64,000 nucleotides of DNA. Origin: Camelus ferus. Its lineage: Eukaryota. The notes beneath the pieces were generated by a model, which was not told the DNA's origin, did not search any database, and was given only the letters and a program-made list of their open reading frames with translations. Shown piece by piece: positions 1 to 64,000 of this stretch (position 1 is the stretch's first letter; the number at the start of each line of letters is the position of its first letter). The position numbers were made by a program, and so were the translations under genes. The stretch lies in assembly GCF_009834535.1 (NCBI RefSeq), contig NC_045705.1, positions 32,240,001 to 32,304,000 on the forward strand, given 5' to 3'.

Positions 1-734
1 GTCTATAAATCTTATATTTTATTGATTTCTACATGTGCACCAGGGAAACCCGAGAGATAGCTGTTGGGTTATTATATCCAGTTTAAAACTTAACTTTGGA
101 GCCCCTGTTAATGTTAATAGGGGGGAGATTCTTCTTTTTAATGCAGCATTTTGTCATCCTTCCTCAATTTCATTTCCAGTGTGAAAACACTTTGAAGTGG
201 AAATAACACCAAATTCCATATAGGATGAAATAAAATATTTGAATTTCCCAACTGAGATAGTGGGAAAGATGCTATAAAAATCATCTGTGCCTTCTGTGCT
301 TCAACTCTGGGGGAAAAACATTATTTCCAATGTTTAGATTATTTAAGCATCTTGGCTTGGTGTCAGTTTCTCATGGCAAAAATAGGATTCGCTTCCTGTT
401 CTTCAGTAAATAATGATTTCTAAGGTTTTATGATTACAAAGAGAAACTATTTCCAGCCAATGGAACTCCTATAGTATTGTGATAACAGAGAGTGACTGTG
501 AACGTAATCGCAAAACATCAGGAACCGTGTGGTGGAGATCGTGGGAGGTGCATGAGGAGTGGGTGGTGAGAGAGGCGTCACAGACGTGACAGAGCACAGC
601 ACGGGAGTGGGAGGCCAGCAGGTGCTTATCCAAGAAGTAGCCACGCTGAGGAGGAGTTCTGCAGCCGTGTAATTAACAGGCGCAGCATCACGCATGAATA
701 GAGAAATCTGAGAATAGAGAAATGTTGAGAAGAA

Positions 735-1080
735 AACTCTAATAGAATTGAAAATTTAGCATATAATAGAAAGTACATACCAAATTGGCAAAATATGGGC
801 ATTTTGAAAACGTGTAATTGGGACAGCTGGGAAAACTCTGAGAAAGAAATACAGATTTGTATTCACACCTCATATTACAATAGGAACATCTTCTAATGAT
901 ACACACATTGACATATTTCAGAAAGTGAAATAACGAAAGAGTTCAGAATACACATTTTTATAACTTTGAAGCAAAGAAAGACGATCTAGCTTTGGATCAA
1001 CATCAGAATGCAGAAGTTTTCAACAAAAGTTGAAAAAATGCACACAAAAATAATTCTACTTAGTAGACTTTTAGATTCTG
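735..1080 (+). mobile_element. Old L1 ORF2/3' fragment
   Basis: A-rich degraded similarity to L1 ORF2 (ttgggacagctgg...cacacctcatattacaa), recognised by eye. Confidence 0.45.
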
Positions 1081-3175
1081 TGATACACTTTCTCTTTATA
1101 TATAAATACATTGTATCATCTGACAATAATAGGAAGTATAGAAATTTTTACTCTCTCTTAATTCCCCGCTTCTTGATCTGCAATTATTTATTATATAATA
1201 TATATTTTTAATTTTTTCTTCTGTTCTTTTCTTTTTCTTTATTTTGTTAACTTAATGGTAAATAAAATCTGTTTTCTAGATGAGAGTCATTGGTGGGATA
1301 AATGAGGTGCATTTATTTCCAGTCATGGTGGGAAAATATCCTTTAATCACTGACGGTCCAAACTAATTAATCACCACCCAAATATTGCAAATACAATGTC
1401 ATTCGCATGTTTGGACTTGATTTATTTTATTAGCTTAAATTAAATTACCTAATAATACATTTTTATATTTTTCCCAATAAGATAAAACTTGACACAAAAC
1501 TGAAGTTTTGTCTCTAACACACCACTGTAACCATATCATTTAGAAATGTGAAGTCATTTTATATGTTCCAGGTTAGACCAGTCACCATCTGAATACCCTT
1601 GAGTGACCACAGTCAACGCCACATGAAACAAAATAATCCTTCAGCTATGCTGCGCCTAGATTCTTGACCCACACATTTATGAGATAGAGTAAAATGATAT
1701 TATTCCAAGCTAATTTTTTATGCAACAGAAAACTGAAACAGAGACCTTCCATAACTGTTACAATGCCAACTTTCTTTGTAAGTTTTCTTCTGTCATTCCT
1801 CTCCATGGGCACCATGTATAGCCATCTGATCATTAGTCACTCTCATTTAATATTCTTTCCTCAGAAATTATTGCATTAATGTGTTTGTATCTTTGTATTT
1901 TTAGATCACATTGCTGATGCCTTGATATCCGCCTAGACAAAAAAAGAACTAGCTGAATAAACTTAGGTTATGTCAAAAATAAATTCTTTTTGCAAGTATA
2001 ATATTAAAGGAGAAATAGATTAAAAAAAAAAAAGAGCCCCACTCATCATTTACCAGTCCAGCTTGATTGAAAATGAATCCAAATGAGTTGACAGTATTTT
2101 AATGGAAAACATCTGAAGGAAAAAAAAAAAAAGCTTGGCTTTCTTAACAGTAACTTCTTGCTATTTATTTGCTTAGGACTGAAATGTTTCTCTTGTTTCA
2201 AATGTCATCTTTCTCAACCAGGAGGACTCAGAAAAATGCAACAAATTTACCTCATACATTGGTCTTAGTCTCTATTCTTCACCAAAAGAATGAATGGTTA
2301 AGTCTAGAAATCTTGGAAAAGAGCTGATTCTATATTGGGGCAAAATAGTTAAATCCAGATCATATTATGTCTTTGAAAAAGCAAAAATGCATTCAGATGC
2401 TTTGCAATAGTAAAGAATAAGATATAAAACTATAAGGGTGTCACTAGTATGATTCTACCATATAGTTAAGGCTTTTCTACAAACAGAGAATTGGGCTGAA
2501 AGGAAGAGAAACAGAACAGAGAGATGCACAAAAAAACAAAAAAAACCCAAAAATAACCCTAACTTTTTCAGACTCCAATCCTCCTAAGGGCCATATTCAT
2601 CTCTGCTACTTTAGAATTTGAAGGGAGGAAACACTTACATTATTCATTACCACATCCAAAAGCATCTACAATATCTCTTTGTAAAAGTTCTATTGTTAAT
2701 TTGCCCTTAGGTTAATTATGTTAGTTTTTGAATCAGAAAAGGTAACATCATTGGGCGTTGAATGGTTAATACTTCTACAAATATTAGCCAAGGTCATTCA
2801 GAAATGACTCTCAAAAGGCGTACCAGACAGTGATTTTTTTTAGCTGATATCTTTTTGAAAAGAAGAAAAAGTACATAATAGCTAAGTATAGAGGGAAAGA
2901 AACAAGATACTCACTGTGACATCAATTATTAAATAAGATATACTTATTTTTCAGTAAAACAAGTCCTAATCACCAGCGAATTTGTTGGGGATGGTAGACT
3001 ATCTGCTGAGCATGAGATCTGATGAAAAATTAGCTTCTTGTTGGTGCCACAACCACTGAGGACATGTAGGGAAGCCCAGCATAGAACAGCATGGTGGGGA
3101 GTGAGTGAAGGTGATGGACGTACTCAGTTAATCTGCTCAGTAGCTGCTGGACACCGGATTATTTTCAGCCCAGTA

Positions 3176-3280
3176 TCTTTTTTCTTTTCCTTTTTTTGTC
3201 TTTTTCTTTCTTTTTTTCTCCCTCCCTTCCTTCCTTCTTCCCTTCCTTTTCTCTCTCTCTCTCTCTTTCTTCCTTCCCTC
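3176..3280. repeat. Polypyrimidine (CT/CCTT/TTTC) microsatellite tract
   Basis: About 105 bp almost purely C/T, directly visible. Confidence 0.95.
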
Positions 3281-4100
3281 ACTCAGACTAGAAGGTCAAC
3301 ATTCCTTAACTACTAATTTAGACTATCTGGATAAAGAACTTCAACGTCTATGTACGTTTCAGAATTCTTACATAACCAGGTACTGATCCATAAATTAGTA
3401 TGTGGAATTCCCAAGAAAACACAAGACCCCACACAACAGAAATTTGATCTTTATCTCTGCCAGATCTCTAATAGTCTAAAGTTTACTACATAAAATAGTA
3501 CAGATATTTGCATACTGTACCATCTCTCCTGTCAATACTTCTTATTAATGTGTTTATGTATCTCCTCTATGAAGATCTCAATGAATATTAGAAGTGTAGC
3601 ACTTTAAAATTTGAGTATCTACAGTAATCTTTATTTAATGATAATGAAGTCTGTCAAAATTCATGTTTTCATATTATTTCATTATTTAAATGTTTACAAA
3701 ATTTTGAGAGAAGTAAGCAAGTTATATTCCCAAGGAGGGGAACTGGATTTCAGAGAAATAAAACCATCAGCCCTATGGCATGTAGGTATCAGAGCTGGGT
3801 CTATGTTTTCTATCATTAATTGGATATCTTTTCCAGTCCTATGCATATTCTTCTTCCACTGAGAGATCATTTTATACCAGAGGCTAAAGGGCATTGCTCC
3901 AGAATCATGCATTTTCTCATCAAATAAAAGAAAAATAAAAAGGAAAAAGATATTGTCTTGTTACTTTTCTATCCCATAAGAGAATTAGTGTGTTTTGTCC
4001 TTGATGCATCCCTATGGACTTCAAGAAGAGGCAGAGGACCTGGTATGAGTCCAAATGCTTAATACTCATAGCATCCTTTAATTGAGTGAGCAGATTATTT

Positions 4101-4112
4101 TCACAGGTAAGT
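4101..4112 (+). promoter_or_regulatory. Putative 5'-UTR exon splice donor of OR5T copy 1
   Basis: CAG|GTAAGT with GT at 4107-4108, conserved as CAG|GTAAGA in copy 2. A matching acceptor (pyrimidine tract + CAG) ends at 5282. OR genes typically have a 5' non-coding exon. Confidence 0.6.
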
Positions 4113-5485
4113 GGGAAGGTTTTTCATTACTTAGAAAATATTTTAGAACGTATAATCTTGAATCTCAAACTAGATTCTATTCTTTAACATTTAACCCTGA
4201 GATAGAAATTTCTAGTTAATTCAGAATTGAATTAAGGATTGGATGCGGAATTTTAATGGAACATAGTAGAGGAAGTAGGAAAGACTCACTGCATACTTAG
4301 CTCAGTAGAGCTACAAATTAGAAATTGTTTTCATTACCTTGGTGGAATATAACAATCAGAATAAGGGTAGTATAAATAAATGTCTTTATTAAATTTTTAG
4401 AAAAATTATTAAATGGAGAATTTATCAACCAGCCATTGGTTATATGCCCCCCCACACAAAGGGACAGCTATTTTTTATAGTAATTAAAGTAACTTCATAA
4501 GCAACTATAATATATTAAATAAATAGCCATTAAATATTTTTGACAGAAATATGTCTCAAAATATACTGAAGGATTTTGCAGAAATAATGAGTATATGTAT
4601 AGGGCAAAAACTTGAATGGTGTTAAGTTAAAATTTGAAAATCAGTAACAATGAAATAAACTACAGTGGCCAAACATTGATAACTTATTTTTATGTGTTTC
4701 AAGAAACAGAACTGTAATACAAAAAAAGAAAGAAACAAGAGAGCAATGCTATGAATTTGTTTGCAAACTAAGTGCATTTATTTCCAGAATAAAATCTGTT
4801 TACCACACCCAGAAGTACCAAAAAATGAGGTCATAACCATAAAGAGAACATAAAATGGTTGGTTGGAAAAGGCTGCCTCAAATGACAGTTGAAAAGTAAG
4901 TCTAATTTACCCTATTTCTTAGTAATCTGTGGATATTTTACAGTTGAATAATTTTCACATTGATTTTTATCATTTAAATTCAGCACAGTCTTGTGAGGTG
5001 AGTGTATTTGTTTCCATTTTACTGGTTGTGGACTTCAGGCATGCTGTAGAAAAATCTAGAATTAGCACTCAAGTGTGTACTTTCTACCACAATATTTTCG
5101 GATTATAAATTCCTATATTCACCTGTCTTTATGAATGTTAAGATGATGTGATATGAAAACAGGAGGTAGTAAACTTAAAAGAGAATAAACTGGAAATCAA
5201 ACCACAGAAATCAGCACTATTTTTAACGTGACAAATTTAACCAACAACTGAATGAATTAAATTCTTTAATTTACCTGTACAGGGTAATGCATCCACTTGG
5301 ATTCAACTTCTTCATCACTGCCTATTCCCTCACTGCAAAGGATTTCACTATGTTCTTCTAAGAATTATACCTAAAAGGATATGATGGGGGGGAACTTAAT
5401 TTTCATTATCCATTGCCTTTAGAACTTAAAAATAACAACTAAACTGTCAGGGTCACTGTCAGATTTAGATTTTCACAGGATTCAG

Positions 5486-6406
5486 TTGAAAAATGTGAGT
5501 GAAGACACCATGTTTATATCGGTGGGCTTCACAGATGATTGTGAGCTGCAAGCTTTCCTATTTTTACTATTTCTAGCAATCTATCTTTTTACTCTGATAG
5601 GAAATTTGGGACTGGTTATGTTGGTTATTGTGGATTCTCGGCTCCACAACCCTATGTACTGTTTTCTGAGTGTGTTATCATTCTTGGATGCCTGCTATTC
5701 TTCAGTTATCACCCCCAAAATTTTGGTCAATTTCCTGTCAGAGAATAAAATCATTTCATATCTTGGATGCACAGCACGGAATTTTCTCTTTGTTACTTTT
5801 GGGACCACAGAATGCGTCCTCTTGGCCGCAATGGCATATGATCGCTACATAGCAATCTACAATCCCTTCCTGTATTCAGTGAGCATGGCGCACAGAGTCT
5901 ATGTGCCACTCATCACTGCTTCCTATGTTGGTGGCATCTTGCATGCTTCTGTGCACACAGTGGCCACATTTAGCCTGTCCTTCTGTGCGTCCAATCAAAT
6001 TACACACGTCTTTTGTGACATCCCTCCTCTCCTCGCTCTTTCTTGCTCTGACACTCGCACAAACCAGCTTCTACTCTTCTACTTCATGGGCTCTATTGAG
6101 ACAGTCACTATCCTGATTGTCCTGATCTCCTGTGGCTTCATTCTGCTGGCCATCCTGAGGATGCATTCTGCCGAAGGGAGAAGGAAAGCCTCTTCTATGT
6201 GTGCCTCTCACCTAACTGCAGTGCCCATTTTTCACAGTACAGTTCTCTTCATGTACATGAGACTGAGTTCCAACTACACCTTGGACCATGACGTGATAGT
6301 GTCTGTGTTTTACAGCATCATGATTCCCGTGCTGAATCCCATCATCTGCAGTCTGAGGAACAAAGATGTCAAAGAGGCCATGAAAAGAGTGTTTGGGAAA
6401 AATTGA
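5486..6406 (+). CDS. Olfactory receptor, OR5T subfamily, copy 1; open frame but probably non-functional
   Basis: Contains [27 protein letters not shown] and SLRNKDVK. The track start at 5486 is TTG, not ATG; the first in-frame ATG is 5510 and there is an in-frame TAG at 5420-5422. KAFSTC is changed to KASSMC and NPIIY to NPIIC. Subfamily assigned from resemblance to recalled human OR5T1/2/3. Confidence 0.85.
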
Positions 6407-6659
6407 CTTGTTAATAAAGTATATTTTTCACACTAAATATTAAATGGAAAGAATTTAAGCCTAATGTTTATTGTTGTTATATCAAAAAAGTTATATTTAA
6501 ACTGTTTTAGTTTATTATTGCCTTTCTGTCATTCTTGGATATTTTAAAATGAAGATTATATTCAACCCACCACCTATGTGCCTTTTACACAAGCAGGAAA
6601 CTGTGACTATCTGTGTGTCTATCTCCACATAATGTGGATATGTGTATATATCTGTGATT

Positions 6660-7098
6660 ATATATATGAAGACTACAAATATTTGGTTTCATTGATTTAA
6701 ATGTCTATCTTCTCACCAGTGTCATAGTATCTTTTTGAAGTGCTTTATAAGTGAATAATTAATAAGTAAAATGTAATAATCATTACAAATCTAGAATGCT
6801 AAAGAGGTAATAGCAGATTTTGGTATGAAAAGCGCAAGCTACAATTTTTCCCGACTTCACTTAGAATGATGTAATATCTTGATTTCTTAGCTATGTGTTA
6901 AATCTTGAAGTTCAATTATGGGAGTCCTCCAATACTATTCTTTACTTTCAAAATTGTTTTGAGTTCCTTAGTTCTTTTGCATTTTCAAAAAAAAAAAGAA
7001 ATATAGTTACATTTTCTGTTTCCGTAAAACTGCTTGTTTACGTTTAATTGGGGCTACATTTGGGACTGCATTTAATTAGTAGAGCCTTTGTTTACAAT
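6660..7098 (-). mobile_element. L1 ORF2 fragment
   Basis: Antisense L1-like text (gtcctccaatactattctttactttcaaaattgttttg...ttcttttgcatttt) running into the gap. Confidence 0.55.
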
Positions 7099-7346
7099 NN
7101 NNNNNNNNNNNNNNNNNNNNNNNNNNNNNNNNNNNNNNNNNNNNNNNNNNNNNNNNNNNNNNNNNNNNNNNNNNNNNNNNNNNNNNNNNNNNNNNNNNNN
7201 NNNNNNNNNNNNNNNNNNNNNNNNNNNNNNNNNNNNNNNNNNNNNNNNNNNNNNNNNNNNNNNNNNNNNNNNNNNNNNNNNNNNNNNNNNNNNNNNNNNN
7301 NNNNNNNNNNNNNNNNNNNNNNNNNNNNNNNNNNNNNNNNNNNNNN
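7099..7346. other. Assembly gap (248 N)
   Basis: Run of N. Confidence 1.
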
Positions 7347-7670
7347 TTTCTTTTCTTTAACACTCAGAGTCTATGACCAACATTTCCTAATTACTAATTC
7401 AGAATCTCTGGATGTAGACTGGAGGCATCTATGCCTTTTTCACAATCTTCTGAAAATGTCTTAAGCACTTTGCCAGGTACTAATCTATAGAGTATATATG
7501 GAACCCTAAGAAAAGATAAAGTTCTGGGCAACTCAAAAAGTTTGGCATCTGTCTCTACCAAATCTCTAATGTCAGGTGTTCTGTTACATAGAATATAAAG
7601 TCACCTGTGTACCATACAGTCTCTCCTGTCAACTTCCAAGTCATGCATTTATATCTCGTCTCTTCTTTTA

Positions 7671-7819
7671 TTTTTTTAACATTTTTATTGATTTATAATC
7701 ATTTTACAATGTTGTGTCAAATTCCTGTGTAGAGCACAATTTTTCAGTTATACATGAACATATATACATTCATTGTCACATTCTTTTCTCTGTGAGCTAC
7801 CGTAAGATCTTGTGTATGT
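7671..7819 (-). mobile_element. Young 5'-truncated L1 3' end with perfect 15-bp TSD
   Basis: TCGTCTCTTCTTTTA at 7656-7670 and 7820-7834 flanks a poly(T)-led L1 tail of camelid type. The insertion is absent at the homologous site in OR5T copy 1. Confidence 0.9.
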
Positions 7820-8299
7820 TCGTCTCTTCTTTTAAACTTCCCACTGCAGTTTCATATATTTAGATGGCATAGTTAAGCAGTTTATTTCTCAAACCACTTA
7901 GAAATGTAGCCCTTTAAAATTTAAGTAACTATAGTAATCTTTATCAAATGATAATGAATTCTGTCATAGCTCATGCTTTCATGTAATTTCATTGTGCACA
8001 TGTATAAAGGATTTTGAGAGAAGTAACAGGTTGTATTACCAGGAAGTGACAGGTTATGTTTCATGGCACCTAGCTATTTAGGGTCAGAGCCGGGATTATG
8101 TCCTGTCCTCTATCACAGGTTTATTTTCCAGCTCTGTACATATTCATTTTCCACTGAAGGATTATTTTATACCAGAGGTCTTGGTGTATTTATGTAATGA
8201 TTTTGATACAAGAGTTTATTGTTCCAGAGCCATTTGCTCATTTAGTATGGGAAAAAAGTAAAAACAGCTCGGTACTTTTCTGTCCCAGAGGAGACTTAG

Positions 8300-8426
8300 T
8301 GTGTTTTCTCCTGGAGACATCCCTGGAGACCTCAAGAAGATCTCAGGAACCTAGTATAAGGGTCCAAATGCCTAATATTCAGAGCACACTTTCACTGAGT
8401 GTGTAGTTTATTTCCACAGGTAAGAG
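8300..8426 (+). promoter_or_regulatory. Putative promoter/5'-UTR exon and donor of OR5T copy 2
   Basis: O/E(EBF)-like TCCCTGGAGA near 8320 (TCCCTATGGA at the homologous site in copy 1). Donor GT at 8420-8421; acceptor TTTTTTTACAG ends at 13133. Confidence 0.5.
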
Positions 8427-9019
8427 GAAAGGTTTTTCATCACTTATAAAATAATCTAGAAACCATAATCTTTTCCAAACTAGATTCTATTCTTTAATAT
8501 TTATATCTGAGTAGAAATTTCTAGTTAACTCAAATTGAATTAAAGGTTGAATCAGAAACACCATGGAACATAGCAGAGCAAATAAGAGACGCTCTCAATA
8601 TATTTAGATAAATAAAGATATAAATTAGAAAATTGGTTTAATTTTCCTTGATGGAAGATAATAGTTAGAATGAGGGTGGTAGAAATAAAAGTCTAATTTA
8701 AATTAGGAAAATTATTAAATGGAGAGAAAATTAACTATCAACCAGCCATTGGATATATGCCATTTTGGAATCATGATTTTTTTTTCTCCTAGAAGAAAAC
8801 AAATATGTTTTAAATTTATTTTATTAGAAAGCTGACTGATCTAGAAGTCAATTCTGGTTTTTGTTTGATTTGGTTGGTTTTAATATCCTGGTCCTTAACC
8901 TTGGTGGCTTTATCCATGATATCAAATACTAGAAGATGTTATTTGGCCTTATTTCTAGGGGATAACATTTCCAAATTATGGCATGTCCCAGTGAGTCTGC
9001 AATATGGTCAAATGGAAAG

Positions 9020-9240
9020 AGCTTAATGTGTGGCAACAGCAGATCTTGAATCTGCATCTTGGTTCTGCTAGTAACTTTTTATGTGAACTTGATTAGCTTA
9101 CATGTCTAACCTGTCCTTTGTTTTCTTGTCTATGAAAGGATGCTGAATTAGTTATTTTGCAGGTTGCTATGTAGATTATGCAAGATAAAGTTCCCAGCAT
9201 TTCTAACATCTAGTATCCACTTAGTAACACACAGTAGCTG
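9020..9240. mobile_element. MIR SINE (degraded)
   Basis: MIR-core-like text (ttgaatctgcatcttggttctgctagtaac...ttttcttgtctatgaaagg). Confidence 0.5.
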
Positions 9241-10271
9241 CTACACCAGCTTTCACTCTTCTCAAGATTAGCGTTTGCAATACTGTTCGCATGGATGTTT
9301 AGACTGTATGTTTTCCGATTGTTTGAGAAGGGAGAAACTTATTTGATTTTGGTTTTCCAGAATGGTATTTTGTTAGAAATATGGGATCCATATCTTTGTT
9401 TTGGTAGACTCTAACTCTCAGAATGGTACCAGCTAGGTAAAAACACAATCAGTTCTAATTACCTTAAATATTAGTTGACAGAAATGTCTGTAATGGAGCA
9501 TCTTGGATGCAGGAGATAAACTCCACACATCTTGTTTATCATTCCTCCAGCTCCCTGCAATGAAGTTGATAATTGCTCAAATGGGGAGATACTGAGGGTT
9601 ATAAGAAAGTTATTTTGGGCAAAATTATCAGTGAGATTTAAGTAAATATACTGATATTTTACTGACATGCCTAAAGTCAGAATGCGTTGAGATAGATGCA
9701 TTTTTAAGATGTCTGATACCACTAAATACTGGTATTTATGGGCTTAATCTCATTAAAATGGCATTTTAATATATATTAAGTGTTGTGTAGCAGACATGTG
9801 TGACTGAAAGAAGTAATACTTAGCTTCTGGTTTGGGCCCATTCTTTGTCCAATGCTTTGATGAAAATTTGATTTTTATGGCTCCCTGTTTATCTGTTGTA
9901 GTTAAGTCAAATTTGGAAGCCATATTTCATATATATGCATTCTTCACACATAATTAATGCTTTGATTTAATAAAATATATTCAATACATCTCATAAGTAA
10001 GCCCTCTGTGACTATGCCATGTTTATGTAGTTGTAAAAGATATGTCTGGAAATTTGCACCATCTTATTTAGTCTTAGTTTGAAAGGATAAGTTTACTTTT
10101 TCAAGGTCACATTGTCACTATGTACTAAATCTGAGATTTTAATATTATTTTAGATTTCAACTATAATGTTCTTAATCTTCCACAATTGTTGGATCTTGGA
10201 CACATAATTTAAATAAAGGTTAAATGTGTAATCCAGCTGAAATTTTTCCTGTGTATGTCAATTAATATGTA

Positions 10272-11257
10272 CGGTCAACCTTTAAGCGATGCTGAAGTTG
10301 GAGGTGCTGACTCCCATGCAGTCAAAAATCCACATATAATTTTTGACTCCCCCAATACTTAATGACTAATAGCCCACTGTTGACCAGATGATAACATAAA
10401 AATTGGATTAACACATATCTTTTATAAGTTATATGTATTGTATACTGTATTCCTACAATAAAGTAAGCTAGAGAAAAGAAAATGTTAAGAAAGTCATAAG
10501 GTAGAGAAAACTCATTTACTGAACTGTACTGCATTTATCAATACTGTAAGTTTACATTGTCTGTTTACAATAAGACTCATTTGTCAATACCTACATCAAT
10601 AGTGCCTTATATGATACAAAACTAGATGTTATATCTATTAATAACATTAGACGTCAAAAATTTAAGATAATATGAAAAATAAATTAATATTTATTTACAG
10701 GCAAAATGACTCATGTATTGATAATGAAGAACCAGCAATACGATTGCTTTGTGGTAGCCTCCTGGCATCGATATGATTGCTTCCTGGTAGCCTAGTCTAT
10801 ACAGTAAGATATGAATCATGATAAAATATTTATGGCATAGAATATTACAGTCATATTTATCATAAAGTATTGAAAACATTGTTACATTAAAAAACACACC
10901 TGTGATGATACGGTGTGTGCAATATCTTCATTTACAAAAGGAGAGGCATCCTGTAAGGCAATGTAATTCTTCGAAAGCAAGTTATAAAACAGTAACACAT
11001 TGTTAATTTTATTGTTAAGATCACTCACCTTAGGCCTATGTAAAGATAGCCTGGTATCTATGTATATTTTATGCATTCATGACATACCTAACTAATCCTT
11101 AATTTTTCAATATTTCTAGGCTGCACAATTTTCCTGCAAGCTTTTTTCTTCAAATTGTTCCAAATCTTCAAAAAATTTTCCAACATATTTGTTAAAAAAA
11201 AATCCACACATAAGTGTGTCCATGTAGTTCAAACCTGTGTTGGTCAATGATCTACTG
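10272..11257. mobile_element. Tigger2-family (TcMar) non-autonomous DNA transposon
   Basis: Flanked by TA at 10270-10271 and 11258-11259. Ends resemble the cagttgacccttgaacaac TIR; internal text (aataaagtaagctagagaaaagaaaatg; gttcaaacctgtgttg) matches recalled Tigger2/MER28. Confidence 0.8.
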
Positions 11258-13283
11258 TATTTTTTAATGGGTAATTTTTGCAGACCAACTATTGGTGCAG
11301 TTTTCAAAATGTGCTTGCGTAATATCTTTCTTTCCACTGTGCTTTTAGGTATCTGCCTAATTCCTGTTTTGCCTCTGACTTTCTTTAGTAAATAGTTTTG
11401 TATACTATACATGCATTCTTGAAAAAGAGCAAAAGAGAAAGAGAGAGAAAAACAAAGATAGATAGATAGACAGACAGAGGTGAAAGAGAGAAAACAAGAA
11501 AATTTTAAAACATAAATGTATTATTCATGATACCTAAACTATACATTCACACATTTGCATGTTATTAATTGATGGTTTTATAAGTTATTTTATTAACATA
11601 ATCATTCAAACTAAACTAAAATTTCATGTATGTGATTTCTCGTAAGTAATGTGTGAGTTGTCTCAATTAACACAGAAATCACTATTTAAGTTAATGATGT
11701 TATTTTACTCTAGAAATCTGTGAGGATTAAGTCATGTTCTGTGTTCGTTTTTATTAGAACCCCACACTTATAAAGCTAATTATTATTGCGCTAGGAAAAT
11801 TTTCTGTGTAAATCTGGAAAGATGTTTCTGTGAAAATAAAGACATACAATTTTATTTTTACTCTAATAGTTGTTTGCTTCTTCTCTTCTTGATATATGGG
11901 AGCCTCAATAAAGCAAAATATAGTTTCATGTTAGGAATCTAAATCATTTGTAGGTCACTGAATTCAACTCTGTCCTAAGCAGGGCAGGTTTTCACTCCTT
12001 TATTGCATTTTGGTCTGTGACACTCAGAGGAAAAACGAGTCACCAGGCTGAAATTATGCCCCTAAATATGATAGGTGCAATATTAAATTATGTTTCAAAG
12101 AGGGGGGCTTAAGTCCAGATACTGGTGACTCTTGAACAAGCTGTGTATTTGTTATGCACTTTCCTTTCTTCAGACTCCAGGGAATAAGCAGCACTCTGAC
12201 AATGTAGGGAAATACAGCAGTAATAAAACACCACTGTGTGGCTTCATAAAGCTGTAATTCTTTTAGCAATATGTTCTGAAAGCGTATTATATATTATCAG
12301 GTGATATTTATTTTACAGTAATTATAGAGACTCGAGATGCAACTCTAATATATGAAATGAATGGCCATAATTTATTTTTGACAGAAATATGTCTCAAAAA
12401 TACACCCAAGGACTTTGCAGGGATAAAGACTGTGTGCATTGAAAAAGGTTTTACATTGGCATGTAGTTAAAATCTGACAAACATGATCAGTATAATGAAT
12501 TGTGGAAGACAAAATGGACAAACTTAATGGTATGTCTTTCAAAGAAATGAAGCAGAAAAACAAACCACAAACCCACCGCAACAACAAAATTCTGTTTTTC
12601 TTGGCGAACAAGCTGCATTTACCTGCAAAGTAACTGCTGTTCTGTTCACCACTGTTTTAGAAATACTAACGAGATGGGAAAATAGTCAGAAGAGAGGATA
12701 TCAGATGGTTTGGTTGGAAAAGTCTGCCTTGTATGACAAGTTGAAAAGTGAGTCTAACTTATCCCATTTAGTCATCTGGAAGTACTTTAAAATTTACGAA
12801 TTTCCACACTGACACTTACCATTTAAATTCAACACCATCTTGTGATGTAAGTGTGTTTGTGTCCATTTTACCATTTGTGAACATTAAGGCATAAACTATA
12901 GAAAATCTAGGATTAGCACTCAGATGTATAATTTCTAACCCACTATTTTCTGATTAAAAAATTCCTATATTCATTTCCCTTTGTGATTTTTGAAATGATA
13001 TAATAGGAAAACAGGAGGCCATAAATTTAACAGAAAATAAACTGGAATTTTAACCATATAAATTAGTGTTATTGTTAACATGACAAATCTAACCAACAAT
13101 GGAATGAAATAATTTCTTTAATTTTTTTTACAGGGTAATGAATCCGTGTGGACTCAAAACTTCCTCATCACCGTCTATTCCCTCACTGCAAAGGATTTCA
13201 CTGTGTCTTTCTAAGAATTACATCTAAGGGGATGTTAGTGTGACGACCCTATTTTCACCACAGATTGACTTTAGAACTTAAAA

Positions 13284-14270
13284 ATGAAAACTAATATGCC
13301 AGGGTTGCCATCAGATTTAGATTTATTTAGGATTCCGATAAAAAATATGACTGAAGTCTCCATGTTTATACTGGTGGGCTTCACAGATGATTGTGAGCTG
13401 CAGGTTTTCCTATTTTTACTATTTCTAGCAATCTACCTTTTCACTCTGATAGGAAATTTGGGACTGGTTATATTGGTTATTGTGGATTCTCGGCTCCACA
13501 ACCCTATGTACTATTTTCTGAGTGTGTTATCGTTCTTGGATGCCTGCTATTCCTCAGTTGTCACCCCAAAAATGTTAGTCAGTTTCTTGTCAGAGGATAA
13601 AACCATTTCGTATCTTGGATGTGCAGCCCAGATGTTTCTCTTTGTTACTTTTGGGACCACAGAATGCTTCCTCTTGGCCGCAATGGCATATGATCGCTAC
13701 GTAGCAATCTACAACCCCCTCCTGTATTCAGTGCGCATGGCACCCAGAGTCTATGTGCCACTCATCACTGCTTCCTATGTTGGTGGCATCTTGCATGCTT
13801 CTGTGCACACAGTGGCCACATTTAGCCTGTCCTTCTGTGCGTCCAATCAAATTACACACGTCTTTTGTGACATCCCTCCTCTCCTCGCTCTTTCTTGCTC
13901 TGACACTCACTCAAACCAGCTTCTACTCTTCTACTTCATGGGCTCTATTGAGACAGTCACTATCCTGATTGTCCTGATCTCCTATGGCTTCATTCTGCTG
14001 GCCATCCTGAGGATGCATTCTGCCGAAGGGAGAAGGAAAGCCTTTTCTACGTGTGGCTCTCACCTAACTGGAGTGTCCATTTACCATGGAACCATCCTCT
14101 TCATGTACGTGAGACCGAATTCCAGCTACTCCTTGGACCATGACATGATAGCATCGACTTTTTATACCATTGTAATTCCCATGCTGAATCCCATCATTTA
14201 TAGTTTAAGGAACAAAGATGTCAAAGAGGTGATGAAGAGAGTGTTTGGAGGAAAAATCGTTTGTCACTAA
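13284..14270 (+). CDS. Olfactory receptor, OR5T subfamily (OR5T1/OR5T3-like), copy 2, intact
   Basis: 328-aa ORF with NMT sequon, [31 protein letters not shown] and [16 protein letters not shown]. The ATG at 13296 ([10 protein letters not shown]) matches the recalled OR5T1-type N-terminus and may be the true start. Confidence 0.93.
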
Positions 14271-14520
14271 GGTATATTTTCACACCAAACGCTAAACTGA
14301 AAGAAATTAAGACTGATATTATTGTCTTCATATTAAAAATTATAATACAAGATTTTTTTTGGTATATTAGTGCCTTTTGTTTCTTCTCAGACGTTTCATA
14401 AATAAAGATCATAGTCAACACACCACCTATGCAGTGTGTACACATGCAGAAAATAATCATCCATCCGCTTCTTACTAAGTTCACACACACACATGCACCT
14501 ACGTGCCTGCTGATACTGCT

Positions 14521-15150
14521 TATATTATTTTGTCTGGATTACCACAACCGAGTACATAAGACTGTATTGCTAAACAACAGAAATCTATTTTTTTCACTGT
14601 TCTGGATGCTAAGCATTTGAAATCAAGGTGTGTCCCGGCTTGATTTCTTCTGGGCCCTCTCTCCTCAGCTTGCAAATGGTCGTCTTCTTTTTCTGTTTCC
14701 CCGTGATCTTTTCTCTCTGGGCATCTGTATCCTAATCTCCTCTTCTTATAAGATTGACAGCCAAATTGAATTAAGACCCACCCTAAAGATAAAATTAAAA
14801 AAAATAATTTAATTGACATGCCATCAGTTACAATGTGTCAATCTCTGGTGTGCAGCACAATGTCCCAGTCATGCATATACATACATATATTCATTTTCAT
14901 ATTTTTTCAGTAAAGGTTATTACAAGATATTGAATATAGTTCCAGATACTAAACAGAAGACATTTGTTTTTTTAATCTATTTTTATATATAGTATTTAAT
15001 AGTTGCTTAAAGATATAATTTTTATTTAATTACCTCCTCAAAAACCCTCTCTCCAAATAGTTACATTCTCAGGTAAGGGGATTAGGACTCCAATATACAA
15101 ATATTGGATTTATTTAAACGCAAACACATGGGCATATAGCCATGTAACTT
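14521..15150 (-). mobile_element. MLT1A-type MaLR LTR, interrupted by an L1 tail
   Basis: aaacaacagaaatctattttt...gttctgga...tcaaggtg and aattacctcc...ccctctctccaaatagttacattct match MLT1A in antisense. Confidence 0.75.
14797..15007 (-). mobile_element. L1 3' end nested in MLT1A
   Basis: ttacaatgtgtcaatctctggtgtgcagcacaatg tail; TSD TAAAGATA(A/T)AATT at 14784-14796 and 15008-15020. Confidence 0.85.
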
Positions 15151-15632
15151 TTTATATTAAAATGTACAGTGTTATTTTTCATCCCCATATAACTAAAACT
15201 GGATAGGCTCCCATACTTAACAATTGTAAGTAGCATTATAATTATATTTTACTGGCTTGAACAAACACACCTCATCCATAGCTAAACCATAGCTTGCATA
15301 ACCTCAATCCACACTCCATGTAGTTACCTGACTTCAGATCAAAGAACTCTGCTTCATCCCTGGATCAATACATTTGCAGCAAATTAATCTGTCTTTGGCT
15401 CAGTGACCACAGATCTGTGTCCAAATTCCTGGCGTCATTACCATGCCATTTGAGAGGGTGAATTTCTCCTGGACCTTCCAATTTTTTATTTTATCCAGAG
15501 CATGGACTTTAAATCCATTATTTATTGCCTCAGAAAACAGAGCCTAAGTATTAGCATTTATCAAGATTACATCTAAGGACCACTCATGTTCCATCGGCCA
15601 AAGGTTGGCTCAGCCAAGAATCAGGGTGGAAA

Positions 15633-15747
15633 GGAGGGAGGGTAGAGCTCAGTGGTAGAGTGCGTGCTTATCATGTGCAAAGTCCTAGGTTCAATCCCCA
15701 GTACTGCCATTGATTAATTAATTAAACTAATTACCCCCCTCAAAAAA
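15633..15747 (+). mobile_element. tRNA-derived SINE (camelid type)
   Basis: A box in AGCTCAGTGGTAGAG, B box GGTTCAATCCC, AT-rich tail, ctaattacccc and A6. Absent at the homologous site in unit B. Confidence 0.85.
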
Positions 15748-16419
15748 GAGTCCCTGTGGGAAGGAATAACAAAAAATCATGGGTAAAAGAAGAAATAGTG
15801 TATTGGGGGCCATTATCATATAGGTGCAGCATGATTTTTTTTAATGATTCCATAATTTTCTATTGTATTTATGTACAATTTTTATTAAAATATTTCTCAA
15901 TATGTCCATTCATTTTTTCATTTTTTTGCTTAGAAAAATAGTGCTGCAATATACATTATATTACACATTAGTCATTTATATTTGTCCTTCCTATACTTAT
16001 TTCCTTAGGCATTTAGGCTTTTATTTCTATAAAGAAATCAAAAAATGACTCTGCAGCATCAAAGAATATTTTGGTTTTTGTAATAGCAGGTGTTCAGGTA
16101 GTGTCTAGAAAGGCATCCAAAAAAAGAGAAAAATGGAATAATTTCAATTATAGCACATACTGTATAAAACATCATCTTGTTAGTTATACATCTCAATTTA
16201 CTAGTTTACAGTGAGGTGGAAACTGATCTTTAAAAGCAAAACATTGCTAAATAAATGAACACAATTGACATAAATGTGAGGACATGAGGCTCTGCTAAAA
16301 AGGAAATCACATCATTAGCTTATTTAAAAATTGAGGACAATACAGAAAAGCAGATTTCAATTAAGTCTACATACAAATTAAATTCATAAAAGAATAATTT
16401 CTATGTTATTTCAAATGCC

Positions 16420-17355
16420 TCATAATGCTGATAATTTGGGAAGAAATTTCCTCATTGCCTTTCTGACATCTTTGTTCCGCAGACTATATATCATAGGATT
16501 GAACAATGGAGTCAAAACGGTGTAGAAAAGAGAGAGCAGTTTGTCTATTCCTACATACTGATCGGATTTAGGTTTTAAATAGGTGACAGTGGCTGATCCA
16601 TAGAACAAAACTACCACCGTGATGTGGGAAGAGCACGTGGAAAAGGCTTTGGTCCGCCCTGTGTTTGATGGCAGCTTCATGATGGTGGAGATAATTCTCA
16701 TATAGAAACTAAGTATCAACAAAAAGGGAACAGTGACAAGCAACACAGCAAATAGATAGACCACGATCTCATTCACAAAGATGTCGCCACAGGCCAGCTT
16801 CAGTAATGGGGGGATGTCACAGAAGAAGTGACTGATTTGATTAGAACCACAAAAGGACACAGAGAATATCTGCCATGTTTGTCCTATCTGGACTGGAGCT
16901 CCACTGATCCAGGAGGCCACCACCAGCTGGACACAGACCCTGTGGTTCATGACGAGGGGATAGTGCAGAGGGTTACAAATGGCCACGTAGCGGTCATAGG
17001 CCATCACAGCCAGCAGGAAACACTCCGTGGCTCCCAGCATAAGGAAGAAGCACATTTGTGTGGCACAGCTGAAAAAAGAAATACTTCCTTTCTGGGTCCA
17101 AAGGTCCATGAGCATCCTAGGAAGAGTGACAGACACATAACAGATCTCTAGGAAGGAAAGATTGCTGAGGAAAAAATACATGGGCGTCTGAAGAGCGACA
17201 TCTGCTCTTGTTACCAGAACTATGATGCCGTTCCCCAGCAGGATAGCCAAGTAGATGACTGAGAATACCCCAAAAAGCAGCCAGTGGAACCTGGGAATGT
17301 CAGAGAAGCCCAGGAGGACGAAGTCCATCCTTACAGTGAGATTTGTTTCCGTCAT
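16420..17355 (-). CDS. OR10AG1: Olfactory receptor 10AG1-like, copy A, intact (311 aa)
   Basis: NLT sequon, [31 protein letters not shown] and [11 protein letters not shown]. The segments LMDLWTQKG, CATQMCFFLMLG and LKLACGDIFVNE closely match recalled human OR10AG1. Confidence 0.93.
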   Translation of the reverse strand: MTETNLTVRMDFVLLGFSDIPRFHWLLFGVFSVIYLAILLGNGIIVLVTRADVALQTPMYFFLSNLSFLEICYVSVTLPRMLMDLWTQKGSISFFSCATQMCFFLMLGATECFLLAVMAYDRYVAICNPLHYPLVMNHRVCVQLVVASWISGAPVQIGQTWQIFSVSFCGSNQISHFFCDIPPLLKLACGDIFVNEIVVYLFAVLLVTVPFLLILSFYMRIISTIMKLPSNTGRTKAFSTCSSHITVVVLFYGSATVTYLKPKSDQYVGIDKLLSLFYTVLTPLFNPMIYSLRNKDVRKAMRKFLPKLSAL

Positions 17356-18694
17356 TTTCCAATTATTTTCTCTGTGTGGATTTACATTTCTTTGCTACAT
17401 TCTCCTCTTTTATAATTGGATTGGGACATGGGCTTTGGTCTTAACATGTTCTTAGTTACTTTCTGACACTTGTGTTCTGTGATTCTGGCAGATCTGTTGT
17501 GAAACCAGGAGCTATAAACTCATCTGCAGGAAAAAAAAAAAGCAACTCAGTAAATAAAATGCTTAAATGATTTATGCTAGATCTTTTAATTATACCAGTA
17601 AGATCTGTATGCCTACATATTTTGTTTAAATTATGGTGTGAGAAAAAAGAACGCAGATAAGCGATTTCTGCCATTCAAAACCTCAACTCAGCTACTAGTT
17701 GACCACTTCTGTGAATTTTTTGTCTAATCAAGCTATAATATAATATCTGACCTCTAACATCACACATAATGTTCCACTGACTATATACTTGTCTTTTCTG
17801 CCCTTGTCTTTAATGATTCATTATTCATGCTGTAAAGTATAGAGCACAAGGCTCTGCCCTAGTATGTTACTCCATAGATGTTTTTGAAAAAGTGGAACGG
17901 AAGTGAGAAAGATAATGAAACCTACAAGAATATAAAAGCCAAATCTTTTATTTTCAATGTCATAATGTTCTATCAATACCCATTCTAATTATTGAATTAA
18001 AATAAATCTTATTGCTTTAAAAAACACACATTTTTGATATTTAACTATTTTTAATTCTAAAAATATTTGGGCATGTTTCATTATTTTAAGCCAAAAGCAA
18101 ATGTTCCTAGGGAAAATAAAATCAATTTAAAAAAAAAAAGTTTAGCAAATGTAGTCAGATACTGTGTCCAAATCCTTCCCTGTTTGTGGTCCATTTGGGC
18201 CAAAAAAGTTGAACCAAATATTGTTCTGCAGTAAAATATAATTTGGAATAAATAAATGCTTCACATATTCCCCAGTAGAAGAAGTTTCCCTAATAAAAGG
18301 TGATTCCTTCTCACAGAAATACTTTTATTTAAAATGGCAACATTTACTTTATTATCAGTATAGCAAAATATGTTTAATTAATTTGAATGTAATAAACCAT
18401 TCTTTCATCATAGATTTCTTAATAGGTTATTTCTTAAAATGAAAAATGTTTTAACATTATTATTATTATTGTTAACATGGGGCAAATTAGAAATTTATAT
18501 ATTTCAAATGCTTCAAACACATTAACTTTTTAATTCAGAACATCAGAAATCTAGCTGAAATAATGCTATCTTAAATAATAAGTATCATTTCAACCCATAG
18601 TTATTTATGATTTTAGTTGTTCGAAATTATTAAATCTTGATCCTGAATTTTTTTAAAAAAAACTTGAATGAGAATATCAACATATTGATAGTTT

Positions 18695-18930
18695 ATATTT
18701 ACCTTTCTCAATTTTTCTGAAGATGATTCTTTTTCATTGATAAAATTTTTATATTTTAAAATGTTAAATTGCTAAGGATCTATAAGGTTTTTGATCAAGA
18801 ACTTAACCTGCTTTTAAAGAGCTTGGCTTTTTACAGAGGAAGTGATCACTTCTCCCCCATGGGAATATCTCTTTTCCCTCTATGTCTAAATTGCTAGTTA
18901 ATGCTCTTGGTTGCAATTAATTTGGAGTGT
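18695..18930 (-). promoter_or_regulatory. Putative promoter/first exon of OR10AG copy A
   Basis: O/E site CCCCATGGGA at 18855-18864 and homeodomain CAATTAATT near 18915. Minus-strand donor AAG|GTAAAT at 18702-18701; acceptor (T)11CCTGCAG with AG at 17525-17524. All are conserved in copy B. Confidence 0.55.
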
Positions 18931-19557
18931 TTTTGCAAACAGCTTTTCCATGGTGGACCAGAGTTTCCTGCAGGCTCTCTACAGAGTATAATTTCATGCA
19001 TTCTCCATTTCTTAAATACAGTTGGTGGGCTTGAATGTCTTAGAAGAACAAAACACTCTTAATAGTCCCACATTACCAGCAAAAAATGTTCAAATTCTTT
19101 ATCCAATGATATCTTATCTGTGTTATTTTATTTTCCATAATTCCTTTGAATAGACCTTTTCAGCAAATCATGTATTGTTAACATTATCTGGACATGTTCC
19201 ACTTATTTTTAAGGGGTACTAGGTTTAAGAGGTAGACTTTTGTGGTTGTGGGTTAAGTTTGTGAAGACAAAGGCAATTCTGTACTACTGAAACTAAAATT
19301 ACTTTATGCAAATTATGATTTTCTCTCAGACTCTGTGGGAATCCCTGAATAGACACACCCAGCTCATTAATAAACCCTGTAAACAAGGATCAAGAATAAT
19401 TATTATCTATAAAAGTTTGAAAATTAAATATCCTTCATTCTTATTGCAACATTTAATGATTTAGCATTTCTCAGTTTCAACCATCCATGCATTTCGTGGG
19501 GAAAACCACATTAAGCCTGACCTGGCATCTCCAGCCCAGCCCAGCTTCACATTTGAC

Positions 19558-20253
19558 TGTGTTTTGCTGTTGTTCCTGCAACAGCGTCATTTTCCACCCC
19601 CGGGCTTCTGTTCATCTTCACGTCGGGAGAATATTTCTTTCAACTTGTTCCTCAGCGTTTTTCCTTTATCGGGAGGTTATACTCCCTGTCACATCTTTCA
19701 TTGCACTTGTATTTGGAGATGTTCGGCACTTTCAAATGTCTGCCCTCTACCAGCTAGACCCCAAGTCCACTGGACCCCAAGACCACAACTGGATCCCAAG
19801 GCCCACTGCCAAGGAAGTAGAATTAAACTCTACATAAAAGAATAAAGACTGTGTTTTCCGACTCTAAATAATGTGCCCCTGGTGTCCCCACTGGTTTCAG
19901 AGCTAACACTTGTCGCAGAGCAGGCACCAGCAGGAACCCGAGTTTTAGCCAGTAAGTCTGGGAATTAAATCACGTGTTCTTCCTGTGGAAAGGACCCTTA
20001 AATGCCCAGTTTACACATAGTGGGAATTTGAGGACTAGGAGTTGACACAAGATCCTTATAGCCAGAAATGAGAAGATTCATTTTCTTTTTTTCATTTTAT
20101 TTCCTCCACGTAACACTCCATCAGTAGGAGAAATTCTTACAAGACTTCTTGCTGAAGCTGGAAAATGTTCTAATCATCAACTGAAGCCATGTTTGTTTAT
20201 GGCTGAGGCAGGGAAACAAGATAAACTATACATATTCATGCAACTGCCTGATA
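19558..20253 (+). mobile_element. ERV1-like LTR (19558-19908) plus a short 5' internal stub
   Basis: TG start, AATAAA at 19841-19846, ends ...GCTAACA at 19908, followed by degenerate PBS-like ttgtcgcagagcagg. Absent from unit B. Family not identified. Confidence 0.55.
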
Positions 20254-20399
20254 CTTTCTTCTCTCAACTTGCTGCTGTTTACACATCGATTCCTACTTTC
20301 AAGTTTCCTTTGAGAGTTGCCTGTGCTTCTGATTTGATTGTTGCTGAGTATTTGCTTTATATGCTACACAAACCTTCATGAAGACCTCAGTATCTCTTG

Positions 20400-22460
20400 T
20401 ATTCAGTTTTCTTATTCCTTCGTATTTCATGTTTTCTTCTTTCCATTTTTGTACATTCAAAAATATCATTAACAACCTGCCTTGTGTAAAATATGCAGCT
20501 CTTCATTTCTTTTACTTTCCGTCCCATTTTGTCAATGCGCGTCTGCGTATTTAAGGTGTAGCTTGATGTGGTAGCTGGGTTCTGCCTTTTGCTTTAATGT
20601 CTGCCTTTCACTTGGGCTGTTTAGTCCACGTGTATTTAGTGTTACTACGTTACCATTTTTTATTTGTTTGCATTTTTTCCTTCTTTCTTTCTTTTGGCTG
20701 TTCAGTTTCCTTCTGCCAATTTAAGGGTTAATTAAATTATTTGCGCTGTCTTTTTGTATATACCACTTTTTTAAAATTATCATTTCAGGGATTGCTTCAG
20801 GGTTAACAATTAAAAATGTGCATCTTTAATGTATCAAAGTTTACCTACGGTTAAAATTGTTCCATTTTAATCTTCATCCTTTACCACGGATGCTTCCACT
20901 TTTCCACGTCCCCCTTCATCCTTCATGTCTCACACCACCCACGTCACATCTCACTCCACAAATGTCATAATCCTAGAATAACTCCTTTTCCTCAGATGAT
21001 GTGCTCTGTGTTACTGATGTCATACATTTTGCTTGTATCTATATTATGAACCCCAATTTGCAATGCCATTATTTTAGCTTTAAATAGTCAGTTGTCTCAC
21101 TGTGATGTAACAGAGTTTATTTGGTTCATTCTAATGGGGCTCATTATGGTATGTATACCCATGTCTTCCATCCAATTTGAAAAACTGTAAAAAAAATTTG
21201 AAAAATTGTCAGCTACTGTAATTATTTTCCTACACTTGTCCTTCAGTTATGCCTATTTTAGACAATGTGATATAAATCCACCTGTTATTGAGGCTCTAAT
21301 TTTTTAAAATAATTTTAAAAAAATACTCTTTCTAGGTTGTATTATTTATAGTAATTTGAATTTAAATTCACTGACATTTCTTTGCACATGTCCAAACGAC
21401 ATCAAATCCCATCAGCCTTTCATTTCACTTGCCCTTCACTTACATTTCACTTCCTTTCATTGTACGCTTCACTGTAGAATTTTAATTAATTTTTTTTTGA
21501 GAGTTGTTATATATCTATGGGAACAACCTACTCAAATTGTATGTAGTTACATTTTATTTCAAGTGTTTGGCGATAATTTTAAGAGATTATTAAAAGTCTC
21601 TGTTAAATCTGTCATCTGAGACATCTTGCAGTCATTTTTAACTGATTACTTTTTTCTAGACTATGGTTTAGTTTTCCTAAGTTTTTCATATCCTGTATTT
21701 TTTCCTTCATATTTTAAATAGCTTATGATATGTAGTAGAGTCTTTGGAATCTCATATCTTCCTATGAAGAGTGCTAATTTTTATTCTAACAAACCATTAT
21801 TATGGGATGGCCATTTTGACTTGTAAAATCTGGGTTTTATGTTTTGTTAGTGAAAAGTTGTCCAGAGATCAAGGTGTTTCCCACATCGAAATAACTTGGG
21901 GAATTCAACATCCAAATTCTATCTTCCCTACAGATATCACTGAGACTTAGGTTGGAACTTTTTCTAGAGTGAATCTTGAGAGAGCTAATGACCTGACTTT
22001 AGGAAATAAGTCTTACTCTACAGCCCCAGCACTTCCTGTGTCTCAGATGCTGCTTAAGATATTATTCCAGTGTGGAGAGTGCTGGCTGGGATGCATCCCC
22101 AATGTCTCTGAGCTGTGCTTTATTCCTAGTATCTTTATTCTTTCCTCAATTACATATCAGTCATTTTCTTAGAAGCATTCTATAGCCTCCTCTAGCGTAT
22201 GCATATCCCATCATTTTTCCAGAGACTCTCAAAAAAATTTCATTCAGGTCTATCTGTCCCTTAGTCATTATATAGCTCCCTCATCTTCTCTGCCCTGGAA
22301 CAAATCCTAGCCTCTTTAGGTGTCTTAAATGCTGATCTCTGCCTCCTCAGCTCAGTGGGCATCTCTGCTCTTCATTTGTTCCAGTTATCTGTACCTTGAT
22401 CAGGAAATTGTCTCCAGGCATAAAGCCAGCATGGTCAGGGGACTAACATTGTCAATTTCC
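20400..22460 (-). mobile_element. Ancient L1M fragment, shared with unit B
   Basis: Degraded antisense L1M-type text, homologous to 42780-44855. Confidence 0.6.
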
Positions 22461-22469
22461 CTTCTATGG

Positions 22470-22835
22470 TGTACAGGCTTATAAAATGGGCCCCATGGTC
22501 CCTGCCTCCTGATAGTTACAGCTTTGTTCAGTGCCATCCAATTGACTGTAGGTTGTCATGTGAGTTGCTAATAGTCTAAGTGCATAGCAAGTGTGATAGG
22601 ATGCATGTGTTTGTGTGTACATGAATCCGTTAATAATCCTGTAACACCCGTCTTGGTAGGTGGCTCTTAATGCCAATGTTTGCTTAAAGAAGCAAACTTT
22701 CATACTGTTGGCTGCTTATGTTGATGCCCATGTGGCAAGGAACCGAGCACAACTTCTAGGAGGTGATATTTGCTTCTAGCTTATATATAGCAAGAAATGA
22801 ACCCTTCAGTCTAACAACTGCAAAGAATTGAATTA
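22470..22835 (+). mobile_element. MLT1 (E/F-like) MaLR LTR, 3'-truncated
   Basis: aaaatgggccccatggtccctgcctcctga and cccatgtggcaaggaac...cccttcagtctaacaactgcaaagaattgaatt. Confidence 0.6.
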
Positions 22836-23559
22836 GTTAGAGGTACACACATAAGAAAAAATAAGATGAATTTGAGCAAGAGGATATAGTACACTAAGTT
22901 TCCATATCACACAGGTCAGAATGGGAAAATGACATTATAGGGGCTTTAAATTTAATAGGAGAAAGAATGTAGTGTAAATTTTTATTGTTGCTATGAATCT
23001 TTGGTAAGCTATGTAAAATACCCAATTCATGCATTCAGCCTTTACGTATTGAAGCAGTCAATAAATATCTAGGCACATGAAGTGCTGCTTTAAGCTCTTC
23101 AGGAAGCTCAGAAGACTTTGTGTTTTATAAATCAGTTACAATGTCTGACTTCCACACACCTGTTCATCTCTTAGGTGGAGCTGGCATGTCATGTTCTACG
23201 AAAAGCAAAGCATTATTCCTGCAGGCAAAGTCAAATAGTTCTAGTGTAATGCTTTCATATATAACTTCTACTTTGACCTTTATTCAATTATGTTTTAATG
23301 CTTATTCCCTAATTTGACTTTCTCTCCTGTCATAATTCCTTGATTCTAGGGTGTTTGTCTTGTTTACTGAGGCATGTTCAGCTCCAAGTATGGTGCCATC
23401 TACATAGAACACTCTGGGGCTTTTTAGGGACTCCATAATTTACAGCTGTATCATTGAATCTTTCCAAATCAGTACTCATATCAGTGTTCTCTTCTATTGT
23501 TGATAGTGAGTAAAATCTCTGAGAGATGGTATGAAACAAGAACATGATATACTTTAGTG

Positions 23560-24070
23560 CAGGGCAGAGAGTGGAAGCAGGGAGACCAGTTAGGATGTGG
23601 TTGCAACAACAAATGTAACAAGTGATAGTGACCAGGATCAGGGCTTGAATAGGGTACATACTGTGATAAGTGGTCGCAGGCTTTACGTACAGGTTATATT
23701 TCCAAACCTATTCTTCTGTTTTGATTCCTGGTTCTACCGTACACAGCATCAACCACATTTGAAAATCTTCTCCATCTCTTCTACCCATAATATTTAGTCA
23801 GTCATCAAATTATGCCAACTGTCTCCTCTAAAGATTGATTAATGTCACTCATTTCCCTCTGTTTTCATAGCACTTTTTCAGTTTATATCTTTGTACTCCT
23901 TTTATATTGAAATACTCTTAAAATTTTTCTTTATTTTTACTACTTTCTCACCTTCATCAGTCTTCTCTGTCTTAATCCATGGATATTTTTTTCCATGAAG
24001 TAAGTCAAATCATGTCATTTTCCTCCTTAATTCCCTTCACTGGCTCTCCTTGGTCCTCACAGTTGTGTTC
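23560..24070. mobile_element. L2 fragments
   Basis: ggaagcagggagaccagttaggatg and gtcaaatcatgtcattttcctccttaattcccttcactggctc are L2-like. Confidence 0.45.
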
Positions 24071-27000
24071 TGCATTATGCTAGGGACTGAAATGTGACTA
24101 GCAAATTCAATTCCCCTTCATTTTTTTATTCTTTCCATAGTAGCTGATATGTGTTTCCAGTCTCCCTTGCAGCCTGTGTGACCAAGTGACTCGGTTTTTG
24201 GCAAAGAAATAGGAGAGAAAACAGTATGTGGGGACTGACTTACTTAAGAGGAGGTCTCCCAGAATTCCACTTCTCCCAATTTTGGCTGGAAAGCCAAGGA
24301 AGGGCCCCAGAAGCCATGGGAGTCATCAGTGGAAAATATCAAGGCCACCTGCCCCTGAACGACTGTGTAGAGATAATACTTACCTTACTCCTGGGATCTG
24401 GTCCTCGATTATTCTGCTTTAGAGCCCTCAGATCTTAGAATTTTAGGAGTTTCCTATCTTCAGCTTGGTTTAACCAAATTAGTAGAGATGCATTTTTTTT
24501 CTACTCACTCCCTATATAAATTATCTAAAAGTGTTCTTCAGTTTCATCCCCCACATTTCTCTTGGTCAATATATACCACATGACTGCACTGCCCTGGTCA
24601 CAGTTCATTCGTTCAACAGTACATGCTACACCAAACATGGTTCAACCAGAACCATTTCCTGCAACTGTTGGAATAAGAGCCAAGAGAAAGTCTTCCTCTC
24701 TGTGTGTCTGTAGTTGTAATTTTTTAAACTTGGCAGTTGTTGGCTGTACCTCTCTCCGTATTGATTGGAGAAAAGTTTGAACTCCAACATCAGGGACAGA
24801 GAGGAGAATCAAGCAGACGTATGAACAAGTCTCTGCATTCTTTTCATCTTTCTGCTTTCTCTTACCAGTGTGTTAATGAACCCGACACACACTCAACACA
24901 AACATGGCTCATAAATTATATGCTTAAATGGTATTGTTTCCCCACACAAGGTGAAAATGATCATACGGTGTCACGAAGTTCAACATTTCAAGCCTAATTC
25001 ACAAACTCAGAGGTTTTGACACAGCTCTTACCAGACTGATCTCCCATTTGTAAAACCTTGAAATCCCTTGAGTAACAAACGGAAGGATAATAATTTTTAA
25101 GTGATTGAAATATCCCCAAAACTGTTCTTATGGTCCATGGTTACATGCAATGTTTTCACAGTAGGATTAAGATCACAAAATTTAAAGAGAATGCTAATGA
25201 TATTACATACCTTTTTCCCACCTAAAGCAGTAAATTATATTTAAGTTTAACAACAAATGACTACACCCCAGCTGTCTGATGCCACACATTCTATTTGACA
25301 TATGTTCCATATAGCTTCAATAAAACTACTTGTTTTAAAATTGTTTCTATATAACTAAATATTACAGTAAAGCTATGTATTTTCAATAAAGTTCCTTGTA
25401 TATTTCCTTTCTACAAATTACACATTCTTATATCAGTTCAACTACTTTATATTTGACTTTTTTCCCCATACAACTGACCATTTGGGTTTTGCCTTTGGAC
25501 ATAATATTATTTATCTCTGTGTCCTTTGAAATGTGATTGAATTAATATACTATGTTTGGATTTTACTTGAGCAGTGTGAAGTAAAATGAGATTATTGCTT
25601 CACTTAATCTCAGTATTAGCCTTTACCTAATTATTGTTTACACAATGTGTAACTTCTCATTTTTTTAATAGACTCATGAAAATCATGTTGTGTTTGTTAG
25701 TTTAACAAACTAAGTCAAAAATTATTTTTATATACTAATATCAAGCTATTTCTGCATATATTTTTGCATAAATGCAGGACTCTATCTCTTAGTAATCTCA
25801 TCTTTTTGATTATTTATTTAGACCCATATATTTCTTGAATATTGATTACTTTGTTCCTTCCAACTTGTTTACTTACTTTTCCAACATTTCCAAAATCTGA
25901 AATTCCCAGGTTTTGTAAGTAAGTCTGCTTTTATCTGAACTAATCATTATTTATACCAAGCAAAACAAAGCCTAAGGCATACATTTCAAACTTCCTTTTT
26001 TAATTTTAGCAAGTGAATTAGTCAAAAACCATTGAATAAGGCAAAACATGGATTGATAACTGTATACTTGGGGAAGGTGGTAACAGACATTTAAACGAAA
26101 TAAAAGACTAGGAAAATTAGAGAAACAGGAAGCAATGGAGATAGTACAGCAAAGAATCAAAGATACTATGTTCATAAGGGAGGGCTTAATAAATATTGTC
26201 AGATTGCGAAAGAAAGAAATTACACACAATTAGAAGTCTCTTAATGATTTGTAATTTAAATTTCTTTTGAGTTAAAGAAATCAAAAATGTTATGAACATG
26301 TTTTACATAAGTGCTTTGAAAAATAAGCAAAAAACTAAGATAATTTTGAAAATACTTTTTCCAAGCCATTACAGGTTAAAAACAATCTAAATTTACATAA
26401 GAAGCATGTATTCAATTAAGTAAAAAGTAGCCGGTATCATTAAGAGCTAATAGCTCCCAAAGTTGGAAATATTTGCAGACTTTGTAATTGAGATCAATTA
26501 AGTAAAGAAAGCTAACTTAGAGAGGAGAAAACATGGCTCAAATTTTGTCTAAAAACCTGAATCTCAGAATAATTGGATATCATCCCACACAAAATGTTTC
26601 TATTCCTAAGGTTTACTAGAAATTGAACTGTTTAATGGGAGGAATAGAATATTAATATTTACTAGTGAAATATCTGGGTCCCATAAATGGTTCCACTAAA
26701 CACATAGGACAGGGAAAGTAGAAGAAGTTCATCCAACATGCGGCCAGCTGATCGAGAAGAATGCAGGTGAGCCACCCATTGACAGAGCGGACCTTCTCTG
26801 AGAACAGCCCAGTAAGCCTGCTGCAAGGCCTCAAGGCCAGATAACCAGTTGGGCCTGTGAGGTGGAAGCATGGCCCAGGGGTGCACAGACAACACGATGC
26901 CTTCATGAACATCCATCCGTTCAAGGCCAATCTCTTGGACCATAGATGGCACTGGATAGTAAAACCGGATGATCTTCTGTGACAAGTCATCTGCTTTGCC

Positions 27001-28070
27001 ACATCCCGGATGACCTGAACATCACAGCTGCTGTCAAGAGCAACTTCAAGGTCAAGTGCGAGGGAAGGACTGTGGAGAACTGCTCTCCAAAAATGTAAGT
27101 GTGGGCTGTCTCCTCAGCAAGCCCTGGCCCGCACTCAGCTTCCTCCAGGGTTCTACTAAGCCGACTCCCCATCTACCTCCATATTAGTGCTTGGCTTTGG
27201 TCTTAAGGTTAACTTTAATTGATTTTTATTGCTCATTGATAGACTATTTCTATAAGCAGGAAACCCTTGAGTCTGTTGTAAAGAATATGTGTCAGATTTA
27301 TCCATTAAGCATGAATCTACCTGTTTGGAACTACGCACCGATTCAACGCTGCAGTAGCTGAACATGTGTGCATGTGACTTTGAGCGTACGTATCAGTCTG
27401 GGATAAAGAAGTGAGAAAAGAATAGGACATTTTTGAAAAGTAAAAGAGGGAATTGAAGGAGAACTATTGTGACTGGTGCATTCAGATCAGATAGCAATTT
27501 TCTAAATAGTAAACATTTACACAGATCCATATTTATTCTTTACTGACTGTGTTTGGGGGAGATAAACAAAATAAAAACTGAGGAATTTAATACTGCAATT
27601 AAAACTCTATTCTTGAATTTTGATATAAGCATCCGATCCAGGAAATAATCAAATAAAATAAACTGAGAATCTATTTTAAATTTAAAGCATTTTGACATAC
27701 GTGATACATAACAATCCTTCCAAACCACAAATGATGAAAAATGCATCAGAAAAAAATAAACTGACAAGTACAAGTATTCTACATGGCCAGATTCATGTGA
27801 TTTTTCTGACTTCTGCCTCTAAATACTTAACCCATTGATTTCCCTAACCGACATTTCTTTAAAAAAAAAAAAAACCTATTTATAGGGCCCCAGTGGAAAT
27901 TGCAATGATTGGGTGAAGTTTCCACGGTCTTACAGAGGAAAATTATACCTAATCGGACAGATGTTCTTGAGTGTTCATAGATCATGATTACACAGAAAAT
28001 ATTCTAAAGAAAACTGTGAACTTGATCTAGCCTTTGAAAAGTCAGTAAGTATACTATTGGGTTCAGAACA

Positions 28071-29027
28071 TTAACACAACAATCGCAGACGTGAAGGGAT
28101 CCTTGTCCTAGGAACTGCATTCCATAGAGCCTTCTTCACTTCCTTATTCCTGAGGCTGTAGATCAGAGGGTTCAACATGGGGATGACCACCGTGTAGAAC
28201 ACGGAAGCCACTTTGTCTTGACTCAGGGAGTAGCTGGAACTAGGTCTCAGGTAAGTGTAGGTGGAGGTGGAATAGAACAGAATGATGGCTGTCAGGTGAG
28301 AGGCACACGTGGAGAAGGCTTTGCACCTGCCCTCCCCGGAATGCATCCGAAAGATGGAGAAGAGAATGCAGCCGTAGGAGGCGAGGATCACCAGCAGAGT
28401 CCCGACCATATTCACACCAGCAAAAGTGGACAAAATGACTTCATACAGGTGAGTGTCAGAACACGAGAGCTTAAACAGCGGTGGGCTGTCACAGAAGAAG
28501 TGATGGATGACCCTGGACCTGCAGAATGGCAAGCTGCTTACATAACCTGTGTGAACCATGGAGTTCAACAGCCCTGCTGTGAAAGACCCAGCTGCCATTT
28601 TTAGGCAGACTGTGGTGGACATGATCAAGGAGTAACGCAGAGGGTTGCAGATGGCCACATACCGGTCATAGGCCATTAATCCAAAAGTGATGCATTCAGT
28701 TGTGGCAAAGGCTATGAAGAAGTACATCTGCAGGAAGCAGCCAGCAAAGGAGATGGTTTTCTTCTCCGACAATAAATCTGCCAGCATCTTTGGAGTGATG
28801 GTGGATGAATAACAAACGTCCATAAAAGACAGGTGAGCCAGGAGGAAATACATGGGAGTGTGAAGTCGGGACTCCATCCTGATTAATAAGATCATCCCAA
28901 CATTCCCCAGAACTGTAAGTGTGTAAATCACAGCAAAAAGCAGAAAGAGGAGGATCTGTAGCTCCGGCGTGTCTGCTAATCCCAACAGGAGGAACTCAGT
29001 CAGCAAAGTGTAATTTTTTCTGGCCAT
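28071..29027 (-). CDS. OR5F1: Olfactory receptor 5F1-like, copy A, intact (318 aa, 4-aa read-through tail)
   Basis: [46 protein letters not shown] and [25 protein letters not shown] are near-identical to recalled human OR5F1. Confidence 0.95.
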
Positions 29028-29899
29028 TATTACAGATACAGTGTGCCTAAACTTGCCTTAAGTATAAATATTTCACTTTATAAAGTTGACAGGAAATAGT
29101 AAAAATGTTAATGAGGTTAATCACATACAGAAAAAAAATACCTAGAATAATAGATCATAGTAAATAGAATGAAGTGAGAAGAAAACTATTGGACAGATGA
29201 ATAAGCACCGGAATTTATTCAGCAGTTGTCTGTGTTGAATCTGGGCTTAAGGGCTCTCAAATCACTGGTCTAGGTCCATATATTCCACTTCAGTTTCTGC
29301 AAACGCAACATATATGTTCTATTTTTTTTCTCCTAGCCCGCATCCAAAATGCAAGAACTCAGTCTTGCAGAAGTCTTTCTCATTCTCTGAACAGGTACAT
29401 GAGTTTAACTCAAATGCACTTTTTTCCCTCATCAAGATCAGTCTGTGCATTGTTCAACTCCAAAACTCATGCATCACCACCCAAATTCTCTCATGTGTTC
29501 AAGCAACAAAAATGGCCATTTCAAATAACCAATATTTTGACATCTATAATATAAATGGATGAAGATAATATTCTTACAGAATGATATAGCAGTATGGCAT
29601 ATATAGAGTATATATAGAAGAATACGATATTCTTAAGAATGCTTCTGTAATGTTTTAAAAATGAACCAACAACAGTTCTCATTACAAAGTACACTGTCAA
29701 ATCAGTGCCCTGTAGGAGCAGACACGGTACCTGTCCATGGCTGTGAATGAAAGCACCAAATACTTATAGCTTCCATCACAGCATCTTAATTGTCTTGTCC
29801 ATTATTTTCTTTTTTATTGGAGTCCCTTATTTGTTCAGTTGAGGCTTAAAAAGAAAAGAAATTTCATTTTTTAAAATGTAGTGAAAAGCAGTGAATATT

Positions 29900-30130
29900 T
29901 GCATTACCTCTTTGTAAAAATGTGAGACATCTTCTGAGTATGTACATGTTGCTGCCCTTTCATTTTGTTTTCCTTAAAGAGGACCAGGTAACCATGGGGA
30001 CTAGAAAATCGGTTTTAATTATGGAGTCAATCCTCTGAAGGCAGAAACTACAGTCTCAAAAGGAAATAACACATGATCCCATGCAGAAAAATGGGATTAA
30101 TCATCACATGGGACTAGCGTCATGAAGTGT
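29900..30130 (-). promoter_or_regulatory. Putative promoter/first exon of OR5F copy A
   Basis: Minus-strand donor AG|GTAAT at 29907-29906, conserved at 60614-60613. O/E-like CCATGGGGA near 29995, TAATCA near 30100, and a locally well conserved block GGCAGAAACT..AGTCTCAAAAGGAAATA. Confidence 0.4.
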
Positions 30131-30779
30131 TTCCTGTTCTCTGTGCTAGTTAAAGCTTTTTGCCAACTTAAAAAAAAAAAGTTATTTCAATTGGTTGTTT
30201 AACTGCTTCTTTGTTTGTAGTTTTAACTTATTTCAAGTGGGTGTGTAGCCCACTACCAAATTATTCTTCTTCCCTTTGTGTTTTTGTGCGTGTGTACTCC
30301 TCCCTTGTCTTGGTAACTTTAATCTCCACTCCAGGTCTGTTCTTGACTGTAATTAATGAGAAAGGGACACTGATTACTTGCCTTGTTTAAAGAAATACTG
30401 TACCCTGAGCAAATAGGACAATATATATCTTTTTTTTTTTATGGTTTCAGAATTGCATTGGCTTGTTGCAATTGTCTAAGATTCTGATTTTAGAAGGGGA
30501 TAAAACTACAGATTTCGCAGAACTAAATACATAAGTAAACGAGGTGGAATAAATCCCATGGAGTGTCCATATGCATAGAGAATCTACTTGCATAGAGAAC
30601 TCATAATGCGTCAAGCAGTATATTATACTTTCCCATTTAAATTCTCAGTTAATCTTCCATACCAGTCTTTGAGGTTGACATTATTATTTTACATATTTTT
30701 CAAGTGAGAAAAGCAAAACTTAAAGCTATTAAGTGAGTCTCCAATTAAAAAAATAGTTAAGAAATGATAGAACAGACTT

Positions 30780-31112
30780 TGTTGAACTGAAATTAAGAGA
30801 CTGTCAAACAGTTCTCCAGCAAAGGTGAGTTTATTTGGGATCTACAGAGAATTGCAATTCAGGATCTGTAACCATGGTGAGCCATGTGGAAACTCTCACT
30901 AGGCAAGGGAAGGAGAACTCTTTTACAGGGAGGAAAAGGAATTTGGGAGGGCTGTAGTAAATGGTCTGTGGCTTTTCATTGGGGGAGTCCTTGCCAGGAA
31001 TGGCGGGTCTTTCTTCTTCCTGTTGGGCTCTGCTATAGTCACAGGCCATGAGGGCCCCCTTCTGGTCTTCCAGCTCTATTTAATTGAGATTTCTGTTTTT
31101 TGATTTATTACA
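30780..31112 (-). mobile_element. Solo ERV1-class LTR with 4-bp TSD
   Basis: TG...CA termini, ACTT TSD at 30776-30779 and 31113-31116, and AATAAA on the minus strand near 30830. Confidence 0.85.
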
Positions 31113-31309
31113 ACTTGAAAACAATACTTGAAAGAATACTGAGCTGCCTAATTTTCTTGCCAAGTTCCATTTTATCTTAGTGACTTAGATTATCAATGTG
31201 CATATATATATACTAACACATATTTGTGTGTGTGTGTTTGTGTGTTTCTTCTAGTAAATGCAATCTTCCACTTGTCAGAAGAGGGAGAGCAGTTCTGCAT
31301 CTGATGAAA

Positions 31310-31720
31310 GATGCCAAGACCAATGTCAAGGAGGGTACTGCGCATTTTCTTCTAGAGATGTTATGGCTTCATATCTTACATATAAGCCTTTAATCCATTT
31401 GAAATTTGTTTCTGCACATGATAAATTAACTCAGCTTGATTCTTTTGCAAGTAGCTGTCTAGCCTTGCCAACACCACTTATTGAAGAGGCTGTCTTTTCC
31501 CCATTGTGCCTTTTTGCCTTCTTCATCATGGATTAACTGCCCATAAAACTGTAGATTTATTTCTGTGCTCTCTATTCTGTTCCTTTGATCTGTGTGTCTG
31601 GGGTGTGTGTGTGGGTGTGTGCGCGCGCGCACGCACTCTAGTACCATACTGCTTTATTAATGTAGCTTTGTAGTATACTCTCAAGTTGGCAATGGTGATA
31701 CTTCCAACTTTGTTCTTCTT
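31310..31720 (-). mobile_element. L1 ORF2 fragment
   Basis: The minus-strand frame gives [31 protein letters not shown], a typical L1 ORF2 C-terminal region. Confidence 0.8.
31603..31636. repeat. (TG)n(CG)5(CA) alternating purine-pyrimidine microsatellite
   Basis: gtgtgtgtgtgggtgtgtgcgcgcgcgcacgcac, directly visible. Confidence 0.95.
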
Positions 31721-32732
31721 AGATTGATAGCGTTGGCAGCAAACTAATCCCAGCCATTAATTCAGGTCCACAGATGATGTGTTCAAATCCCTGGTGTCAC
31801 TGCCATGCTGTTTGTGAGGGTGCTTATATTATTTCATCCAGAGCAATGACTTCATTACTTCACAGAATACAGAGATTAACCTTTTGCATTATGAAGATCA
31901 TACGTAAATTAAAGAATGCCCAAGGGCAAGCATGCTTCAGAGAATAAGGTACAAGTGCCTAGCAACTACTGCCTCTCCCACAGCTAAGCCCAGCCCATCT
32001 TTGTGGGTTTCTTTACAGCCCTGGCCTCAGCTTAGCTTGGGCTGTCACACTTTGACACCCTATGGCCCTGTGATGACTTTGCAGAAGACACCACTCCTCA
32101 TGTTCAGGCCCAGGAACCAAGGTGCAGAAGAGGGTCTACCATGCACGTGATAGGCTTGCTTTCAGCAGACTCGTGTGCATTGCAAAGATGGGTCTCCTTC
32201 AAAGTTAACTATAAGAAGTATAAATTTTCCTTTCTTCCCACGACTATTATTATTATTGCATGAAAAGTCCAACTGCAAAATCGCCTTAGAAAATACAATA
32301 GTAGAGTGAAAACTTATATTAAAAGTTCTCTAAACTGGTGTTACTCAACAGTAACTCCAGTTACTCAACAGGAGTTACTGTTGAGTAACTCCTCAACAGT
32401 ATAACGGTGTGTCCATTCCTGAATTTTCATTTTCCTCACAAAAATCTGTATTTTGTCTATATACTGGAAAGATATTACAAATATTTCTGTCGCTATGAAG
32501 TTTTCGTTTGACACTATCTTTTACTACTTTAAATATATCTCTTCATTATCTTTTGGTATACATCTTTTCTTCTGGTGTCTGCTATAATATTTATGCTTTT
32601 AATTCAGGATATGACATAATAGGACTTCCTAAATACCTTGATATTTTAATACTTATGTTTTGTCTTCTTTCACTGACTCTGATGAATCTAGGGTCATTTT
32701 GATGGTTGGCAGGTTGCATGTTTGCATTTATC

Positions 32733-33181
32733 TGTGATGGTTAATTTCGTAAGTCAACTTGCATGGGCCTTGGAGATCCCAGATATGGTCAGTCCTGATT
32801 CTGTGTGATTCTGGGATGATGGTTTTGATGAGAATAACATTCATATTAGGAAACTTTGTATGAAACAGGTTTCCCTCTATAATGTGGGTGAGCCATTTGC
32901 AATAAGCTTAAGGCCTGAATAGAACAGAAGAAACAGCCTCTCCTGTGCTGGAGAGAACTCCTGGGGGTACTGCCTTCAGATACCACTGCAACTTTGGCAG
33001 CAAAGTGCTTTAGACCCTAACTGGAACATTGGCTCCCCTGGGTCTCACATCTTCAAGCTCACCCTATAAATGTCAGATTTGCCAGCCTCTGTAATCCTGT
33101 GGGACAATTATTTTAATAAATCTATCCATATGTATGTACATATCTTATTGGTTCTATCTTTCTGGAGAAGCTGACTAGTGA
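32733..33181 (+). mobile_element. MLT2 LTR (5' LTR of an ERVL provirus)
   Basis: Starts tgtgatggttaatt..gtcaactt, contains AATAAA, and ends ttggttctatctttctggagaagctgact. Confidence 0.9.
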
Positions 33182-36100
33182 GGACTTTACTACTGAGAAT
33201 AGCCCTAGGGAATCAGAATTGTAAAGATGCATTTTCTAAACGGGCTCTGGCATTTCTGCAATTAATGGTCAGAGATGATTGAGCATTAGTGTCATTTTAA
33301 AACACTGATAACTATTTCCAGTAGTAAAGAAAACAGTGATAGTCTGTGGTGTGGTCCGACAATCAAGACACACAAATAGCACCATGGACACTCTACTAAA
33401 GTGCTGACAGGAGCAAGGGTCTGGGTGGCTATGTGGATGAAGCCTTCACACATTTTTATCTAGCTAACAAGTCTAAGGAGGTTGACTTGTTCCTAATGTC
33501 TTTGGGCAAATTAAGGAAAGAAAAGGAGAAGCTCAGGGATTCAAATTCCAAACTCAAGTGCCACATACATGACTTCAGAGCTTCTGCGCTTGCCTTCATC
33601 TCCTGTAGCTGCAGAGGTGAGATGGCTGGAAGCACAACCCAGCATCTCCTGGCCATGTCGGGGTATCTGCTGTCAGAGTGAGGGCACTGATGGGGAAAAA
33701 GAAAGGATCCTGAAGTCCATCTGAGAAGTCCCTGATGAGGCTAGGGACATCGTCCTGTAAATTCTGAGAAGACAACAAGGCCAAGAGAAGCAGTGCTACC
33801 ACTCTGGTGTCCTTGGAGAGAAGCTGCAAATGATGCAAGTAATGCTGCACTGCCTGAGGGAAGTGTTATGGTCTCTTCTGAGGCAGGCACTGTGCAGCTC
33901 CGTGCTGACTCTTATCCGCTCCCACCCCAGCCACAGGCCCTTAGAGGTGAGATCCACATGGAGTGGCTCATGAAGTGTGACCCATGTGGAGGAAGACTAC
34001 ACTCCAAAAGAAAGAACTGAGTACTCTACACAGTTAGTAATATGGAGAACATGTGTGGATCTTAAAGGTGGGGGATAATGGTGGAAGGAATATGATGATA
34101 GATCACGCTGAACTCATTGCTGAGGGCCTACTAAGCAGAGATTCTCATTCCATGTTGAGGATCAGGGAGTTAAAAAAAGACTCTAACATTTTGATTGGTT
34201 AACTTGGCTGAAACATAGAGCAAATGGTGGCCAATGGTGAACAAATTGGTAATGGCCAACCTGCCTTGGTTTAATGTAGGGAAAGTGAGGTAAAGTCTTA
34301 GGGAGATTGGAATGCTAGAGTGGATTTGTCATTTAAGATCTATTCGCTCACACTGGGAGTGTGCAAAAGACACACCTTTTACCAGCATGGCAAGAAATGC
34401 ATTCACGAAGTGAGTCCAAAATTCTTGAAGATATCCAGGATTGGTCTTCTCTCTAGGCCAAGTCTTACCATGGGAACTGTAGACATTGAATTCAGAAATT
34501 CACAAGCAATAATATGAATTGTCCAACTGGCAGAACTCACCTTTCAAAATTAAGGTGATCATAGTTACTGTAATGGGCGGTAGAGTCAGAATAGTCTGAT
34601 TCACACAGACGTACGGAATTGGCTAGTTAATCAGGGTTTTCCTAGATGTGAAAAAGAAAGCTCATCAAATTTTCACTTGATATGTATAAGCAGAAAAGAT
34701 TCAGATCAAGGGAAACAAAGTCTAACTAAAATCATTAAAGTAGAAAGTGATGACTCAGTTCCCAGACTTGAGCCAATTTACAGATCCAGGACCCTTTCAG
34801 TGAGCGGTAGGTTGGGTCCCTTTAAGGAAGGTCAGTATAATACCCAAAATGTGTCATTTTAATCTTTCTCCCAGCCCTCCCCAAAGGGACTTATGGACTT
34901 TTACCAGTATAACTACAGTGGAGAAAAGAAAAGAATCAGAATTTTCCAGAATTGCTGGACACTGAGACCCAAAACATCACTGTGGCCATCTGGTCAGAGT
35001 GGAGCCTTGCTGATATCAAGTGATGAATAGTGTTTTAGCCCAGATCCATCTCAGAGTGAGTCCAGTGTAGTCCTTGAAAGCATCCTGTGTTTATTTTCCC
35101 AGCTCCAGAATGCAAAATTGCAGTAGATTTATTTATCAGTTGGCATTGATTCCCTGAGCTGTGCAGTGAGGAGTTTCATGGTGGGAAAGTCCAAATAGAA
35201 GCCACGGGAACTGACCATCCCTAGGAAAATGGTGTATCATAAGCCGTACCACATTCCTGGAGGGGTTACAGAGGTGAGTGCCACCTGCAAGAATTTAGAA
35301 TACGCCGGAGTGGTAACTCACCACATTCCCGTTCAGCTCTCCTATTTGACTTGTGCAGAAGGATGTGGAAGAGCACCAGTGATTACTGTCAGCTTAACCA
35401 AGTGGCGACGTCAGCTGCAGCTGGTGAACCAGATGACCACATACCCTGGAACCTGGTGTGGAACTACTGATTTTTTTTTTCTTCATGCTTGTCCATAAGG
35501 TCCCCCAGAAACAGTTTCCTTTCCTTCCGCAAGACCAGCAGCACACCTTCACTCTCTCCCCTCAGGGCTGTATAAACTCCCAAGCTCTATGTCGTAATGT
35601 AGTTTGCAGAGCTCTCCATCAGTTTCCCTTCCTAAAAAGGTACCGCTGGTCCATTACACTAACGGCATTATGCTGATTGGCCCAGTGACCAAGAAGTAGC
35701 AACTACTCTAGTTTATCAGTAAAGATTTTCCTAGCACAGAGTAGGAAATAAATCCACAAATCTGACTAAATTTCAGGGACTTTCTATCTCTGGGAAATTT
35801 CTAGTCATCCAGTGATGGGGGAAATGTCAAGATATTTCTTTAAAAGTGAAGAATGAAAACAACTATATGTATGTATATGTGTGACGGAATGATTATGCTG
35901 TACACCAGAAATTGACACATTGTAAACTGACTATACTTCAATTAAAAAAAAAAGTTTTTAAAGTGAAGGATGAGTTGCTGCATCTGGTGTCTCTTACAAC
36001 AAAGAAAGAAGCATGATGCCTAAAAGGCCTTTTTGAATTTTGGAGGCAGCAGATTCCTTATCTGAGTGTGTTCCTATGACCCATTTACCAAAGGACCCCA

Positions 36101-36422
36101 AAAGCTTCTGGGTTTGAGTGGAGCCCAGAGCAAGAGAAGGCCCTGCATCAGATCCAGGCTGCTGAGGAAGCTGCCCTCCACTTGGTCCATACATTCTAGT
36201 GGACCCAGCAGTGCCCAAAGTGTCTGTGACAGAGAGAGATGCTGTTAGAAGCCTCTGGCAAACCCTAAAGGTGATATATAGATCAAGCCTGTAGGATTTT
36301 GGATCAAGGCCCTGTCATCCTCTGCAGATAGATTTTTTTGGGTGAGAACTCTTTGCCTGCCACTGGATCTTAATAGAAACCAAACTCTTAACTGTAAGCC
36401 AGCAAGTTACCATTACGAATCA
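33182..36422 (+). mobile_element. ERVL internal region (decayed gag-pro-pol), 3'-truncated
   Basis: Frame fragments YHIPGGVTEVSATCKNLEYAGVV, QQHTFTLSPQGCINSQALC and LVHYTNGIMLIG are degenerate ERVL RT motifs, with many stops and frameshifts. Confidence 0.9.
35857..35959 (+). mobile_element. ~100-bp L1 3' tail nested in ERVL pol
   Basis: tgctgtacaccagaaattgacacattgtaaactgactatacttcaatt + A10; TSD AAAGTGAAG(A/G)ATGA at 35843-35856 and 35960-35973. Confidence 0.9.
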
Positions 36423-38237
36423 GGTGCTATATGATGAAAATGGTAAAATGTTTGCTTTAAAGACACAGATGTATTTAAATGAAATGAAAATAGAAGTGTA
36501 CTATTTAATCTTTGCCTGTATATTTATCATGTTCCGTGCCTTTTCTTTCTTTCTGAGAACTGCATTTTCCTCTGATATCATGTTACTACTGGTTAAAGGA
36601 TTTGATTGGCATTTCTGGTAAATCAAGTCTGATAGTAATAGATTCTCTTTATTTTCTTCCACTGAAATTTCATGTTTCAATTTCAATCATTTTTTAAAGT
36701 ATTTAAATAGCTTTTTTAAAGTTTAATTGAAGCATAACCAAAAGCCCATATCAGCAGTTTATAATTTGCTACATTTTGCTGTGGCTACATCCACAATCAA
36801 GATAAGGGATTTATCTATCGCACCTTGAATTTTCTCATGCTCCCTTTTTTCATTCCAGTAACACACAGACACAAACCAAATTGAAAATTAATCCCTTTGT
36901 GGTCAGAATATATTCTGCATTTGCTTCAAGTACTGGGACTTGATTTTTAAGTAGTACAACTTTTGATCTATCTTGGCGAATATATTCCTTTAAAAAATGC
37001 GTATGCTATTGTGTGGGATATTGCAGATAAAAACACTTAGGCCATGCATTTTCAGCCACAGTTTCAATATCTGATACTTTTGTGCTTTTCCCTTTGGGTT
37101 ATTACCAGTGATCTTTTAAATTTTGATCTGCAGGACTCAACACAGACTTTTATTTCAAAACAGAGAATTTCACTTTGTGAAAGAAATTTTTAGATATGCA
37201 AGGAATTAACAAACCTACCAGGTGTGGGCATTCCAAAATGACAAATGAAAAGTGCATTCAAATATGGAAGGGGATTGACAGATTTTAAAAAGTCTATGAA
37301 TAACACATGCTTTAAAGAATTAGTAGAGCATATTGAATAATAGTTTCCAAACTCTTAAATTAGCATATTGTAAGTATGTTTAAATTTGGTTTCACATTAT
37401 GTGATTTGTGTATCATCTGTGGCTTCTTTCTTTGAGCTCTCTCATTGTCCAGGAGTCTAGTCTGGGCTTTTTGACATAGTGATAAAAAGATTCACACTGT
37501 TAGAGAGGACAAGTCTTAATGTCTAAGTACTGTTCATGTTGACTAATGTTCCATTCGCCAGAAGTAATAATAGAGCTAAATCAAGTCAGGGTGGGAAGGG
37601 AAGATCAAAAAGCACGTATACAAGGAGAAATGAATTATCGGGGATCATTACCGTTTAGGTGAAACATGGGCTTTTTAATGACTCCATAAATTTGTTATAA
37701 CTATGCACAATGTTCATTAAAATATTTCTCAATATGAGCATTCATTTTTCCTTTTTTTGCTTAGAAAAATAGTGCTGCAATATGCATTATATTACATATT
37801 AATTATTTATGTTAGTCCCTTTTAAACTTATATCTATATACATTTAAGCTTTTATTTCTGTGAGGGAATCACTTAGTAATGTTTCTGTAGCATCTAAGGA
37901 TATTTTGTTTCTTCAATAGAGAATGTTAAAGTAGTGTCTAGAAAGGCACCCAAAAAAAGAGAACAGAATAATTTTAATTATAGTGCAAACTACATATTAC
38001 ATCACGTTGTTTAGTTACACATCTCTATTTACTACTTCACGGTGAGAAGGAAACCTATCTTTAAAAGTACAACACTGTTAGAAATAGAACATAATTACCA
38101 TAAATCTGGGAACAGAATGGTATATTAAAAGGAAATTACACCATTACATTATTAAAAATAAAGAAAAAAATGAAAGGTAGATTTCAATTAAGTCTACATA
38201 CAAATTGAATCCATAAAATAATAATTTCTATGTTATT

Positions 38238-39182
38238 TCAAATGCCTCGTAATGCTGATAATTTGGGAAGAAATTTCCTCATTGCCTTTCTGACATCTTT
38301 GTTCCGCAGACTATATATCATAGGATTGAACAATGGAGTCAAAACGGTGTAGAAAAGAGAGAGCAGTTTGTCTATTCCTACATACTGATCGGATTTAGGT
38401 TTTAAATAGGTGACAGTGCCTGATCCATAGAACAAAACTACCACCGTGATGTGGGAAGAGCACGTGGAAAAGGCTTTGGTCCGCCCTGTGTTTGATGGCA
38501 GCTTCATGATGGTGGAGATAATTCTCATATAGAAACTAAGTATCAACAAAAAGGGAACAGTGACAAGCAACACAGCAAATAGATAGACCACCATCTCATT
38601 CACAAAGATGTCCCCACAGGCCAGCTTCAGTAATGGGGGGATGTCACAGAAGAAGTGACTGATTTGATTAGAACCACAAAAGGACACAGAGAATATCTGC
38701 CATGTTTGTCCTATCTGGACTGGAGCTCCACTGATCCAGGAGGCCACCACCAGCTGGACACAGACCCTGTGGTTCATGACGAGGGGATAGTGCAGAGGGT
38801 TACAAATGGCCACGTAGCGGTCATAGGCCATCACAGCCAGCAGGAAACACTCCGTGGCTCCCAGCATAAGGAAGAAGCACATTTGTGTGGCACAGCTGAA
38901 AAAAGAAATACTTCCTTTCTGGGTCCAAAGGTCCATGAGCATCCTAGGAAGAGTGACAGACACATAACAGATCTCTAGGAAGGAAAGATTGCTGAGGAAA
39001 AAATACATGGGCGTCTGAAGAGCGACATCTGCTCTTGTTACCAGAACTATGATGCCGTTCCCCAGCATGATAGCCAAGTAGATGACTGAGAATACCCCAA
39101 AAAGCAGCCAGTGGAACCTGGGAATGTCAGAGAAGCCCAGGAGGACGAAGTCCATCCTTACAGTGAGATTTGTTTCCGTCAT
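38238..39182 (-). CDS. OR10AG1: Olfactory receptor 10AG1-like, copy B, intact (314 aa)
   Basis: Same motifs as 16420-17355. Only 5 nucleotide differences from copy A at a constant offset of 21827. Confidence 0.93.
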   Translation of the reverse strand: MTETNLTVRMDFVLLGFSDIPRFHWLLFGVFSVIYLAIMLGNGIIVLVTRADVALQTPMYFFLSNLSFLEICYVSVTLPRMLMDLWTQKGSISFFSCATQMCFFLMLGATECFLLAVMAYDRYVAICNPLHYPLVMNHRVCVQLVVASWISGAPVQIGQTWQIFSVSFCGSNQISHFFCDIPPLLKLACGDIFVNEMVVYLFAVLLVTVPFLLILSFYMRIISTIMKLPSNTGRTKAFSTCSSHITVVVLFYGSGTVTYLKPKSDQYVGIDKLLSLFYTVLTPLFNPMIYSLRNKDVRKAMRKFLPKLSALRGI

Positions 39183-40166
39183 TTTCCAATTATTTTCTCT
39201 GTGTGGATTTACATTTCTTTGCTACATTCTCCTCTTTTATAATTGGATTGGGACATGGGCTTTGGTCTTAACATGTTCTTAGTTACTTTCTGACACTTGT
39301 GTTCTGTGATTCTGGCAGATTTGATGTGAAACCAGGAGTTATAAATGCATCTGTAGGGGAAAAAAAAAAGGTTTATAATTGTAGATCTGCATTCTAATTA
39401 TACCAATAAGAATCCTATGCTTAGACATGTTTTTTTTTTAATTATGGTGTGAAAAGGGAGGATGCAGATTAGCTATTTTTTTCGAGTCAAAACCTCAGCT
39501 TAATTATTAGTTGTCTAACAACCATAAATTTTTTTTCCAGTCAGTCCAGTTTGTATATAATATCTGATCTATAACATTTAGCAACATGTTCCTCCAACTA
39601 TTTACATGTCTTTTCTACCTTTGCTATTATATCCAATAATTCATTCTATAAAGAACAGAGCGCAAGGCTCTGCCCTAATATGTTACTACATAGATGCTTC
39701 TGAATTAAATTAAAAATAGAAATTACTGTTAAATTGGTTATTTTCCAAGAAGTGAGAAAGGATGATTAAAACTACAAAAATATAAATGCCAAATCTTTTA
39801 TTTTAAACATCATAATGTGCCAGCAATACTCATCCTAATTTTTTGAATTACAATAGATCTTATTGCTTAAGAGACACAAGTTTTTGGTATTCAGCTATTT
39901 TTAATCCCCCAAATATTAGATATTTAAAAAAATTTAAACCCAAACAAAATGTTCCTAGAGAAAAATAAAATCAATTTTAAAACATTAGCAAATGTAGTGA
40001 TCTTGTGCCAACTCCTTCCCTGTTTGCGGTCTGTTAGACAACATAAACAATAATAGAACACGGGCCCCCAAAGTTGAAACAAATATTCTTTTGCAGGAAA
40101 TTGTATTTTGTATAAAAATAAATGCTTAATATATCCCCCAACAGAAGAATATTCACTAATACAAGT

Positions 40167-40805
40167 TGTTGCAGGTAATTAGGTTCTTGTCTCCTTGCAG
40201 GAAGAATTCAGAGACAGGACGTGGCGGTTAAGAAAGAAAACAGAGGATTTATTAGGGGCTGGATAGTACATTCTCAAGGGGAGAGCGGGGCAGGCTCAGG
40301 TGGGCAGCTGCCTTAGTTTCTTTGGCAAGTTGGTTACATTGAGTGTAAAAATGAATGGGCAGAATATTCATCGGGGAGGGAAGGACTTGTGGTTGTAGTC
40401 CCTGATTTTCATCCCAACTCCACTTTCCTACAGGAAGGAGAAATTTTTGTCCTTATTTAGTCTGGTTTGGAAGTGTCATGGTGTTGGTGCGTGATGGCTA
40501 CTTCTAAACTGCAAGGCTAATTTTATTGAAACGAGGACATAATGAGCAAAAGGTTACATGGGGACACTGGAGATTCCTGCCTTTTCCCACCTTTCTTTGT
40601 CAGCCTCCAGGACACGTGTCACCCCAAAATGTGTGACTGCTTATTAACCCAGAGGTTCCCGCTTTTCTTTGTCTGCCCAGGCACCCCTGTTGTTTACATG
40701 ATGTATGGTTTCTTGTATTTGGCCCACGCCCTTTTTGCCTAATTCCTGAAATTTGGTCTGCATCCCCTTTCTCTGCTCATATCTAGCTATCTACCTGCTC
40801 TAACA
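40167..40805 (-). mobile_element. Solo ERV1-like LTR in the putative 5'-UTR intron of OR10AG copy B
   Basis: TGTT...AACA termini, approximate 4-bp TSD (aagt/aggt), minus-strand AATAAA at 40253-40248. The empty site is seen in unit A near 18290. Confidence 0.85.
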
Positions 40806-41189
40806 AGGTGATTCCTTGTCATAGAAATTATTTTACCTATAATGGCAACATTTAGTTTATTAACAGTATAGCAAAATATGTTTAATTAATTTGAATGAAA
40901 TTATCACTTTTTGACTATAGTTTTCTTAATAGATTATTTCTTAAAATGAATAGATTTTACAATATTATATAGTTAAGAGACAAATTAGAAATTTGTATAC
41001 TTCAAATGCTTCACGCACATAATTTAACTTATAACTTCAGAAAGTCAGAAGCCTACCTTACATAATGCTATCCTAAATAATAAATATCATTTCTACCCAC
41101 ATACACTCATGATTTTAGTTGTTTGATATTATTTATTGACTCTTGATCATGAAATTGGTAACATTATCTTGAATTAAAATAGCATATCA

Positions 41190-41425
41190 ACATATTTACC
41201 TTTTTCAGTTTTGCTGAAGTTGCTTCCTTCTCATTGATAAATGTCTATATTTTAAAATGTTACATTGTTTACAATCCATAGATGTTTAAACAAGAACGTA
41301 ACTTGCTTTTAAAGAGCAAGGCTCCTTACAGAGGAAATAGTCCCTTCCTCCCCCAGGGAATGCCCCTTTTCCCTCTTTACATCTAAATTGCTAGTTAAAC
41401 GCTCTTGTTTGCAATTAATTTGGTG
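41190..41425 (-). promoter_or_regulatory. Putative promoter/first exon of OR10AG copy B
   Basis: O/E site TCCCCCAGGGAA at 41349-41360 and CAATTAATT near 41412. Donor at 41199-41198; acceptor AG at 39352-39351. Confidence 0.55.
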
Positions 41426-42043
41426 TCTCTGCAAACAAATCTTTCATGGTAGGCCAGACTTCCCTGCAGGCTCTCCACAGAATACAATTTCATGCACTCT
41501 CCATTTGTTAAATACTGTCAGAAGACATGGATGTCCTAGAAGAACAAGCACTCTTAATGGTTCAATATTACCTGCAGGAAACTGTTCATATTCTTTATCA
41601 ATTGATTTCTTACTTGTGTTATTTTATTTTCTATAATTCCTCTGAATAGAACTTACAGCAAATCATGCTGTGTTAACATCATCTGGCCATGTTTTACTTG
41701 TTTACTTACCTTTAAGGGGTAATAATTTTAAGAGGCAGACATTTGTTGGTTAAAATTTGTGAACACAAAGGCAATTCTGTATTATAGAAACTAAGATTAC
41801 TTTATTCAAATTATGATTTTCTCAGACACTATGTGAATCCCTGAATAGACTCACTCATCTTATTAATAAACCCTGTAAACAAGAATTAAGAACAACTATT
41901 ATCAATAAAACTTTTTTCTAACTAAAAACTCCTCTTTCTCATTGCAACATTTAGTAATTTAACATTTCTCAGTTTCAACCCTCTTCTGTGCATTTCATGG
42001 GGAGAACACTTCAAGCATGAGTCTAACATCTCCAGTCCCATAC

Positions 42044-42650
42044 TGAGACAGGAAGGAAGGGGGCAGGGCACAGCCATTCAAGGAATGACTCTGCAATTAA
42101 CACCAAAATGGTGGAAGATTCAACTCCCAGTGCCTTGAGGCTCAAGATGGCGAGAGATTTGACTTCTAGTAGACCTTGAGCTTCATTATTCGCTCATTGT
42201 AATATATTAGCATGCTAAATGATATGCCTACAGGCACCATGACAGTTCTAAGGCTAACCATTGAAGGTCTAAAAGTGAGCAGTGGCCCAGTTCCTGGAAT
42301 CCCAGCCCCTTCCCCAAAAGTAATTGGAATAATCCTCCCACTTGTTAGCATAAGAAGCTACTGAGTCCATAAGAACTAACAAACCTTATGGCATTCTCCC
42401 TTCTGAGGGAGACAGACTGCACTCTGTCTATGGAGCGCATATCTACTGAGCACCCAACCCTCACACGTTATGGCCTTTCTCTTGCCTTCTGAAACAGCCT
42501 ACACTCTATTGAGTATGTCTCTCTCTAAATAAATCTACCTTTACTCAACTGTGATTCACTCTTGAATTCTTTCCCGTGCGGAGTCAAGGACCCACACTGG
42601 GCAGGGCACATCCCAGGGACTCAACAGAGACCTGGGACATGGTCATCCTC
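42044..42650 (+). mobile_element. Solo MER41-like ERV1 LTR
   Basis: tgagacaggaagg start, caaaatggtggaagat, AATAAA at 42528-42533, ttctttcccgtgcggagtcaaggaccc end region. Absent from unit A. The 3' boundary is approximate and the family call is from recall. Confidence 0.7.
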
Positions 42651-42779
42651 ACTCCACATTTATTTTCCTCTATCATTACTGCTACTTATATGTATATTCC
42701 CGCTTTCAAGTTTCCTTTCACAGTTCTCTTTGCTTCTAATTTTATTTTTGATAGATACATGCTTTATACTCTACACATA

Positions 42780-44855
42780 ATTTCAGGACCAGCTCCTTAT
42801 AATTTACTGTATATATTTTTTCTTAGTCTTTTTTCTTTCATTTTTTTTCTTCTTCAAAAAAACATTTATTGACAACCTACTACGTGTAAAACATACAGCT
42901 CTTTCATTTCTTTTACTTTCAACCCCATCTTGTCTATATATGTCTATGTATTTAAAGCACTGCTCAATTTGGCAGCATATAGTTGGTTTCTGCCTTTTTT
43001 TCTTCATATTTATCTTGTGCTTGGACTGCTTAGTCCATGCACCTTTAATGCAATTATGATATACTACCATTTTCTATTTGTTTCCATTTTTTCTTTCATT
43101 TGGCTGCCCTGTTTTCTTCTGCTAATTTGGCGGTTAATCAAGTTATTTTATGTCTAGATCTGCCTTTTGATATATACACCACATTTTTATTATCATTTCA
43201 GGGATTGCCTCAGGGCTAATCATTAAAATGTGCATCCTTAACTTATCAGAGATGACATACAGTTAAAATTGTTCCATTTTAATCCCCATCCTTTACGACA
43301 GACGCTTCCACTTTCCATGTCCCCCTTCATCCTTCATGTCTCACATCACCCACTTCACATCTCACTCCAAAAATGTCATAATCTTATAACAGTATAATTT
43401 GATGTTTTTCAAATTTTATTGTGTTACTGATATCACATATTTTGCTCATGTCTATATTATAACCCCGAACTTACTATGCCATTATTTTAGCTTTAAACAG
43501 TTGACTCACTATAATGAATATAGATGAATATACAGGATTTTCTTCTGATTAATTCCCATGAGGTTCACTGAGATATGTATACTGATGTTTTCCAACAAAT
43601 CTGAAAAATTCTCTGCCATCATTATCATTTTCTTGCAGTTGGCCTTCAGTTATGCAAATTTTAGACAATTTGATATCACTCTACTTGTTCTTGAGGAGAT
43701 GGTATTTTTTAAATTATTAAACAAATAATTTTAGGATTGTAATGTTTCCAACAATTTAAATTCAAATGCACTGGTATTTCACTGGACATGTCCAAATGCT
43801 ATCAATCTAATTACATCAAGTATTCATTTCACTTATATTTCCCTTAAATTCCACTTCCCTTCATTTTAACTCTCACCCTAGAATTTTAATGGGGTTCTTT
43901 TCAAAATTTTAATGATCTGTGGGAATTATCAGTTTACTCAATTTTCTGCAAATTTGGTCATACCCTCTCTCGAGTCCTTGGCCATGTTTATAAGGGATGG
44001 TTAGAAGTCGCCAATAAACATCACCTGAGACATTTTGCAGTCATTTTCAGTTGATTCATTTTGTCTTGTCTATTTAGTTTTCCTGAGTTTTTCATATCCT
44101 GTAATTTTTACTGTATATTTTAAATTGTCTATGATACACTGTAGAGAATCTAGATTTTCATAAATTCCTATGAAGATTGTTATAGTTTTTTTTTCCCTAT
44201 CAAGCTATCATTATTGGATGATCACTTGTATTTGTAATGTCTAGGTCTTATATTTTGTTAGCGGAAAGTTGTCAAAAGACCAAGACATTTCCCAGATCTA
44301 AAAACTTGGGAAATTTTACATCTGTATCTATCTTCTGTATAAGTGTTGTTGAGACTTAGGTTTGGACTTTTCTACAGTGAATCTTAAGATGACTAAAGAC
44401 CTGACTTTGGGGAACAGGTCTTACTCCAAAGCGCTAGCAGTTCTGTATCTTAAATGCTGCTTGAAATACATTCAGGTGTTAAAAGTTCTGGCTGGGATGC
44501 AACTCCAATGTCTCTAAGCTAAGCTTTATCCCTAGTATCTCCATTTCTCCCCCAACTACACGGCAGTCACTTTCCTGAAAGCCTTCTGTAGCCTCCTCCA
44601 GCCCATCCATATCCCATTGTCTTCCAGAGCCTCCCAGGAACACTTGATTCAGGTCTGTCTGTCCCCAGCACCATCTAGTCCCTCAACCTCCGTGCCCTGT
44701 GACAGATCCTGGGCTCCTGGTTGTCTCGAATGCTGATCGCTGCCTCTTCAGCCCAGCGATACATCTGTGCTCTTCTTTGTTTCCAGTTATCTGCACTTTG
44801 ACCAGGACATTGTCTCAGGCATAGAGCCAGCATATTCATGGGAAGAATGTTGTCC
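42780..44855 (-). mobile_element. Ancient L1M fragment, shared with unit A
   Basis: Homologous to 20400-22460. Confidence 0.6.
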
Positions 44856-45320
44856 ATTTCACCATTTCACATGTCTATACATACATGGCTAATGTATTTC
44901 TCAGTCATTACTTAGTTACTTCATTTTTGTCGTTATCTCTATTACCTCACCTACGTGGACTATTTACCTTTTTGAGGATACAAAATACAGACTACTGTTC
45001 ATATTGCTTTTCCCATTTGTTTGCCTGCTAGGTGTTTTTTCCTTTTTTCTTTTTCTTTTTTTTTTTGATGGAGCCTCAGCCAACTATGGATTGTTTTACA
45101 GCAGTTATAATTTTAAAAGATTATAATTCACATTGGTCTATAAGTACCTGTGTAACATTATCACAAAAGTCTAAAATATTTCCTACTGTCCACTTTAAGT
45201 ATAACCATGCAGACCCCCCCTGCTTGTTGAAGCCTATATCAAGTATTTTAACAGCCTGATGATCTCTGTCCAAAATAACAACACTTATCATCTGAACATT
45301 CTTTGTCATGTAATATTGTG

Positions 45321-45354
45321 TTTGTGCATGTGTTTGTGTGTGTGTGTGTGTGTG
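45321..45354. repeat. (TG)n microsatellite
   Basis: Directly visible. Confidence 0.9.
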
Positions 45355-46794
45355 ATTTTGTCCAGGGATTTTTGATATGTTATTCTTTTTGCCCACTGGA
45401 GCACCATAGGTAAGTATTAATATAAGATTGAATTTGTGCTAAGTGAATTGATTTATGGCACAAGATAATTTTAATCAGTTTATCTTTTCAGAAAAAAAAT
45501 ATAGAGAAGTTAAGCTAGAATTTAAGCAAACTACAAAATATTTTCTTCTGTTGTTACTTGATAACCATTATCTTGATAAAATATCAAGTAATGAATCCAT
45601 GATCGGATAAATAGGAAACATTGTCATTGATGTAGAAATGGCAACTGGAAACAAGCATTGTAATGTTTTTCATTGGAACTAACATTTTGGAGAAATAACG
45701 TAACTGCTAGTGAGCTCCCTACTGGTCTACAAGAAGTAGCAACACAGACACCTGTGAGGAGCTCTCTATTATTCACTCACATTTCCTTCTTGGATCAAGT
45801 TGTAGACTTTTACAGGAAACAGGGTTGGAGTGCTGATACTTTTAGGAAATTAATTTGCAACACATGAAATCTTTTTCTCTTCTTAATGAATTTTTTCATT
45901 GAAAATATATTCAAAGAATCATGTTAGGCTCTGTTCTTCCAGATCTTAGTTATGTGTGATTATATTATGTGTGCATCCAACACTCACTGATTAATTCTTT
46001 TTGGACAGGAATGCTGCACTCTATGTCCTGAATCTGGAGTTACTTCAGGAACATATTGCTTAATTTCCTTTTGATATCCCAGATTCATTATTCATATGCT
46101 GTTTCTTTAGAACAAGCTTGGCTATTTCTCATCTGTCTCATTTGGATACAGTTATACTTTCCAAGTTTTCATCTACTACATGTTTTCCTTCTTTATTTTT
46201 TTAGATGGGTTTAATTAAAAATGAACTCTTATTGTCATTAATGCCATTAGTGGTAATAATTGTGTGCTTGCGTTATATAGGACTTCATATACATGCATTA
46301 TTTTCATCTTATTTCATTTTTTCTTACCAATAAAGTCAGATATTATATATTACATATTTATACACATAAAGATGTGTAAAAGATAAGTGCTTTTTCAATA
46401 ACAAGACATAGATTTTATGAAATTTATGAATCTTTCTGTTCAATTGTTAAAGCATATCTATTAAAATAACCACCACCCCCAAGAAATAAGGGGAAAACTA
46501 CGGTTTAAGTCTTTACCTTTATTTTGACATAAACATTTTTCTCTCTCTAAATCCAGTTTTAGTCATGTTGTTATATATTTAAAAAATAATTTTTGAAACT
46601 TTACTATGCAGTAGATGTTTTTTGAGGACTGAGGTGAAGCACTGAAAATATCAGCAAAACGTTGCTTTCCTTACGGTGTTTACTTAGACTCCAGAGAAGA
46701 AGAGTGATAGGGTTGCTGAAACATGGCCTCTGGAATTGGTGTGTGGAGTCTTTGATAAATAAGAAGAAAAAATGTATGAAGTTATGTTTTTGAG

Positions 46795-47751
46795 TCATAG
46801 CACAGACCATTTCAGTAGGAGTTTTCTCAGTGCCACCATAACTTCTTTGTTTCTCAGACAATATATTATGGGGTTGAACATTGGGGTGACGATGGTGTAA
46901 AAGAGAGAGAGAAATTTGTCCATTCCTATGGAATGACTGGACTTTGGTCTCATGTACGTAATGATGCCTGAACCGAAGAATAAAGCCACAACCATGAGGT
47001 GGGAAGAACAGGTAGAAAAGGCCTTGGCTCGCCCAGTTGCTGAAGGCAGCCTCAGGATGGTGGAGATTATGTTCACGTAAGATCCAAGAATCAGCATGAA
47101 CGGAACAGTGACCACTAGAATGGCAACCACATAAACCAGCATCTCAGTCGTAAACGTGTCCCCACAGGCAAGCTTGAGCACTGGAGGTATGTCACAGAAG
47201 AAGTGGTTCAGCTGGTTAGACGCGCAGAAGGGCAGAGAGAAGACCTGGGAGGTAAACCCTACGTGAACAGGGATCCCGCTCACCCAGCAGCCAGCTGCCA
47301 GTCGCACACACAGCCTGCTGTTCATGACCAAGGGGTAGAGTAACGGGTGGCAGATGGCAACGTACCTGTCATAAGCCATCGCAGTCAGAATAAAGCACTC
47401 CGTGGCTCCAAACACCAGAAAGAAATACATTTGGGTAGCACAGGCCAGGAAGGATATACTTCTATTTTGCTTACAGAGATCTACTAATAATCTGGGGACA
47501 GTGACTGATACATAGCATATTTCCAAGGAGGAGAAGTTCCCAAGGAAAAAATACATGGGGGTCTGAAGGGAAGGCTCAATCTTGATTATGACGATAATGA
47601 GGCTATTTCCCATCAGAATAATCAGGTAGATGATCAAAAACAGCCCAAAAAGAAATCCTTGGAGGTCGGGAACATCAGAGAAGCCCAGCAGGGTGAACTC
47701 CACCAGTGTCGTGTGGTTCCGCTGTGGGGGACTTTGTCCTCTGGATCCCAT
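46795..47751 (-). CDS. Olfactory receptor, family 10 (OR10AG/AK-related), intact (318 aa)
   Basis: NHT sequon, [48 protein letters not shown] and NPIIYCLRNKEV. Related to but clearly distinct from the two OR10AG1-like genes. Confidence 0.93.
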   Translation of the reverse strand: MGSRGQSPPQRNHTTLVEFTLLGFSDVPDLQGFLFGLFLIIYLIILMGNSLIIVIIKIEPSLQTPMYFFLGNFSSLEICYVSVTVPRLLVDLCKQNRSISFLACATQMYFFLVFGATECFILTAMAYDRYVAICHPLLYPLVMNSRLCVRLAAGCWVSGIPVHVGFTSQVFSLPFCASNQLNHFFCDIPPVLKLACGDTFTTEMLVYVVAILVVTVPFMLILGSYVNIISTILRLPSATGRAKAFSTCSSHLMVVALFFGSGIITYMRPKSSHSIGMDKFLSLFYTIVTPMFNPIIYCLRNKEVMVALRKLLLKWSVL

Positions 47752-48044
47752 CTATGCATAAAAGATTTAGAAGTCACTTCAACTTGCTGCGCCCAGCAGC
47801 AAAATGGGACATAATAAATCAATGATTTCCAATCCATTGAGATAAGATAGATATCCACATTTTTTTCATTTATTTGTTTTGTATTTTTGGTAATATATTT
47901 GAAACCCAATTCTCTAAAATTCCACACCATAAAAGCAGAATGTAATCTTAAGCTCTATTTATTCTGCTCATATTAAAGGTGATGGATGTTTAAATGAACA
48001 CAGCAGAACAAACAACAGTAAAATAAGAGCAAAACACGGGAGGT

Positions 48045-48240
48045 AGCTTACTGTGAGGATGAGAACTAATCTGGGTAACAAGACGTTCTCAATGTTTCTC
48101 ATTCCTGATAAATTCAGTCTCTATTTGCTTTTTATTTGTATTTTTTTTCTGCTTAGCACCTTCTAATTTATCATCTCTATGTGATCCTTTCACCCTTGAT
48201 TTGACGTCTCCCCTGGAAGCTGCATCTCAGGGAACCAAAG
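48045..48240 (-). promoter_or_regulatory. Putative 5' exon/promoter of the 46795-47751 OR
   Basis: Minus-strand donor CA|GTAAGC at 48051-48050. O/E-like TCCCCTGGAA (48209-48218) and TCTCAGGGAA (48225-48234). Candidate acceptor TAG sits directly before the ATG. No paralog is available here to confirm conservation. Confidence 0.35.
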
Positions 48241-50297
48241 GGCAGGGTGGTCAGTAAGATTCAGCTGCCAAGCCAAGCTCAGGACAACCTGGACCACTCA
48301 CTGTGTGGAAGAGACTTAGACACCGATCAGAAAAATAAAAAGGGCTTCCCTGCCTCCATCATAGAAAAATGTTCCATGTAGCATATATAGAAATTTACAT
48401 TAGAAATAAAACACCTAAGCAAGTCATATATTTAGAAATTTCGAATAGGAAATAATTTGAATAAGAATTATCATAATATTTCTCACCCCTACCATGGCCC
48501 TCAATAATCTTAAGAAGCTATACACTTATTTATCAAATTTTAGGACTTTAGGAGTATTTAAATGAGTTTACAGACTTTACGGGGTAATTAAATAAGAAAA
48601 AGGGAAATAAAAATGTGTAAGAGAATGTGATCTCAGAGTTCACACAACTGACACCAGATAAAATGTAAGACTTACATTTCCATAGGTTTTTTACCTTTAA
48701 ACATGAATTTCTGAGTATATGTTATATTAGGCATATATAATACATTGTGAATGTGTGATATATATATTCTAAACATCTGTATGTGAATAACTATCCGAAA
48801 GTGCAGTGTTAAATGTAGTGTAGCCTTAATCACATCAGTTCCTTCAATAATTAAGCATTTTTGGACCAAACAAGTTTAGTCTTTCTTCCACCATACTGGT
48901 TCCTAGACATCACTTACTGTGATTTCCATCCAGCCATTAACGGTAAACTATGACCTTTTTAACAGATTGCCACGTATTCCTAAACCCACATTGTCATAAA
49001 TGTCCTACTTTGTCCTTCATTTCCCACATCCTTCACGTCCTGCAGAATACAACCCCCCTCTCTTCTTTGAAGCCCCCCCAGTTCCCCTTCCTTCTCACAA
49101 AAACGAAACAGCTGAAACACTTAATTTCTACTTTAAGTTTCCTAGCTCTCACTGATCTCAAACTCCTCCCTTCTTCTTTCAGTGAATTCTCTTTAATTCA
49201 CTGTCTAAATTTTCACAGCACACGCTAAAGGCAAAAACTCCCTCCTGACCCACCCCCGCTTGCAGCTCAGAAATGTCAAGAGAAGGGACCAAGGACCTGA
49301 GACGTTTGGGTTCAAATAATACGTGGCTCCAACACAGACGTGGTGTGCGCCTCTAAGTCTTCTCTGGTGATCTCTAGAGATCCTTGTGTATTCTGGTCTC
49401 TTCTCTCTCTCTTTTTTTTCCTCTTCTTTTCACATTTTGGTAGTTACCTTTGCATTTTATATCTTCTCAATTTTAAGATGCTATGTCTATATCTATATCT
49501 ATATATGTGTATATGCTTTATTTTTCTTCAGAACTTACATGTTATGAAAACCAACTGGAGAAAAGGGGAATTCAATGTTCAGTGACAGAAGTTTGAATGC
49601 ACATATCAGGCAGTAAATCAATGTATATTCTATCATATATTTTGTAGTTTATGATGGATAAATACTACATGTGTGTTAAATAAAAAGTGTACTAAATACT
49701 ATGGACATTAATGATAAATAAATGAGTCGGTTTCCATGATTACAGAGCTCAGAGATAAGTGGTGACGGGTGATGACTTCAGACAGGTGAGTCACGTCGTA
49801 GCCTAGAATGTGCAGCGTCTATGCAGAGAGAACCATAAAGTGCTATCGGAGTGGCAGATAATTACTCAAGGAAGTGGTAATTAATCTAAGGGTACCACAG
49901 AATTACTCTGTTATTTTTACTTCTTTTTAGAAAAGATAATACAACGTTTTCTAGGAAAAAAAAATACCCTCATATACTTACTCAGTTTTATATACCAAAG
50001 ACTAGCCAGGTGCTTACATGGGGGCGTGGCTTATGAGTATTTCCTGACAGGTCACTTCATCAAGGTAGATTTTCCACTAATCTCAACAATTATGTTCCAT
50101 TTAACTTGATTCAAGTACTCACTGACCAAAAATCTTGACACTGAGTGACTTAAAATGAAAACTAGATATGTCCTTATTTAAATTATCAGAGCTTAATTTT
50201 GCTTATTTGAAAATATATGCAGTAACAAGATGTAACGCAGGGAGCTGTTTTGAGAAGTAGCACCATCTATGTTAACTGCTTGATTTAAAATAGGTGG

Positions 50298-50826
50298 TTG
50301 TATAAATACACCCCAACTTCTTTATCCAGTCAGCACTACTGAGCCATAAAGTAAGAGTAAAATCTCGCCATTTTACAGCGTCATGGATGGACCTGGAGAT
50401 TGTCATTCTAAGTGAAGAAAACCAGAAAGAGAAAGAAAATTGCCATATGAAATCACTCATATGTGGAATCAAAAAAAAAAAAAAAAAAAGACACTCATGA
50501 ACTTATTTACAGAAAAGAAACAGACTCACAGACATAGAAAATGGTTACGGTGGTGGGGGAAGGGGGTGGGAAGAGATGAATTGGGGTCTGAGATTTGCAG
50601 ATACTAGCTACTACATATAAAATAGATAAACAAGAAGTTTCTTCTATATAGCACAAGGAACTATATTCAGTATCTTGCAGTAACCTATAATGACAAAGAA
50701 TATGAAAACAAATATATGTATGTATATGTATGAGTGAAACATTATGCTGTATTCCAGAAATTGACACAACATTGTAAACTGACTATACTTCAATTTAAAA
50801 AATAAATTTAAAAAAGAAAAAAAAAA
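50298..50826 (+). mobile_element. L1 3' end with 5' inversion (twin priming)
   Basis: Sense L1 tail (catggatggacctggagattgtcattctaagtgaag...gactatacttcaatt + poly(A)) preceded by ~39 bp of antisense upstream L1 sequence. Confidence 0.9.
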
Positions 50827-51434
50827 CAGATCTTGTAGCTCTATAAGGCGTTCTCATTATGATCATTATCCTACTGATAGTGTTTTAACAGATATCTTTT
50901 TTTTTTCTCTTTTGGAACTTTGCTGTCTTTTATCCTGTTCTGAAGTAGCCTTTTCTTAATCTAGGAGAGGGAAGAACGTAGAGGGTAGCATTTGGTCAGA
51001 ATGCTGAGCTAAATTTAGGAGACCTCTTTATGCTGGTGGGTTTCAACCAGCAGCAAAATCTAGGGGGGAAACGCTTTAAGTTACTGGGCTTTTAGTTTTC
51101 AATTTTCTTTTTTTTCTGTCTCATTTGTGCCAGTCTCTTATAGTTGTACTTTGAACGCATAAGACAAATAGACTCTATGATAGAAATGCAAGCGAAACGA
51201 AAGCCTGTTTAATGTCTGACAGCTTCCCCGGAGATGACCTTTTTAGATTATTTTCATTTCTGGTTGCTCTACTTCCACCATTAACAAGTAATGGGACTTT
51301 CACGGTTCCAACATGAGAACTTAAGTTCCTCCTTTTGCAATTTCTCTTTTTTAGCAGAAACTAGCGTAGCTACGGAGAATAAAAGAGTTCTGATTATTTG
51401 AAACTGCTTTTTTACTGTTAACAATGTTTAAACA

Positions 51435-51640
51435 TATTATGTGCTACCTGTGTTAATGATTTTACCCATATGGTCACATTCATTGCATTCTGAATGAAGT
51501 AGGTACTGTTATTATTCACATTTTCATAAAGAACCAGAGGCATAGAGAGGTTAAGTAATCTGCCCAGTGTCAAGAAGGTAGTATGTGACTTTGGTGACTT
51601 CAGACTCAGCAGTGTAATGCCAGCGTCCATGTTCTTAATC
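51435..51640. mobile_element. MIR SINE
   Basis: gtaggtactgttattattcacatttt...gaggcatagagaggttaagtaatctgccca is MIR core. Confidence 0.7.
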
Positions 51641-53409
51641 AAAACTCAGCGGGCTTCATAGAACATTTAATTGGAATTATTATTTTGAACTTAATGTTCT
51701 GAATAATAGAAATAAAACCAAGTATTATAAAACTTTTCACAACAGCAAGTTGATTTCATGCCCATTGAATATTTTATTTACTGTTATAAAAGTGAATGAC
51801 TGATTACGTATAGTTATAGTTTGTATATTTCAAGTTCAGAAGATGTATCTCATAAAAGAATCATATTAGAAGAAAGTCATTTTTATGTCTTTTGATTTTT
51901 GAGTTAACACACTATAATAAAATAACTGGGGTAAAATTATAACTGCTTACCTTTTTCTTTTATGGAGAAATCACTATGTGCTGCTCTTTGACAGAAAATA
52001 TATATAATATATTTTATAATGTAAATGTCTGGTTTAAATTATTCAAGTGACATATTCAGTCATTCTTATATTTCCTTGACACCCATACTTAACTTAAATG
52101 AATCAGTGCACCTTACGTAGAAAATACCCCATATTCATTGTAGAGACATCGTCTCTCCCTGACATGCTGTACTTTTAAACTCAACAAAATGTCTATCAAG
52201 TGGGAACTCAGAAAATAGCCCTGGCTGTCCCTGGCTGGGTTAGTGCTGCACTGAAGTTTCTCCCTCTGTGGAATATGGTCTGAGGAGCGCTGGCCCCCTG
52301 GCCACTCCTCTTCACCAGTCTCCCCATCCTCTCCACCTCTGGAGACCAGAGCAATTCTCTTACTGGGAAGGGCTGCACACGACACTCACAGTCTTAAAGT
52401 TGATGCATAACTACATATGCCAACAATGGCTACTGCATTTGAAATGATTAAAATACTATCTTTAACCTCAAAGAATGTAACTTGAAAATTATCTATCTGG
52501 TGTTCCTGCTTCCTCTAGCTTGTTTATGAGTTAAAGTCCTCTGTTCACACCATGTCTAGAATTTACCTTTAGTTATAGGTACATACATAAGAAGAAAATG
52601 AATTTGAACAAGACGAGACAGTACACTAAGTTTGAAGTTTTCTATATCAAGTAGGTCAGGATGGAAAAGTGACATCCGGGCGTTAAAGCTAATTAGAGAA
52701 TATAGTGCAAATTTTTATTGTTGCTATGAATCTTTGGTGAGCTATGTAATTAATTAATGCATTCAGTCTTTCTCAATTTATTTACTGAAATATTCAGTAA
52801 ATCTGGCCACATCAAGTGCTGTGACGTGCTCTTCAGGGAGCACAGAAAACTTTGTATCCTATGAATCGGTCACAATGCGTGACTGCCAAGCACCTGTTCA
52901 CCTCTTAGCTGGGGCTGGTAAGTCACATTCTATGAGAAGGAGCCCATAACCCACTATCCTGCCAGCAAAGTCAATGTGGCTTTTTTTTTTTTTTTTTTTT
53001 TTTGCTATAACGCTCTTGTATTTAACTTCTAGCTTGACTTTCATTATGTCATGTTTTACAATATATTCCGTAATCTGACTTTCTCTCTCGTCATAAATTA
53101 CTTGACTCTAGTGCGTTTGTCTTATTTACTTATGCATATTCGGCTCCAAGCATGGCGCCATCTATGTAGAACACTTTGGGGCTTTTTAGGGACTCAGGAG
53201 ATTACACCTGTGTCATTGAATCTTTCCAAATCAGTAGCCTTATCTACTGCGTTATCTTCTACTGCTGATAATGAATAAAATGTCTGAAAGATGGTATGAA
53301 ATAAGAACACGATACACTTAAATGCAAGGCAGAGAGCTTGAAAGTAGGGAGACCAGCTAGCATGTGGTTGTGGTCACAGGATTTCAGTAGAGATTGTGCC
53401 CAAATATAT

Positions 53410-54597
53410 TCTTTTTTGTTAATTTTAAATATAGTAGATTTATAATTTTATATTAATTTTATGTATACAACATAATAATTTGATACTTTTATAGATTACA
53501 CTCCATACAAAGTTTTTATAAAATATTGACTACATTCCCAGTGCTGTACATTACATCTTTGTCACTTTTGAAATTTTGTAACTATTAGTTTGATCCTCTT
53601 AATCCCATACCCCTAGCTTGCCCCACTCCACACCCCTTTCCCCATCTTGTAACCACTCATTTGTTCTCTGTATCTCTGAGTCTATTTCTGTTTTGTTGTA
53701 TTTGTTCATTTGTTTGAATTTTTAGATTTCAGATGTAAAACAAAACACATAACGTTTCTCTTTCTCTGGCTGATTTATTTCATTAAGTATAATATCTGCC
53801 CCAGGTCCATCTATGTCATTGCAAATGGCAAAATTTCATTGTCTTTTATAGCTGAATAATATTCCATTATATATATGTGTGTATATTTTACCATTTATTT
53901 TTATCCATTCATATGTTGATGGACACTTAGTTTGCTTTCTTTGGAAAAAATGTCTATTCAAGTCTTGCCAAATTTTAATCTTTTTTAATTTATTTTTTTG
54001 CTATTGAGTTTTATGACATACTTTGGATATTAGCTACTTATAGGATTTATGGTTTGAGAATATATATTTCCCATTTATAGGTAGCCTTTTAATTTTTTTG
54101 ATTGTTTCCTTTGTTGTGCAGAAGATTTTTACTTTGATGCAGTTGCAGTTGTTTACTTGTGCTTTTTTGCTTGTATTTTTGGTTCAGATCCAATAAATCA
54201 TTGCCAAGACCAGTGCCAAGAAATTCTCCCCTTATAATTACTTCTAAGTGTTTAATGGTTTCAGGCAGTGTACTTAATTAATTTAAGTTGATTTTTGTGT
54301 ATGCTGTAAGATCGGTGTCTGATTTCATTCTTTTGTATGTGGATATACAATTTTCCCAGTCCTATTTATTAAAAAGCTGTCCTTTCCCCATTGAGTGTTC
54401 TTGGCTCCCTTGTCAAATATTAGTTGATGGCATGTGTGTATGTTTATTTCTGGGCTCTCGAATCAGTTCCGTTTGTCTATATGCTGATGTGTATGTGAGT
54501 ACCATACTGTATCAATCATTGCAGCTTTGCAATATAGATCAAAATCAAGAAGTGTGATGCCTCCAGATTTGCTCTTCTTGCTTGAAATTTCTTAGCT
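53410..54597 (-). mobile_element. L1 3' UTR/ORF2 fragment, specific to unit B
   Basis: Antisense L1 text (gctgaataatattccatt, ttgccaagaccagtg, gtaccatactgt, gtgtgatgcctccag). Confidence 0.85.
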
Positions 54598-57500
54598 GTA
54601 ATGGTGTTTTACATTGCTTAATGCAGAATTAAGCCCAATGTAGTTGGATGTAAATTACTGCACAGCTTGTAAATTACAGCTCTCAAAATAAGCAGCGTCA
54701 TGCAGCACACCCTTGCTGGTGGTGGGCTGTTTCTCTCTTTGCAGATCCATCTGTGCAACGTCAAAACTCAATCTGCATCCAACAAGGGGTGGGTTTAGTC
54801 AGCCCATAAAGATCCCTGACAGGGGCAATGCTGTCATTGACAAAGAAGATGAAGAGAAGGGAATCACGAACTACACTTTAAATAAAAGAAAATGAAATTG
54901 AGAAAGGGACAGACCCCAAGATGTCTGAGAGATGTGTGCAGGAAACAATCTGTGGTACAAAATCTGATCTCAGTGACTCACACATTAGTAATAAGGCTCT
55001 CTCCTGCAGGCCAGTGTCTTTAAAATCCCATGTTTGATTTTATTCCTCACATCAAATTTACCATGCTTCTTTGAACAGAACAACAGTAAATAGTTACTTC
55101 ATATGAGTTTCATTTGAAGTTATTGGCCTTCTCATTGGGGAAAATGTAGTAAGTATGCATTTTTCAAGGAAAAGGTTAAAATTAAGAAATAGGAAAACAA
55201 CACAGTAGTAGTTTTACTTTGGGGAAAAAATCACTGGCAATGGACCAATTTAAAATTAAAACTTGCTTCTTGTCACTCTGCTTCTGACTCTGGTAGCACT
55301 GTTCTATGAGCCTAAGTTAGTTGTCTGTTGGGCTCTACGATTGGAGGATAAAGTTATGTCACTACTCACAGCCATAGAAATGTCTTCAGCATTTGCTCTT
55401 TAAATGTTTTGTTTCTTCCTTTTGACTAACTCTCACCAAGCCCTCCTCTGTAACATGTGATTTGGGCACCATAGTCTATGACATGTAAAATAAAACCTCA
55501 GCTTGTACTGCACATGTTTTCAGTGATGCTTATTCTGTTTTGCAGCTTAGTAAACTTTGTGCTTCCGTACTCTCTCCAAGCATGTATGTTCTTTTCATCA
55601 TGCTGTTTTCTCTTACTAGTGTGTTAATGAATCAGACACACACTCAACACAAACATGGCTCATGAATTATATTTTATAAGTTTATTTGTTTTACAGCACA
55701 AGGTTAAAATGATCATGCAATTTCAAGAGGTTGAGGACTTGGAACCGAATTCTGAAAGTTGGAGTTTGATGTAGATCTTCAACAGTGTGACCTCCTGTTG
55801 CAAAACCTTGGAATTCTGTGGCCAAGGTTCATCACCTCCCTCTTTAGTAACACATGTAGGGGTAATAATTTTTATTAAGTGACTGAAACATTCCAAAGAC
55901 CATTCTGAGATTTAAGGATGAAACATAGGTATATGCAAAGTTTTCACAGTAGGATGAAAAATCACAAAACTTAAAGGGATCCTAAAAGATAGTTCATATC
56001 AATTTCTCAGCCAAAGCAGTAAATTATATATAAGTTTAGCAGCAAATGACCACATTTTTGCTTTCTGAAGCCATACATTCTATGAGATACATTTCATACA
56101 TTTTCTATAAAACTATCTTGAAATTATTTCTATAAACCTATGTGTTTCAATAAATCTATATATTTTGTTCTCTGTATGTTCCTTTTCTACAGATTGTGTA
56201 TTCTTTAATCAACTACTTTATATTTGAGTTTTTCCCATACACCTGACTGTTTGGGTTTTACTTTCTTGACATAATATTGTTTAGCTCTGTCCACTGAGAC
56301 ATAATTATGAGTTAATACACTATGTTTGATTTATTTGAGCAGTGTGAAGTAAAATGGTATTATTGCTCACTTAATCTCACAGCTACCTTTTACCTAACTT
56401 TGTTTACAAAATGTAAAACTTCCCACTTTAATAGACAGAATTATTTTTGTGCATGTTAGTTTCTATTTAACTAACTAAATAAAGATGTTTATACATTAAC
56501 ATAAAACTGTTTCCTCATTAGACCTAAATGCAGAGCTCTATATATTAGTAATATACCATTTTTCGTAGTTGATTTGGATCCTTGTGATTCTTGAATATTG
56601 ACTCTTTCATTCTTCCAACTTGTTTGCTACTTTTCCAACTTTTTGACATGCACAGATTTTGTAAGTCAGTCTCTGATCTCACCAAATCGCTGATGGATAT
56701 TGACAAAAACAGAGCATAAAGGCAGGTATTTCAAACTTCCTTAATTAGTTTTAATAAATAAACTGTTCAAAAAACCTTGACTAGGCAAAGCGTTGACTGA
56801 TAACTGTATATTTGTGGAAGGTGGTAACATTAAACATTTAGCTGAAATAAAAGACTAGGAACATTAGGAAAAAAGAAAGCAATTCAGGTAGCAAAGAGGC
56901 AAAAGGAACATGACATTCATAAGGAACGGTGTAATAAATACTGTCAGATTCTAAAGAAAGAAGAGAATGATAAAATCAAAGTCAGTACAACAACTAGAAA
57001 TCTCAATGCTTTTGCAACTTAAATTTTTTGATTTAAAGGAAATAAAGAATATTTTGAACATGTTTTTACATAAACACTTTGAAAAATAAGCAAGGAAATA
57101 TGATTATTTAAAAATACATTTATAAGCAATTATAGGTTAAATAATCTCTATTACATAAGTACATATACAATGGATTGAAATTAACCAAGTTCATTAAGTG
57201 ATATAGTTCACAAAGTTGGAAATATTTGTAGGCTTTGTAAATGTGAGTAATTAAACGTACGAGAGTAGAATTAGAGATCAGATAACAGGGCTCAAAAAAT
57301 GGTTGTCTAAAACCCGAATCTCAGAATAATTGGATTTAATCTCCCAAACATTGTTTCTGTTCCTAAGTGTTACTAGAAGTTAAAGCACACAATGGAAGGA
57401 ATAGAATATTAGTACTTACTACTGAAATATCTTGGTTTTGTACTTGATTCCACTAAATACCCAGGACAGGGAAAGCAGAAAGAGTCCAGCCAACGAGCAG

Positions 57501-58849
57501 CCTGCTTGCTGGTGGGGGGGAAGGCAGGTAAATCATCTCTGAGAACAGCCTGATCAGTCTGCCGCAGGGCCTCCAGGGCCAGATAGCCAACTAGACCTGT
57601 GGGCTGAGAGCATGGCCCAGGGGCACACAGGTAACACGAATGACTTCATGACCATTCCTCTGCCCAGGGTCAACTACATGGAACACTGAGGGTAATGGAT
57701 GATAGGGCTAGATGACTTCTTGTGACAGGTCATAAGGAAGCTCTGCTTTGCAACAGCACAGATGACCCAAACATCACAGCTTCTTTCATGTGTAACTTGA
57801 GCAGCAAGTGCAAGGGAAGGACCATGGGGCAGTTCTTCCCAAAAACTAAGTGTGCGCTGTCTCTTTGGCAAGCCCTGGTCCCCACTCAAGTTTCCTCCAG
57901 GGTTCTACTAAGCCAGCTCCCTATCTACCTCCACATTAATGCTTAGCTTTAACATTAAGATACACATTAATCGATTATTATTGTCAATTGATAAGATTTC
58001 TGTAAGCAGTAAATCCATGAGTCTATTGTGAAGAATATGTGTCAGATTCATCCATTAAACATTGATCCATCTGCTTTGGAACTACGCACTGATTCAACTC
58101 TGCAGGAGCTGAATGTCTGTGCATGTGGCTTTGTGCGGCTGTGTGAGTCTGGGCGACATAAGGTGAGAGAAGAATGGGGAATTTTCAAGAAGAAAAGAAG
58201 AGAGGGGAAGGAGGGCTATTGTAATTGGTGCATTCTAACCAGACAGCGGTTTTCTTGACAGCTTATGTTTGTACAAATTCACACGTATTATTTAATAAAT
58301 TTACATGGGTAGGAAGGGCAGATAAAGAAAACAAAAGGTATGGTGTTTACAGTTGCAATTAAAAGTATGTTCCTGAAATGTGATTCACATATCTCCCCAG
58401 GAAACAAGTCAATAAATTAAAATGGAAAACTATATTAACTTTAAAACATTCTAGACATAGGTGATCTAGCTCAATCTCTTAAATCGTGAGTGATGAAAAA
58501 GAAGGCATAAAGAAAAAATATATGGACAATTACAGATCCTTCGTATGGCTCCAGCCATGTGATGCTGTGATTTTATCTCTAAATACTTAATCCTTTTCTT
58601 CTTTAACCAAGTTTCCATTACAGATAAGTTCTATTTTTGAGAACCTGATGGAAATAGAGAATGATTAGAAGACAGTTCCATAGTTTTATATAAGTTTGGT
58701 AAGTTAGTTTAAACCCAGTTGGAAATATGTACTTGAGTATTAATAGAACGTGATTACTTAGAAAATAATCTGATGAAAAATCATAAGCTTGTACCAGCAT
58801 TTGAAAATGTATTAAATATCCTATTGGGTTCAGAACATTAACCCAACAA

Positions 58850-59794
58850 TCACAGACATGAAGGGATCCTTGTCCTGGGAACTGCATTCCATAGAGCCTT
58901 CTTCACTTCCTTATTCCTGAGGCTGTAGATCAGAGGGTTCAACATGGGGATGACCACCGTGTAGAACACGGAAGCCACTTTGTCTTGACTCAGGGAGTAG
59001 CTGGAACTAGGTCTCAGGTAAGTGTAGGTGGAGGTGGAACAGAACAGAATGATGGCTGTCAGGTGAGAGGCACACGTGGAGAAGGCTTTGCGCCTGCCCT
59101 CCCCGGAATGCATCCGAAAGATGGAGAAGAGAATGCAGCCGTAGGAGGCGAGGATCACCAGCAGAGTCCCGACCATATTCACACCAGCAAATGTGGACAA
59201 AATGACTTCATACAGGTGAGTGTCAGAACACGAGAGCTTAAAAATTGGAGGGTTGTCACAGAAGAAGTGATGGATGACCCTGGACCCGCAGAATGGCAAG
59301 CTGCTTACATAACCTGTGTGAACCATGGAGTTCAACAGCCCTGCTGTGAAAGACCCAGCTGCCATTTTTAGGCAGACTGTTCTGGACATGATCAAGGAGT
59401 AACGCAGAGGGTTGCAGATGGCCACATACCGGTCATAGGCCATTAACCCAAAAGTGATGCATTCAGTTGTGGCAAAGGCTATGAAGAAGTACATCTGCAG
59501 GAAGCAGCCAGCAAAGGAGATGGTTTTCTTCTCCGACAATAAATCTGCCAGCATCTTTGGAGTGATGGTGGATGAATAACAAACGTCCATAAAAGACAGG
59601 TGAGCCAGGAGGAAATACATGGGAGTGTGAAGTCGGGACTCCATCCTGATTAATAAGATCATCCCAACATTCCCCAGAACTGTAAGTGTGTAAATCACAG
59701 CAAAAAGCAGAAAGAGGAGAATCTGTAGCCCTGGCGTGTCTGCTAATCCCAACAGGAGGAACTCAGTCAGCAAAGTGTAATTTTTTCTGGCCAT
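58850..59794 (-). CDS. OR5F1: Olfactory receptor 5F1-like, copy B (314 aa; carries Y252C)
   Basis: Same motifs as 28071-29027. About 98% nucleotide identity to copy A at a constant offset of 30767. Confidence 0.95.
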
Positions 59795-60604
59795 TATTAC
59801 AGATATAGTGTGCCTAAACTTGTATTACTTGTCAGTATCCCCCCCTACTCCCAAAGTTTCCAGGAAATAATAGAAATGTTACTGAAGTTAGTAACACATG
59901 GGAAAAATAAAACCCCTGCGATAATAGAGCATAGTAAACAGAGTGACTATCATAAAAGGAAACTTAATGGACAAATGAAAACATTGGAATTTATTAAACA
60001 ATTGAGAGTATTGAATGAATCTCAGCTGTAAGAGTCTCAAATCACTAAGTCCACATGATCCATTTCAGCTTCTGAAAATGCAACATATATACGCTATTCT
60101 TTCTCTACTGGCCCACATCCAAATTGCAAACTATAGAAATGCCCAGGCTGAAGTCTCTCCCATTCTCTGAACAGGTACGAGTTTGACTCAAATGCATTTT
60201 TTTTTCTCCTCAAGACCACTCTGTGTATTCTTCAACTCTAAAATCCATGCATTGCCACCCAGAATTTGCTCTTTTGTTCTCCAAGCAGTAAAAGTAGCCC
60301 ATTTCAAATAACCAATATTTTGACATCTATATAGTCTTAAGAATGTTTTCGTGGTGTTTTTAAAGTGAACCAAACCGCTGTTCTCATTACAAACTGCACT
60401 GTCAAATCAGTGCCGTGCAGTAGTAGGCACTGCTCCTGCCCACGGCTGTGAATGACAGCCCCAGACACTTACAGCTTCCTTCCCAGTGTCTTCCTTGTCT
60501 GGTCCATTATTTTCTTTTTTATCAGAGTCCTGAGTAAGTCCTGAAGCTTACAAACAGAAAGAAAAACATTTTCATTTTTCAAATGACATGCAATGTAGTG
60601 ATGA

Positions 60605-60810
60605 TTGGAATTACCTGTACAATTTGGAGACAACTTTTGAGTGTATACAGATTGCTGCCCTTTTATCTGGCTTCTCCTTAAGGAGGATCAGGTCACCATG
60701 GAGACTAGGTTATAGGTTTTAATGCTGGAGTCAATCCTCTAAAGGCAGAAACTCTAGTCTCAAAAGGAAATAAAATATGATCACATGGCTCTTTAATCAT
60801 AAACTGGTTC
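60605..60810 (-). promoter_or_regulatory. Putative promoter/first exon of OR5F copy B
   Basis: Homologous to 29900-30130; donor at 60614-60613. Confidence 0.4.
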
Positions 60811-60954
60811 CTGACCTCCATGCTACTTGGAAGTTTTTTGTCAAAGTAAAAAAAAATAATGATAATAATTGGCTATGTAATTGCTTCTTTATTTGAAGTT
60901 TTAGCTTATCCAAAAAGACTACACAGCCCACAGCCAAATTATTATTCTCCCCTT

Positions 60955-60994
60955 TGTGTGTGTGTGTGTGTGTGTGTGTGTACATGTGTGTGTA
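60955..60994. repeat. (TG)13 microsatellite plus short extension
   Basis: Directly visible; the homologous site in unit A (~30275-30296) is only a short interrupted TG run. Confidence 0.95.
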
Positions 60995-61136
60995 CCCCCC
61001 CTTATCTGGCTAAGTTTAACCTCCATTCCAACTCTGTTCTTAAGTGAAATAAATGGGAAAGGGATACTAACTAAATCTGTTGTTTAAAAAAACGCTGTAA
61101 CCTCAGCAATTAAGACAATGGATTAAGAAAACCTAA

Positions 61137-62520
61137 CTTTTTAAATTGAAGTATAGTTGATTTACAGTATTGCATTCGTTTCAAAGGTACAGAATAATGA
61201 TTCAGTATTTCTGTAGATTATAAACCATTAAAAATGATTACAAGAGAACGGCTATAATTTCCTGTGCTTTACAATATGTCCTTGTTGCTGATCTATTTTT
61301 AAACATGGCAGTTTGTAACTCTTAAACACATACCCCTAACTGCATGCCCCCCCATTTCCCTCTTCCTTTTGGTAACCACGGCTTTGCTTCCTGTGTCTGT
61401 GAGTCTGTTTATGTTTTGCATATACATTCATTTGTATTATTTTTTAGATTCCACATGTAAGAGCTATCTATCATATAGTATTTTTCNNNNNNNNNNNNNN
61501 NNNNNNNNNNNNNNNNNNNNNNNNNNNNNNNNNNNNNNNNNNNNNNNNNNNNNNNNNNNNNNNNNNNNNNNNNNNNNNNNNNNNNNNNNNNNNNNNNNNN
61601 NNNNNNNNNNNNNNNNNNNNNNNNNNNNNNNNNNNNNNNNNNNNNNNNNNNNNNNNNNNNNNNNNNNNNNNNNNNNNNNNNNNNNNNNATAGTGCTGCTA
61701 TGAATATTGGTGGGTGTGTAATTTATCTTTTTGAATTAGTGTTTTTGTTTTTACCAGGTATTTCCCAGGAGATGAATTGCTGGACCATACGGTAGTCTAT
61801 TTTTAGTTTTTATACTGTTTTCTATAGTAGCTGCACCAATTTACATTTCCCCCAACTGTGTACGAAGGTTCCCTTTTCTCCATGTCCTCTCTAACCTTTG
61901 TTTCTTAAAGACTTTTTACTATCAGCCATTCAGACAGATGTGAGGTGATATCTAATTGTCATTTTGATTTGCATTTCTATAATAATTTTCATGTGCCTGT
62001 TAGCCAACTGTGTGTCTTCTTTGGAAAACTCTCTGTTTAGGTCTTCTGCCCATTTATTTTGATTGGGTTGTTTGTTTATTTTGATATTGAGAAGCATGAG
62101 GTATTTATATATTTTGCACATTAACATCTTGCCAGTCATATCATTTGAAAATATTTCCTCCCATTCCATAGGTTGTCTTTTGTTTTGCTGATGGTTTCGT
62201 TTGCTGTGCAAAAGCTTTTAAGTTTAATTAGGTCTCATTTATTTATTTTTGCTCTTATTTATTTTGCCTTCAGAGACAGATCCAAAAATATATTGCTATA
62301 AAAATGTCCAAGTGTGTTCTGCTTATGTTCTCTTCTAGCAGTTTTATGGTTTCTGGTCTTACATTTAGGTCTTTAATACGTTTTGAGTTTATTTTTGTGA
62401 GGAAATGTTCAAATCTTACTGTTTTACATGTAGCTGTCCAATTTTCCCAGCACCACTTTTTGAGAAGACTGTCTTTTCTCCACTGTATATTTTTGCCTCC
62501 TTTGTCACAGTTTGACCATA
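61137..62520 (-). mobile_element. L1 (ORF2 C-terminus + 3' UTR) spanning an assembly gap
   Basis: Minus-strand ORFs [11 protein letters not shown]...[23 protein letters not shown] and [28 protein letters not shown]. Confidence 0.9.
61487..61688. other. Assembly gap (202 N)
   Basis: Run of N. Confidence 1.
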
Positions 62521-64000
62521 AGTGCATAAGTTGATTCCTATGACTTTGTCAGGCTTGGGAGAACGTCTTATGGGGTCACTTTCTTAATGAGAGTATGAGG
62601 TTCTCAAGTGCAAACATTACTGTCCTGCCACCAATGACTCCTCTTGTGAAAATACAGGAAGAATGGGAAACAGCCGAAGCTGCTACAGTAATGGAAAATT
62701 TCTAAATGGTCTCACAGGCTTTAAATCCAGCTGGAAGTTTGCCTTGACAATAACTGCTGCTCTTGGTGTTTCTTTTATAATGTATTCATTCTCATTATGT
62801 AAAAATTAATATTTTAAGGGATGACTATGGAGCTTTTTAGAATTATTTTCCACGGAGGGAGGGACCATGAAATACATCTTGGGATAAAGACGTAACCAAG
62901 TTTGAGCCCCTTACATTCTGTACGGTGTCTTTCCTACTGACAGCTTTCTCTTCAGTTCCATTACTGACTTGCTTCTTGATAAACTTAATGGATTTGTTTG
63001 TTTTTTAACTTAATAATGGCTCAAGAAGTTTACACATCTTCATTCTGTGTATTTATATACATATTTATTTTTCTTCTGATTAACTTATGAGGCAGTATAG
63101 AAATTTTATATTAATTCACAAAAAAGATAAACTCTCATATTTGATAATTATATCTTTTGAGGATGTATAAATCAGGTGCTCATCAAAAGGATGTTACATT
63201 TTATGAGATGCAGAGTTAGTTCTATATTATCATGTGTCAGTAACTCATCTATTACCAAAAAAATACTCTGCGAAAAAGGAGTCTGAAAGTTCACTTTAAA
63301 TGAACTAACCATCTTTGTTAATCATTGAGTTATCCGATAACGATAATACTATTTTTTGTCAATTCAACTTTCCACATATCTTGATTTAATTAAATAAGAA
63401 TGTTGTATCCTCTCTAATCCAACATTTTTCAAAGATTTCAAAGATTTTGACATCAAAAATAGAATGAAATCCTTAATCACAAAAATCTACACAACTGTAT
63501 TCACAAAACACATTAATAACAGAATGTATCATCTTCAGTTACTCGTTTATATTTTTCTCTTTCATAATTTTCTAATAAACTTTTTTAGAGCACAAATCTT
63601 TATAATTATTGGCCAGGTTAATAGAACAGTGTCTGTCATATGGTAGACATTCAATAAATATTTGTAGGTAAAGGAATAAATTAATGAATAGGCTTGATTA
63701 TATTTTAAAATGTAACTTTTAAAATCTTTAAGTCAGTTTTATAAATGATTAGATTAATGATTCATCACTTCTTAGATTGTGAATATTTTTATGCATGTCC
63801 TTTATCTAAGGGTTAATCTCAAGATGCTAATATTTTACTCTAATAAGTATATTCAATTTAATAAGATAAATATATGTAATAAGTTGTAATTTAAGAATGT
63901 AGGACAAACAGGGCCTTTTTTCATTTCTGTTGCTAAAATGCATGTGTTTTTATTTTAATAGAAAAGAATGAAAATATGTTGATTCATTAAATAGCTGTGA

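What the first reader, a model, noticed from the sequence alone, without database searches (positions are those of the whole stretch)
16393..17493. OR10AG pair: 1.1-kb near-identical block inside otherwise ancient duplicates
Seen: 16393-17493 vs 38220-39320 (offset 21827) differ at only 5 of 1101 bases: 3 amino-acid changes, 1 synonymous change and 1 stop change. The block includes 138 bp of 100% identical 5' sequence that ends just short of the conserved splice acceptor. Just outside, identity drops to roughly 70-85% with many indels (by eye). Known: neutral UTR and synonymous sites cannot stay identical through purifying selection. Inference: very recent ectopic gene conversion between genes 22 kb apart homogenises the receptor while leaving two diverged promoters, so one receptor effectively has two regulatory units. 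That may raise its choice frequency or broaden its zonal expression.
Basis: partly seen in the sequence, partly recalled or inferred. Interest (0 to 1): 0.7.

Follow-up and report, generated by a model that had tools for sequence, protein, structure and literature searches.

The report
Camel smell-receptor twins kept alike
Two neighbouring camel smell-receptor genes that duplicated tens of millions of years ago keep copying their coding part onto each other, so the proteins stay almost identical while the surrounding DNA has drifted apart; this is a clean example of a process already known in this gene family.

Summary
Window 16393-17493 and 38220-39320 differ at 5 of 1101 bases (3 amino-acid changes, 1 synonymous, 1 stop change). 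The homologous flanks are only 72-84% identical and carry indels.

The block is real, not an assembly artefact:
- It is present in four other assemblies (dromedary, C. bactrianus, the older C. ferus assembly, alpaca).
- Contigs from three independent sequencing runs cross the flank/block junction.
- In one run the block has 2.3 times the flank depth.

The cause is non-allelic gene conversion, but not one recent event. Flank trees group the genes by position (A with A, B with B). The block tree groups them by species, and the AU test rejects an A clade on the block (p = 1e-4). Seven substitutions are shared by both camel copies only, six by both alpaca copies only, and one by both copies of the Bactrian lineage only.

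The camel A gene now carries B-lineage sequence. The dromedary keeps A-type patches and has the stop-codon allele at the opposite position. The duplication is about as old as the camel-pig split.

The process is known for olfactory receptor genes, so this is a new, well-resolved member of a known kind.

The parts
16393..17493 (-). Homogenised block, copy A: the last 138 nt of the 5' UTR, the whole coding sequence and 27 nt after the stop
   Evidence: 5/1101 differences from copy B. The identity steps are sharp on both sides.
38220..39320 (-). Homogenised block, copy B
   Evidence: Same comparison. The same block lies in B-type flanks in dromedary, C. ferus, C. bactrianus and alpaca.
16420..17355 (-). 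Gene A: OR10AG1-like olfactory receptor, 311 aa, intact
   Evidence: ORF list. Pfam 7tm_4, E = 1.6e-55. Nearest named relatives are OR10AG1-like proteins of Camelus.
38238..39182 (-). Gene B: OR10AG1-like olfactory receptor, 314 aa, intact
   Evidence: ORF list. Pfam 7tm_4, E = 1.6e-54. It is 99% identical to gene A.
15756..16392 (-). 3' flank of unit A, homologous to 37591-38219 but about 21% diverged
17494..22459 (-). 5' flank of unit A (rest of the exon start, intron, candidate promoter, upstream DNA). It is homologous to 39321-44860 at 72-84% identity, with indels and a 0.6-kb insertion in B
18810..18901 (-). Candidate promoter of gene A: a homeodomain-like site (18885-18901), an O/E-like site (18852-18865) and a TATA-like box (18810-18822). 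A consensus splice donor follows at 18702-18701
   Evidence: The motifs sit at aligned positions in A, B, dromedary, alpaca, warthog and cattle. This is consensus-level evidence only, with no transcript data.
41305..41398 (-). Candidate promoter of gene B: the same three motifs (41382-41398, 41347-41360, 41305-41317). The donor is at 41199-41198
   Evidence: This region is 78% identical between A and B.
17321..17493 (-). 5' sub-block that is homogenised in camels only
   Evidence: Alpaca A versus alpaca B differ at 19/171 sites here. Window A versus alpaca B differ at 3/173, and window A versus alpaca A at 18/171. Dromedary A keeps A-type states at 17419-17393.

Best explanation
Two tandem, same-strand OR10AG1-like olfactory receptor genes lie 21.8 kb apart in a Bactrian-type camel. 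They come from a duplication about as old as the camel-pig split. Their coding exon has evolved in concert through repeated non-allelic (interlocus) gene conversion: a break in one copy is repaired from the other copy. Tracts stop where the flanks, about 22% diverged and full of indels, no longer support heteroduplex formation, so only the coding sequence plus a few dozen to about 140 flanking bases is exchanged.

Shown here:
- The process ran in the camelid stem and then independently in the camel and alpaca lineages.
- In camels the A gene was overwritten by B-lineage sequence, including a camel-specific 173-base extension at the 5' end.
- Exchange went both ways in the dromedary and continued after the dromedary-Bactrian split.
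- Four of the five remaining differences show the same two letters at the A or B position of other camel assemblies.

Inferred:
- The molecular route (repair of a break, limited by homology).
- That both genes are expressed from their own, still similar, promoters.
For: Identity step: 5/1101 differences against 72-84% in the flanks.

Neutral sites are homogenised. dS between A and B is 0.0047 in the window, 0.019 in dromedary and 0.048 in alpaca, against dS 0.48 between camel and warthog.

Pairwise distances:
- Flanks: A versus B 20-24% in every species; camel-alpaca orthologues 2.0-3.8%.
- Block: A versus B 0.5% (window), 1.0% (dromedary), 3.2% (alpaca); camel versus alpaca 2.5-4.5%.

Trees: in the flanks the A clade and B clade have 100/100 support and lie 0.27 substitutions per site apart. 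In the block, alpaca A+B separate from all camel copies with 93/99 support. The AU test rejects an A clade on the block (p = 0.0001) and an alpaca clade on the flanks (p = 0.006).

Sites polarised with warthog and cattle:
- 55 derived states are shared by all camelid copies.
- 7 are derived in both camel paralogs only, 6 in both alpaca paralogs only, and 1 in both paralogs of the Bactrian/ferus lineage only (16518).
- 8 B-lineage states are present in all camel copies, against 0 A-lineage states.
- Dromedary A keeps A-type states at 17419, 17412, 17398 and 16637. Dromedary B carries A-type states at 17402-17393.
- The stop-codon allele at 16422 sits at position B in the window and at position A in the dromedary.

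The block is not an artefact. It is present in five assemblies of four taxa. Contigs of three independent runs cross the A flank/block junction with no differences. In run X9 the block contig has depth 182.7 against 80.4 for the flank contig.

The kind of event is described for olfactory receptor genes: conversion of entire coding regions homogenises paralogs (review PMC1995454, citing Sharon et al. 1999; read). The title of Nagawa et al. 2002 on the MOR28 cluster says the same (seen).
Against: No direct observation of a conversion event (pedigree or sperm typing) is possible here.

Assignment of single variants to position A or B inside a 1.1-kb near-identical block could be disturbed by short-read polishing in any one assembly. 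The allele 'swap' at 16422 and the shared polymorphisms therefore rest on assemblies whose methods I could not check.

Only the A-side 3' junction was checked with reads.

The age of the duplication relative to the pig split is unresolved (trichotomy, support 41/0). Only 10 kb on each side was seen in warthog and cattle, so a second copy there is not excluded.
Confidence: 0.9

Rival explanations
1. Assembly or polishing artefact: one copy's coding sequence was wrongly written over the other in this assembly, and the real genes are as diverged as their flanks.
For: Near-identical 1.1-kb paralogous blocks are hard for short reads. The 2012 C. ferus scaffold has a 378-base foreign insert inside gene A. 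Individual variants are placed differently in different assemblies.
Against: The block sits in A-type and B-type flanks in the dromedary, C. bactrianus, C. ferus and alpaca assemblies. The alpaca copies differ from the camel copies by 2.5-4.5%, so they are not copies of camel data. Contigs from three separate runs cross the junction without a difference, and block depth is 2.3 times flank depth in X9.
Confidence: 0.02
2. A single very recent conversion event in otherwise unconverted ancient duplicates.
For: Only 5 differences separate A and B in the window, and dS is 0.0047. The 5' 173 bases were indeed converted only in camels.
Against: Alpaca A and B differ by only 1.7% in the core, 16393-17320. 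There are 55 derived states shared by all camelid copies, and separate sets of substitutions shared by both paralogs within camels and within alpaca. The dromedary copies form a different mosaic from the window copies.
Confidence: 0.05
3. Transcript-templated replacement: a cDNA or mRNA of one gene served as the repair template. This would explain why the tract lies wholly inside the coding exon.
For: Both block edges fall inside the predicted exon. The 5' edge is 30 nt after the predicted acceptor and the 3' edge 27 nt after the stop. The neighbouring OR pair shows a tract about as long as its coding sequence.
Against: The tract follows the coding sequence, not the exon. It does not run on into the rest of the 3' UTR, which a transcript template would allow. 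The edges differ between lineages: the 5' edge is near 17320 in alpaca and at 17493 in camels, and the 3' edge lies between 16380 and 16349 in alpaca and at 16392 in camels. That pattern fits homology-limited DNA exchange. No evidence exists of germ-line expression.
Confidence: 0.02
4. Purifying selection alone keeps two old genes alike.
For: The genes are under constraint: dN/dS is about 0.18 against warthog.
Against: Synonymous and untranslated sites are identical too. dS is 0.0047 against 0.48 for camel-warthog, and 138 UTR bases are identical. The trees conflict.
Confidence: 0.01

Closest known systems
Coding-region gene conversion between clustered olfactory receptor paralogs (human/primate chromosome 17 OR cluster, Sharon et al. 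1999; mouse MOR28 cluster, Nagawa et al. 2002)
   Same: Tandem OR paralogs in one cluster. Whole or nearly whole coding regions are replaced by a paralog's sequence while the non-coding DNA stays diverged. The result is homogenisation (review PMC1995454; the Nagawa title was seen).
   Different: Here the history is resolved across four camelid assemblies with outgroups. Conversion persisted in two lineages for longer than the camel-alpaca split. It has a shown direction (B into A in camels), patches in both directions in the dromedary, and a second pair in the same duplicated segment doing the same. I could not read the two primary papers, so the comparison rests on the review and on titles.
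Concerted evolution of duplicated genes by frequent non-allelic gene conversion (theory and human data, e.g. PMC3924837; Harpak et al. 2017 as cited in PMC10463633)
   Same: Low divergence between duplicates is kept up for a long time. Polymorphisms are shared between paralogs. There is a hint of GC bias: 10 weak-to-strong against 2 strong-to-weak changes among the substitutions that spread to both copies.
   Different: This is one locus with small numbers, so the GC bias is only suggestive (one-sided binomial p about 0.02 by my own arithmetic).
OR10AG subfamily (human OR10AG1, cattle OR10AG75)
   Same: The best named relatives are OR10AG1-like proteins. The cattle relative, at 81% identity, is named OR10AG75.
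   Different: The window also holds a third, older OR10AG1-like gene (46795-47751) that is only 62% identical to A and B and is not part of the exchange.

Membership tests
Mammalian class II olfactory receptor, OR10AG subfamily | Seven-transmembrane olfactory receptor domain | tested here: met
   Pfam 7tm_4 with E = 1.6e-55 (A) and 1.6e-54 (B), covering residues 31-305.
Mammalian class II olfactory receptor, OR10AG subfamily | Uninterrupted coding exon of about 310 codons with the usual OR motifs (MAYDRY, KAFSTC, NPxxY) | tested here: met
   ORFs of 311 and 314 aa. [18 protein letters not shown] and [11 protein letters not shown] can be read in both translations. The ORF is intact in all eight camelid copies.
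Mammalian class II olfactory receptor, OR10AG subfamily | Closest named relatives belong to OR10AG | tested here: met
   Hits are named OR10AG1-like in Camelus, Vicugna, Sus, Equus and others. Cattle OR10AG75 is 81% identical.
Interlocus gene conversion / concerted evolution | In-register tract of high identity bounded by homologous but diverged flanks | tested here: met
   5/1101 differences with no indel, against 72-84% identity with indels outside.
Interlocus gene conversion / concerted evolution | Homogenisation includes neutral sites | tested here: met
   dS is 0.0047 and 138 UTR bases are identical. Camel-warthog dS is 0.48.
Interlocus gene conversion / concerted evolution | Tract and flanks give conflicting trees across species | tested here: met
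   Flanks group by position (100/100) and the block groups by species (93/99). The AU tests give p = 0.0001 and p = 0.006.
Interlocus gene conversion / concerted evolution | Lineage-specific derived substitutions present on both paralogs | tested here: met
   7 are camel-only, 6 alpaca-only and 1 Bactrian-lineage-only.
Interlocus gene conversion / concerted evolution | GC-biased outcome | tested here: inconclusive
   10 weak-to-strong, 2 strong-to-weak and 1 other change. Block GC is 44% against 28-30% in the flanks, but coding sequence is GC-richer anyway.
Interlocus gene conversion / concerted evolution | Direct observation of transfer (pedigree, sperm typing, phased population data) | not testable with these tools
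Assembly collapse or polishing artefact | Seen in one assembly only and not supported by independent reads | tested here: not met
   The block is present in five assemblies. Junction contigs come from three runs, and depth is 2.3-fold in the block.

The most novel reading that the evidence does not exclude
The homogenisation is kept by selection rather than being a neutral by-product. Camelids would gain from having one receptor specificity encoded at two separately chosen loci, giving roughly double the number of sensory neurons or a wider zone. That would explain why both genes have stayed intact and alike for longer than the camel-alpaca split, and why the neighbouring OR5F-like pair in the same duplicated segment behaves the same way. 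A related idea, given only in the title of Nagawa et al. 2002, is that conversion helps maintain the olfactory map.
Probability: 0.12. Interest if true: 0.55.

Novelty: new member of a known kind. Interest (0 to 1): 0.3.

Why it matters
The locus is a compact natural record of how gene conversion acts on chemoreceptor genes. It gives tract edges to the base, a direction, a rough order of events over three splits (pig, alpaca, dromedary), and variants still moving between copies.

In practice it warns that trees built from OR coding sequences will date this duplication as recent and camel-specific, when the flanks show it is as old as the base of the even-toed ungulates. It also warns that short-read variant calls in these genes will mix the two loci.

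If both promoters are active, the pair offers a way to ask how much the number of loci, rather than the protein, sets the share of neurons that choose a receptor. That remains untested.

Tried and rejected
I did not resend those letters or the identical B letters, so the 5' junction and the B side were not checked with reads.
- Run X8 gave no laid contigs.
- Look-ups of the older alpaca protein P0004 and of the window's 328-aa neighbour gene found nothing, so C. bactrianus position A was not obtained.
- The old C. ferus position-A locus (L005) was left out of the trees and site counts because a 378-base foreign insert lies inside the block.
- The cattle flanks align poorly (about 36% differences), so cattle was used only to polarise block sites.
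- A scan for O/E-like sites gave counts no higher than chance (my estimate is about 2 expected in 5.6 kb). Only the site kept at the same aligned position in all species was retained, and only as a candidate.
- Rejected readings: selection alone, a single recent event, a transcript template, and an artefact. The reasons are under rival explanations.
- Literature searches found reviews and citations but not the full text of Sharon 1999 or Nagawa 2002.

Full report
**Observation.** Window 16393-17493 and 38220-39320 align without gaps at an offset of 21827 and differ at 5 of 1101 positions: 16422, 16592, 16765, 16786 and 17241. Both stretches hold an intact ORF on the minus strand. Gene A is 16420-17355 (311 aa) and gene B is 38238-39182 (314 aa). 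Both match the Pfam olfactory receptor domain 7tm_4, with E = 1.6e-55 and 1.6e-54. The five differences are L39M, a synonymous change in codon 190, I197M, A255G and a stop-to-Arg change that adds three residues to B. The 138 bases before the ATG are identical. The predicted splice acceptor (AG at 17525-17524 in A, 39352-39351 in B) lies 30 nt beyond the block edge.

A self-comparison and a gapped alignment show that the two genes sit in homologous units, about 15756-22459 and 37591-44860. Outside the block these units are 72-84% identical, with many indels and a 0.6-kb insertion in B. Five or fewer differences in 1101 sites has a probability near 1e-105 at the flank divergence and near 1e-63 at the divergence this block shows between camel and warthog.

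**Whose genome, and is the block real?** The proteins are OR10AG1-like receptors of Camelus. The window is 99.9-100% identical to a Camelus ferus scaffold. I fetched these loci:
- position A and position B from a dromedary assembly;
- position B from a C. bactrianus assembly;
- both positions from the 2012 C. ferus assembly;
- both positions from an alpaca assembly.

In every one the block lies between A-type or B-type flanks. The only disturbed copy is position A of the 2012 short-read assembly, where a 378-base foreign insert replaces part of the block. I left that copy out.

Logan contigs of three independent runs cross from the A 3' flank into the block with no difference. In run X9 the contig inside the block has word depth 182.7, against 80.4 for the flank contig, as expected if the block's words occur twice per genome. 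An assembly artefact is very unlikely.

**What the comparison across species shows.** Distances are.

| Region | A vs B | Camel vs alpaca, same position | Dromedary vs window, same position |
|---|---|---|---|
| Flanks | 20-24% in every species | 2.0-3.8% | 0.2-0.7% |
| Block | 0.5% (window), 1.0% (dromedary), 3.2% (alpaca) | 2.5-4.5% (any pairing) | 0.9-1.6% |

The flank tree puts all A copies and all B copies in two clades, each with 100/100 support, 0.27 substitutions per site apart. The block tree separates the two alpaca copies from all camel copies (93/99). An AU test rejects an A clade on the block (p = 0.0001) and an alpaca clade on the flanks (p = 0.006).

**Age of the duplication and the expected divergence.** I fetched a warthog relative on chromosome 2 and the cattle gene OR10AG75 on chromosome 15, each with 10 kb on either side. 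Their flanks resemble A and B flanks about equally. In the flank tree, A, B and warthog form an unresolved three-way split: A-B 21.4%, A-warthog 22.6%, B-warthog 24.7%, support 41/0. The duplication is therefore about as old as the camel-pig divergence. I cannot say whether pigs and cattle have a second copy beyond the 10 kb seen.

Over that same span the block differs by 14-16% between camel and warthog or cattle, with dS 0.48 and dN/dS about 0.18. Without conversion, A and B should be about that far apart. Observed dS is 0.0047 in the window, 0.019 in dromedary and 0.048 in alpaca.

**History read from single sites.** States were polarised with warthog and cattle.
- 55 derived states are shared by all eight camelid copies, so A and B were already evolving together in the camelid stem.
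- Seven derived states are on both paralogs of all camels but on neither alpaca copy: 17320, 17246, 17238, 17230, 16867, 16786 and 16418.
- Six are on both alpaca copies only: 17245, 17090, 16585, 16584, 16582 and 16423.
- One (16518) is on both paralogs of the Bactrian/ferus lineage only.
- 17374 is derived in both window copies and in C. ferus B, but not in C. bactrianus B.

Conversion therefore went on independently in both lineages after their split and continued after the dromedary-Bactrian split.

Eight states that arose on the B lineage (present in alpaca B, absent from alpaca A) are on all camel copies, and no A-lineage state is. The camel A gene was thus overwritten from B. Dromedary A still keeps A-type states at 17419, 17412, 17398 and 16637. 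Dromedary B carries A-type states at 17402-17393, so exchange ran both ways there.

The tract edges differ between lineages. In the 5' 173 bases (17321-17493), alpaca A and B differ at 19 of 171 sites, while window A differs from alpaca B at 3 sites and from alpaca A at 18. At the 3' end the alpaca edge lies between 16380 and 16349, and the camel edge at 16392.

Of the five differences in the window:
- 17241 is private to window B;
- the other four (16786, 16765, 16592, 16422) show both states at A and B positions of other camel assemblies;
- the stop-codon allele sits at B in the window and at A in the dromedary.

In run X9 the block contig runs through 16592 without a break, which suggests that this difference is absent in that animal. 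Because short-read polishing could misplace single variants inside such a block, I treat the sharing of individual variants as likely but not proven.

**Mechanism.**

Shown: repeated, in-register replacement limited to the coding sequence and a few dozen to 170 adjoining bases. It occurred in two lineages, in both directions, and includes neutral sites.

Inferred from established knowledge of homologous repair: a break in one copy is repaired from the paralog 21.8 kb away on the same or the sister chromatid or the homologue. Heteroduplex extension stops where about 22% divergence and indels begin. Once the coding part is alike it remains the only good substrate, so the process sustains itself.

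Among the substitutions that spread to both copies within a lineage, 10 are weak-to-strong and 2 strong-to-weak. That hints at GC-biased repair, with a one-sided binomial p of about 0.02 by my own arithmetic. The block has 44% GC against 28-30% in the flanks.

A transcript template is unlikely, because the tract follows the coding sequence rather than the exon and its edges move between lineages.

**Regulation.** About 1.5 kb upstream of each ATG there is a set of motifs typical of OR promoters: a homeodomain-like site, an O/E-like site and a TATA-like box. About 110 bases further on there is a consensus splice donor.

| Element | Gene A | Gene B |
|---|---|---|
| Motif set | 18810-18901 | 41305-41398 |
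| Splice donor | 18702-18701 | 41199-41198 |

All of these lie at aligned positions in A, B, dromedary, alpaca, warthog and cattle. The region is 78% identical between A and B. This is consensus-level evidence without transcripts. It suggests that both genes kept the ancestral promoter layout.

[quoted passage not shown] 1999 (PMC1995454). The title of Nagawa et al. 2002 proposes a role for conversion in the mouse MOR28 cluster (seen). The locus meets every tested defining feature of interlocus conversion with concerted evolution. It is a new and well-resolved member of a known kind.

Other notes of this scan list similar coding-limited tracts in OR52J, OR10D1, OR6C1 and TAAR7 pairs of the same genome (unchecked). 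The scan had thus already noted this process on other DNA of this genome, and it seems common in camel chemoreceptor genes.

**Verdict.** Gene conversion is supported, but as long-running concerted evolution with recent episodes rather than a single recent event. The regulatory consequence is untested. Interest is modest.

Noticed in passing
window 28071-29027 (-) and 58850-59794 (-); block about 28080-29020 versus 58847-59790: The neighbouring OR5F-like pair in the same duplicated segment also has a block limited to the coding sequence. It is about 98% identical (dS 0.036, proteins 97.5% identical) inside flanks that are about 75% identical. This looks like the same process with an older last event.
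   Followed up: partly
window 5486-6406 (+) versus 13284-14270 (+): A third OR pair (about 80% DNA identity, 84% protein identity) shows no homogenised block. The first copy has no ATG and carries NPIIC in place of the NPxxY motif, so it is probably a pseudogene.
   Followed up: no
window 18810-18901 and 41305-41398 (-); donors at 18702-18701 and 41199-41198: A candidate OR promoter (homeodomain-like, O/E-like and TATA-like motifs) and a first-exon donor are conserved at aligned positions in both paralogs and in dromedary, alpaca, warthog and cattle.
   Followed up: partly
L005:10745-11124 (C. ferus GCA_000311805.2, scaffold KE537625.1): The 2012 short-read assembly has a 378-base foreign insert in place of the equivalent of window 16583-16454 inside gene A, which explains the truncated 268-aa protein model. 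It shows how near-identical paralogous blocks break short-read assemblies.
   Followed up: partly
block 16423-17355, camel versus alpaca: Synonymous divergence between camel and alpaca in the block (dS 0.07-0.09) is two to three times the divergence of the adjoining non-coding flanks (2.4-3.4%). Possible causes are more CpG in the GC-richer block, biased conversion, or the sorting of old A/B differences.
   Followed up: no
window 46795-47751 (-): A third OR10AG1-like gene lies between the two units. It is only 62% identical to A and B, has close orthologues in ruminants, carnivores and others (83-87% identity), and takes no part in the exchange.
   Followed up: partly
L008 (warthog chromosome 2) against window 33148-36413 and 15160-15576: DNA downstream of the warthog gene matches sequence that in the camel is split between the region downstream of B and the region downstream of A. 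This fits one ancestral unit that was duplicated and then lost different parts.
   Followed up: no
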